Shown piece by piece: positions 1 through 64,000 of a stretch of DNA of 64,000 bases. The notes beneath the pieces were generated by a model that searched no databases, was not told where the DNA came from, and was given only the letters and a program-made list of their open reading frames with translations. Position 1 is the stretch's first letter. Every line of letters begins with the position of its first letter. Both the position numbers and the translations under genes were made by a program. Source of the DNA: Scyliorhinus canicula (Eukaryota); NCBI RefSeq assembly GCF_902713615.1, contig NC_052158.1, forward strand, positions 48,075,159 to 48,139,158, written 5' to 3'.

Positions 1-1697
1 GTCAGAATGGAGGAGAGTTTGTGCAGGGGGTCAGGATTGAAATCATTAGCAACAGCGCTGCTCCCGACAGCCCCGGGGAAGTACTCAGAGAGTCCGGTAA
101 TAATAGCTTCATTGACAATTTGGAGGCAGTTCCACCAACACTTCGAGTTGGGGGCAGGGTCAAGGGAAATGCCGATTCGGGGGAACCACAGATTTGAGCC
201 AGGGAGGTGGGATGAAAATTTTCGGAAAAGGGATTAAGACACTGAAAGATTTGTGTGTTAGGGGTTGGTTTGCAGGATTGAAGGAGCTGGAAGCGAAGTA
301 TGGCTGGAGCAGGAGGAAATGTTTAGATATATGCAGGTTTGAGATTTTGCTAGAAAGGAGATACAGAACATCCCAGAGGAGCCGGCCTCCACATTGCTGG
401 AGGAGGTGCTGACGGCAGGAGGACTGGAGAAGGGGGTTGTGTCAGCGGTCTATGAAGCTATTTTGGAGGAGTAGGCACCGCTGGAAGGTATCAAAGCAAA
501 GTGGGAGGAAGAGTTGGGAGAGGATATAGAGGAGGGGTTCTGGTGTGCGGTACTCTGGAGGGTGAATACCTCCACCTCATGCACGAGGTTGGGGCTGATA
601 CAGCTGAAGATGGTATACAGAGCACAGCTCATGAGGGCGAGGATGAGCCGATTCTTCGGAGTAGAAGATGTGTGTGAACGTTGCGGGGTGGGGGGGGGGG
701 GGGGTGCGCTAACCACGTTCATATGTTTTGGTCCTGTCCCAAGCTAGAGGATTACTAGAAGGAGGTTTTTAAGATAATTTCTATAGTGTTGCACGTGAAA
801 CTGGACCCGGGCCCCCGGGAGGCGATATTCAGGGTGTCGGACCAGCCAGGGTTGGAAACGGGTGCGGAAGCAGATGTTGGAGCCTTCGCCTCGTTGATCG
901 CCCAAAGGCAGATCCTGATGGGTTGGAGAGCAGCCTCTCCACCCTGTGCCCTGGCGTGACGGGGGGATCTGTTGGAATTCTTGACTCTTGAAAAGTTTAA
1001 GTTTGAACTGAGGGAAGAGGGGTTCTATAATTAGAACATAGAACAGTACAGCACAGAACAGGCCCTTCGGCCCTCGATGTTATGCCGAGCAATGATCACC
1101 CTACTTAAACCCACGTAACCCATATACCCGTAACCCAACAATCCCCCCATTAACCTTACACTACGGGCAATTTAGCATGGCCAATCCACCTAACCCGCAC
1201 ATCTTTGGACTGTGGGAGGAAACCGGAGCACCCGGAGGAAACCCACGCACACACGGGGAGGACCTGCAGACTCCACACAGACAGTGACCCAGCCGGGAAT
1301 CGAACCTGGGACCCTGGAGCTGTGAAGCATTGATGCTAACCACCATGCTACCGTGAGGCCCCTGCTACCGTGAGGCCCCGAGGAATTCATGGGTATTATT
1401 CACTATGCACTTTCAAGAACTGGATAACATCAAATATTAGTTGGGGGGGTGGGTGGGACGGCTGGGGAGGAGGGGGCAATGGCTGTTAATGGGGGCTATG
1501 GGGGATTCCTGATTCCTTTTTGTTAGTTGTTTATGTGAATCTGTGGGTGAATGTTTTGGGTTTGGCGGGAGGATGGGATCGTTGTTATTGATATGGGGAT
1601 TGACATATTTGTTACTGATTATTGTTTATTGTTGGTGGGTGTAAATTGGGGAGAAAATGCGAAAAAGGAGGAAAATAAAGAAATATTTTTAAAAAAG
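1..1697 (+). mobile_element. L1-clade LINE, decayed 3' part of ORF2 plus 3' UTR and A-tail (SINE inserted at ~1032-1380)
   Basis: Broken frames give LWRVNTSTSCTRLGLIQLKMVYRAQ...CERCG, the Cys-rich C-terminus of L1 ORF2; ends in AATAAA plus an A-rich tail at ~1675-1697. Confidence 0.8.
1032..1380 (-). mobile_element. HE1-type tRNA-derived V-SINE
   Basis: tRNA-like head, central GGTTTCCTCCCACAGTCCAAAGATGTG...GGCCATGCTAAATTGCCC domain, CR1-type tail GGCCGAAGGGCCTGTTCTGTGCTGTAC. Confidence 0.9.
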
Positions 1698-3343
1698 TTT
1701 TTGCAAGTATTATGTCAAACTTTGTTTTATCTTGATCCGCATTGTACTGGAAAGAATTATCGATCTCAATGTCATGTGGACCAGCCACAGTTAGGAGAAG
1801 AGCAATTTTATGAGCATCAGTAGCATTATTCAAATCGGAAGCCTCTGAATAATGTAGCCACCTGACCCCACACAAAATGGAGAAACACAAAAACAGCAGG
1901 GAAATTGGACAATCCTAGAGAAACAAGCAGTTTGCAGACTTTTCCTGTGTATTCTGTCTGCAAAGAAAGCAGACAGCACTGAAACCAGCAGTTATGCATA
2001 TTGATGAGCGATCCCCGGGAACAATAGCTACAACGATTAGCCACATTTAAGACACTCAATAGCAAGTCAGACTCCTCGGCGCCAACGGGAGTCCGAGACA
2101 AAGGAGACAAACAAGCCAGAAAGAACCGCCCAGCGATCGAGGAACAGTCCCAGTATTGGGGAATTCAAAAGAATTGATTGGTATGGGATCCAATTGATTG
2201 GAAGTAAGCTCAGGGTCCGCCCAAAAGGGCGCAAAGCCCCTGGGACCTATAAAAGACAGGTCCCAAGTTCAGTTCACTCTCTTAGCCGGCCCTCCCAGCA
2301 GAACACCTTAGCAGCTCTCGAAGAACTTGACCGTAAGGAGAGGCCTGGCCAATTGCTGCACCACCAAGTGTCATACAACGCACGCTACGAGATAGACACT
2401 CCTGACCCCTTAGTCCATACCAGCTGGAAGCCTGCAGATCCAGTACTGAGCAAGAGGCCATTGTTCCCTGATCCGGCGGGTTCCCTTATCCAGATAAGTA
2501 TTGGCCTATTAGTGGTAGGAATAGTTTAGTCTTTTAGTATTATATGCATGAGTAGCGAATAACTGTGTATTAATAAACTTGTCTTGTTTTGAACCTTACT
2601 AATTGGTGTATTGAGTCATTGATCTGAACTTGAACTTGAGCCTCGTGGTGGTATCATAAGGATACCTGGCGACTCTAGAGCTAAGTAATAAAACAGAGCC
2701 AGAACGAGCAACAATAAATTTGGAATTGCTGCTTGAACAAACTGCAGTTTACATTTAGGTTACCGGTGATCCTTAGATGTCGAGGAGCTTGAGCTTTATC
2801 CATCGATCCTGGATTCGTCGAAGTTCTGCCGGTTCAGGTACATGCTTCGCAAGTTGAATAGCTTCTTAGTTTTTCTTTTTCTAATCTTACTAAATTATGC
2901 TAGCTAGTTTCTGTAGCCAATCACCTGGATTATATGGTGCCATGTTATATTAGTCTTCGGTAATATATCATTACTCTTTGCTTCGCAATCCAGAATGGTC
3001 TGATAGTGTGATTATAAATAAACCATCAATCTCTAACTTAAAGCAAAACTGATTTATTGAATAACGATTGATTTAATATTGCGTTTGCACACTCCACAGA
3101 TCTATAACTAGTAATCAAGTAATCTTTATTTAAGTAATAACTGATTTAAACTACACGTTCTGCTTCTAGCTATTCTTAACTATGCTGTGATCTATCTATC
3201 TCTCTTACTGTCTGGAAGTACAAGACCCAAGATCCCCCGAGTTCTTATATTTATAGTGGGAACTAGTGGTTTCCTCTAGTGGTTGTGTTACACTGAGATG
3301 TAATAATTAACCCTTTACTTGTCTACATATACAGATCATTACG
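1698..3343 (-). mobile_element. Gypsy LTR retrotransposon 5' fragment: LTR 2943-3343, PBS ~2925-2942, start of gag
   Basis: LTR ends ...ATAACA followed by TGGCACC; removing 1853-2717 restores gag LFKQQFQIYSEASDLNNATDAHKIALLLTVAG. Confidence 0.8.
1853..2713 (+). mobile_element. Solo LTR (ERV-like family) with 4-bp TSD ATAA
   Basis: TGTAGCCA...GAGCAACA termini; ATAA at 1849-1852 and 2714-2717; TATA box ~2248 and AATAAA ~2572. Confidence 0.9.
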
Positions 3344-3388
3344 CTTGCAACCCCAAAACATGTGATCTTGATTCGCCGGCCCCTGTCA

Positions 3389-3790
3389 GTAGTGATCTCT
3401 GTATGTGCATGTACATGAGGGGTTAATGTGTAATCAGTAACACCACATGATCACTAGAGGGCCGGACCAACAGGTACATAAAAGAAACCACATTGGGTCT
3501 CTCTCTCTCTCTCTCTCTCTCTTTTGGGTGTACTATGTTGGTCAGTATTAGATTAGTTCAGATGGTTAGTGGAGTTACATATAGTTACTGTAGTTAGATC
3601 TTGTTAACCTTATCACTAATATCAATGTTAAAGTAAAGAACTCACAATTATTGTTATAGTTACTCAATAAACCTTTTGTTACTACTGGACGAGTTTGAGT
3701 CTTCTTCATCGAGATTCAGAAGACCTCGTCAGTAACCAAGGTTTGAGTAACACAAATTATACTCTGTAGTATATCAAGATAATACAGGAG
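3389..3790 (+). mobile_element. Gypsy-type solo LTR (approximate limits)
   Basis: Starts GTAGTGATCTC, similar to the neighbouring LTR; (CT)n tract; AATAAA ~3666. Confidence 0.55.
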
Positions 3791-3919
3791 CGTAATAAAA
3801 GATTGTTGTTATGCTGTCCTCTCGTGAGATGTGATAATTAACCCTTCTCTTGTCTACATATACATATCATTACACTTGCAACCCCAAAACATGTGATCTT
3901 GATTCGCGGTCCCTGTCCA

Positions 3920-4450
<531 letters not shown>

Positions 4451-4559
4451 GGGGCTGTCTTTGTGTTAAAGGTGGTAGGACAGACCTACCTCGTCTGCTT
4501 GGAGATATTATGATCGTGCAGAATGAAAAAGCAGAGCTGGGGGCGGTGAGGAGGTTAAA

Positions 4560-4850
4560 CGGCTGCGACTCTGGTTCCGGCCGCCCAGGGCTGAGATTTA
4601 CAGGTGCGCACCTCCAAGTCCACGTGACAGCCGGTCGGGCTCGCGCTTCCTCATTGCAACTGCCGAGAGCTGGCAGCAACAGCCACTGCACGCGGAGAAC
4701 TGCAACTCCCACCAGGCACCGCGGGTTTGGCGCGCGCGCGCGCGCTCTCTCTCTCTCTCCCTCCCCCGCCGATCCATTTTGCCGCACTTCTCTGCGAAGG
4801 ATCTCCCGGACGATATGCAGCATGGGTAATGTAGTTCCGACAAGGTGAGA
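4560..4850. promoter_or_regulatory. CpG-rich promoter and first exon of ZNF unit A with two opposed ZNF143 (SBS/ACTACA) motifs
   Basis: ACTGCAACTCCCACCAGGCAC at 4699-4719; ACTACATTACCCATGCTGC on the minus strand at 4817-4835; CACGTG; (CG)n run; donor AAG|GTGAGA at 4845; homologous to 61250-61445. Confidence 0.75.
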
Positions 4851-4997
4851 GTGTCTCGAAAGCGGCTGCGCAGGACTGGGCGGAGAACGGAGTCAGTAGA
4901 GCCCCACCCCTTCTTTTAAATTGGTTGTGCAGAGTGATTGACATGGTCTCTGGCTGTTGATGGTGTTTTTTGGAAGCGTTTCCCTTCTGATTTACAG

Positions 4998-5036
4998 GCT
5001 GAGTTTTGTTGATGGGTCATTGCTGAATATGAGAAG
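4998..5036 (+). other. 39-nt non-coding microexon of ZNF A (paralogs 46893-46931 +, 29257-29285 -, 61676-61714 +)
   Basis: TTTACAG| acceptor and AAG|GTGAGG donor inside a block conserved in four units. Confidence 0.6.
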
Positions 5037-5449
5037 GTGAGGTGGAATTATGTGGGCGGGGCAGGGGCACAGTTATTGTAATGTCTTCTTTAAAGATTTC
5101 ACCTGACGGCCTCGGCCTTTCCCGAAGCCTGGGCTTGGATTTGATAGTTTTGCCCAGTGCTGTGTCTGAGAGCTGAATTTGGGGTGTGCAGTCTGAGTGA
5201 GTGCAGTGTGTCTAATTTCCCAGGATAACCCTTCAATCAGCGACACTGAAGAAATGTTTTTCTTAGCTTCCAGCACTTCCTGCCCAGTGTGTTTTGTTCA
5301 CATCATTTGGGAAAACAAGTGGAGAAATTTCAAAATCTCTGTTGAATCAAATTTCTCCTGTGTTTTATATTAAACAGATAGTAAAAGTTTAAACTAATCT
5401 TTGTCAGCACGAGACAAGCTCACAGTGAATTCATAGGAATGGTGCAAAG

Positions 5450-7623
5450 CTGGACCTAAGTCTGGAGAATGAAGCCAGACAGGTGGTTGATGTGATGGTG
5501 GGAGAGCATTTTAGTGATAGCAAGCACAATATGATGCAATTTGTAATTGAAGGTTGTTATGGACAAGGAAATAGACAAATTGCAGAGAAAGGTCTTGGAT
5601 TGGAGGAGAGCGGCCTTCTATAAAATAAGGCAGAATCTAGTCAAAGTAGATTGGTGGGGAGATCTACAGAAGAGCAGTAGGGGCTGATCAAAGAGGAAAT
5701 GGGGAGGGTACAGGCCCAACATGTTCCCGCTAGGGTAATAGGAAGGAGTAACAAGCCCAGAGAACAAGCGATGACCAGAGATATTCAGAATACAATGAGA
5801 AGGAATACAATGACTTTTAATAAATACAAGGGGAGCAAATAAATAGAGGCAATAGTGGAGCACAGAAAATGCAAGATAAAGCTTAAGAACACAGTTAGGA
5901 GAGCAAAGAGGCGATATGAGAAATCTTGCTGGTAAAAGTAGGAAAATCCCCAAATATTCTATAAATGGAAGATAACTAGGGAAAAAGTAGGGGCCATTAG
6001 AGACCAGGGGGGAATCTGTGGGTGGATCCAGAGGACACTGGTGGGGTGTTAAATGAATATTTCACATCTGACTTTACCAAAGAGAATGAGGAGGCAGATA
6101 CAGAACTCGGTGAGGGAGACAGGTTATTGAGCAAGTTGCCACAGGGAGGGACACGATATTGGAGGTGTTGGCGAGCTTAAAAGTAGACAAATCTCCAGGT
6201 CCTGATACAACTGGGTCCCAGATTGCTGTGAGAAACGAGGGAAGAGATTGTAGGGGCCCTGATCCATATTTTTAATTCTTCTCTGGCCACGGGAGAGGTG
6301 TCAGAAGACGTGGTCCCACTATTTAAGAAAGGTTGCAGGGATAAACCAGGGATCTACACTTGGAGAGGCAAGGTTTGATCAGGAATTATCAGCATAGCTT
6401 TGTCAGAGGGAGATCATGCCTAACAAATTTGATTGAATGTTTTGAGCATGTGACTAAGTGTGTAGTTGAGGATAGTGCAGTTGATGTTGTTTACATTGAT
6501 TTCAGCAAAGCATTTGACGAGGTCCCACAATGGAGGCTTATAAAGAAGGCAAATGCACATGGGATACAGGGTAACTTGATAACGTGCATTCAAAGCTGGC
6601 TGAGCTGTAGGAATCAGAGGGTGATGACAGACAGCTGCTTTAGTGACTGGAAGCCAGTGTCCAGTGGCATAGCACAGGGATCTGGGATGGGTCCTCCATT
6701 ATTCATCATTTATATAAATGACTTGGATGTGGGGGGGGGGGGGGTAGGGTCACTAAGTTTGCGGATGACACAAAGATAGGCCGGGTGGTTAACAGTGAGG
6801 CTGAGAGGCGTGGGTTACAGGAAGATATCAACGGGATGGTCAAATGGACAGAAACGTGGCAAATGGAATTTAATCCTGGAAAGTGTGAGGTGTTACACTT
6901 TGGAAGGAGCAATTTGACAAGGAAATATTCAATGAATGGCACCACACTGGGAAGTCATGAGGAACAAAAGACCTTGGCGTGTTTGTAAATATATCTCTGA
7001 AGGTAGAAGGGCAGGTTAATAAGTGGTGAAAAAGGTATATGGTACAAAAACAAGGAAGTCATGTTGCAGTTATATAGAACATTGGTGAATCCACAGCTGG
7101 AGTACTGTGTGCAATTCTGGTCGCCACATAATAGGAAGGATGTGATTATAGTGGAGCAAGTAAAGAGGGGTTTTACCAGGATGTTACCTGGGAAGGAACA
7201 TTTAAGTTCTGAAGAGAGACTGAATAGGCTTGCTGAAACAGAGAAGACTGAGGGGTGGCCTGATCAAGGTATACAGAATTATGAGGGGCATGGACACGGT
7301 GGCATTTCCACTTAATTGAAGGGTCAGTTATGAGGGGACACAATTTCAAGGTGAGGGGTGTGAGGTTCAGGGGGGATTTGAGGAAAACCTTTTTACCCAG
7401 ACATTGGTGACAGTCTGGAACGCCCTGCCTGGGAGGGTAGTAGAGGCGGGTTGCCTCACATCCTTTAAAAAGTACCTGGATGAGTACTTGGCATGCCTTA
7501 ACATTCGAGGCTATGGGCCAAGTGCTGGCAAATAGGATTAGAATTGGCAGATCAGGTGCCTTTCATGCGGCGGTGCAGACTCGATGGGCTAAATGGCCTT
7601 TCTGCACTGTATTTTTCTATGAT
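5450..7623 (+). mobile_element. CR1/HER1-type LINE, decayed, in the intron of ZNF A
   Basis: RT motifs FVRGRSCLTNL, YIDFSKAFD, KFADDTK, LYRTLV.P.LEYCVQFWSP; CR1 3' tail. Confidence 0.92.
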
Positions 7624-7906
7624 AGCTCATTTTACATTCCACCCAAAGTTTTATTTGTCCTCACGTGACTGGGAAGATGGGGTCTGGGTGGAGTAAAGCC
7701 AGTAGAAATGCTGTCTGCTGCTGGTCACAATCCAGTGTCCTGCTGGAAAAAGAGGGCATGCGACAGTAAAGTGGGGAAAAGGAAAGGACTTGTATTTGAA
7801 ACCCTGCACAGGGGAACAGCAGACTATCGAACAGCCTCAAGCTGATATGTCAGCAAAGGAGGAGAGGGAGTTGGAGGAAATCATGTTTCCTTTTCCTGTT
7901 TTACAG

Positions 7907-8357
7907 AAGGATTGCACCATACTACACCAGACAATACAGAGAGGATAGACACCGCAGACAGATCCTGACCATCACCCAAAGAAACAACTGCAGAACTGTG
8001 GAAAGACATCCGGAGCCTTCACAGTATTGCTCAACAAGGAAAAGATTGTGCAGTGGAGTCAGTCAGGTTGAGCGAGCTTTGATACATCATCAGATCTGAA
8101 CCTTGTGGAACCTTCCATCAAAACCAACCCTTCTGGAGTTTCAGCTGTGAGGATCAGTCAGGGTGAGGCTGGGAAGGAATGAGAGGGGCTCCAAGTGTTA
8201 TGAGAGCTTCAATCATTCATCAAACCTCGTGAGCCACTGACTCATTCCGACAGGTGAAAGGCTGTTTGTGTCTGAAAAGAGCTCCAAGGGCTCAAAATAT
8301 CTCCTACCACACAGGCGCATCACTTATTCCACCTATAAAAAAAAAAACAGCAGGAAC
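7907..8357 (+). other. 5' UTR part of the last exon of ZNF A, containing decayed finger(s)
   Basis: Acceptor TTTTCCTGTTTTACAG|AAGG conserved in A, B (~28218) and C (~48013); stops in all three frames. Confidence 0.6.
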
Positions 8358-9377
8358 ATGAAATCGAAGCAATTCAGGTGTGAGGTATGTGACAAATCAT
8401 TCTCGTGGTCATCACGTCTCCTGAGACATCAGTGGATTCACACAGGGGAGAAACCATTCAAGTGTGAGGTGTGTGACAAATCATTCTCTGAGTCATCACG
8501 TCTCCTGAGACATCAGTGGATTCACACAGGGGAGAAACCATTCAAGTGTGAGGTGTGTGACAAGTCATTTGCCAGACCATGCAACCTCCTCGAGCACCAG
8601 CGCGTCCACACAGGAGAGAAGCCATTCAATTGTGAGGTGTGTGACAAATCATTCTCACAGTCATCGAGCCTTCTGTACCATCAGAGGATTCACACTGGAG
8701 AGAAACCATTTGCGTGCGAGATGTGCGACAAATCATTCTCCTTATCATCAGTACTTCGCTCACACCAACGTATTCACACAGGGGAGAAACCATTCAATTG
8801 TAAGGTATGTGACAAATCATTCTCCCAGTCATCCACCCTCCTGCAGCATCAGAGGGTTCACACCGGGGAGAAACCATTCACATGTGAGGTGTGTGGTAAA
8901 TCCTTCTCATCATCATCAGTACTTCGCTCACACCAATTCATTCACACAGGGGAGAAACCATTCAAGTGTGAGGTGTGCGACAAATCATTCTCATCATCAT
9001 CAGACCTTCGCTCACACGAGCGCATTCACACAGGGGAGAAACCATTCACATGTGTGGTGTGTGACAAATCATTCTCATCATCATCAGTACTTCGCTCACA
9101 TGAACGCATTCACACAGGGGAGAAACCATTCATGTGTGTAGTTTGTGACAAATCATTTGCCAGATCAGGAAACCTTCGCGAGCACCAGCGCATTCACACA
9201 GGAGAGAAGCCATTCACGTGTGAGGTGTGTGACAAATCATTCTCGCAGTCATCGAGCCTCCTGCAGCATCAGAGGATTCACACAAGGGAGAAATCGTTCA
9301 CGTGTGAGGTGTGTGACAAATCATTCTCAGATTCATCAAAACTCCACCTCCATCAGACGATCCATACAGTAGAGTAA
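8358..9377 (+). CDS. C2H2 zinc-finger protein, 12 tandem fingers, no effector domain (unit A, 339 aa)
   Basis: Intact CxxC...HxxxH repeats with TGEKP linkers; first ATG at 8358, at the same position as the ATGs of B and C. Confidence 0.9.
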
Positions 9378-9695
9378 CCCTTCAAACCTGAGGTTTGTGA
9401 TTGTCATTCTGACATCTTGGAACACCAGTGTATTCACACAGGAGAGAAACTCTTCAGGTGCAATTTTTGTGACAAGACTTCCATTCACTCCTCCAATCGC
9501 CTGAAGCACCAGCGGATCCCCACTGATGGGAAACCATTCAGGTGTAATGTGTGTGACAAAACATTGGCACAGTCAGTGTATCTCTGAGTCCATTAACACA
9601 CTCACACAGGGGAGAAACTCTATCGATATGAGTTCTGTAATGAAGTCTTCACCCAATTTTTACATCTCCTGGAACATCAGTGAACCCACACAGTG
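9378..9695 (+). pseudogene. About four fossil zinc fingers downstream of the ZNF A stop codon
   Basis: Degenerate finger repeats with stops and indels; the stop TAA replaces the AAA of EKP. Confidence 0.8.
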
Positions 9696-9864
9696 ATGAC
9701 TGAAACCAAGTTCAAGCAAAGTAGTTATCAGTATGTAAACCTCTAAGCAAGCTCTCTGCAAAGGGAGTTCAGTGGTATTGGGCTCAGAACAAGCAGCAGC
9801 TTTCACTCGCATCAAGCTACTAGTGACGACAATGCCAGTGCCGAGGTACTATATGATGTCAATC

Positions 9865-10173
9865 GGGGTGGCAAAGCGGTAAGCACTGTTGCCTCTAGCG
9901 CCAGAGACCCGGGTTCAATTCCGGCTTCGGGTGACTGTGGAGTGTGCACTTTCTCCGCATGCCAGTGTGGGTTTCCTCCGGGTGCTCCAGTTTCCTCTCA
10001 GTCCAAAGATGTGCAGGTTAGGTGGATTGGCCATGCTAAATTGTCCCTTAGTGTTCAAAGGTTAGGTAGGGTTAGATGAACAGGATGGGGATTGGGCCTT
10101 GGTAGGGTGCTCTTTCAGAGGATCGATGCAGACTTGATCGGCTGAATGGCCTCCCGCATTGTAGGGATTCTAT
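9865..10173 (+). mobile_element. V-SINE
   Basis: tRNA-like head, V domain, CR1-like tail. Confidence 0.85.
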
Positions 10174-10778
10174 GAAATCCTGCAGTGAAACACGACTTGG
10201 AGCAACTCTCATGAAGCAAGGACAACCAGTTGTCTTTCTCAAACCACTTCTATCTGCTCCAAAGTGTTTACAAAGGATGTTACTTCATTTGCAGATATCA
10301 CTTTGAAGTGAAGTACAAGCAAGGGAAGCAGATGCAAATAGTCAACGTGCTGTCGAGTGCTGCATTCCCGGTGCAGAGTGTGAAATCTTCCAGATTTCGG
10401 CAATAAGCAACAGTGCAACATGCTCTGAAATCATCAACCCAGCAGAGACACTATCTGAAAGACCAGCGTCTTGTTTAGATCAGGCAAACTCCACAACGCG
10501 ATGCAACTCTTCGAATGTTACAGGAAGTTGTAATGAAAGGATGGCCTGAAACCATGAAGGACACACCTGTTGCTGTAAGAGAGCATTGGGCAGACAGCTG
10601 AAGTGGTCACCCAAGATGGCATCTTGTGCAAAGGGACTGAGGTCATTATCCAGAAAGAGATGGGAAAAGGATGCAGAAGCGCATCCACATAAGGCATCAA
10701 GGAACCGTCTAATCTGAGGAAGGAAAGAGAAGTGCTTTATTGGTCAAACACAAGCAGTGAGATTAAGGACCACATCAC

Positions 10779-11120
10779 GGGGCAGCACGGTAGCATGGTG
10801 GTTAGCATAAATGCTTCACAGCTCCAGGGTCCCAGGTTCAATTCCCGGCTGGGTCACTGTCTGTGTGGAGTCTGCACGTCCTCCCTGTGTGTGCGTGGGT
10901 TTCCTCCGGGTGCTCCGGTTTCCTCCCACAGTCCAAAGATGTGCGGGTTAGGTGGATTGGCCATGCTAAATTGCCCGTAGTGTCCTAATAGTAAGGTTAT
11001 GGGGGGAGTTGTTGGGTTACGGGTATAGGGTGGATACGTGGGTTTGAGTAGGGTGATCATTGCTCGGCACAACATCGAGGGCCGAAGGGCCTGTTCTGTG
11101 CTGTACTGTTCTATGTTCTA
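10779..11120 (+). mobile_element. HE1-type V-SINE
   Basis: Near-identical to the 1032-1380 copy. Confidence 0.9.
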
Positions 11121-11819
11121 TCAGCCAGTGCAGTGCTTGTAATGAACATCAAGCTAAAGAGCCACTCATGACTCCTGACATCCTAGACAAACCGTGGATG
11201 AAGCTTGGAGTAGACCTCCGCACTCTCACTGAAACTGATTACGGTCTCATAGTCGCCTCCTATTCAGACTACAAGGTATTAGACCAGCTGACATCAATCT
11301 GTGTATTATGCCTCAAAGCTCACTTCAGTCGTCGTGGCAGCCCTGACATTGTGATGAGTCATCAAAATATCAACCAGATGCAAAAAGGGTTAATCCAAAA
11401 ATTGACGAGATCCAACACAGATGTGTAGAAGGCAATGTTGGAGTGGAGAAACACTCCACTGAAGGCTTGGAAAGCTGTCTGGTCCAGTGACTAATGTCAC
11501 ACTGCACCAAAACTATTCTTCCAACAGCTAAAGACGCAACGTGAGTGAATGACATGATCAACGTGAACGACAGAAAGACAAATTTCACTTTGACAAAGCT
11601 GCTAAATTGTTGCAGAACTGAGAATTGGAGAGCTGGTCAGAGTGAAAACATTCAACACACTCAACAAAAGTCAACTCACATGAACAGCCACAACTATCAT
11701 CACAACCGCAGACATCTACGTACAATCGGTGAAGCTGCTCCTTCATAGCAGACAACTGATGAGCCAGGAGAGAATGACACAGGAGGGAGGTGGATAGTGG
11801 TAGAGGCACAGGACGGAGA

Positions 11820-12125
11820 GATTAACTTACTCTCCTCTTGATCTTCCCGAGCTATCTCTCCTTCCACTCCTACCTACAAGCCCTCTCTTTCCTCCTCATC
11901 CATTCCTACCCCTCTGTTGTCCACATTCCTCCCAACACTTCATTTTCCTTCTTCTCTTCTACTGTCGTATCTCTATTTCCTATCATCCCTTCATTTCTTC
12001 CTTTCTACCATCTCTCCTCCTCAATTCTCTTCTTTCCTCCTGGCTCTCCTTTTCTTTTCTCTCTTCTACCTGTCTCTACTCTCTCTTCCCCCCCCCCCGC
12101 CCTCTCTGTCTCTCCTCCTCCGGCA
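11820..12125. repeat. Pyrimidine-rich low-complexity tract
   Basis: Almost entirely C/T on the + strand. Confidence 0.8.
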
Positions 12126-12199
12126 TTGTAAAGATGAGAGGAATACAGAGAAAGTACACAATTTTAAACTCTAATAACTTTTAAAAAAAGAATTACTCA

Positions 12200-12410
12200 A
12201 GAAGTACCCAATTTTAAAAATTAAATTAACGGCAATTTTGCGTGGCCAAACCACCTACCCTGCTCATCTTTGGGTTGTGGGGATGAGAACCACACAAACA
12301 AGGGTAGAATGTGCACACTCTCCATGGACAGTGACCCTTGGCCAGGATCGAACATGTATCCACAGCGCTGTGAGGCAGCAGTCCTAGCCACTGCGCCACC
12401 ATGCCACCCT
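12200..12410 (-). mobile_element. Short V-SINE variant
   Basis: tRNA head plus V domain, AATTGGGTAC end. Confidence 0.75.
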
Positions 12411-13202
12411 TAAGCTCTATTATAAATGAAAAAAAAGAACAAAGCAGAATCTCCAGACTGTGTTATTGAGGTCATAATGTATGTATGACTATTTTAACTA
12501 TTGCTCCTGTTTCTGTGCCACAACTGAAATAAACTATTACCCATGGGCCTGTAGTTTGCTGAAAGAATTGTTGGGCACAGCATGTAGACTGGAGTCATGA
12601 CTATAACTGATTGCTGGTGCCTGAACCCCCCATAAACAGAGTGTAATTGAAGAGCTGCTTTGAACAGGCACAGTTGGCAGAAACTCATCACTTTCTTTAT
12701 TGACCCATCTGGGGCCGTGGTCATTTCTGTCATTGGTACCATCTTCCTGGATGATGTAACCAATGTTAAAGATTGCAAAAGTTCAATTTACTTTTGACAT
12801 GCCACATTTAAAATTCCCGACACAGTCAAATTTAGCCAGATTATGCTGATTAAAGCAAGAAGGAATTTTATTAAAGCAATTTTTTTTAAAGTTGTGACCA
12901 TTTGAAACTGTTTTATCTCAGGATTTTAATCTGTTTGATTTCAAGAATGTGTGAACATGGAGAATGTCTTCACTCATTTTCCAATATTCCAACTGCTTCA
13001 ATTAATGGTGATGGTGGGAGTGGGTAGGATCTTTGTTCAGGGAGCCCAGAATCACCAGAATTCTTAGTGGGGCCTGGACAACCAACTATTACTCATGTTC
13101 CTGGAATAATCCATCTGGATTTGGACATTAAAGATCCCATGACATTACGGTGTAGAAGACAAGAGGTTATTTCTGATGTCCTGGTCAATATGGATCCAAC
13201 AA

Positions 13203-13508
13203 TCATAGAATACCGACCACAGAATCACTAAGTGCAGAAAGAGGCCATTCAGCCCATCAAATCTGCACCGAATTTCTGAAAGAGCACCCGACTTGGGGCC
13301 CACTCGCCTATCCCCTGCACATCTTTGGACCCAAAGGGGCAATTTAGCCCAGCCAGACTAGCTAACCTGCATATCTTTGGACTGTGGGAGGAAACCAAAG
13401 CGGACACGGGGAGAACATGCAAACTCCACACATACAGTCACCCAAGGCCAGAATTGAACCCAGGTCCCTGGTGCTGTGAGGCAGCAGTGCTAACCACTGT
13501 GCCACCAT
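13203..13508 (-). mobile_element. V-SINE
   Basis: Head, V domain and CR1 tail on the minus strand. Confidence 0.85.
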
Positions 13509-13934
13509 TACCAATATCACAAAAACAGATTGCAGTTTGTGGGATCTCTATGTTCTTGCAAAAAATCTAATTTGTAATTCATATGTTTTCAAATTGAACT
13601 TTTAGTTTTAGGAATTAAAAGTTTAATCATATTAATGTGAGCATCTGTTGAGAAACTGGTAATAATTCTGATGTAAATGCAATTCAAACAAATTTGGGAG
13701 TTTATTACGGTAAAAAGCTAACAGGTTTGCGGTAGCGGTATGGAAGCAGGAACAATAGCGGGTCACCTTTCAGATTATAATCTGAATATCGACCTTATAC
13801 ACTCGAGAGTAGTGGGGGCATGGAATGCACTGCCTGTGGTAGTAGTTGAGTCGGAAAATTTATGGACCTTCAAACGGCTATTGGATAGGTACTTGGATTA
13901 GGGTAGAATAAGGGAGTGTAGGTTAACTTCTTAA

Positions 13935-14222
13935 GGGCAGCACGGTAGCATTGTGGATAGCACAATTGCTTCACAGCTCCAGGGTCCCAAGTTCGATTTC
14001 GACTTGGGTCACTGTCTGTGTGGAGTCTGCACATCCTCCCCGTGACTGCGTGGGTTTCCTCCGGGTACTCCGGTTTCCTCCCACAGTCCAAAGATGTGCA
14101 GGTTGGGTGGATTGGCCATGACAAATTGTCCAAAATTCTATGATTAACCTAGGACAAAAGTTCGGCGCAACATCGTGGGCCGAAGGGCCTGTTCTGTGCT
14201 GTATTTCTCTATCTCTATCTCT
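13935..14222 (+). mobile_element. V-SINE with (CTAT)n tail, preceded by a CR1 3' fragment (~13795-13930)
   Basis: Head, V domain and tail visible. Confidence 0.85.
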
Positions 14223-15096
14223 TTACTTCAATACAGGATTTAAATTATGTCTGTTGTTTCCAAATGAAGAGAAGCTGAAAGCACCTGAGTGAACATTGGG
14301 ATTTTCTTCATGGAGCCAGAGAGTCTAGGGTGAAGACAATCACAAATTAGTATTGTTAATTATTCATGTAGGTTACAGAACTAAAGAGTTGAGTCAAAGT
14401 TATTTTATTTAATTTAGCCAAGTGTTTGCTCACAAAAAGCAGTTGCAGTTTTACTTGTGTAGACAGCACCTCTTGGATTGAGAGAGCCAATAGGAGATGA
14501 TAGTTCATCAGGCCTGCACTATAAGCAGAGAAAATATGAACTTTATTGTTCGCCATGTGGAATGCGGACCAGCCTCAAGCACAAGTTGGGATTTTGTGAG
14601 AAAAGAAGCTGGCTAGTTTGAAGTTCATAGCACATATCTACAGTGGTCCCCACAGAGTGTTGTGGCAGAAAGCAGTCGCAGGGTTAGCTTAGAAGCTGTG
14701 CAAAAGCAGTTGGGTTTCTGCCACCAACACGAATAAGGAGCTGAAGCATCCAAAATTGTGAGGCATTGAACAAAAGTTGGGGGGAGGGGGGTCCTGCAGT
14801 CAAAAAGCGAATGGAAGGAGGTTAGCGGAAACACTGAGGAGAATTAAAGAGAGTTTAGAAGGCGTGCCTTTAGCTAGGTCCCAAAAGATGTGATTGAACC
14901 TTCAAGATTCTTGTAATGTATAAGGGAACTCTTGGGGGAATAAGAAACAGAACTGAGTTGATAACTTAACATTTTAATTTATCATTATTTAGCTAACAGT
15001 GCTTGCTTTGTTTAATTCCTAATTCAATAAAGTTTGTTTTTGATTAACATGAAAACACGGGTGTTCTCATTTCTCTTCACTGTAAATGGTCCCTGC

Positions 15097-15290
15097 ACGG
15101 CACGGTGGCATAGTCGTTTGCACTGCTACCTCATGGAGCCGAGGACCAGGGTTCTATCCTGGCCCCGGATCACTGTCCATATAGAGTTTGTACGTTCTCC
15201 CTGTGCTTGGTAGGTGAATTTGCCATGCTAAATTGCCCCTTAATTGAAAAAAAAAAAGAATTGGGTACACTGAATTTATTTTAAAAAAAT
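15097..15290 (+). mobile_element. Short V-SINE variant
   Basis: GCACGGTGGCATAGT head, GCCATGCTAAATTGCCCC. Confidence 0.75.
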
Positions 15291-15789
15291 TAATGGCCCC
15301 TAACAGGATCGTCACCATGTGCGCAGATTGGCTGCCACATTTCTTACATTACAACACATAAACAGCATTTCATTAGCTGCCAGTTGCTATCTGATGCCCT
15401 CTGTTCATGAAAGTTGATGTATAAATTCAATTATTTCTTTGGGAAATGTTCTGCTTCCTGTGAACTGGGAATTCTATAAAAACTGATGGAGAAAGTATCC
15501 CAGCCACAGTGACATTGACCAATATATTGTGTACAGAACTCTTACTGTACGCTCCTGATAAATGCTGAAAAATCAGGTAGTTTGGTTTCAGTTAAAAAAG
15601 TAAATTTATTCTGAGTTACAAATCTATTCAGAAGATTGATGAAACAGCAGACAAACAACACAATATTCATCTCACAATAAACTTTGAATCAACCAAATAA
15701 ACAAAACATTTGAAAATGTCTCTGGATCTTTCCCACAACATAAAATGTATCTTTCCCAACTCTCTGCCTTTGACCCTCCATTCATGATA

Positions 15790-16640
15790 ATGCTTCTGTA
15801 GCCATCAATCTGATTTAACACAGGCCCTTTCTGCGTCTGGGGAGATGATCACCTCTGGTGGCTTCTGTGGGTGAGGACATGGTTACGTTCAGCAGACGTC
15901 TGATGTTCACCGTCAGTTGTCTGCTTTGGTAAATCCGTGATCACCTCTCGAAAACAACTCTCCAGTCGTCTTGTAAGAACTTGCTAGGACTTTTGCATGA
16001 GTGTTCAGGAGTGAGATAGGGCTGTATGACCCACACTCCACCGGATCTTTGTCTTTCTTTGGGAACAAAGAGATCGCGGTGTGTGCCAGCATAGGCGGCA
16101 GGAACCCTCTCAACAGCATGTCATTGAACATCCTCAGCAGGTGTGGGGCCAGTACTGTCGCAAACTTTTTATCGGAGTCCACTGGGAACCTATCTGGTCC
16201 TGGTGCCTTTCTGGAGTTGATGACCTCCCCTAGACCCAGCAGTGCTTCCAGTCCCTGCCCCTTCTCCTCTCCCACAGCTGGGAAGACTAGCGCATCTAGG
16301 AACTGTTCCATCTTTGACTCCCACTCCCGGGGTTCGGATGTGTACAGTCCCTGGTCGAAGGCTCCATTGTTCTCTGGAGATGTGACCACCCATCTCCCCT
16401 CGTCTCTGATCTGTGCAATCTCTTGTGTGGTTGTCTGCTTCCACAACTGGTGGGCCAGCAAGCAGCTGGCCTTGTTCCCATATTCATAGAAGATTCCCCG
16501 TATCTGGCGGAGGTGGTTCACTGCTTTTCCAGTTGAGATCAGCTCAAACTCCATTTGTAATCTTTTCCTCCACCAACAGCTCCGTGGTTGGGGCCGCGGA
16601 GTATTGCTGATCCACCTCCAGTATGGAGCCAATCAACTGC
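15790..16640 (-). mobile_element. L1-clade ORF2 fragment (pre-RT and RT start)
   Basis: YEYGNKASCLLAHQL, KAPGPDRFP, ECGSYSPISLLN. Confidence 0.88.
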
Positions 16641-16659
16641 TGTTAACTGCCCTCCCTCT

Positions 16660-17505
16660 CCCCCCAGCCCAAACTCAGTGGTGGTGTTGACGTTAAGGGT
16701 GTGGAATGAGTGCAGGCATGATTTTGAGCTGGAGGGTATTTTGTTTTGGGCGTCGATATGCGACAATCAGGTTTATGCTGGTGGGGCTGGATGTGAGGTT
16801 TTGGGAGCAGTGGCAGGTGGGGATCAAGTATTTAGAGGGGGCAAATTCGCGGGTTGGAGGAATTGTATGAGTTGCCCAAGGAGAAAGGCTTTAGTTACCT
16901 GCAGATTTCGTGAGGAAAGAGGTGCCATCCTCCGGTGCTCCAGGGTAAGCTGTTGGAGGACAAAATAGGAAAGGGGAGGGTGTCGGATATATACAAGGAA
17001 TTGAAGAGGAAAGGTACTCCAGTGAAGATCAAGCGCAAGTGGGAGGGGAAGCCTTGCAGAGAGTGAACATGTCCTCGTTATTGGGCCTCACGGTAGCATG
17101 GTGGTTAGCATCAATGCTTCACAGCTCCAGGGTCCCAGGTTCGATTCCCGGCTGGGTCACTGTCTGTGTGGAGTCTGCACGTCCTCCCCGTTTGTGCGTG
17201 GGTTTCCTCCGGGTGCTCCGGTTTCCTCCCACAGTCCAAAGATGTGCGGGTTAGGTGGATTGGCCATGCTAAATTGCCCGTAGTGTAAGGTTAATGGGGG
17301 GGATTGTTGGATTACGGGTACACGGGTTACGTGGGTTTAAGTAGGGTGATCATTGCTCGGCACAACATCGAGGGCCGAAGGGTCTGTTCTGTGCTGTACT
17401 GTTCTATGTTATGTGTGAGGTTAAGCTTCATCCAGTTTAAAGTGCATAAAGCCCACATGATGGTGGCAAAAATGAGCAGATTCTTTGCGAGGGTGGAAGA
17501 ATTAC
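16660..17505 (+). mobile_element. L1-clade ORF2 3' fragment, with an HE1 SINE at 17082-17412
   Basis: SPNSVVVLTLRVWN...; LSFIQFKVHKAHM. Confidence 0.75.
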
Positions 17506-18294
17506 TTGCTCTGGCCCCATCCCTCCCTTCTAAACTCTTGTGACCCTTTCTTCTGTGTCCCCCTACCCCCTCTCCCTTGCATGTGCTGATCCCACCACCG
17601 TACATCATCAGTACCTTGGATGTTGTGGGTCTTCCTCTTCTGATCTGCTGCCAAACACATCCGAGGCTACACACTCCACACTGATGGTGTCAGTTTGAAA
17701 GCCTCCGAGGATGAAGAATGCTATTCCCACACTAGAAATCTCTGTCAAACATTTACCCGGAGAACTGAGGCAGCAGCTGCAACAAGTGAGGTTTTATTCA
17801 GAAGGGACAATGACAAGTTTAAATCCCCACCTGATCTGCTGCTCAAAGTCACCTCCGTTTCACCCGGCAGTTTCCCAAACTTCAGGAAACTCTTTACTCC
17901 AGAGATAGTTACAATAATTTGAATGTTAAACAATGTTCCATGTGGTGTGTAAAGTGGTTACTGCCTCAAATATCTATTTACGAATGATGATATCGGAGGT
18001 CACATGAATATGGGATTCACAGTATCCAAAGGGATTTGTCCAAACATCCCCTTTTTGTTTACCTGTTATTCCACATATAGTCCAGAAAGAAAATGATCAC
18101 ACTTGCACAAAAAAAATCAGTTCTCTTTAGTCTGTTCCAATTTTGTCTGTCCCAACACACACATTGCAAACATAACCCTCAGCGTTCAGATCTTCGCTTA
18201 AAAATTAAATCTCTGCAAATGATGTAACATCCCATGTAAACACTTTGCGGCAGATAGAAATGGTTTGAGAAAGATGCCTTGAGTTGATTTGTGA

Positions 18295-21200
18295 TGTTCC
18301 GATACCCTGGGATAGTGCATGGGAGATTCCATCCCCACAGACCCCCGAGTCCCAACACAAGTGAATTAATTCATATAATGTTTGCAGAATCTTTGGTCTC
18401 TTGACTGCTCAATAAGTTACAGCCACCAGGTTTGTAAGTTGAACACAATAACTTTTATTTATAACAGAAACAAAGTTGAAATATACAATTATAATGGAAT
18501 AACGGCTAGCTAATCCACTATCGCCATCTCACCCTCGACCCAAACACACTCAAGACAGACACACAGAGGGAGGGTAAAAATAATAGGAATTCAAATGAAA
18601 GAGGAGTGTCCATGCTTCCGATGTCGAGGTTGTTGTAGCAGCCTGTCCCCCAGGCTGCTTAAGGACCAAAGGCACCAGTGTATGATTAGAGATGATGGCA
18701 TTCGGTCAGTACCCTAAGACAATTAGTTTTCCTCTGGAGAGACACTAACTTTTACCAACCTGGGCCTTCGCTCAAAGAAACAGCCTCAGGCCTGTTTAAT
18801 ATTTACTTGTTTCAAGCTCCACCAGACTGACCAACAGCTTTACTGAGATAAGATTAGGGTTTCCGACCCAAGTTTTTTTTCTTTTTTTTATAAATGTAGA
18901 TTACCCAATTCTTTTTTTCCCAATAAAGGGTAATTTAGTGTGGCCAATTCACCTATCCTGCACATCTTTTTGGGTTGCGGGAGTGAGACCCATGCAGCCA
19001 CGAGAAGAATGTGCAAAGTCCAAACAGACACTGACCAGGGGCCGGAATCGAACCTGGGTCCACATCGCCATGAGGCATTAGTGCTAACCACTGTACCACT
19101 GTGCTGCCTACCCACACAAGATTTTGAATAAGTTTTAAACAACTGGCCCTGCTTTCAATGGTAGCTGGACTGGATTTTCTTGTAATTCAGTCTGGAGAGA
19201 GAAAGGTCTTTCCTTTGTATTTTCAGAAAGAACACATTAGATGAGAGATCAAGGCTGTGACCCTACTGCTTCTGACCAAAATGAAAGTAAAGTCTGGGGC
19301 TGGATTCTCCACAGCCCCCACGCCGAAATCGCAGCCGGCACTGGGGCGCAAAATCCACTTTCACGCCATAAAGGGTCCTGAAAACCGGAGTGACCGTGGA
19401 GTACGCCGCGCTGCCAGGGGGCCATTGCCAGAGGACGCCCAGTAATCCTCTGCTCCCTACTGGCTGAGTTCCCGACGGCGGGGCCCGTATCCACAGCTAA
19501 AGCTGCAAGATTTACTCCGGGTCCCTGCTAGCACCTAACAGTTGAATTAGTTCAACTTTTTCATAGGAATTTCGGGAGTAAAACTCCACTGTTTTGACGT
19601 GGGGACATAGTCTCATTTTGGGAGAATCCAGCCCCTGGTCTCTCGAAGGAACATTCCAGAGACAACAGAACCAAACACTGCCTGTCCTCGAGAAGAACCT
19701 GGCTTTTGGGTATAGCTCATTGGCCACCAGCCAAGCCAGTCAGTTCAGGTCATCACAGGTCAGACCCAACAGCAATCCTGCTGGAGTTCCCATTTTTAAA
19801 ATTAATGACCCTCTTTTGGTCTGAAAGGCATTCATCACCCATGGACAAAAAAATGGCAATAGCAAAAAGATTAATCCAAATAAAAAGGAGGAAAACGGAA
19901 CAGACAGTGATTAAACAGGAGAATCCTTACATACCTCGCTCCCAAAACGAATGAAACTTCTGGGCACGGACATTTCATTCTGAGGTATGTGAGGCATACA
20001 TCACCCACACAAACCTACCAAAACCAGCCACATTTGACAAGTCCCTTTCCTCATTTCTACATTTGTAATGAGTCAGCTTTCATACACATGACAAAGTATT
20101 TACAAACACATTATCTTTTCCAGGATTATGTACAGTTTTAACAACAAACGGTTACAATAATAAACTCCAATAGAATAATCTTCTGCTCCAGGTATTAAAT
20201 GTCTCTACAAAGGCAAATTGAAAATGGTTTGGAAAAGTCCAGAGCAGCTGGCACTGATTCATCTCCAACAAGGTCGCCAACCTCCCAAACTCTGTCATTC
20301 TGTGGACTGCAGTGGTTTGTTTGCTTCTGCAACATGTCCAACACGCATTGTTCCTCAGTCTCTAAACAAACCAGTCTCTCTGGTTTCAGTCAGGATGGGT
20401 GTGGCTTTAGTGGTTCAAAGTTTTGCATATCCACACCATGAGTAGTTAACAGAGTACCCCGTGGTGTTTCCCTACAAATCTGTCTATGCTCCTTCAGTAC
20501 CTTGACTATATCAGTCTCCTTCTGTCCGTCTTATAATACTGTCAGTCTTTCCTGATTATCCAATTAACGTCTAATCAAATTTTGAGGATCTCCTGCAACT
20601 AAACTATGAGTAGGACTGTCTACGCGGAGAGGAATATTGGGTTCATTTTTAACCAATAAACTCTTTTCAACCACCCTAGCTTTAAATTCTCCCTTCGCCT
20701 TCACATGGCTACCTTCAACAAGTGCAGCTGAGGGTTCAATCCTCTGACTTGAAATGCACTATTCCTTGGGTGACAACCTTTACCTCCTCATCAGCTTTCC
20801 GAATCACAACCTTTATCTCCAATTGGTAATACAGACTGACATGATCTGTGCTTTCCAGTTTTCAATTTCGCTTTTCTACTTTCAGAAATCAAAGAATGGC
20901 ACTCTATGAAGTTTTTTTGCTAACTGGGGTTGCAGAACCACTACAGGGTTCTCCATCCATCTTCCCCTTCACTCTCGAAAGGAAGTGATTGCTAATTACT
21001 TCACCTCCCTTGCTGCTGCTTCTTTTACCTCGAAGAGACACTGTAGACCTTCAAAAGGATGTGGGTTAACCAGCCGCTTACTTGGTATCACTTCAGAGTC
21101 CTTACTGTCCTCATCCGGACGAACTGATGCACTGCTGTCAAGTACATTTTCCGTCAAAGCATGTCTGCTCTGGGAAATTCTTTCACCTCATGGGAATTGC

Positions 21201-24200
21201 AACGGGTTTGTTGCAAGAGGCTGTAACAAGTAACCTTTAGAAAGGTCCAATTGTGGGCAGCACGATTGCACAGTGATTAGCATTGCTGCCTCACGGCGCC
21301 GAGGTCCCAGGTTTGATTCCAGCTCTGGGTCACTGTCCGTGTGGCATTTGCACATTCTCACCGTGTTTGCGTGGGTTTCGCCCCAACAACCCAAAGATGT
21401 GTAGGCTAGGTGGATTGGCCACGCTAAATTGCCCCTTAATTGGAAAAAACGAATTGGGTACTCTAAATTTATATAAAAAAAAGAAAGGTACAATTCATTT
21501 TCTTCTTCCAGATTGCTATCTCCTTTACTAGCTTTAGAAGAATTGTTAGTGAATTGTTCAAAGATCAATTAGTGATGGTCTATTCGGAAACAACTATTTA
21601 TCTTCGCTTCATAATTAGAACCAAAATCAAAGTCAAAATTCTCACCTGACTCCTGCTCCCTGCTCCTCTTGTTGCAGCTGTTTACCAGAGTGTTGTAACT
21701 ATTTACAGTTGCCTCATTATCAAACCCAAAATAGAAGTGGGGACTTTTGTCTGACCCTTCATCCTTATGGCCACCGTCAGTCGAAGAGTGCTCAGAATCC
21801 AGTTCACGACCACGTGATCAACAGCTGCTGACATCTCTTTCTTTGAGTTATCCACTGCCCAAGGAGTTTTCCTAACTCCCACATGCCCTATCGTTAGCAT
21901 CTCAGGTGCTAACTGCAGTGTTTACTCCATGTAATCATGGGCAAAGCTACAACCTTTACTTCTGCTAAATCATTCCCAAAATGTTAGTCCACTCCTTCCA
22001 CTGGAAATTCCTTAACCACTCCAACAACTACTGGGCCTGACACTAAATCACACTCCAATTGCATTTATACATGGAACTGGGATACAACTTCCATTCACGA
22101 ATACCTCAGCTTTTACTGAGCTCTCTAGAGAGAAAACCAAATTCTTTCCCAGCGCAAGACTTTGTGTGGCCCCTGCGTCCCTTCAGATTGTTATAGGTTT
22201 GGCTACATCAGTTGAGGAAAATGGGGTGACCGTCTCCTTCGACATAAAACCAGCATAGCAGTGTTTACCCCAGGTCTCCGAAAGTCCAGTTGATGCTACA
22301 GTTTGTGCTGTAGTATTCTCCACTTTTGTTCTCTTTTCAGAATCCTCCTTCCAAACTCCCACAACTCCCTTGGGCTTTCCTTGAAACGTCCAACTTGCTG
22401 AATGAACGTATCTCACTTTATTACAATGGTAACACCAAGGCTTCCAAGTCTCACCTCCAGCCTCAGTACCTTCCTTTCTGATCTGAGCAGATCATCTCTG
22501 AGCCTTCCCAGCTATCCATTCTTTACCCTGGCTACCTGCCTTCCTCCCATTCCCTATCTTTTCAAAATAATGAGGGTGAAGGAACAGAGGTTTAGATTTA
22601 TGAATTAGCTCATCATCGTCAGCCATAATTGCTGCTTGCCGAGTAGATTGCACCCTCTGGTCTTCAACATGGGCTCTTATTATAGAAGGTAAGGAATTCT
22701 TAAACTCCTCTAAGAGAATGACCTCTCACAGGTAGTTTCAATCCCCAATGCTCACATCCATCTCTTAAAATTGTTCTGCTTAACCCTTTCAAATTCTGCA
22801 TAAGTGTGCCCCGGTTGTCTCCTAAAATTCCAAACCTTTTGCCGATATGCTTCTGGAACCAATAGTAGGCATCCTAAAAAGCCTTTTTCACCTTCTCATA
22901 ATCCTTAGACTCCTGCTTTGACAAGACAGCATAAACTTCCTATTCTTGTCCCATCAATTTACTCTGCAGCAGTAATGTCCACTTTGTTTCTGGCCACTTC
23001 ATTTGGGTTGCTATTTTCTCAAAAGCCCAAAAGAACGTTTCTACTTTTCTTCACTTCGAATTTTTGGAGAGCCTGTATAAATTTAAACATATTACCACTG
23101 GGTTCCATTCTAGGATTAAGCACCGCTTGACTTTCTGACAGCTCTCCACCCATTACTTACATAGATACACAGAACATACAGTGCAAAGGAGGCCATTCGG
23201 CCCATCGAGTCTGCACCGACCCACTTAAGCCCTCACTTCCACCCTATCCCCGTAACCCAATAACCCCACCTAATCTTTTTGGACACTAAGGGGCAATTTA
23301 GCATGGCCAATCCACCTAACCTGCACGTCTTTGGACTGTGGGAGGAAACCGGAGCACCTGGAGGAAACCCACGCAGACAAGGGGAGGATGTGCAGACTCC
23401 GCACAGACAGTGATCCAGCGGGGAATCGAACCTGGGACTCTGGTGCTGTGAAGCCAGTGCTATCCACTTGTGCGACCATGCTGCCCATTAAGCTGGAAGT
23501 CTTTCTCAAATTACAACTTCCTCATTTCCATCTCCATTTTTTTTCTTTTTTATCCTCTTTCCTCACTCTTTTTCTTTCCTCATTCCTTATTTCCATTGAT
23601 GCCTTTTGCTTCATCTCCATTTCTTCCTGCTGTTGCTGCGTGCCCAATTGTTTCATTTGTAACTGGATTTCAGCCAATTCTGCTGACTGTTGATCTGCCC
23701 TAGACTGTATTTCTTGCATTTCCTTCAAACGTAAATGCTGAGCAAGCATCTCCGCCTTCTTAGCTCTACATCATCTTCCAACTTGACAAGCTTGTCTTTG
23801 CTAAGCCCTACTAAATAAACCAGAATTAAGTCTTCCACCTGAAGAAAAGGCTTAACAGCTTGAGGAGCCATCCTGTTATATCACTATGAGTCTGGGGTCT
23901 CTTTTCAATGTACATTGTAACCCAAATTCACTATCTAAGTTCCAAGATCCCGGCCGGGCCCCGAATTTATGTTCCAGCACCTTGGTCTGGGGTGTGGTTG
24001 ATTCCCGCCCCACAGAGCCTGGAGTCCCAATACAAGTTAATTAACCAATAATTTGTACAAAGTTTGCAGAATCTTTGGCTCCATGTCTGTTCAATATGCT
24101 ATAGCCACCAGGTTTGTAAGTTGAACACAATAACTGTTTATAGCAGAAACAAAGCTGAAATACCGCAATAATTATAACAGAATAATGGCAAACTAATCTA

Positions 24201-25270
24201 TCACTCCGCTTCTACCGTCCCACCCTCTACTCAAACATTCTCAAGACACACACACACAAACAGAGAGGGAGGGGGAAGGGAAAAATAATAGGAATTAAAA
24301 TGAAATGGAAGGTGTGTCCTTGGTTCAGATACCGAGGTCACTGCAGCAGGCTGTCCTCCCAAGTTACTTTGGGATCAAAGCCACCGGTGTATGATTAGAG
24401 ATAATCGCATTCAGTCAGGACTCCAAGACAATAGATTTTCCTCTGGAGACACTTGGATTTTTACCAACCTGGGCTTTCACTCAAAAGGAACAGCCTCAGG
24501 CCTGGTTATTTTTTACCTATTTCCAACGCCACCAGAATGACTAATAATCCTACAGAGAGAAGAAGGGTTTCCCATGTGATAATTTAAACACATTTTGAAC
24601 AACTGGTCCTGCCTTCAGCTGGTGGCTGGACTGGATTTCCTTCCAATTCAATCTGGCTCTGGGGAGAGGAAGGTCTTTACTTTGGATCTTCAGGAAGAAT
24701 CCATTGGATATGAGAGAGATCAGGGCTGCGGCCCTACTGCTTCTGGCCAAAATGAAAATAGAATCTGGTCTCCCGAAGCAACATTCCAGAGACAGCAGAA
24801 CCAATCACTTCTTGTCTCGAGAACAACCCGGCTTTTGGAAATAGCTCATTGGCCACTGACCAAGCCAGTCAGACCAGGTTATCACTGATGTCAGACCAAG
24901 CATCACAACCTGCTGGAATGTCCTGTTTTTAAATTAAAGGTGGTGCAGTGGTTAAGTACTGCTGCATCATGGTTCCACGGTCTCGGGTTCACTCCCGGCC
25001 CCGGGTCACTGTCCATGTGGAGTTTGCACATTCCTCCCATGGTGGGTCTCATTCCCACAACTCAAAGGTGTGCAGAAAGTGTATTAGCCATACTAAACTT
25101 GCCCAATAATTGGGGGGGGGGGGGGGGGGGAATTATTAATTTGAAGGTAAGTTGCTTGGCCTTAAAAGGCATTACTCACCCATGGACAGAAAATGGCAAC
25201 AGCGAAAAGGTTAACGCAAATTAAAAGGAGGAAAGCAGAGCAGACAGGATTAAACAGGAGGATCTTTACA
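18295..25270 (-). mobile_element. Gmr1-like Gypsy LTR element, internally deleted: 5' LTR 23970-25270, tRNA-Pro-like PBS ~23947-23964, gag-protease-start of integrase, PPT, 3' LTR 18295-19931
   Basis: Paired LTRs; TSD GTGA/GTGG; gag DYEKVKKA..AY.LVPEAYRQK; protease RDAGATQS; GHVGVRKT; SINEs at ~18873-19108, 21254-21482, 23163-23486, 24938-25130. Confidence 0.85.
19297..19634. mobile_element. Harbinger/PIF-type MITE
   Basis: 14-bp TIR GGGCTGGATTCTCC, 3-bp TSD CTG; empty site present in the sister LTR (~24765). Confidence 0.85.
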
Positions 25271-25280
25271 GTGGTCAGAC

Positions 25281-25508
25281 GCAGGCAGCACGGTGGCACA
25301 GTGGTTATCACTGCTGCCTCACGGCACTGAGGTCCCAGGTTCGATCCCGGCGCTGGGTCACTGTCCGTGTGGAGTTTACACATTCTCCCTTCGTTTGCGT
25401 GGGTTTCACCTCCACAACCCAAAGATGTGCAGCGTAGGTGGATTGGCTCACTAAGTTGCCTCTTAATTGGAAAAAATGGATTGGGCACTCGAAATGTTTT
25501 TAAAAACG
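25281..25508 (+). mobile_element. Short V-SINE with 10-bp TSD GTGGTCAGAC
   Basis: TSD at 25271-25280 and 25509-25518. Confidence 0.88.
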
Positions 25509-25870
25509 GTGGTCAGACTCTACTCTCTCTCCCAAAGAGACACTAAGTGAAATGTTCACAAACAAAAACAATAACCAGGAACTCTTTCTCAATCTGTACA
25601 TAGCATAGTTCAGTTTGTGTTAATGCTCTGGATACAAACACAACTGGTTGTCCTCGCTGCATGATGGTTGTTTCAAGTCCTGTTTCACTGGCATCTCACT
25701 GCAGTGATTTCATCATTGACATCAGAATACCTCAGCACTTGCATTGTCGTCACTAGTTGTTTTGATTTGAGTGAAAGCTGCTTCTTGTTCTGTGTCCCAA
25801 CACCACTGAACATTCTTTACAAAGAACATGTGTAGAAATTCACACTCTGATGACAGATTTGGCAAGAACT
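25509..25870 (-). mobile_element. Gypsy RNase H remnant abutting the ZNF B 3' end (continues at ~18190-18294)
   Basis: EQEAAFTQIKQLVT...SRALTQTE..Y.QIEKE...SDH; paralogous to 9710-10340. Confidence 0.82.
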
Positions 25871-25879
25871 TGAAGAGGC

Positions 25880-26705
25880 AGTTTCTGTGTGGGTTCACTG
25901 ATGTTCCAGGAGGTTCAACATCTATGTGAATATCTTATTACAGAATTCAGATCAATAGGGTTTCTTCCCTATGTGAGTGTGTTAATGGACTAGGAAATAT
26001 ACTGACTGTGTAAAAACTTTAGAATCATAGAGTCACTAGAGTGCAGGAAGCCATTTGGCCCATTGAGTCTACAGTGACCCTCTGAAAGAAAGCCCTACCT
26101 AGGCCCACGGCGCCATCCTATCTCCATAACCCCACCTAACCTTTTGGACACTAAGGGGCAATTTAGCTTGTCCAATCCACCTAGTATGCACAGAGCACCT
26201 GGAGGAAACCCACGTAGACACGGGAAGAATGTGCAAACTCCACACAGTCACCCGAGGTCTCACACCTAAATGGTTTCTCTCCAGTGTGGATCAGCTGGTT
26301 CTTTAGATCATTGGTCGACGGGGTGAAAACTTTGTCACACCCAACGAGTTTCTCCTCTGTGAATCCTCTGGTATGCCAGGAGGCTCGAAGACTTCACAAA
26401 AGCTTAATCACAAACCTCACACTTGGGGCGGGGGGGGGGGGCTATTCTACAGCCTATGCAAAGCGATTTATAACACATCTGACACGTGAATGGTTTCTCC
26501 AGTGTGATGTGTGTTTGTGGTTGCTGAGGTTCAATGATGACAAGAATGACTTCTCACGCATGTCACAGGTGAATGGTTTCTCCCATGTACGTGCGTTTAT
26601 GATTGTGGAGGTTCAATGATGACAAGAATGATTCATGATACGTCACGTCTGAATCTTTTGTCCCGTGTGGGTGCGGTTGTGGAGATCCGATGATGACGAG
26701 AATGA
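25880..26705 (-). pseudogene. Fossil zinc fingers downstream of the ZNF B stop codon (SINE inserted ~26020-26258)
   Basis: Degenerate finger repeats; the terminal ones match those of unit A. Confidence 0.8.
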
Positions 26706-27746
26706 TTACTCACATGTCACAGCTGAATGTTTTGTCCCGTGTGTACGTTTGTGTGCACGGAGATGCCCTGACACTGAAAATAATTTGTCACAGACCTCAC
26801 AAATGAATGGTTTCTCTCCTGTGTGGCTCCTCTGATGGACCAGGAGGTTCGAGGACCTTGAGAATGATTTGTCACACACCTCACATTTGTATGGTTTCTC
26901 CCCAGTGTGAATGCGTTTGTGTCTGCGGAGATCCGCTGATAATGAGAATGATTTGTGGCACACCTCACACCTGAATGGTTTCTCGCCTGTGTGAGTGCGC
27001 TGGTGTTTCCGGAGGGTGCATGACCATGGGAATGATATATCACACACCTCACAAGTGAATGGTTTCTCCCCTGTGTGAATACGTTGGTGTACACGGAGAT
27101 CGGATGACGTTGAGAATGATTTCTTACACACTTCGCATGTGAATGGTTTCTCCCCTGTGTGAATGCGTAGATGCCGAAGGAGGTCCGATGATGTTGAGAA
27201 TGATTTGTCACATACCTCACATGTGAAGGGTTTCTCACCTGTGTGAATGCGTAGGTGTCTACGGAGATCTGAGGATGATGAGAATGGTTTGTCACACACT
27301 TTGCACATGAAGGGTTTCTCCCCTGTGTGAATGCGTTGATGATTATGAAGATTCGATGCTGACAAGAATGGTTTCTTACACATATCACACGTGAATGGTT
27401 TCTCTCCTGTGTGAGTGCGTTGGTGTGTATGGAGGCTCGATGACTGAGAGAATGATTTGTTGCACACGTCACAAGTGAATGGCTTCACCCCAGTGTGAAT
27501 TTGCCAGTGCTTCACCAGGGTAGATAATTGTGCAAAACCTTTGTTACAGACCTCACATCCAAATGGCTTCTCCCCAGTATGAATTCGCCGGTGAATCACC
27601 AAGGCTGATAATTGTGTAAAGCCCTTGTTACACACCTCACATTTGAATGGTTTTTCCCCAGTGTGACTGCGTCGGTGAGCCTCCAATGTCGATGGATATG
27701 TAAAAGCTCGATCACACACCTCACACTTCAATAGTTTCTTTGCCAT
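26706..27746 (-). CDS. C2H2 zinc-finger protein, 12 tandem fingers (unit B, 346 aa)
   Basis: ATG-initiated intact ORF with TGEKP linkers. Confidence 0.92.
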   Translation of the reverse strand: MAKKLLKCEVCDRAFTYPSTLEAHRRSHTGEKPFKCEVCNKGFTQLSALVIHRRIHTGEKPFGCEVCNKGFAQLSTLVKHWQIHTGVKPFTCDVCNKSFSQSSSLHTHQRTHTGEKPFTCDMCKKPFLSASNLHNHQRIHTGEKPFMCKVCDKPFSSSSDLRRHLRIHTGEKPFTCEVCDKSFSTSSDLLRHLRIHTGEKPFTCEVCKKSFSTSSDLRVHQRIHTGEKPFTCEVCDISFPWSCTLRKHQRTHTGEKPFRCEVCHKSFSLSADLRRHKRIHTGEKPYKCEVCDKSFSRSSNLLVHQRSHTGEKPFICEVCDKLFSVSGHLRAHKRTHGTKHSAVTCE

Positions 27747-28714
27747 GTACTGTCTTTATCCTACAAGTGGGACAGCAGATGCACCTTGTGTTTTAGGGGA
27801 TCTTATGTGCCTGTGGATCACTCCTCACACGTGACCAGACTCTCATCTGTAGGAACAGGTCAGTGGCTCAAGAAGGTCAATGAACAATTGAAGCTCTCAC
27901 CACATATCGAGTCCACTCACACTTCTTCCCAGCCTCACCCTAACCGATCACCCACAGCCGAACCTTCGGAAAGGTTGGTTCTGATGGAAGGTTCGACACG
28001 ACTGATCAATTTCAGATCTGATGATATGTCAAAGCTCCCCCGACCCAACTGATTGCCAGACGATGGTTTCACTGCCCAACTTTCTCATGTTGAGCAATGT
28101 TGCAAAGAGACTGAAAGTCTTCCCACAGTTGTGCAGTTGCTCCTTGGGTGATGGTCAGGATCTATCTGCGGTGTCTATCCTTTCTGTGTTCTCTGGTGTA
28201 GTATGGTGCAAACCTTCTGTAAAACAGGAAAAGGAAACATGATTTCCTCAAACTCCTCTCCTCCTTTGCTAAAAGGACGAATTCCTCAGTTAGAGACTAT
28301 TCCACAGTAAGTGTCAATCTGCTATTCCCCTGTGTGGGGAATCAGATACAAGTCCTTTCTTTTTCCTCACTTGACTGCCACACACCCTCTGTTTCCATCA
28401 GGAACACTGGATAGGGACCAGAAGACAACGTAGCTACTTTCTTTCCTCCGTCCAAACCCCATCTTCCTAGGCGCCACGAGGATGACGGAAAAGACAGACA
28501 GTGCAAGACTGGCTAACAATTCACTATGAGCTTGAGTCAGGCTGGAAAAGGGAGAGTATATGTTTCATATAAAAACACTCAGGGGAAATGTTAATTCAAT
28601 GGAGATTTTTTAAAGTTCTGCACTTGTTGTCCCAAATTATTTGAGGAAAATACACTGGGCAGAAAGTTCATGGAACCTAAGGAAAATATTGCTTCAATAG
28701 AACTGATTTTTAAA

Positions 28715-29048
28715 ATATAATTCATGGGATGTGATCACTTGGGACAGGGGCAGTATTTGTTGCCAATCCCGAATTGCCCTTGAACAGGGTTGCTTGCTGG
28801 GCCGTTTCAGACACGTGAGTCAGCCACATTGTTGAGGATCTAGATTCTAGAATCACATGCAGGCCATCCCAAAAGGACACCAATGAACCAGGAGGGTATT
28901 TTTCTCAACGACAATCGACAATAGTTTCACAGTAATTACTTGACTTTTAATTCTTGATAATTTATGGAATTCCGCCTTCTGCCCAGATTATTAACCTGGG
29001 TCTCTGGATTATTGGTCTGGTGAAAATACCACTACCCACTGCCTCCCC
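28715..29048 (-). mobile_element. tRNA-derived SINE of a second family, in the ZNF B intron
   Basis: GGGAGGCAGTGGGTAGTGG head; absent from the paralogous blocks in A, C and D. Confidence 0.65.
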
Positions 29049-30321
29049 AGGTTCCAGTTTATCCTGTGAAATTAGTTACACTGCACTCACTCAGACTGCA
29101 CATCCCAAATTCAACTCTCCGACACAACATTGGGCAAAGCTATTAAATCTAAGTCCAGGCTTTTGGGAAAGGCCAAGGTCTTCAGGTAAAATCTTTAAAG
29201 ACATTAAAAGACATTTTAATAAATGTCTCTGCCCCTCCCAGATAATTACACCTCACCTTCTTATGACCCATCAACAAAACTCAGTCTGTAAATCAGAAGG
29301 GAAATGCTCCCAATAAACACACTCAATATCCAACACACAGCCAATCAAACTGCTCAGCACAAAGCACCGAGTAAACAGGTCTCTGAGCTGGATCTTCTCA
29401 CACAGCATAAGGGGCATTTCCACAGCTGATTGCCCACAGGATAGTCAGACTGCCTGAACATCAGTGTGGATATTGTGCAATGTAATGATTGTAAATTCTG
29501 CTCCTTCACTCACCATCTCCTGACTTGGTTTTGAGTCCCTACAGGAAGCGAAGCAGCTGTTGTAAAGGAAGAGGAGAGAATGGGCAGAGTGGGTGGGCTC
29601 TCTGATTGACGTCTCTCACAGACAATCCAAATATTTCTGCAGTAACAGGAGTTTCCTGAAGTTTGGGAAACTGACCGGGGAAACGGAGGTGACTTTGATC
29701 AGCAGATCAGGTGGGGCTTTAAACTTGTCAATGTCCCATCTGAATAAAACCTCACTTATTGCAGCTGCTGTCTCAGTTCCCCTGGTAAATATTTGACTGA
29801 GATTTCTACTGTGGGAATAGCATTCTTCATCCTCGGAGGGTTTCAAACTGACAACATCAGTGTGGGATGTGCATCTTCAGATGTGTTTGACAGCAGATCA
29901 GAAGAGGAAGACCCACAGCATCCAAGGTAGCGGTTATGGCAGTGGTAGGAAACACGCAGCTAAATGCGCTTACTATGGGACTTTGTTCCCATTTAGTTGA
30001 ATCGAATCTTGAAAGCCATTGATGGAAAGATTAGAAGGATGTTGAGGAGTAACGTCTTTCACCCAGAGGGTGGTGTGGGTTAACTCACTGTCTGAAAGGG
30101 TGAAAGAGGCAGAACCCGTCATCACATTTTAAAAACATTGGGATATGAACTTGATGGAATAAATTTTCCTCATTTAAAATGAGGATGGAATAATGTTAAT
30201 TACTTACACACAAAAAGCAAATCCTGATCCTGTCAGCTCATTACTGGAATGTTTGGAATTGATCCAATCTGGTTCTGGATGCAAAGAAAGGACTGGCCCT
30301 CAACCGCCCCTGTCTTGTACA

Positions 30322-30378
30322 GCCCCAGTGGCCTAATGGATAAGGCAGGGATTGTGGGTTCAAATCCCATCTGAATTG
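30322..30378 (+). pseudogene. tRNA-Arg(CCT)-derived pseudogene lacking the anticodon arm
   Basis: GCCCCAGTGGCCTAATGGATAAGGCA joined directly to GGGATTGTGGGTTC. Confidence 0.8.
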
Positions 30379-31414
30379 GAGTAAAGTTTGTTGCAGAAAC
30401 AAATGTTTAAACTCCTTCTCCAGACATTGTCACATTCTGTGACTGTCGGGGAAATTTCTGTTTAACTTCTCAACCAATCTGAGCAGTTCCTGTTCAGCCC
30501 CCTTCTCACTCTGTCTGGCTTTCCACTGACACAAACCAATGCAATGTTTCTCCCGAGCTGGGAACTATTCCAACACTCAGGGAACAATGTCACCTCCACT
30601 TTCCAGGCAAATACTGTCCTTTAACTCCTGTCTTCAGTTGACCCAACACCCCAAACACAGACAGTACTTTGAAATGTCAACTGATAATATGTAATATTAG
30701 ATTGACAGATTTATATTCGGAAGGAACAAGGAACCAAATGGGGTGGATGGGGTAATATACAATCAGACACTATCTAATTATCTGGTGGAACAGGCTACAG
30801 AGACTGATGGCCTCCTCCTGTTGCTGTAAATGTTTACAACAACGTAACACCATTGTTCGACGATAGACAATCCCTTCCTTGTCCCTTCCCTATTCAGCCT
30901 GTTCTCTGGGTTGTAACTGAATGAAAACCTGTGATTGGATTGCAGACAATTAGTTATTGTCACCAAAATTAAGCCAAGAGTTTGACAAGCTCCATTTAAT
31001 CAAAGTGAAGATTCTTTAACTGGACTGGGTAAAGCCTCCCCCTCACACTCTACATCCCAGTCAGATCAGACATCACAATCGTTTTTTTAACAAGCTCAGT
31101 TTGAGGCAGGAGACGGCACAAGAAGTTTGAGTGAAACAAAGGGAACTGCACTGACTGTGACGATGGAAATATCACTCGCTCGCTGACACTCAGAAGTTTA
31201 TTTCTGTGGAAGGTTTATTTCAAGCGGTCATTCAAACTTCAGAATCGGAGGTCAGACGATGAGGACTGGGAGATGAGAAATGTCTTCACTGAAAGGGTTG
31301 TGAATCTTTGGAATTCTCCCACTCAGGTAGCTGTGGATGTTCAGTCACTGAATAGATTCAAGACCGAATTTGATAGATTTTTGGGGAGTTGAACTGGGGG
31401 AGGTAGTGGCCAAA

Positions 31415-32051
31415 TGTCATTTGAGAGTATCTTTAAGAAATAGGTACTTCAGAAATGTACCTTTAAGAAATGGCTGTTTATCAGTGATGTCAGAGTGTGG
31501 GTGGAGCTGGGCTGTCTGTCAGCTTTTTACTTTTGCTTCAGACTGTTTTCTACAGGGTGTGTTTTAGTTTCGTTTTCAGTGTTGGAACTGAAGCCAGACC
31601 AAGCAGGTGTACTGCTGTTTTCACATTTTGTCAGGTAATGTTAACTGCAATGTTTTTGCCAAATCTAACAGTTTGCTTTTAGTCTCTGTCCGTAAGGTAC
31701 TGCGTGTGACCTTCTCCACCCGCAAAAACTTCAGAGCCTCAAAAGACTATCTCTTGATCATTTGGTGAATTCAGAATTATAAATGTTCTCAGTAGTGAAT
31801 GTAAACCTAATGTGCTTCTGTTAAAAGGTGTTTCTTTTGTCTTCTGGATGTTGTTTGGGAAGTTATTAAGGATTACTTAGTGTTGTTTTCTTTGGGGGTT
31901 GTATTTGAATTGATGGTTGCTAAGATGTTCACTGTATGTTTTAATAAGGTTAACTTGATTTCATAGATTAAACATTGTTTTGCTTTAAAAAATTCTTTTC
32001 TATTTCTACTGTACCACTCTTGTAGAGTGGGCTGTGTGCTCCCCATACCAC
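31415..32051 (+). mobile_element. Solo-LTR-like repeat
   Basis: T-rich LTR-like sequence ending GTGTGCTCCCCATACCACA. Confidence 0.5.
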
Positions 32052-32054
32052 AGG

Positions 32055-33150
32055 CAAAGTGCCTGTAACCAATCGCCAGGATAAAGAGGCAGCCACTATC
32101 CTCTCAGCTGTTGACACACCTAGACCCTTCAAGACCACTTGCCCTCACATGCAAAGCCTCCCCGTATGGCATAGAGCAGTGTTGGCCCAATGGTGGCATG
32201 AACATCTGATAGCATATTCATGCAGGACCCAGCCGATGCAGACCACTGCAACGCCCAAATAGAGAAAGAAGGATTAGTCATGAAAAACGGGGTGAAAAAA
32301 TTCCATGTATGTCTTCGGGTGCCATTTAAAAAATTATAACATTGGAATCAACGACGATATCGAGAGAGTGGTAAAACAGAACTTGGCATGCCAGCAACAC
32401 TAGAACCTCCCTCCATCGACTTTGCTCCACCCCTGGGAATGGCCAGGGCACCCCAGGGTGCACTTGCATGCCGACTTTGCTGGGTTGTTCATGGGGTCGA
32501 TGCTTCTGGTCTAGTGGACACCTTGAAATGGCTGGACGTACACCCCAGTACTATCTCGAGATTACTGTGGATAAATTACATTAATCGCTCAGCACCCACG
32601 GGATACCAGAGACACTTGGCACATACAATGGGATCCCGTTCACCAATTATGAATTCCAGACATACATACATGCCAGTGGGGTAAAGCACATCTGGACTGC
32701 TCTGTACCATCCGTCCTTGAATAGTTTGGTGGAGTAGGCAGTTCAAACATTGAAGCAGGGCATGAAGAAGCAGAGTACTGGCTCCCTTGAAACAAAGCTG
32801 GTGCGGTTCCTGCACCACTATTGGCTGCATATCATGACCGGCATAGTGCCGGCAGAGTTACTGATGGGCCAAAAAGTCCAGACCCCCGATTATAACATTC
32901 TCGATGCCTTGGCGGAAAAGTAGAGATGAAACAGGACCTCCGAAAGAAATACCACGACCACCAAACCTCAGATAGAGGTTTCAAACCAGGGAACGCAGTG
33001 CGTGTCCACAATTCCGGAGATGGCGCACTGTGGGTCCCTGGAGTTGTGAAGGAGAAAAAGGAGCAGGTTTTGTACAAAGTCTGAAGCTGAGGGAAGACCG
33101 TTCAGAAGCACATGAACCACCTCAGGGGCAGGAATCCACCTCGGAGAAAA
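32055..33150 (+). mobile_element. Decayed Gypsy pol (RNase H/integrase)
   Basis: PWEWPGHP..HLHADFAG; YHPS.N.LVE.AVQTLKQG; PAELLMG. Confidence 0.75.
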
Positions 33151-33538
33151 CCATGCCAGACATGTAAATGTGTCCGCCACCCCTCGTACCGTCCGAAAGT
33201 CAGGAGGCCATCATGGATCAGAATCTGGGCCAGCGGTACGACGACAACACAGACATGGACATGGATGCATCAGCGTTTTCAGAGGCCGCTGCAACTGGAG
33301 TCGAGCCCCCAGCAGTGACTCTCCAGCATTGCTCTCGTAAAAGACAATCGCTGACCTGATATCTGTTCCCCAAACTGGCCAACCACTGGCAAATCAGCAG
33401 CTAAGTTTCTGTGTGCAAATTAACTGCTCGGTGACTGCACTTAGAAATGAATTTCATTGGCCGTAAATTGTTCTCCAATGCCTTGTGTTCATGAACATGG
33501 ATATATAAATTCAAGCCTTTCTCTCTGAGGGAAACATT

Positions 33539-33711
33539 GGGCAGGATTCTCCGGTACCCCAGCAGTTTGCTGTTCGGTGATGGTGGGATTCTATCCTCCC
33601 GCTGCTTGCCAATGGGATTTCACATTGAAACCACCCCTCATTGCCGGAAAACCCACGAGTGTGGGTGCGCTGCCGGGTAATGTGAATTGCAACAAGCAGA
33701 GAATTCCGGCC
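33539..33711. mobile_element. Short palindromic Harbinger-type MITE
   Basis: GGGCAGGATTCTCC...GAGAATTCCGGCC, flanked by ATT; absent from the paralogous block at ~15445. Confidence 0.65.
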
Positions 33712-33889
33712 ATTATGTTTCCTGTGAACTGGGAATTCTAAACGCATTGATGGAGAAAGTATACCAGCTACAGTGACATTGACCAATATATTGTGTCCAG
33801 GACTCTTACTGGTGGCTCCTGAGTGTTTCAGTGAATAGGAACACACCATGCTGACAAAACAGGTAGATGGGGTTCAGCTAAAAAATGAA

Positions 33890-34054
33890 TTAATAATAAT
33901 GTTTATTTGTGTCACTTCCATTAACGCTGCAATTAAGTTACTATCAAAATCCCCTAGTCGCCACACTCCGGCACCTATTCACCTACACTGAGGGAGAATT
34001 CAGAATATCCAATTCATCAAACAAGCACGTCTTTCGGGCACGCAGAGGAAACCC
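33890..34054 (-). mobile_element. SINE 3' fragment with (TTA)n tail (same tail at ~43420-43490, 49343-49616 and 60410-60595)
   Basis: Shared CCCCTAGTCGCCACA and TTATTGTCAC tail motifs. Confidence 0.7.
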
Positions 34055-35094
34055 ATTTATTATGAGTTATAAATCTGTGCAGAAGATTGCAGCAGATAAA
34101 CAACACAATATTCATATTACATCAACTTTGAACCAACTAAAATAACAATACATTTTAAAATGACCCAAGATCTTTTCCAGAACATGAAATGAATCTTGGA
34201 AGAGTGTAAGGTGAAGATATTGCGCCGTTATTACACTGAGCTATGATGGGCTGAGGGAACTCAGGTCTCTAGAGACTCAACCCCACTCCCTCACCATACT
34301 CATAATTGTAGTTCTCCCAGACAGGAGAGTACAAACATTACCCATGGTATTAGTCAAATGCTCATTACCTGAAGAGGATCTGTCTATAATTCACATCACC
34401 AACTAAAGCAGGGTCCGATTCTCCACAATACCCACTCCTGAGAGTTGGCTAACTTCACTAACACTCACTCATAACAGGGGAAACTCTCGGAATGTCACAG
34501 ACAGAAGTTTCTTTGAAATCACTGTGCATTAGTCTGGCTCCCAATTCTGATGGTCAGAAATGACACCGAAAGTTAGTGCCACAGGATGGAGCTCGTTTCC
34601 ATCATACAAATCCACCAATGACGACAGAGATCCACTGATCATGTGGGTCCATAGACCAATCAGTTTCGATTCATGGAAGACAATCTTCACCCAAGTGAGT
34701 TGGACAGCATTTTCGAATTTCCATCTCTGCTCTTTGACCCTTCTAGTTGATCTCCCTGTTTCTCAAATCCAAAGAGTAAATATTTGAGTGTATCTGGTAA
34801 TCACAGGTTTAACCATCCATCAGCAGATCTGATTGGAACACAACAAGCACTAGTGGCCTTGCTGTCCTCTGTGAAAACTGCTTAATACCCAGGACCATCC
34901 TGAAGAGAAAAGATTATCCACAACTTCTCCTCCCAAAACTAAGTGTGTCCTTGTGGATGTTCTGTGCTGTTGAGAACTACAGGCCCGTGAGCCTTACGTC
35001 AGTGGTAGAGAAATTACTGGAGAGAATTCCTCGAGACAGGATCTACTCCCATTTGGAAGCAAGTGGTCGTATTAGCGAGTTTTGTGAAGGGAGG

Positions 35095-38064
35095 TGTAGC
35101 CATCTGAGATGGCCACCTGCAAAGGACCATGGGAATTATGGCCAAAACAGGAGTCAGACAGATACAGAGCTTCTATGTATTTGAAACACAGGTAGTTAGA
35201 CCTGATCGAAACCCCACCTTGTTTGCATTCTAATGGCCCATTTTCCCAGAACAATAGGACTACAATCAAGAAACCGATACAGCCACAGACTGATTGGCAC
35301 CACTTCCTTTACTGAGAGAGCAACCGCCAATGCCAATGACTGCTAAGGACCCGTCCAGCCACCAAGGCACCCACCCCTTTATTGGCCTTAATCGAAGGTA
35401 GTGATCGAAGCCTGTCGAATTATTGGGTCCAAGATTAAGGACTGCCCCAAAGAGCGTGAACCCCGAGAGGGATAAAAAGAGAAACAGCCATGCGTTCGGT
35501 CTCTTTTGGATCCGTACTGTGTCAGCCTCTTTTGGATCTGTCCTGTGCCAGCCCAACTGTAGCAGGAACAGCCAGCCAAGTTCAAGACCAATGATTGCTA
35601 CCTGACGGGTGAGCCCAGGAGAGACAGAGCCACTTCTTCAAACCAGCCACGTGAGATCAAGATAAAGGCCTTATCAATCTCCACAGCTCCGGTCGCCCTG
35701 AAGTTAAGGATAGTTTATTGTAGCTGATAGGTGTCGTTTAACTTGTAGTATATTGTGTTTTCATGTCGGAGTAACCCTTGTGTGTAAATAAACCATCTTT
35801 AAACTTGAACTGACTAACTGGTTGTGTGGTCATTTGGCCGATATACAGGAAACCCTTGTGGTTCAGTAAGAGAAATAGAAACACGCACAGTATTGGTGAT
35901 GCTGTTGGGATATAACATCATATTGGCGACTTTAAAGAGCAACATTATTCGCAACTTTTGACGGGACTCGATTTAGAAGTGATTTTGTCACTCCGAGAGA
36001 ACCCACAAAACTTTGAAATCCAATTGCATGAAAGAGAAAGAACCACAAGTGCAAGCCCCATATCGACCAAATCACCGAATATCGGAAGTGTGTACTAACC
36101 TGCATGCGTACGAACAGGGATATAAGGTAAACTCGTTGGATTGTGTCAAAACTATCGAGGGAATTGTGAACGCAAAGTAGCTTAGGCCATACCCGCAGTT
36201 CAAATCGCCACTTTATCCCCCTGGCCCAAATTCAATAGAAAACAGAGATTAGAGGTAGGAAACAAGATATTAGAAGCAATGGGCAAAAAAGCGATGGAAC
36301 GTTTAATGAACCCACAGGAACCCAAGGTCGCAGCGACCAACAGAGCAGAGCAATGCCCCATATGGGAGGAAGAGTTGAGGAAGTATTTGAAGAGGAAAGG
36401 ATTTTTTTGGTCCAATTTTTGTGCAAGTGATCAGTCAGGTCCAGGAGGAATAGGACAAACTTGGTGGGACAATCTAAGTGAGGTCTACGAGAAAAATGTA
36501 GGAAAGGTCCGAAAGCCGATGGCAATAGTGTCCTGTTTGGCACAGTTGCGAGGCACAGAGGAGGTCGTGAAGACGCTCCGCAGGCAGTTAGTTGAGAAAG
36601 ACAAGAAGAATGAGGCAAACAATAATGAAAGCGAAAAGATTATTAAGCAACTCCGGGAACAGTTAGCAGCTAAAGGTAAGGAGATGGCTGATGTGAAACG
36701 TGCACACCAATCTTGTTTAGTTCACCTTAGCAGCTTTCAGATCCAATACGATAAAGCCTACCAAGATACACAGCGCGCAGTCCTGGTACGAGAAGAGACA
36801 GAACAGCAGGTAGCCCAGTTAAGTAGTCAATGCGTGGATTTAAAAGCAGTTTTGCGAGCGCTCCACAGCTCCACTACAGAGCAGAGACAGAGCATAGTGG
36901 ACCATGCGAAATGCAGACAACAGATAGACAAATTACAGTCACTGTTTTCAGTGCAGAATGGATTTAGATATACCTTTGGACAAAATTTAGATGAGGAAGG
37001 TGCCCCCGATTGGCAAGAATTAAATGAAAGCGCCCAGAGATATGTAGAGGATAGAGGAAATCAGAAACGAGCCCCCCATGCCCCAAAAAGGAAAGCACCC
37101 GCACCACCGACTGCACAGGCAGCACACACCCCACTCACAATTCGACCCCCATGAATCCGGTCACCACACAGCGCAAGTCATCAGATCAGGGTGAGCCTGA
37201 TTTTGTTTATACCACCCCACTATCCATAACCCAGTTGAGAGAGGCTTGCACCAAAATTGTTCCATTCCAGCCCACCACAGCTTCTTTGAGGAAGTGCGGC
37301 AACAAAAAGTTATGTACGGTCTAGACAAAAGAGAGAAAGCCAAACTCATAGTTATGAGCCTTCGCCAGTCCGTAAGATCAGCTTTGCCTGAACCTCAAAA
37401 TGTAGCAGGAGGAACCCTACAGGAGGAAATGAAAACGGTCATTTTAGACACAATCGGGTATAACAAAGCAGATCCAGTTGAGGGTTTGAACCATTGTAGG
37501 CAAAAGAAGGGACAGCATCCAACCGCATTTGCTGGTCACCTTTGGAGTCATTTTATGGCAGTCTACGGACAATTGAACCACGCACACCTAAGTGAGGACG
37601 ACACCACTAAATGGTCCCGCACCTTAGTCTCGCATGCCACAGAAGCAGGTCAAAAGGTTTGTGTGAATTACGACCCTGCAGACCACACACATAATGAAGT
37701 TTGGGTTTTAAAGAAACTCTCCAGAGCATGGGAACAATCCCTACACAGACTGGCAGATCAGGAACAGATAGAAACAAATATGCACCCAGTCAGGACTAAC
37801 CAGGACCCAGCATGGGTAAACGAGGGTAGACATGGGAACCAGCACCCCAGAGCACAGGCATCACGAGGTTGCTACAGTTGTGGACACATGGGACATTATG
37901 CCCACGATTGCCGACAAAACCCTCCAAACCAGCAACCATCAAACCCACCATCTTGGAACAATGTTAGGCCCATAGACAGTGTTAGTGCCTGTTCAGACAA
38001 TTCAGCGGTCAACACCACAGATTGACAGTGTTCGGACTTACTCTGGGACAAATCAGGCAGACCT
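35095..38064 (+). mobile_element. ERV-like LTR retroelement 5' half: LTR 35095-35944, tRNA-Arg-like PBS, gag; pol deleted; inserted after a CR1 fragment (34970-35094)
   Basis: TGTAGCCA...GAGCAACA LTR; degenerate PBS TTCGCAACTTTTGACGGGACTCG; long gag ORFs. Confidence 0.85.
36279..38025 (+). pseudogene. gag: gag (frameshifted near 37150-37245) with a coiled-coil region and CCHC knuckle
   Basis: ORFs of 291 aa and 259 aa; CYSCGHMGHYAHDC fits Cx2Cx4Hx4C. Confidence 0.85.
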
Positions 38065-38244
38065 TTGGCTAGGTCCCAAAAGACGTGATTGAACCTTCAA
38101 GTTTTAAGAATTAAAGTTTTAATCGTTATTGTCAATGTGAGCACTGTAGTGATTCTATGGTAGCGATTCTATGATTGTTGGATAGTGGGTGCCTGGAACT
38201 CGCTGCCGTTGGAGGTGGTGGAAGCAGGAACAATAGTGACATTT

Positions 38245-38572
38245 GATTGTTGGACTCCCCAACTTGCCTCGTACATCTCCTCTAAACCTTGCCCCTCACA
38301 CCTTAAACCTATGCCCGGTAGTAATTGACCCCTCTACCCTGGGAAAAAGTCTCTGATTATCCACTCTGTCTATGCCCCTCATCATTTTGTAGATCTAAAT
38401 TTAAATGACATTTAAGGGGCATCTTGACAAATACATGAATAGGATGGGAATAGAGGGATACGGACCCAGGAAGTGTAGAAGATTTTAGTTTAGACGGGCA
38501 GCATGGTCGGCACAGGCTTGAAAGGCCGAAGGGCCTGTTCCAGTGCTGTACTTTTATTTGTTCTTTGTTCTC
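38245..38572. mobile_element. CR1 3' fragments in both orientations
   Basis: GGCCGAAGGGCCTGTT tail with TTCTTTG repeats; inverted piece at 38245-38390. Confidence 0.7.
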
Positions 38573-38574
38573 TA

Positions 38575-41500
38575 ACTCCTTCCTCCAGCTCCGGGCTTTC
38601 TCCGCATTCGCCACCCAGTAATAGTGCAACAGATTCGGAAAAGCCAAGCCTTCCCTACTGCCGCCCTCTTGGAAGCATCACCTTCCTTATCCTCCCCACA
38701 CAAACAACGAGATCAGTCTGTCCACTCCTCGAAAAAATGTCTTTGGCAAAAAGCCCGATAGACACTGGACCAGAAACAGAAACCGTGGCAAAATAACTTA
38801 CACCCCCAAGTACCTAAAATGAGGTGTCGCCACCCTAAATGGGAACACTTCCACTCTAGCCCCTCCACCCGAAGGAGACACAACAAAATACTCACTCTTC
38901 CCTAAATTCAACTTATACCTCGGAATTTTCCCAGCAATTCCATTATGTCGCTCACCGAAGAGCCCGGGTCCGTCATACACAGCAGTAGGTTATCTGCGTA
39001 CAGAGACACCCTATGCTCCAACCTTCCTCACTATCCCGCTCCATAAGCCGAAAGCCCTCAGCCCAATCGCCTAGGACTTAAGCGGTAATGCGAACAAGAG
39101 GGGAGACATGTGACACCTCTGTCTCGTTCTCCGGAATAGCGGGAAGAATTCGACTGCATCTCATTCATCTGCACACAAACCGTCGGATCCTTCTATAGTA
39201 ATTTAACACAGACACAAACTTAGGCCCAATCCAAAACTTCTCCAGTACACAATAGATATCTCTAGATATAGATAGAGGACACCCGTCCTTCACCGCCAGC
39301 TCCATTGCCAGTATCTTCGCATCCACATTCAGTGGAGAAATCGGCCCATAAGACCAGCACTCAACTAGGTCCTTATCATTTTCCAGGAACAATGTAATAA
39401 ATGCCTGCCTCATAGTTTCAGGTAGCCCCACCTTTTGCCAACGCATCCTCAAACATTTTCACCATCAGCGTTGCCAGCTTGTCCTTAAACCTTTTATAAA
39501 ACTCTACAGGGAACCTTTCCGGCCCTTACGTGGCTGCATCTTCCCTGTCGCTACCTTCCCTTCCTCCAGCCCTAATGCCTCCTCTAACCCAGCCCTATCC
39601 ACCTCTCCCACCTCTGTCCACACCAGGCCCTCCAAAAACTCCCTCATCCTCAACTCATCCTCCGGCGGCTCCAACTTGTATAACCCCCTATAAAAATCTT
39701 CAAACACCCTGTTCACCTGCTCCGGAGCCACCACCACCCCTCCTGTCCCATTCTGAATCCGTACCACTGCTGCCTGCCAAATGAGCTGGCCAAACAGCAA
39801 CAGACTGGCCTTCTCACCATACTCATACACAACCCCCTCCGTGCTCGCCTCAACTGCCAAGCCACCATCCCCATAGATATGCAGTCAAAATTCACCTGCA
39901 TCTTCTTCCTCCTCACCAATAGCCCCGGCTCCAGATCCTTCGCATACCTTCTGACCACTTCCAAAATCTTTTTTCCTTTTTTTAAATAAATTTAGAGTAC
40001 CCAATTCATTTTTTCCAATTAAGGGCAATTTAGCGTGTTCAATCCACCTAGCCTGCACATCTTTGGGTTGTGGGAGCGAAACCCACGCAAACAGTGGGAG
40101 AATGTGCAAACTCCACATGGACAGTAACCCAGAGCCAGGATCGAACCTGGGACCTCAGTGCCATGAGGCAGCAATGCTATTCACTGCGCCACCATGCTGC
40201 CCTTGCCTCCAAAGTTTCCTCTATCAGCCCTGGCCGTTTCCTCTGCACATCCCTATCCCTTTGCCTTAAATGTGATGACCTCCACCTTCACTACCGCCTT
40301 CAATGCCTCCCAAACCACCGACACAAGACCCTATTTCGATTAAACTCCACTATCCTCATCTTGATGCAAAAGTTTGAGTCTGCCAACACAGCGTTTCACA
40401 GTGACGTCATTGAGTGTTAATGTAAAGATTATTGTTTTTATTACATTCAGCCTCCACACCGGCCTCTGTGCTGGTCCTTTCTCCAGGACCACATCCACCC
40501 AGTGGCGCATGATCCAATATCACGATCACCGACTATTCCGCCTTCTTTACCCCCGCCAGCAACACCTTCCCTACCACAAAAAAGTTGATCCTTATGTACA
40601 TCTTGTGAATCGGGCAGAAAAACAAATGCTTCTTGTCCCATGGGTGCAGAAATATCCACGAATCCACCCCTCCCATCTGCTTCATAAACAACCCCCCCCA
40701 ACACCTTTGCCCCCGCCAAGTGGGCCAACGAGCGCAGCCGAGACCTATCTGTCTTCAGGTCAAGCACCATATCCCATCCCCTCCCATTATCAGCTGGTGA
40801 GTGTCCAGATCCAGTATGGCTGCTAACATCCTCATCACAAACTCAGAATCATCCCAGTTAGGGGCATACACATAGACCAACCCCACCAACCTCCCCATCA
40901 CTATCACGTACCTGCCCCTTAATCCACAACCACCTTCTCCATTTGGTACCTCACCCGCTTACCCACCAATATAGCCACTCCTGCGCCCTACTCTGGAAGC
41001 CAGAACGGAACACCTGGCTCACCAGCCCATCCTCAGTCTCATCTGGTCCTTTACCCTCATGTGGACCTCCTGTAATAGCACCACATCTGTTTTCAGGCCC
41101 TTCAGATGCGATAAAACTCGCCCTCTCTTCACCGGTCCACCTAACCTCGTTCCATGGCACCATTCTGATCAGGGGTCTCTCAACCAACCCCCACCCGAAC
41201 CCCTCCTCTTCCTACTTGCCATGACCATCCTTCCAGCCCCCGCCTATTAAGCAGGACCCAATCCCGGCCCTAGTCACTGCTGCCTCTCCTTACCCCCCTC
41301 CTTCCCAGCAAGCTCGCCGCCACTTTCTCTTGAAAACACCAGTGTCGGGCCCATCCTTCTGCAATTCATACATCCCGGTCCCATCGAAACCTGCCCATAA
41401 AGGTACCAACAGCCCCTGCCCTTGCTCACCTCGCTTCTGTTCACTAGCCAACATTGTGTATGCTAGCGCAATGGTCCCTGCAAGTGCGTCCGCCCCACAT

Positions 41501-42791
41501 CAAAAACAAAACTCCACCAACCACAATGACCCCCTTCACACCTCCAATCACCGTTATATAAAAAAAACAAAGTTATCCATGACACCCATACAAGAAATAA
41601 ACACAACACAAAAAAAGAAAGCAAAAACTCAGCCAAAAAGCTTCAAAAGTCCAAGCTCAGTCCAATACCAGGCCTTCTGCCTTCACAAACATCTCCACCA
41701 CCATCCCAAAATAATAGTATCTTCCGTTGTGCGAAACCCTAAGCTTCGCTGGGTAGACCATACCAGACCACATGTGTGCTTATACAATGCCACCTTAGGC
41801 CGCTCGCCTCCTTACCAGCTCTGTCAACATGTCCTTGTGTATACATATACCCTTGTCTTCCCACTCCACCCTGTGTCTCTGCTTCGCCCTCCTCAGTACT
41901 CTCTCCGTCACCTAAAAATTATATAAACAGCCGATCACCGCTCTCAATCATCCTCAGTTTCGGCCGGAGCAATCGGTGGGCCCTGTGCAATCCATGCTGG
42001 AAGTGCTCCTCTCCCTCCCCCATCAGCTTTGCCATCATATCGGTAAAGTGTTCAGTCGGCTTCTGGCCCTCCACCCATTCAGACACACCCACGATCCTCA
42101 GGTTATGCCTTTGCGACATGTTCACCAGGTCTTCTACCTTGACTCTCAGCCCTCTGTTGATCTCTGCCACCCTCCACAGCTCCTCATCAACCAAGGTGAA
42201 ATGGTCACTATGCCGTGACAAGGCCACCTCCAACCCTTTCATTTCCCCCCCCTGTTCCTCCCCCCGTAATATTGTCAAAGTTCTCACCAATTCCTCTCTC
42301 ACCGGCGCAAGGGTCTCTCCCACCCACACCTTAAGCAAGGCCATCATCACCATCTGATGCTTTTCTAAATGCCTTGAGAACCTCTTTTTGAACACCCCAG
42401 TCATCACCTACATCTTCTGCACCGTGATGTGCTCTCTCCTGCCATCTTTTCTCCTGCTTCCATAAGACCATAAGATATAGGAGCAGAATTAGGCCACTTG
42501 GCCCATCGAGTCTGCTCCGCCATTCAATCATGGCTGATATTTTCTCATCCCCATTCTCCTGCCTTCTGCCCATAACCCCTAATCTTCTTATTAGTCAGCC
42601 CTCACCACAGTTGACGGCGGATTTTGCTCGCTGCCTTCTCCCTTGGATTCTTCTTGCCGGTTTTTGACATTCTGTCAACCCCCAAACCTTCTCAGAGCTC
42701 CTCACGAACAAATCTTCACCAAAAACTGGGCTAAAAAAGCCATTAATGACAGCTCCAGCAGGAGCCACCTACACGCCACAACCAGAAGCCC
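38575..42791 (-). mobile_element. L1-clade LINE with 5' UTR, ORF1 and broken ORF2 (SINE ~39968-40202; CR1 tail ~42460-42600)
   Basis: ORF1 VEDLVNMSQRHNLRIVGV...HRAHR; endonuclease start near 41165; RT motifs YEYGEKA, PISPLNVDAKILA, SLYADNLL, FRYLGV. Confidence 0.88.
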
Positions 42792-43622
42792 CATATTTTA
42801 TTATTATTCTTATTCATAAAATTAATTGTGTTTAACTTTACAAACCTGGTAATTGTAGTTATTGGGAAGCTAAGGGCCAAAGACCGCAGGTGTTTTCTAA
42901 GAGTTATTTATTAATTTCAATTGTGTTGCGATTCTGGGTCAAGTGGGGCTGGAATTAATTGCGCACTAGCACAGGGAGTCATAACAGTGAAGAAATTACC
43001 CTGTAGATGTTTACACACTGCATTGAAGTCAATCAGGTCACAATGTATCATCCTTAAATAAACTGCTTTAATTGGTCACACACAATTTTGAAAATCGTTT
43101 GCTTTAGTAAAACTCATTGACAAATATGCAACAACCACAAATGTATAAGTTGTCGCCAAGAGTTTAATGTAGTTTGTGTTGATTTTATCAATGTAATCCA
43201 GCCGATATTGGCCATATCAGGAATTTTAACTGTAAGTTACATCAAGCATGAATTGATCTTTCACAATCTTTAACACTGGTTTATTAACCATCATCCGGGA
43301 ACCTGGTACCAACCACAGAATAATGAGAGGAAATTTTTAATGCCAATTACTGAAAGAGAAAGATAGTATAGCAGGGGGGAAAGTAAATGGCAGAAGGCAG
43401 CTTGGAGGAGAGAGAGAAGATTATAATAATAATAATCATCACTTATTGTCACAAGTAGGCTTCAATGAAGTTACTGTGAAAAGCCCCTTAAGATTAAGGA
43501 GGAAGGTGAACTCGGAAAGAGGACGAGGAGTAAAGAAGTTTGAAAGTGAACCTGGATAGGAACGGGGGAAAGTAAATTACTCCCTCTCTCCTGTACATGT
43601 GCTGATCCCACCATTGCACTTC

Positions 43623-46239
43623 TGATATGCCATCAATTAAGACGGAGAATGCAGAGTGAATTAACTATGGCTTTAATTGACTTACAACAGAGCTGGCAGC
43701 GTGCCCCAGAATGAGGCAGTGTGAGAGGTCGCAGCTTATATACCCAGGCCCTAGGGGGAAGAGCCACAGGCAGAGCCAAAACCGTATAACGTGTAATCTA
43801 GTAGCAATACTGTACAACACGTACTACTGTGGCAGCACAATACAACACAGTGGTTTCACCACGTTCACCCCATTTAAAAAAAAGTCCGGCGGGGGTGAAG
43901 TGAACAAGTTGCGTCAGAGATTGAGTCTGACGGAGGCTTTGATTGTCCACTGTGACCGCCTCAGTTCCGGCTGTGGTGTGGGTATCGAAGTCGGCTGAAG
44001 CGTTGAGACCTGCGTGTCCGTGAGCCAGACAGCTTCTGTGTTCTCAGGTGGGTGGGCAGCAACGGGGGAAGGGGGTATAGGGTCGGGTCGAGTAGCAGTG
44101 GAGAGGGGAGGAATAGAGTCGGTAGTGCCGGTGACTGTCGCTGGGGAGCCTGCGGGTACCAAATCCCAAAGGGAGACTGTGTCCTCCCGCCCGTCATGGT
44201 GAGCCACGTGGGCGTACTGGGGATCCGTATGGAGGAGAAGGACCCGCTTGACCAGACGATCCGACTTATGAGTCCTCACATGTCATTGGAGGAGGACGGG
44301 CCCTGGAACCGTCAGCCAGATCGGGAGCGAGATCCCTGAGGTGGACCTTCTGGGGAAGGCAAACATCCTCTTGTGGGGGGTCACATTAGTAGCGGTGCAG
44401 AGAAGCGACTGGAGCGCATTGGGAAGGACCTCCTGTCAGCAAGAGACTCGGAGACCTCTAGACCACAGGGCAAGAAGGACGGCTTTCCAGACCGTCGCGT
44501 TCTCCCTCTCCACCTGTCCGTTCCCCCGGGGATTGGAGCTGGTAGTCCTGCTTGAGGCGATGCCCTTGCTAAGCAGGAACTGACGCAGCTCATCATTCAT
44601 GAAGGAGGAACCCTGATCACTCTGGATGTAAGTAGGGAAACTGAACAAGGTAAAGACACTGCTCAGGGCCTTGATGACTGTGCCAGATGCCATGTCTGGG
44701 CATGGGATGGCGAAAGGGAAAGATGAGTACTCGTCCAGGATGTTGAGGAGGTACATGTTACGGTCAGTGGAGGGGAGGGGCCCTTTGAAATCAATGCTGA
44801 GGCGTTCAAAGGGGCGTGAGGCCTTTACCAGGCGTTGTTTGGCTGGCCGATAGAAGTGCGGTTTGCACTCCGCGCAGACCTGGCAGTCCTTGGTCATGGT
44901 CCTGACCTCCTCGATGGAGTTAGGGAAGGTTGCAGGCCTTGATATAATGGAAAAGCCAGGTCACCCCCCGGATGACAGAGGTCATTGTGGAGGGCCCGCA
45001 GTTGGTCTACTTGTGCGCTGGCACAAGTATCGCGGGAAAAGGCATCTGGGGACTCATTAAGCTTCCCAGGACGATACTGAATATCATAGTTATAGGTGGA
45101 GAGTTCGATCCTCCACCTCAATATCTTATCGTTCTTGATCTTGCCCCGCTGTGTGTCACTGAACATGATGGCAACCGACCGTTGGTCAGTGAGGAGAGTG
45201 AATCGCCTGCCGGCCAGGTAATGCCTTCAATATCGCACAGCTTCTACGATGGCTTTGGCTTCATTTTCAACTGAGGAGTGTCGAATTTCGGAAGCCTGGA
45301 GGGTACGGGAGAAGAAAGCCATGGGCCTCTACCTGGAACGGGATGGATTCATCCACAGCATGCATCGTGGCTTTGGCAATATCCGCCTTGATACGGTCGT
45401 AGGCCAGGCGAGCCTCAGCCGTCAGGGGAAAAACGGTGGATTTGATGAGTGGGCGGGCCTAGTACGAAAAGAACCCCAGGCATCTCTTCAGGGTCTTGGG
45501 GCAGTTGGGGGGTGGGGGGAGAGTTGCAGGAAGGGGCGCATGCGGTCGGGGTCGGGCCCTAGGACTCCATTTTCCATGACGTAGCCAAGGGTGGCTAGTC
45601 GGGTTGTGTGGAAAACGCATTTCTCCTTATATGTCAGATTAAGGAACTGGGCAGCGTGGAGGAATTTCTTGAGGTTAGCGTCGTGGTCCTGCTGATCATG
45701 GCCGCAGATGGTGACATTATTTAGATACGGGAATGTGGCCTGCAGCCTGTACTGGTCAACCATTCGGTCCGTCACTCACTGGAAGACCAAGACCCCATTA
45801 GTGACGCCGAAGGGAACCCGGAGAAAGTGGTAGAAGCCAGCTGCCTCCAAGGCAGTGTAAAGGTGGTCCTCCGGGCGGATAGGGAGCTGATGGTACGCGG
45901 ACTTCAGGTCCACGGTGGAGAAGACCCGGTACTGCGCAATCTGATTGACCATGTCAGATATGCGTGGGAGGGGGTACGCATCGAGCTGCGTGTAACGGTT
46001 GATGGTCTGACTGTAGTCGATGACCATCCGATGCTTCTCCCCAGTCTTGACGACCACCACTTGAGCTCTCCAGGGGCAGTTACTGGCCTCTATGATCCCT
46101 TCCCGCAGGAGCCGCTGAACCTCCGACCTGATGAAGGTCATGTCCTGAGCACTGTTGTCTGCTCTTAGTGGCGACGGGCTTCCAGTCTGGGGTGAGGTTG
46201 GCGAAGAGCGAGGGAGGGCAGCACAGTGGTTTCACCAGA
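43623..46239 (-). mobile_element. Gypsy element with intact termini, 5-bp TSD ACTTC, RT-RH-IN and 3' LTR 43623-43862; gag, protease and nearly all of the 5' LTR deleted
   Basis: RT RMVIDYSQTINR...DLKSAYHQ; integrase IDFKGPLP...SDQG...GQVERENA; TSD at 43618-43622 and 46240-46244. Confidence 0.92.
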
Positions 46240-47373
46240 ACTTCATCACTTCCTTGGATGTTGTGAATCTTCCTCTTCTGATCTGCTGTCAAACACATCC
46301 AAGGCTACACATCCCACACTGATGGTGTCAGTTTGAAACCCTCCGAGGATGAAGAATGCTATTCCCACACTAGAAATCTCTGTCAAACGTTTACCAGGGG
46401 AACTGAGACAGCAGCTGCAATAAGTGAGGTTTTATTCAGATGGGACAATGACAAGTTTAAATTCCCACCTGAGCTGCTGCTCAAAGTCGCTCCGTTTCCC
46501 CGGTCAGTTTCCCAAACTTCAGGAAACTCCTGTTACTGCAGAAATATTTGGATTGTCTGTGAGAGACGTCAATCAGAGAGCCCACCCACTCTGCCCATTC
46601 TCTCCTCTTCCTCTACCACAGCTGCTTCACTTCCTGTAGGGACTCAAAACCAAGTCAGGAAATGGTGAGTGAAGGAGCAGAATTTACAATCATTACATTG
46701 CACAATATCCACACTAATGTTCAGGCAGTCTGACTATCCTGTGGGCAATCAGCTGTGGAAATGCCCCTTATGCTGTGTGAGAAGATCCAGCTCACAGACC
46801 TGTTTACTCGGTGCTTTGTGCTGAGCTGTTTGATTGGCTGTGTGTTGGATATTGAGGGTGTTTATTGGAAGCATTTCCCTTCTGATTTACAGACTGAGTT
46901 TTGTTGATGGGTCATTGCTGAATATGAGATGGTGAGGTGGAATTATCTGGGAGGGACAGAGACACATTTATTCAAATGTATTTTACTGTCTTCTTTAAAG
47001 ATTTTACCTGGAGGCCTCAGCCTTTCCCAGAAGCCTGGGCTTGGATTTGATAGTTTTGCCCAGTGCTGTGTCTGAGAGCTGAATTTGGGATGTGCAGTCT
47101 GAGTGAGTGCAGTGTATCTTAATTTCCCAGGATAAACCAGAACCCTTCAATCAGCGACACTGAAGCAATATTTTCCTTGGCCTCCAACACTTCCTGCCCA
47201 ATGTGTTTTCTTCAAAATAATTTGGGAAACAAGAGGAGAAATCTCAAGATCTCCATTGAATTAACATTTCTCCTGAGTTTTTATATTAACCGATATTGGA
47301 AGGGTAAAACTGGTCTTTGCCAGCACAACACAAGCCCATAGTAAACGGATTTCCTGTTTATACTCCACTTGAG

Positions 47374-47749
47374 TGTCATAATATACACACAGGTATATGA
47401 TGGTGCACAGACAGGCAGTGATGGACACACAGGATGACCAGTGAACACACAGAACACAGCAGCCAATCACCAGACAGGACACAGCCACTATAAAGCCAGA
47501 GGGCACTAGTTTTCCCGCTCTCTTGGGATCCAGCATCTGAGACAGTCAGAGCCTGTGAGCAGCAACTAGAACACACACCATGTGGTAGTAAGATAGTCTG
47601 GTCAGGTCAGCCCTCAGGTCTCCAGTCAAGTCAGCATAGTATCAACCCACAGTTAAAAGCGAGTTGCATTTCTTCAAGTGTTGGAAGCCTGTCTCTCTCA
47701 CAACTGCAGTAAACACAGTCCTCGCAGACCCAACTTACCCAACACATCA
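47374..47749 (+). mobile_element. Solo LTR in the ZNF C intron
   Basis: TG...CA termini, TATAAA ~47489, absent from paralogous introns. Confidence 0.7.
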
Positions 47750-48444
47750 CTGATTATTGTTTCCATTGCTCTCACTGCCTGGGAAGATGGGAACTGGGTG
47801 GAGGACAGAAAGTAGCCACATTGTCTGGTGCTGTTCACAGTGCCCCTGCTGGAAACAGGGTGTGTGACAGTCAATTGAGGGAAAAGTGTATCTGATCCCC
47901 AGACAGAGGAATAGCATACTGACACTCACTGTGGAACTAACTGAGGAGTCAGCCTGTTCAGCAATGGGGGGAGGGAGTTGGCGGAAATCATATTTCATTT
48001 TCCTGTTTTACAGAAGGATTGCACCGTACTATACCAGAGAATACAGAGAGGATAAACACCACAGAAACACCATCACCCAAGGAACAAATGCACAACTGTG
48101 AGAAGACAGCCAGTCTCTTCACAGCATTGCTCAATACAGAGAAGGTTGGATAGTGAAACCATCATCTGGTAATCGGTTAGGTCGGAGAGCTTTGACATAT
48201 CATCCGATCTGAAACTGGTCAGTGGTGTGGAATCTTCCATTAGAACCAACATTTCTGAAGATTCAGTTGCGGTTAATCGATCAGGGTGAGGATGGGAAGA
48301 AGTGAGTGGTGAGAGCTTCAATCATTGACCAAGTCTCATGAAACAATGACTCATTCCTACAGTTGAGAGGCTGTTCAAGAGTGAGGTGTGTGAGGACGGC
48401 TCCACGGTCTCAGTTGTACCAGCTGTAACCACAGGGACAGCCAC

Positions 48445-49236
48445 ATGGATGAGAAACTGTTCAAGTGTGCGTTTTGTGACAAATCATTCACATCCTCATC
48501 CCACTTTCGGAACCACCAATTCACTCACACTGGAGAGAAACCGTTTACGTGTGAGGTTTGCAACAAATCATTCTCAGTGTCATCGCGTCTCCACAGACAC
48601 AAACGCATTCACACCGGGGAGAAGCCATTCCGCTGTGATGTGTGTGAGAAAGCTTTCACACAGTTATCGAACCTCCAGGTCCATCAGAGAGTCCACACAG
48701 GGGAGAAACCCTTCAAGTGTGAGTTTTGTGATAAAGCTTTCTCAACATCTACAGATTTCTTGATACACCAGAGCATTCACACAGGGGAGAATCCCTTCAG
48801 GTGTGAGTTGTGTGACCGAGCCTTCACACGTTCATCGGCACTAGTGCAACACCGACGCATTCACACTGGTGAGAAACCATTCACCTGTGAAGTGTGTAAG
48901 AAATCATTCTCCCAGTCATCAATCCTCCGTGAACACCAACGCATTCACACTGGGGAGAAACCATTCACCTGTGAAGTGTGCAAGAAATCATTCTCCCAGT
49001 CATCGAACCTCCGTGAACACCAGCGCATTCACACTGGGGAGAAACCGTTCACCTGTGAAGTGTGTAAGAAATCATTCTCCCATTCATCGAACCTTCATGA
49101 ACACCAACGCATTCACACTGGGGAGAAACCATTCACCTGTGAAGTATGTAAGAAATCATTCTCCCAGTCATCGAACCTCCGTGTCCACCAACGCATTCAC
49201 ACTGGGGAGAAAGCATTGAAGTGTAAGGTAAGGTAA
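48445..49236 (+). CDS. C2H2 zinc-finger protein, 9 fingers (unit C); unspliced form 263 aa
   Basis: ATG-initiated intact array; the tenth finger is interrupted by an insertion. Confidence 0.9.
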   Translation: MDEKLFKCAFCDKSFTSSSHFRNHQFTHTGEKPFTCEVCNKSFSVSSRLHRHKRIHTGEKPFRCDVCEKAFTQLSNLQVHQRVHTGEKPFKCEFCDKAFSTSTDFLIHQSIHTGENPFRCELCDRAFTRSSALVQHRRIHTGEKPFTCEVCKKSFSQSSILREHQRIHTGEKPFTCEVCKKSFSQSSNLREHQRIHTGEKPFTCEVCKKSFSHSSNLHEHQRIHTGEKPFTCEVCKKSFSQSSNLRVHQRIHTGEKALKCKVR

Positions 49237-49655
49237 AGTCTCCATAGTCCCAGATGACTGTAGGCTGCTTTCCCCTTTGATGGGGAGAGCTGACTGATGG
49301 TGATTTAAACTGAGGATTACCACATCTCAATCTCCCCTTGATGAGCAGCACTGGTTAGCACTGTTGCTTCACAGCTCCAGGGTCCCAGGTTCGATTCCCG
49401 GCTTGGATCACTGTGTGGAGTCAGAATGTTCTTCCAGTGTCTGCGTGGGTTTCCTCCCACAAATCCTGAAAGACGTGCTGTCAGGGAATTTGGAAATTTT
49501 GAATTCTCCCTCTGTGTACCCAAACAGACGGCAGAATGTGTTGACTAGGGGCTTTTCACAGTAACTTCATTGCAGTCTTAATGTAAGCCTACTTGTGACA
49601 ATAAAGATTATTATTATGGGCCAAATGACTTAATTCTGCTCCTACGTCTTATGGA
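49225..49655. mobile_element. Compound insertion in finger 10: retroposon 3' end with TAAGG-repeat tail, a SINE (49343-49616) and a CR1 tail
   Basis: The finger sequence AAGTG(T) resumes as AAGTGAGGTGTGTGAC at ~49660. Confidence 0.7.
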
Positions 49656-49659
49656 AGAC

Positions 49660-49930
49660 AAGTGAGGTGTGTGACTGAGCCTCATACAGTCAGCAATGCT
49701 CACGAAACACTGACACATCCACACTGAGGAAAAGATGTTTCAGTGTGAAGTGTGACAAAGTATTCTCAGTTAACATGGATGAGGATTTCAACAGTTGATG
49801 GACTAAAGTGGGGGTAATGGACTAATGCGCACATCAACACATTCACACAGGAGATAAACCATTCATGTGCGAGGTGTATGACAAATCATTCTCAAATTAT
49901 CAGACCTTCACAGACACATTCACACTGCGG
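49660..49930 (+). pseudogene. Fossil zinc fingers of unit C
   Basis: Degenerate HT(G/E)(E/D)K.F.CEV repeats. Confidence 0.75.
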
Positions 49931-50092
49931 CTCACCTGCCTCACTTACACTGAGAGTCATCTGTGCTGTTTACCTGCCAGTGCTCACACAAGGGAGCTGG
50001 CCTTCCAAAGCACTATCTGTCTCAGCAGTGTCTGTCTCCAACCTCTCCCACCATCTTTCCAATCGTTTCAAGACAGTCAATTTAATTTTTGA

Positions 50093-50892
50093 TGTGGCGA
50101 TGCCAGCGTTGGACTGGGGTGGGCACAGTAAGATGTCTTACAACACCAGGTTAAAGTCCAACAGGTTTTTTTTGAATCACTAGCTTTCGGAGCACTGCTC
50201 CTTCCTCAGGTAAGTGAAGAGTTGGGATCCAGAAACACATATATAGACAAAGTCAATGATGCAACATGATACTTTGAATACGAGTCTTTGCAGATAATTA
50301 AGTCTTTACAGGTCCAGGCGGATCGACTGGAGAGAGGGATAATCACAGGTTAAAGAGGTGTGAATTGTCTCAAGCCAGGACAGTTGGTAGGATTTTGCAA
50401 GCCCAGGCCAGATGGTAGGATTTTGCAAGCCCAGGCCAGATGGTGGGGGCGTGAATGTAATGAGACGTGAATCCACGGTTCCGGTTCAGGCCGTATTCAT
50501 GTGTGCGGAACATGGCTATCAGTTTGTGCTCGGCGATTCTGTGTTGTCGCTTTTGGTACATTGGTGAGACCATGCAGACGCTGCGACAACTAATGAATGG
50601 ACATCGCATGACAACCGCTAGACAGGAATGTTCCCTTCCAGTCGCGGAACACTTCAGCAGTCAAGGGCATTCAGTCTCTGATCTTCGGGTAAGCGTTCTC
50701 CAAGACGGCCTTCAGGACCTGGGAAGGCTTAATTACCTGCAAAGACTCACATTCAAAGTATCACCTTGCATCATTGAATTTATCTATATATGTGGTTGTG
50801 GAACCCACCTCTTCACTCACCTGAAGAAGGAGCTGCGCTCCGAAAGCTGGTGATTCAAAAGAAACCGGTTGGACTTTAACCTGGTGTTGTAA
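50093..50892. mobile_element. Penelope-like element fragment with inverted pLTR arrangement and 14-bp TSD
   Basis: GIY-YIG peptide WYIGETMQTLRQLMNGHR...PVAEHF; TSD AATTTAATTTTTGA at 50079-50092 and 50893-50906. Confidence 0.9.
50821..50856 (+). ncRNA. Minimal hammerhead-ribozyme motif in the Penelope pLTR (second copy 50174-50209, minus strand)
   Basis: CTGAAGA, GGAGC/GCTCC stem II, GAAA, short imperfect stem III, TC. Confidence 0.65.
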
Positions 50893-51273
50893 AATTTAAT
50901 TTTTGACCAGATCGCCAAACATCACCAAAAGTAGACATCAGTTTGTATAGAAGCTGCTGCTTATGCACAAGTTTTCCTGGACAAGAGAGAAATATGTGAA
51001 TATTAAATATATATATGTTAATTTTTGAAACGTGAAATCCTAGTTTTTGAGCTGAAAATACAGAAAGATCACATTATGTTTCTTTACTAATTTTATGAGG
51101 TTTTGTAAAATACAGTTATCTTGAAGATGGCTCTGACTTTGTCATAAGATTAATCCCTCAACCAGACGTTTTCCTGGGTGCAGACTGAAAACTGTCTCCA
51201 GCACTCGGAAAATGTGTCACAAGGCAGCACAGCAAAGTCTGGACAATGATTAATTTTTCATTTCTTCCTTTAG

Positions 51274-51421
51274 GCAAAGCTGGCCAATAGCGTCCAGGAG
51301 CGCTCGTTGACTGGAGAGCGGGTTCCATACAGCAAGGAACAGGAGGAGTTCACGAGGAAGCTGTTGGGCCTCTCCAACCCCACAATAACCAACGGTGGAT
51401 CAGCTATGGGAATGAGTAAAG
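51274..51421 (+). CDS. Phase-0 to phase-1 coding exon resembling the post-Myb segment of Harbinger Myb/SANT (NAIF1/MSANTD-like) proteins
   Basis: TTTCTTCCTTTAG| acceptor, AAG|GTAATG donor, open frame AKLANSVQERSLTGERVPYSKEQEEFTRKLLG. Confidence 0.65.
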
Positions 51422-51512
51422 GTAATGTCAGCAGCTTGTGTGTTTAAACCATCAGTAGGAGAGTTAATTTATGCGACTAAAGATAATAATTGTGACTTTC
51501 TTCCTGTGACAG

Positions 51513-52225
51513 ATACACAGGTGTCCATGAACACATCAGCTGGTGATGGAGGAGAGTTGGCAGCAGCGTACGAGATTCCGGAAAGGGCTGGTGAGGAAGG
51601 GACGGAGGTGAATACCTCTCAGCAATGTGGCATGGAGGAGGGAGAGGAATGTCCGGAGGCTAAGATGTCTGATTTGGAGGGTAATGTTGGTGAACTAAAG
51701 TTAAATATTGTGGCTTGTGTGAAGGAGGAAGCCTGTGATGATCTGGCTGCTGTGGTGGAGGTAGCACGCTTGGAACCTTTGGGAGGTGAGGAACCTGAGG
51801 CCTTGGGAGCAGAAGCTCCACCGTCTCCACGAGCACACGGACAGTACCAGGCCTTTGCTGCTGGTGAAGAAAATATAAAGGATCTGAAACCTGAGTGGTT
51901 AGATCAAGAACAGGTTCAAAGTACAGAGAGTTATCAGGCCACTTCTAACTTGCTTCAGCAAACTTCGACCGAATTTAAGATGGATCTTAGCCAGAATCTA
52001 CAAAGAGACAATGGGATTCTTCAACATCATCTACAAAGAGACAACGAGATTCTTCAGCATCATCTACAAAGAAACAATGAGATTCTTCAGCAGCATCTAC
52101 AGAGAAACAATGAGATTCTTCAGCATCAGCTACAAAGAAACAATGAGATTCTTCAACAGCATCTACAAAGAAACAATGAGATTCTTCAGCAGCAGAATGA
52201 GAGTCAGTGTCAACTTCTGCAATGA
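51513..52225 (+). CDS. Terminal exon: acidic region plus 6x 11-aa coiled-coil repeat
   Basis: TTTCTTCCTGTGACAG| acceptor in phase with the previous exon; 237 open codons. Confidence 0.65.
51998..52195 (+). repeat. 33-bp coding tandem repeat x6 (LQRNNEILQQH)
   Basis: Seen directly in the sequence. Confidence 0.95.
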
Positions 52226-52724
52226 AACGAGTGAAATGAGGCAGATTTATCTCAGATTGTAGCCCCTGCACCTTCTAGTCAGCAGCAGCCCAGTGCAGAG
52301 ACATCTGCTGCTGGACACACCTCTGGTACAGGAGACGTCACATCACGGCGACGGGGGAGAGGAGGGGGAGGCGGGGAGACACAGCAGGCTTTCGGGTCCA
52401 TCCCTCCAACATTGCCTCATCAACCCCATTATCGTCCCCTTCCAAGAGATATTTTTCTGTCTGGATTTTTGCCATTACTGAGAGCCTCTCCATCTTGAGT
52501 ACAATGGCAGCAGAAACATGAATCCGTGAGCCCTATCCCCCTGATCACAGCACCTCCCATTTTCGTGGTATCAGGAATGGGCCAGGTTCGCCATTTACAC
52601 GTTTCACAGAAGCAACTGTGCATAGAAAGCAGCAGCTGCCTCCATTCGTGTGGTTCTGAGTGAGAGATGTCTGCAAACCGACTTGTGCAGGTTTGACCTG
52701 GGTACCCCTCAGGGTTTTACACTT

Positions 52725-53170
52725 GTGACTTGGGAATGACTCTGTTACTCAGGAAGTGACATGTGGAGTTACACTAACTCAAAGAGTAACACCACAACTT
52801 GGGGAGTAACTGTTACTCAGGGAGTGACTCTCGGACATGTGGAGTTATGGTGTGACTTGGGAAGTGACACTGTGACACGTGGAGTAACACTGTGACTTAT
52901 GGGGAGTAGCACTGATGTGGGGAGTAACACTGATGTGGGGAGTAACACTGATGTGGGAAGTAAAGTTAAATTTTGTGGCTTGTGTGAAGGAGGAGGCCTG
53001 TGATGATTCGGCTGCTGTGGTGAAGGGAGGGCACTTGGAACCTTTGGGAGGTGAGGAAGTAACCCTGACGTGGGGAGTAACATGGTGACGTGGGAGTTAC
53101 ACCGTGACTCGGGCAGTTACGCTGTGACTAGGGCAGTTACGCCGTGACTCAGAGAGTGATTCTGTGCCCA
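52725..53170. repeat. Degenerate ~19-20-bp minisatellite (GTGACTTGGGAGTAACACT-like)
   Basis: Seen directly in the sequence. Confidence 0.85.
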
Positions 53171-53484
53171 GGGCAGAAATTGTGCTTGGGAGTTCCTCTT
53201 GCTTGAGAAGTGACTATGGCTCAGAGATTGGCTCCAAAGTGACCAACTCTGAGAAAACAAAATAAGGGACATTTGTGTGTGGGGAGGGGGTGACGGGGGT
53301 AACAGCAGGGGCTGTCAACTGTGAGGGAGGAGGCGGGTTATTACCTGACCTGAATATTTCCAGTCCCTCTGCACATGTGTCAATGACATCTCTGCGCTCA
53401 TACACCATCTTCCTGATCCTGTGTTGGAAATACTCTGGAATGTTTATTTAGTCCCATTAAGTTTTGTCAGTGTTTTTAATGCTT

Positions 53485-54360
53485 CTGTTCTCACAACACT
53501 CCAGGCTAGTGTGCGGTCAATTCCAACTCCACTTGATCCGGAGTCATAGCAGTTAAAATTAGATTTTATTTAAAATATCTAAGGTCCTTGGCTGAGCCCA
53601 ATAAAACGCAGTCACCAGGTTGGTATATTTCACACAAGTATCCTTTTATGATGCACAGTATTATAATTAAGTGGACAGAAAATGTAACTGACTATCGCAT
53701 ACCCCTTTTCCAACTCCCCTTTCCTAACTACCCCACTCTACACAAACAACGCAGAGTGGAAAGGGGTGGTGGAAACATAAAGGAAATATCCATAAAGGGA
53801 TAAAGATCTTTGATGCCCTGGGATCACTTCTAGTCAGTGTCTTTTTGAAGTCCAGCTTTCATTTAGGTGCTTCCCTTCTGGGCTTGAGATGGTTTTCTCT
53901 GGCAAAGTTGTCTAACTTCTCTGCAGACTCCGCATCATTTCAAGTTCACAGCAAAGATGTGCCAGGCACTCTCTGGTTTTAGAACAATAGAGCAGTTCTT
54001 TCATTTCAGCAGCAGGAGAGAGAGAGAGACAGCTTCCAAGTTCTGAATGCTTCTGCCCAGTTCTCGCAGAAAGCATCACACAGGAACCAATCACTAATCG
54101 TTGTAAGGCAGAACGCTATCTCTGGCCAACCCACCGGTTCCCAGTTGATCAATCGAACCAACTTCCTCTAAAACTGGTTCCCAAGATTCACTCAGTACCA
54201 AGGAGTCTTGCCTCTGCTCTTCAAAAACAAAACCTGGGAGCAGTGTGCTGACAAAAGAGCCGTTTCAACTGATTCTTCTGCTTAAAGGCACATCCCAATT
54301 ATGGGTCCATGGACTAAAAGTAAGAAAATAAAAAATGGGGACAAAGGAAATAAACAGTAC
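53485..54360 (-). mobile_element. Solo LTR related to the Gmr1-like LTRs (another end fragment at ~42800-42985, +)
   Basis: Shared blocks such as CACCAGGTT(T/G)GTA and CCCATGGAC...AAAAT with 18295-19931. Confidence 0.6.
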
Positions 54361-54539
54361 TACTCTTACATTGTCTAATATGTTAATAAATATATTCATT
54401 TTAATTTGTTTATAATAGTTTGATGGTGTGGCATTTACTGCTTTCAAAATGATGGGAAAGTGAGGGGCAGCTCACAAAGTGGTCTCTGGGAAAATGTAAA
54501 ATCATTAATGACAGGTTCATCATACTAAGCACTGATTGA

Positions 54540-54846
54540 GATGGTCTTGTGGTGCAGTGAGTAACGTCTCTGCCTTTGAGGCCGAAGCTCTGGTTTCAAG
54601 GCCTTGATGGCCAAGGAAGGTGCATTCTTAACTTGGCCAAGCAGGTTGAATATCAACCTGGAAAATACTTCCAACGCAACTCAACAATGGCCGTCGGTAA
54701 GAGTGGGGGAGACTCCTGGTCAGACATGCTCAGTGTGGAGTGGTGCCCCTCAAGCGATAAGCCTCTGGTGACCTATTCCAGGAAAAACCTTGCTTAACAG
54801 ATGGAAGTCTGCCTTTGACACCACTAGGTGCAGGAAGAGAAGTAAC
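54540..54846 (+). mobile_element. tRNA-headed SINE-like repeat of a third type
   Basis: TGGTGCAGTGAG A-box-like head and AGAAG-type tail. Confidence 0.45.
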
Positions 54847-55231
54847 TAAACACCGATAGAGGTGGCAAGTTCCATCTCACAGGAGGCATTCTCTGCTTCT
54901 CGAAACAGTCCTTTTGCTGCAAGCTCTAAAAACAAAATGTCAAAAAGAGTCTGAATTACACCATCTGGGGTTGATTTGATTGTAAATAATCTGAAGGAAG
55001 AAGTGAATATTTGACAGGACATGAATACTATTCTGAGTAATAGATGCTGGAAATATTGGAGGTAGACAAGCTGAGTGGAATGAGAGCTGCTGTACAACAC
55101 ATCAGACTGAAAGAAGCAGCAATGAAAGGTCAATATGTGAATAATTCTGCCATAATTCTTGTCACATTGAAGTTGTAGCCAGGGCACAGGTTAGAAACTA
55201 GGGGTTTTAAGAGGCATTTTCACAGTTCAAA

Positions 55232-55584
55232 ACATAGAACACAGAACAGTACAGCACAGAACAGGCATTTCGGCCCTCAATGTTGTGCCGAGCCATGATC
55301 ACCCTACTCAAGCCCACGTATCCACCCTATACCCGTAACCCAACAACCCCCCCCCCCCCCCTTAACCTTACTTTTTAGGACACTACGGGCAATTTAGCAT
55401 GGCCAATCCACCTAACCCGCACATCTTTGGACTGTGGGAGGAAACCGGAGCACCCGGAGGAAACCCACGCACACAGGGGGAGGACGTGCAGACTCCACAC
55501 AGACAGTGACCCAGCCGGGAATCGAACCTGGGACCCTGGAGCTGTGAAGCATTGATGCTAACCACCATGCTACCCTGCTGCCCC
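55232..55584 (-). mobile_element. HE1-type V-SINE
   Basis: Near-identical to the other copies. Confidence 0.9.
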
Positions 55585-56176
55585 GATGACTGATGAATCT
55601 ATGGTTCTGCACAACTTATAAATGTGACATGGCCAACATACTGTGTATGCTAGAAATGTGACATGAATCAATATAAATCTCTTGTGTTGAACAATCTCTC
55701 TTTCATGTCCACAAAATCCCATCTCTAATAAACAAGTGCCTGACTCCCTCTCAGACCAAACTCACTGCCCGAGGCTCAGGTCTGACTGTGGCTTCGATCT
55801 GGAAAACTGATTCCGTCTCCATCAGTGACAGGTGCTCTGACCAACCTGTTTCAATTGAGAATTAAACAATGCTGCCTAAATCACAGCACATTCTCCAGTT
55901 CCTTCCTGTCTGCTTTCAATATGTTGATCTGAATTCTCCAAGTGTGGTCTAAAGAAGGTTCTGGACAAGTTAAACATCACTTCTCTTTACCATTCTATTC
56001 CTCTAAAAATGTCCTTGTTGAGCTGCCTTGTTACTTTTAATCACTGATGAATCTATGGTTCTGCACAACTTATAAATGTGACATGGCCAACATACTGTGT
56101 ATGCTAGAAATGTGACAGATTCAGGAAATGCTCAGATCAGGAAACATTTGTGGAGAGAGAAGCAACCTCTCTGCAA

Positions 56177-59100
56177 TGTAGTGATATGCATAAACAACAG
56201 TATGTCTAAATATGTATAGCCTCCAACCAGTAGGTGTCAGGCATGTAATACCACGTGACACGGGAGCCTGGATGAGAAATCGTGGCCAGTCGTATTTGTA
56301 TTAGTTCCAGTTCGATAACATTAGTTTCCTCCCCACAGTTTATTATACTATAATCAAATTAACTAGTCTTGAACTAGATGTGCTTTAGTATGCCGACTCA
56401 GTAATTGTCTCTGTACAAGAACATAACATGGTACCAGGTTCATCAAAAACTAAAAGATCAGAAGTGTGAAGATTTGAAGCACACAGTCTCAAATTTGATG
56501 GAACAGTGCTTCAAGGAATATGTGGAACATTGAAGGTAATCTCTGAAAACGCAAACCAGTGCAAGAAGAAGATAGAAAGTTTAAAAACTCCTGAACAACT
56601 TTATGTAACCAGTAATGTTGATGGCAATTGGCACATATTTAAACAACAGTTTACACTGTGGCAGCTCAAGGATTGCAGGCGCAGTCAGACGAAAGAAATA
56701 TAGTGTTGCTAATGATAGCAGGCCCACAAGCAATTGAGTTTAATAACACCTTTGTACATAATCAAGAGGACAATAGTAATAGCTTTGATGCCGTCATTAA
56801 AAAATTTGATTAACATTGCACGCCGCAAAAGAATATAACTTTTGAGCGAGTCATATTTAGAACCCGCATGCAGAAGACAGGTGATTCCTTCGATAGATTT
56901 CTTCACAACCTCAAGTTAAAAGCATAAAATTGTAACTTTGCAACTTTAAAATCCTTGATAATTTGGGATCAAATTGTCTTTGGAGTGAATGATAATAAGA
57001 TGGGTGAATGTCTCTTACGGGAGAATTTGCTTCAGTTAGAAGACACAATTAAGAATTGCCACACGAGTGAACTGGCTGCCCAACATACCAGCATACTGCA
57101 CAAGGTTTTGGTGCAAAAATTGGGAGTGATGCCGACGCCATAGATCTTGTGATGCACTCAAAAGTAAAATATGGTCTCAGCAGCGGCGGCCATTTTAAAC
57201 ACTAGGCAGAAACATCCATTACATGCAAAATATGTGGAAACAAGCACCTACCGAGGTAATGTCCAGCTTATGGCAAAGTTTACACAAAGTGCAATGGAAA
57301 AAAAATCATTTTGCGAAAAAATGTTTCACAAGCAAAAAGGTTAATGTAGGGAAGTCAATTAATACAATTAACATTAATTTGGAAGGCACATATTTTATTG
57401 CTATAGTCTTGGATGAAGACAGAGCAAACACACTCAAAAAGAATAAAATGTCACCTACAAGAAGAAAAAGTGATAAAAATGACAATGGAAAAGTGATAAA
57501 GGACAAAATGGACAGTTATTTGTTGATAAATCGATCGCTTATTGTGAAGTTAGATACAGGAGCAAGAGCATAAGCATCAGTGATATCAAGACGATGCAAT
57601 AAAAACAGAATATTGAACAAACCAATTTTCTTGAAGGACTATAATGGCCAGAAAATTGACACATTGGGAATGTGTGAGTTGGATGTACAAGATGCAGTAA
57701 AATAGCAAAAGATAAAGTTCACATATTAAAATTCTCGATAGTAGCTGAAAATCCTGAGTTATTAGGTGATGATGCATGTGAATTATTGGAACTGGGGAAA
57801 AGAGTGTATAGCACTGACAACTGTGCACTGAGCACGCACAGTGGATCAGTGGAGTCCATTGTGCAGGCTTTTCCAGAAATATTCCAGGGTGCTGGTGTTT
57901 TACCTTTCACTTACAAGATTTAATTTAAAAAATGATACTCAACCAGTGATACATGTGCCGAGAAGAGTCCCAGCACCATTACGTGACTGTCTAAAGGTTG
58001 AATTAAATAGGATAACACATATTGGAGTTATAAAAAGGATTGAAGAGCCGACAGATTGGGGCAATTTGATGGTATGCGTAAAAGAAAGAAGCAATGATCT
58101 TCGAATATGCATGGATCCCAAAGATTTAAATGCAAATATAAAAAGCGAACACTACCGCCCTCTGAAAGAGAGGAGACCACAAGTGAGATGTCTGGTGCAA
58201 AATATATCAGCAACCTAGATGCTTCACAAGGATTCTGCCACCTCAAGCTAGATGAAGAAAGTACCAAGTACTGTACGTTCAATTCTCCGTTTGGCAGATA
58301 TTGCTTTCTTTGTATGCCCTTTGGTCAGAAATATCCCATAGAGCGATGGAACATATTGTTGAATGACCATATAATTTGGGGTTACACCCAAGAGGAACAC
58401 ACTAACAGGCTAATTAGGATGTTGCAAAATATCAGAAGAAATGGGCTACGACTCAATCAGGCCAAATGTCAGCTTGGTGTAAAGGAAATAACGTTCCTAG
58501 GATATAGATTATCTGGTCAAGGGATAGAGCCTGATGACATTAAAATGCAAGCCATCATAAATATGTCTCGACCTACAGATAAAAAGGGAGTACTAAGAGT
58601 ACTGGGCATGATAAACCTCCTTGGAAAGTTCGGAACAAATCTCTCAGCAATGACAACATGTCTTAGAGATGTCCTGAAGAAAGTGAACAACCTCACTTGA
58701 ACTGAACATCATGAACAAGAATGGATAATACTAAAAGCTCCAATAACCACACCAGTATTAACATTTTCTGATCCAACAAAAAATACCAAGATTTTAACAG
58801 ATGCATCAAAAGATGGTCTAGGTGCAGTATCGCTGCAACAGGAAAATTGTAGTGATTGGAAACCAGTAGCATATGCTTCAAGATCTATGACAGAATCTGA
58901 ATGTCGTTATGCATAAATAAAAAAAGGAGTGTTTAGGGCTAGTGAATAGTTTGGAGAAATTCCATAGCTACTTATATGGTCTACCTACACATGATGTTAA
59001 TTGTCGAGACAGGTCATAGACCATTGGTTGCAACAGTCAAGAAGAACCTCAGTGAGATGTCCCCTTGCATTCAACGTCCATTGATGAAACTTCAGAGAGA

Positions 59101-61065
59101 AGACTTTGAATTAATCTATACACTGGGCAAGCACATTGTGGTAGCAGATGCTTTGCCTCGAGCTATATCAGCACAAGATGACAATTCAATTGGAAAGGAT
59201 GTGCAAGTTCATGTAGATATGATTACAGAAACACTCCCAGTGTCAGATGTACAGTCAAAACTGATCGTTGAAGAAACAGAAGGATGAAGTTTTACAAATG
59301 GTGATCACTTACAATCAGAATTAAGCATAGCAAATGGTTTGTTACTGAGGCAAGAGAGAAATGTAATTCCACAGCCTCTGCGCAAGGAAATACTACAAAT
59401 GATTAAGAGGGTCACCTTGGAATCAAGAAATGGAAGAGAAGAGAAATGTAAGATACTATATATTGGCCAGGAATAAATAAAGACATACAGAACATTGTGG
59501 AAAAGTGTACCACTTGTCAACTATATCAATATCGACAAGCAAAGGAACCGGTGAAAATTGGTGAAGTTGTGTCAGTTCCTTGGCAAAAGGTTGGGATGGA
59601 CTTTTTCTACTTTGATGGTAAAGAATATTTGCTAGTGTTAGATTATTACTCAACTTATCCAGAGGTAGCACAATTATCTAGATCATTAGCAAATTGTGTA
59701 GTCATGCACAGAAAAGCACAATAGCAACATGGAATACCTGATGTAATAAAGAGTGATAATGGACCATATTTCAACAATAAAGAATGGAAGGAATTTGCGT
59801 AGCAATTTGATTTTAAGCATTTAATGTCAAGTTCATTAACCCACAATCAAATGGCAAAGCAGAAAAAGGGGTTCAGATAGTCAAGCAATTACTGAAGAAT
59901 GCTATGGACAGTAAAGATGGTCCATATTTAGCACTGCTAAGCTATCAAACAACTCCATTAAATTGTGGTTTATGGCCAACAGAAATTCAGTGAATTGGAC
60001 ACTATGAACAACTCTGCCATGCCATACCAAGCAAAGAGTGAATGAGAAGATAAGAGATCAAATGGAATCTTAGAAGACGAAACAAAAGAAATATTATGAC
60101 AAGTCTACCAGGAGTCTGAAACCTTTGAAACCAAATGACATGGTGAGTGTGGAGGATCCAGATGGCTGGTTAAAATGTGCTCAGGTATTGCAGAAAACAG
60201 GTCCAAGGTCCTATACTGTGATAACTGAGTAAGGACAATATTATGGAGAAATAGGCAGCATCCCTAAAAGTTAAACAACCTGTTGCTGAACAGCAAGGTG
60301 AGGATGGATATGAAAGTTTACATTCATCCAAACCAAGCAGTGAATGAGTTAAATGGCCATGTACATAATTATGTTCAGAACAATGATACAATCATAGTAG
60401 ATGTATGAAATAAAATGAAATGAAAATGAAAATCGCTTATTGTCATGAGTAGGCTTTAATGAAGTTACTGTGAAAAGCCCCTAGTCGCCACATTCCAACG
60501 CTTGTCCGGGGAGGCTGGTACGGGAATTGAACCGTACTGCTGGCCTGCTTGGTCTGCTTTAAAAGCCAATGATTTAGCCCAGTGAGCTAAATCAGCATCG
60601 ACAGATGTTCAGAACTATCATAGATTCACCAGATTTACCAAAGTTGAGACGATCAATGAGAAATAAAGAAATCGGAATGGTTAGATCTGTGAATGGACAA
60701 TATAACTGTACATGATATAAAATACATTGTTATGCATATCGTATGTAATGTTTACTGAAATAATGTATTATATGTTTTCTTTAAAATCTCAATGAAAGGG
60801 GATGTAGTGATATGCATAAACAAGTGTATGTGTAAATATGTCTTGCCTCCGACCAGTAGGTGTCAGGCAAGTAATAGCATGTGACACTGTAGCCTGGAAG
60901 GCGTCTCGAGGCGGAATCACGGTGGTTAGCCGTGTTAGTTTAGTTCCAGTTTGATAGCATTAGTTTCCTACCCAGTTTATTATACTATAATAAAATTAAC
61001 TAGTCTTGAACGAGATGTTCTTTAGTACAGCGACTCAGTAATTATGTCTGTACAATAACATAACA
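56177..61065 (+). mobile_element. Full-length decayed Gypsy LTR retrotransposon: LTRs 56177-56428 and 60803-61065, tRNA-Leu(UAA)-like PBS TGGTACCAGG, gag-PR-RT-RH-IN, PPT
   Basis: Paired LTRs; TSD TGCAA/TGCAG; KLDTGA, LRICMDPKDLN, LDASQGF, PWQKVGMDFF; many stops. Confidence 0.95.
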
Positions 61066-61149
61066 TGCAGCCTTTGACATGCCGGACCACACTATCCTCC
61101 TGCAATTCTTTGTTGTCCAGTCAGCGGGACTGCTCTGACTTGTGGCAGT

Positions 61150-61445
61150 TTTTCTTCTTCAGTTATGCAGAGAATCTGCTGCAATGGTGAATCTTCCCAC
61201 CGCCATCGCTCTGGTTCCCACCAAAGGTCAATCTCTGCTTTTCAATTCGACTCAGCCGCTCGGGCTCGCGCTTCCTCACATTCCAACTGCCGAACGCTGG
61301 GCCCCAACCGCTGGTGCACGCGGCAGAACTACAATTCCCATCAGGCACATAAGGCTGGCTCTCCCCCATTCCATCCTGCTGCTCCTCACTGCGCAGGCTC
61401 CAGGCCAAATGCAGCATGGGTAATTTAGTTCCAACAGGGTGAGTG
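61150..61445 (+). promoter_or_regulatory. Promoter and first exon of ZNF unit D with two opposed ZNF143 motifs
   Basis: ACTACAATTCCCATCAGGCAC at 61328-61348; inverted copy at 61411-61429; donor GTGAGT at 61439. Confidence 0.78.
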
Positions 61446-61850
61446 TGTCTTCATGGTGCCTGCGTCAAATCAAAAGAAACCGTGAATCATGAATGCCCTC
61501 CCCATCTTTCTGATCAGGGACAGTAACTGGACATGGTGTTTGTGGACGGGATGTCAAAGTAATCCTATCCTTTGATCAGTGATGAGAGCCGTTAATCAAA
61601 GAGCTGAGTTGTTTGATTGGCTGTGTGTTGGATATTGAGTGTGTTTATTGGAAACATTTCCCTTCTGATTTACAGGCTGAGTTTTGTTGACGGGTCATTG
61701 CTGAATATGAGAAGATGAGGTGGAATTATCTGGGAGGTGCAGAGACACATTTATTCAAATGTATTTTAATGTTTTCTTTAAAGATTTTACCTGAAGGCCT
61801 TTCCCAGAAGCCTGGGCTTGGATTTGATAGTTTGCCCAGTGCTGTATGTG

Positions 61851-63067
61851 AACAAAGAACAAAGAAAATTACAGCAGAGGAACAGGCCCTTCGGCCCTCC
61901 CAGCCTGCGCCGATCCAGATCCTTTATCTAAGCCTGTCTCCTATTTTCAAAGGTCTACTTCCCTCTGTTCCCCCCCCCCCCCCCGTTCATATATCTGACT
62001 AGATGCATCTTAAATGATGCTATCGTGCCCAACTCTACCACCTCCGCTGGCAAAGCGTTCCAGGCACCCACCACACTCTGTGTAAAAATCCTTCCACGCA
62101 CATCTCCCTTAAACTTTCCCCCTCTCACCTTGAAAATGTGACCCCTTGTAATTGACACTCCCAATCTTAGAAAAAGCTTGTTGCTATCCACCCTGTCCAT
62201 ACCTCATAATTTTGTAGACCTCAATCAGGTCCCCCTTCAACCTCCGTCTTTCCAACAAAAACAATCCTAATGTACTCAACCTTTCTTCACAGCTAGCACC
62301 CTCCATACCAGGCAACATCCTGGTGAACCTCCTCTTCACCCTCGCTAAAACATCCACATCCTTCTGGTAATGTGGCGACCAGAACTGCACGCAGTATTCC
62401 AAATGTGGCCTAACCAAAGTCCTATACAACTGTCACATGACCTGCCGACTTGTGTACTCAATACCCCGTCCGATGAAGGCAAGCATGCTGTATGCCTTCT
62501 TGACCACTCTATCAACCTGCCACCTTCAGGGTAAAATAGACCTGAACTCCCAGATCTCTCTGTACATCAATTTTCCCCAGGACTCTTCCATGGACCATAT
62601 AGTCCGCTCTTCAATTTGATCTTCCAAAATGCATCACCTCGCATTTGCCTGGATTGAACTCCATCTGCCATTTCTCTGCCCAACTCTCCAATCTATCTAT
62701 ATTTTGCTGTATTCTCTGACAGTCCTCCTCACTATCTGTAACTCCACCAATCTTAGTATCATCTGCAAACTTGCTAATCAGACCACCTATACCTTCCTCC
62801 ACGTCATTTATGTATATCACAAACAACAGTGGTCCGAGCACGGTCCCTGTGGAACACCACTAGTCACCCTTCTCCATTTTGAGACACTCCCTTTCACCAC
62901 TAGTCTGTCTTACAATTGCCCAGCCAGTTCTTTATCCATCTAGCTAGTACACCCTGAACCCCATACAACTTCACTTTTTCCATCAACGTGCCATGGGAAA
63001 CTTTATCAAACGCCTTACTGAAGTCCATGTAGATAAAATCGACAGCCCTTCCCTCATCAATTAACTT
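61851..63067 (-). mobile_element. CR1/HER1-type LINE 3' portion
   Basis: ISKFADDTKIGG, YRTLVRPHLEYCVQFWSP; TSD-like TGTATGTGA/TGTGTGTGA. Confidence 0.93.
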
Positions 63068-63396
63068 TGTGTGTGAGAGCTGAATTTGGGATGTGCAGTC
63101 TGAGTGAGTGCAGTGTATCTAATTGCAAGGATAAGCTGCACTGAAGCAATATTTTCCTTAGCTTCCAGAACTTCCTGCCCAGTCCTGTTTTATTCAAATA
63201 AATTGGGAAAACATGGTGAGAAATTTAAAATTCTCTCCTGACTTCACATTTCTCCGGAGGTTTTACATTGAACACATACTCAAAAGAGTAAAACTAATTT
63301 TCAGGATGACTCAAGCTCATAATGAATTTGTGGCCCATTCAGATCGATCCTGACCATCATCCGTGGAACAGATGCACAATTGTGGAGAAACATCCA

Positions 63397-63947
63397 GGGC
63401 TGGATTCTCCATTTCAGGGAGTATGTCCCCAGTCATCGTGAAAACTGTGGTCTTTTATGCCAGAAAAACTGGTGTCTAAGATTCACAGCCTTGCTGGGGG
63501 CTAGCAGGCAGCTGACGTGGAGCTCGCAGCTCCAGCTGCCGATACGGCCCCCGCACGTCCACGTCAGAGGCCACGCATGCGCATGGTGGCGGCGTCCAGT
63601 GGCTGTGTCATGTTCCATGGCGGACTCAGACCTGGACGTGTAAATAGTGCCCGAATCGGCCGCATGCCCGAACCGGACCGCCCGCTCAAAAATACCCCTG
63701 AAAAATGTCCTGAATGAGGCCCCCCGCCTTCCGAGCGGCCCGCCTCGGAATGTGGCTGCCGCGGACTGAATCCGCAGCCACCTCGCGAGCATCCCAGGGC
63801 GGAGAATAGCGGGGCGTGGCAATCCTCTGGTTGTGGATAATAGGCGCGGAATACGGTGCTTTTCGGAGGGCGGAGAAATGCTGAACCGGCGCCGGTCCCG
63901 ATTTATTCGGGAAACTGGATTCTAGCCCCATCGCCGAACCCGATTTC
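63397..63947. mobile_element. Harbinger-type non-autonomous element (same TIR family as 19297-19634), right end lost
   Basis: GGGCTGGATTCTCC start; GC-rich interior alignable to the 19297 MITE. Confidence 0.75.
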
Positions 63948-64000
63948 ATAGCACTGCTCAGCACAGAGAAGGCTGGTCAGTGAAGCCAACATCTGCAGAT

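Follow-up and report, generated by a model that had tools for sequence, protein, structure and literature searches.

What does a run of C2H2 zinc fingers joined to the tail of a Myb/SANT-type gene represent, a chimera newly made at one locus or a member of something older, and does it work as a gene? The question is raised by a plus-strand locus in a 64,000-nucleotide stretch of Scyliorhinus canicula DNA (hereafter the window). A sequence-only reading had predicted a chimeric mRNA in which fingers are spliced to Harbinger-type exons from a splice site donated by a transposable element. In our judgment it is very probable that the three-exon chimera is an expressed gene of a shark family, with the three-step history proposed below. 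The parts of the gene and its flanks are as follows.

47771..48390, plus strand: conserved upstream module of about 620 bp, common to other ZNF genes.
48445..49227, plus strand: coding exon 1, with the start codon, nine C2H2 fingers and the start of a tenth (..ALKCK).
49228..49232, plus strand: splice donor in use, GTAAG(G); junction 49227|51274 is found in transcripts.
51274..51421, plus strand: exon 2, 148 nt, open; the post-Myb segment in relatives, joined on both sides in transcript contigs.
51513..52225, plus strand: exon 3, 713 nt including the stop, open; an acidic disordered region, then a long helix (predicted).
51985..52215, plus strand: six to seven 33-nt repeats encoding the hendecad xHLQRNNEILQ (repeat family D3).
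52226..52390, plus strand: relic of the longer tail of other family members, in the same frame, past two in-frame stops.

Joined by script, the three exons give 547 codons and a stop. Every coordinate of the predicted model was confirmed: the ORF, the donor at 49228, the acceptor at 51274, the units of 148, 91 and 713 nt and the 547-aa frame. The ORF at 48445..49236 has nine zf-C2H2 matches (E 2.8e-56) and ten zf-H2C2_2 matches in Pfam, and its array of C-x2-C-x12-H-x3-H fingers, with an 84-nt period and TGEKPF-like linkers, is of the Krueppel type. Exon 1 ends two codons into finger 10 (..C-K|), after codon 261, where the GT at 49228 lies in the context TGT AAG|GTAAGG. The big intron that follows is 2046 nt long and ends at the acceptor ...ttcctttag|G at 51274, so that the finger-to-tail junction reads ..GEKALKCK|AKLAN.. 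in phase 0. The small intron (51422-51512, 91 nt) has GT..AG ends, and the phases of exons 2 and 3 match across it, the split codon G|AT encoding Asp. The upstream module shows 70-77% identity to the sequence upstream of both other ZNF ORFs in the window (7660-8266, plus strand; 28472-27819, minus strand) and 75-79% identity to that upstream of paralogues in S. torazame, Mustelus and Cetorhinus; it is probably the promoter and 5'UTR. Plus-strand RNA was present over 48076-48440. Contigs also break at 48441, where an acceptor was suspected; with RNA coverage continuous from 48076 as well, this acceptor is a candidate at most.

The gene is transcribed and spliced across both predicted junctions, and the chimeric mRNA exists. 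Junctions 49227|51274 and 51421|51513, both with GT..AG ends, were found in contigs of five runs (X1, X5, X7, X15 and X2), where individual contigs, 194-253 nt long, run from the last 40-72 nt of the finger exon through the whole of exon 2 into exon 3; the bulk of the junction support consists of these assembled contigs, from libraries whose type was guessed as RNA. Raw junction reads were few, 2 (1+1) for the first junction and 6 (5+1) for the second. In stranded oligo-dT reads, plus-strand RNA covered the exons at 2-8x and the unique parts of the big intron at about zero, and the exons flanking this intron had equal coverage. It might be argued that a near-identical paralogue at another genomic site gave rise to the contigs, since the family is large, fingers 6-9 are nearly identical repeats and the contigs are short. 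We give this almost no weight: the contigs match the locus at 97% or more, with 0-1 mismatches in the listed exon-2 piece, in 4 of the 5 runs they include the last 72 nt of the finger exon with its locus-specific ..GEKALKCK end, and the tails of the nearest annotated paralogues are only about 75-79% identical. We therefore take the transcripts to be those of the present locus.

ORF, donor, transposon and tail all recur in the S. torazame orthologue (L001), and the three exons are intact in both Scyliorhinus species. Between the two species, dN/dS was 0.15 for the fingers and 0.39 for the tail (exon 3: 0.38). Fingers 3-9 differ by 0 nonsynonymous and 6 synonymous changes, and the tail by 28.5 nonsynonymous and 18.5 synonymous changes, where the neutral expectation is near 3.7:1. 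Judged from these substitutions, the orthologous structure is kept under purifying selection, and the neutral decay that could have undone the prediction was not seen. A spliced transcript may nevertheless be noise or the output of a decaying copy, the product being a ZNF-only protein that ends at TAA 49236 or no protein at all. The low expression (2-8x) and a tail omega of about 0.4 fit such an account, and read-through just past the donor would be masked by the SINE sequence there. It is improbable all the same, because the three exons are intact in two species, nonsynonymous changes in the tail fall below the neutral expectation, the tail is retained in dozens of paralogues, and the near-zero coverage of unique intron parts stands between exons of equal coverage. 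A spliced, selected chimeric gene remains the reading that we follow below.

The tail consists of an acidic disordered region and then a 111-residue helix, both predicted, and its exons gave no Pfam match above threshold in a Pfam scan. Its evolution is fairly fast (omega about 0.4). The register of the hendecad repeats is one 33-nt unit apart between S. canicula and S. torazame. In tblastn, alignments of the longer tails of other family members extend to 52345 (compare the C-termini of P0016 and P0030); the basic C-terminus of those members is lost in the subfamily of this gene, a subclade whose tail stops early, at ..CQLLQ. On the predicted structure, the fingers would target DNA, the acidic disordered region of the tail may serve for interaction or as an effector, and the helix probably forms a coiled coil for self-association.

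Database searches returned 46 and 58 homologues, in many of which fingers precede the tail, with the junction ..CK|VKLAHN; the protein of this window was absent among the proteins returned. Family members share a finger exon that stops behind Cys-x of a finger, in phase 0, and a following exon that opens with V/A-K-L-A, and homology of the tail, with E-values down to 3e-121, covers the post-Myb segment, the acidic region and the Q/N/L-rich helical repeat. The combination had been proposed as a new architecture at this locus. It proved instead to be a family trait: at least 58 annotated family proteins occur in catsharks, a houndshark and lamniform sharks, paralogues number in the dozens across four or more shark genera, and the ZNF-plus-exon arrangement was found in Scyliorhinus, Mustelus and lamniform sharks. 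The gene models are already in automatic annotation under uninformative names. Models with the same architecture in S. canicula are called 'zinc finger protein 234-like', '43-like', '98-like' and '709-like', and the Mustelus asterias LOC1444970xx models share the architecture, the junction ..C-K/E|V/A-K-L-A.. and a homologous tail; the tails of annotated shark models are 62-89% identical to that of this gene. S. torazame scyTo_0006081 (P0001) is the orthologue and has the exact ..GEKALKCK|AKLAN.. junction. The present locus differs from the annotated models in its nine fingers, the SINE complex at its donor and its membership in the early-stop (..CQLLQ) subclade. In the literature on shark zinc fingers, we found no description of a family with a Myb-gene tail. 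In a tree of the tails, the ZNF-linked tails form one clade (support 93) apart from the parental Myb genes (support 99), and the gene lies within the family clade, paired with P0001 (support 99).

The source of the tail is indicated by relatives that keep more of the parental gene. Myb_DNA-bind_5 (PF13873) is present in P0038, P0047-P0050 and P0205, and the lamniform proteins P0047 (Carcharodon) and P0048 (Cetorhinus) have fingers, Myb domain, exon 2 and tail in this order; P0050 is a Chiloscyllium gene. Exon 2 is 69% identical to residues 150-197 of P0048 (E 1.5e-16), and when residues 66-197 of P0048 are aligned to proteins named NAIF1 and MYPOP-like, the alignment reaches query positions 120-128, inside exon 2. 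The likeness of the AKLAN... exon to the segment behind a Myb domain, noted earlier by eye, thus holds, the 148-nt exon following the Myb domain in relatives. By homology, the tail exons are the remains of a Myb/SANT gene of the Pfam Myb_DNA-bind_5, NAIF1/MYPOP type. Relatives without fingers occur in Scyliorhinus, Mustelus, Heterodontus, Pristiophorus, Pristis and Narcine, remoter ones being named NAIF1 or MYPOP-like, and from this distribution the parental gene looks like an elasmobranch-wide host gene. Its likeness to Harbinger Myb-like proteins is one of domain family, and descent from a Harbinger transposon is putative.

The Myb domain itself is missing here. With tblastn (E<0.5) we found no Myb/SANT exon in the big intron or anywhere in the window, which bears out its claimed absence between 49930 and 51273, and the predicted protein has no PF13873 match. 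No decayed Myb exon was detected outside Cetorhinus, in the window and five paralogue loci. Alignment to the Cetorhinus locus L004 places the loss at one point.

51002..51015, plus strand: scar of a deletion of about 3.5 kb that removed the Myb exon (alignment to L004).

Window positions 50893-51002 match L004 6790-6904 and positions 51015-51273 match L004 10466-10719, while the Myb exon of L004 lies at about 10171-10425; the breakpoint is common to paralogues. The proposed replacement of the Myb domain by a finger array is upheld in this form, the Myb exon between the fingers and exon 2 having been deleted.

We propose that the fusion started from a ZNF gene that had a duplicate of the Myb gene downstream of it. 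A GT within one of the fingers, in the Val codon of C-x-V-C, would have served as a latent donor and been joined to an acceptor that lies 3 nt ahead of the ATG of the Myb gene itself. This ZNF-Myb-tail form would be the one that lamniform sharks retain. In the catshark/houndshark lineage, the deletion of about 3.5 kb would then have taken the Myb exon, so that the fingers became spliced directly to the post-Myb exon, and in a third step the whole unit would have multiplied to dozens of copies. This three-step history is probable. The sequence around the donor bears on what happened later at the present locus.

49233..49335, minus strand: fragment of a repeated element, a reverse-oriented SINE, with its tail end directly at the donor.
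49352..49617, plus strand: tRNA-type SINE, 5'-truncated, with 15 or more copies in the window; another repeat fragment follows to about 49657.
49667..49749, plus strand: rest of finger 10, full length and lightly decayed (two TGA stops, one 1-nt deletion).
49750..49960, plus strand: old decayed fingers, collinear with the starts of paralogue introns (alignment, unit comparison).
50138..50892, no strand assigned: transposon with 178-nt inverted arms (repeat pair I1) within the intron, absent from the Cetorhinus locus.

The interruption of finger 10 by a repeat tail was correctly read. The repeat piece begins right after the donor, and a second copy, which starts GTAAAGTC, lies in the Mustelus L003 intron (5210-5306, 88% identity); there is no other copy within the window, and the boundary at about 49233 rests on this single Mustelus copy. 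The tRNA-type SINE had a read depth of about 1e5, with many reads diverging at 49352 and 49617. The same lesions of finger 10, two TGA and the 1-nt deletion, are found in S. torazame.

One could conclude from this arrangement that the chimera was made here, by a retroposon that cut a ZNF gene and donated a donor reaching orphan Harbinger-type exons. The sequence from about 49233 on is indeed repeat, its tail abutting the donor, and the rest of finger 10 reappears past the repeat complex only lightly decayed; for these reasons the insertion probably created the donor used today. The fusion, however, was not created at this locus. The same finger-to-tail junction occurs in dozens of paralogues, in Mustelus and in lamniform sharks, the ZNF-linked tails all fall into one clade, and the breakpoint of the Myb-exon deletion is shared by paralogues. 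In paralogues L002, L003 and L005, the donor, GTATGTGAC or GTTTGTGAC, lies at the same codon and is free of repeat sequence. We regard a local origin as very improbable and retain the older family fusion.

Because paralogues without the transposon splice at the same codon, the family donor appears intrinsic to the finger: it is, by this comparison, the finger's own Cys-x|Val codons and not a transposon. The donors of paralogues read AAG|GTATGTGAC or AAG|GTTTGTGAC, and that of Cetorhinus C-E|GTTTGT. At the present locus, TGTGAA|GTGTGAC at 49749/49750 is the probable ancestral donor on sequence grounds. We suggest that a SINE complex later landed in finger 10 and that splicing now takes place at the equivalent GT of this finger, strengthened by the SINE tail to AAG|GTAAGG, the array probably being one finger shorter since the insertion. 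Finger 10 probably supplies the GT at 49228, with its Val codon, and the SINE tail the bases that follow (intron +3 to +6). A possible target-site duplication, AAGTGTAAGGT on the left and AAGTG--AGGT on the right, is imperfect and has several nested repeats between its copies; on such a reading the GT would be host sequence, and the repeat would account for +3 to +6. The insertion thus probably relocated the donor one finger upstream and strengthened it, a shift that rests on repeat-unit count, unit length and degree of decay, direct alignment scores not discriminating which decayed unit is the donor finger of the paralogues. The claim of a TE-donated splice site is then about half right: an insertion probably moved and strengthened the donor here, but the donor of the family belongs to the finger, as the repeat-free paralogues indicate.

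This locus would illustrate a stepwise assembly of a new transcription-factor architecture, in which a latent finger donor captures a downstream gene, the DNA-binding exon is deleted and the unit multiplies. A latent splice donor of this kind is present in every C2H2 finger. The locus also offers a concrete case in which a transposon insertion resets a splice site with the reading frame unbroken.

Among known systems, NAIF1 derives from a Harbinger Myb-like gene and MYPOP is a putative case of the same kind (PMC9392472). The parental elasmobranch gene and the lamniform members match the PF13873 domain of these proteins, and proteins named NAIF1 and MYPOP-like give alignments (E 1e-10 to 1e-11) that extend from the Myb domain into the exon-2 segment; NAIF1 and MYPOP have a Myb domain, whereas the shark gene does not. 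The lamniform P0047 and P0048 stand between, with N-terminal fingers, the same donor position in the finger, exon 2 and the tail; they keep the Myb_DNA-bind_5 exon between fingers and exon 2, which is deleted at our locus. ZSCAN20 retains its Myb-like domains and carries its fingers towards the C-terminus; the shark gene, by contrast, has N-terminal fingers and retains only the non-Myb tail. ZSCAN20, which has SCAN, Myb/SANT-like and C2H2 domains and is listed as a putative Harbinger-derived gene (PMC9392472), is a precedent for C2H2 fingers and a Harbinger-type Myb-like gene in one protein. Like the KRAB, SCAN, FiNZ and ZAD ZNFs, the shark genes form a large, tandemly expanding C2H2 family with one common non-finger module; here the module is C-terminal and is none of these four, and its effector or oligomerisation role is putative. 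KRAB-domain gene families appear to have been lost in sharks. Should the tail act as an effector or oligomerisation module, its genes would amount to a zinc-finger system specific to the shark lineage and comparable to the KRAB-ZNFs. Only as a tentative and rather doubtful proposal do we suggest that sharks built their own large, fast-expanding ZNF family on the acidic, coiled-coil tail of a domesticated Harbinger-type Myb gene, added at the C-terminus through a latent finger donor, as a self-associating effector that possibly binds HARBI1-like proteins, an elasmobranch counterpart of the KRAB, SCAN and FiNZ families that is perhaps engaged with transposons.

The studied locus carries, on the plus strand, a three-exon gene whose model is well supported. 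When the coordinates, lengths and phases proposed in a sequence-only reading were re-derived, all of the numbers proved correct.

Features of the gene model (window positions)
48445..49236, plus strand: finger-exon ORF of 263 aa, with nine C2H2 fingers at a period of 84 nt
49227/49228, plus strand: splice donor, TGT AAG/GTAAGG, 261 codons past the ATG
AG ending at 51273, plus strand: pyrimidine-rich acceptor
51274-51421, plus strand: exon 2, open, 148 nt, directly after the acceptor
Between exons 2 and 3, plus strand: small GT..AG intron, 91 nt
TGA stop at 52223-52225, plus strand: end of exon 3, open, 713 nt

The codon G/AT is split across the 91-nt intron so that the frame is kept, and the three exons joined by script give 547 codons and a stop. 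Elsewhere in the window, long ORFs at 36279-38025 (+), 44436-46141 (-) and 57223-58700 (+) resemble by eye pieces of retrotransposon gag, integrase and reverse transcriptase.

Both predicted junctions were present in contigs and in raw reads. Contigs assembled from five sequencing runs of the same organism (X1, X5, X7, X15 and X2) contain the joints 49227/51274 (GT..AG, 2046 nt skipped) and 51421/51513 (GT..AG, 91 nt skipped). Individual contigs, 194-253 nt long, include the entire 148-nt exon, with 0-1 mismatches in the exon-2 pieces as listed; on one side of it they reach 40-72 nt into the finger exon (72 nt for four of the five runs) and on the other into the start of exon 3. In three other runs, raw stranded oligo-dT reads had the orientation expected for plus-strand RNA, at a depth of 2-8x on the finger exon and both tail exons (exons 2 and 3) and about 0 over 49652-50045 and 50834-51227, where the intron is unique. 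The first junction was covered by one raw read in each of two runs and the second by five and one. No use of the out-of-frame donor at 49233 was seen in the transcript contigs or raw reads; read-through directly past the donor at 49228 is not measurable because this stretch is a high-copy SINE.

Contigs of several runs stop exactly at an AG at 48440/48441, 4 nt 5' of the start codon. Such a break could mark the acceptor of a 5'UTR exon, although RNA coverage is unbroken from about 48076 across the same point. Additional plus-strand RNA lies at 46500-46930. A module of about 620 bp stands directly 5' of all three ZNF ORFs in the window, with 70-77% identity between copies.

Copies of the upstream module (window positions)
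47771-48390
7660-8266, plus strand
28472-27819, minus strand

The module is also found 5' of paralogues in S. torazame, Mustelus and Cetorhinus (75-79% identity) and, judged from sequence, looks like a promoter and 5'UTR cassette common to a wider shark ZNF family, including members without the tail.

The best protein match was S. torazame scyTo_0006081 (P0001; 89% identity), which holds the exact junction string ..GEKALKCK/AKLAN... Its locus is collinear with the window (94% and 91% identity) and encodes the same nine-finger protein: the start codon, the donor and the repeat next to it are shared, all nine fingers are intact, and the tail exons are open. In the deposited model (6001-14432 of that locus) parts of the upstream module are linked to the last finger, and eight intact fingers are left out; this finger-skipping looks like an annotation error. 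Between the two species the finger exon diverges by 2.0% and non-coding sequence by 5-8%. By the Nei-Gojobori method, dN/dS was 0.15 for the finger exon, with zero nonsynonymous and six synonymous changes in fingers 3-9. For the tail it was 0.39, from 28.5 nonsynonymous and 18.5 synonymous changes, where neutrality would give a ratio of about 3.7 to 1. Constraint is therefore strong on the fingers and moderate on the tail.

The studied gene is one member of a large shark ZNF-plus-tail family that is already present in annotation. A search with the exon-3 peptide matched 46 shark proteins, and a second that admitted longer proteins gave 58 matches, from S. torazame, S. canicula, Mustelus asterias, Cetorhinus and Carcharodon. 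Many are RefSeq models of at most 575 aa titled 'zinc finger protein NN-like', in which fingers lead through ..C-K/E then V-K-L-A-H-N.. into a homologous tail. In the tail tree the non-ZNF parental genes of Scyliorhinus and Mustelus formed one clade (support 99), and all remaining rows, mostly finger-linked and including those of Cetorhinus, a second (support 93); the studied gene paired with P0001 (support 99). No published description of this family was found in the literature searched. The proposal that a transposon had created a new architecture at this locus is not supported, as the finger-to-tail junction is common to many shark paralogues.

The introns of the paralogues in S. torazame (two loci) and Mustelus start with GTATGTGAC or GTTTGTGAC, and that of Cetorhinus with GTTTGTATC. 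In each case the bases are the V-C-D codons of the finger itself; the family donor is thus a latent site that every finger carries, and no transposon supplied it. At the studied locus the intron starts GTAAG GTAAAGTC.., and a second copy of the donor-adjoining repeat, in a Mustelus intron, also starts GTAAAGTC. Beyond the repeat complex (about 49233-49657), finger 10 resumes with GTGTGTGAC at 49667; the AAGTG--AGGT in front of it may be a target-site duplication of AAGTGTAAGGT. The remainder of finger 10 is full length, its lesions being two TGA stops and a 1-nt deletion, which S. torazame shares. The next unit, TGTGAA/GTGTGAC at 49750, is short, heavily decayed and resembles the paralogues' post-donor remainder, and the following units are collinear with paralogue introns. 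It is somewhat more likely than not that finger 10 was coding before the insertion, with the old donor one finger downstream, and that the insertion shortened the array and brought splicing to the same position in finger 10, the host supplying the GT and the repeat positions +3 to +6. Pairwise scores picked out no single unit as the homologue of the paralogues' donor finger.

No trace of a Myb exon was found in the window or in the four carcharhiniform loci searched. The large intron aligns with the Cetorhinus locus in three blocks.

Intron matches, window versus Cetorhinus locus
49945-50092: Cetorhinus 6656-6803
50893-51002: Cetorhinus 6790-6904
51015-51273: Cetorhinus 10466-10719

About 3.5 kb of the Cetorhinus locus between the second and third matches, including its Myb exon (about 10171-10425), is missing from the window between 51002 and 51015. 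The two S. torazame paralogues align without a break across this point; the deletion is therefore older than the family expansion. The same intron holds a transposon (50138-50892) with 178-nt inverted arms, 88% complementary, and an interior ORF that is GIY-YIG-like by eye. The transposon is absent at the Cetorhinus locus, and RNA reads show opposite-strand joints across its arms.

The protein has an acidic stretch (pI 4.05) at residues 311-440, for which AlphaFold gave no confident structure (pLDDT mostly <50). The last 111 residues were modelled as one helix (pLDDT 96-98) containing six to seven hendecads xHLQRNNEILQ, whose register is one 33-nt unit apart between S. canicula and S. torazame. 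In this putative DNA-binding protein the fingers are predicted to be the targeting part in place of the Myb domain, and the tail may mediate self-association and offer a surface for partner binding or effector activity.

The tail of the gene's subclade ends ..CQLLQ, and the sequence past the stop still aligns to the longer tails of other members. At 52226-52390 the same frame matches their C-terminus (..SQIVAP..SAETSAAGH..) across two in-frame stops, with a gap of some four codons when compared by eye. P0001, P0003, P0004 and P0007, which with the studied gene all fall within a 12-row subclade of the tail tree, have the same ..LLQ stop, without the basic RGRGRRR-type end. In addition, 102 nt of exon 3 (51692-51793) are duplicated at 52957-53058 (90% identity) among 40-nt direct repeats (52773-53182), an arrangement also seen in S. 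torazame.

Other proteins of the group still have the Myb domain. Cetorhinus P0038 consists of Myb_DNA-bind_5 (PF13873) and the tail, and Cetorhinus P0048 and Carcharodon P0047 run from two to three fingers through ..GEKPFKCE/ into the Myb domain, exon 2 and the tail. In Cetorhinus the acceptor of the Myb exon lies 3 nt 5' of the Myb gene's own ATG, which fits a ZNF gene that would have captured a downstream Myb gene via read-through splicing. An exhaustive search with a Myb-plus-exon-2 query found full-length non-ZNF relatives in Scyliorhinus (LOC119952172, 389 aa), Mustelus, Heterodontus, Pristiophorus, Pristis and Narcine, and the parent is thus an elasmobranch-wide host gene. In these relatives the Myb domain and the segment after it lead into an acidic region, a helix rich in Q, N and L, and a basic end. 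More distant matches (E 1e-10 to 1e-14) were named NAIF1, MYPOP-like or Myb/SANT-like, and their alignments extend into the exon-2 segment, so that the likeness of the tail to the Harbinger Myb-type protein, noted by eye in the sequence-only reading, is borne out at the level of the domain family. NAIF1 is accepted as a derivative of the Harbinger Myb-like gene; for MYPOP and ZSCAN20 the same derivation is listed as putative (PMC9392472).
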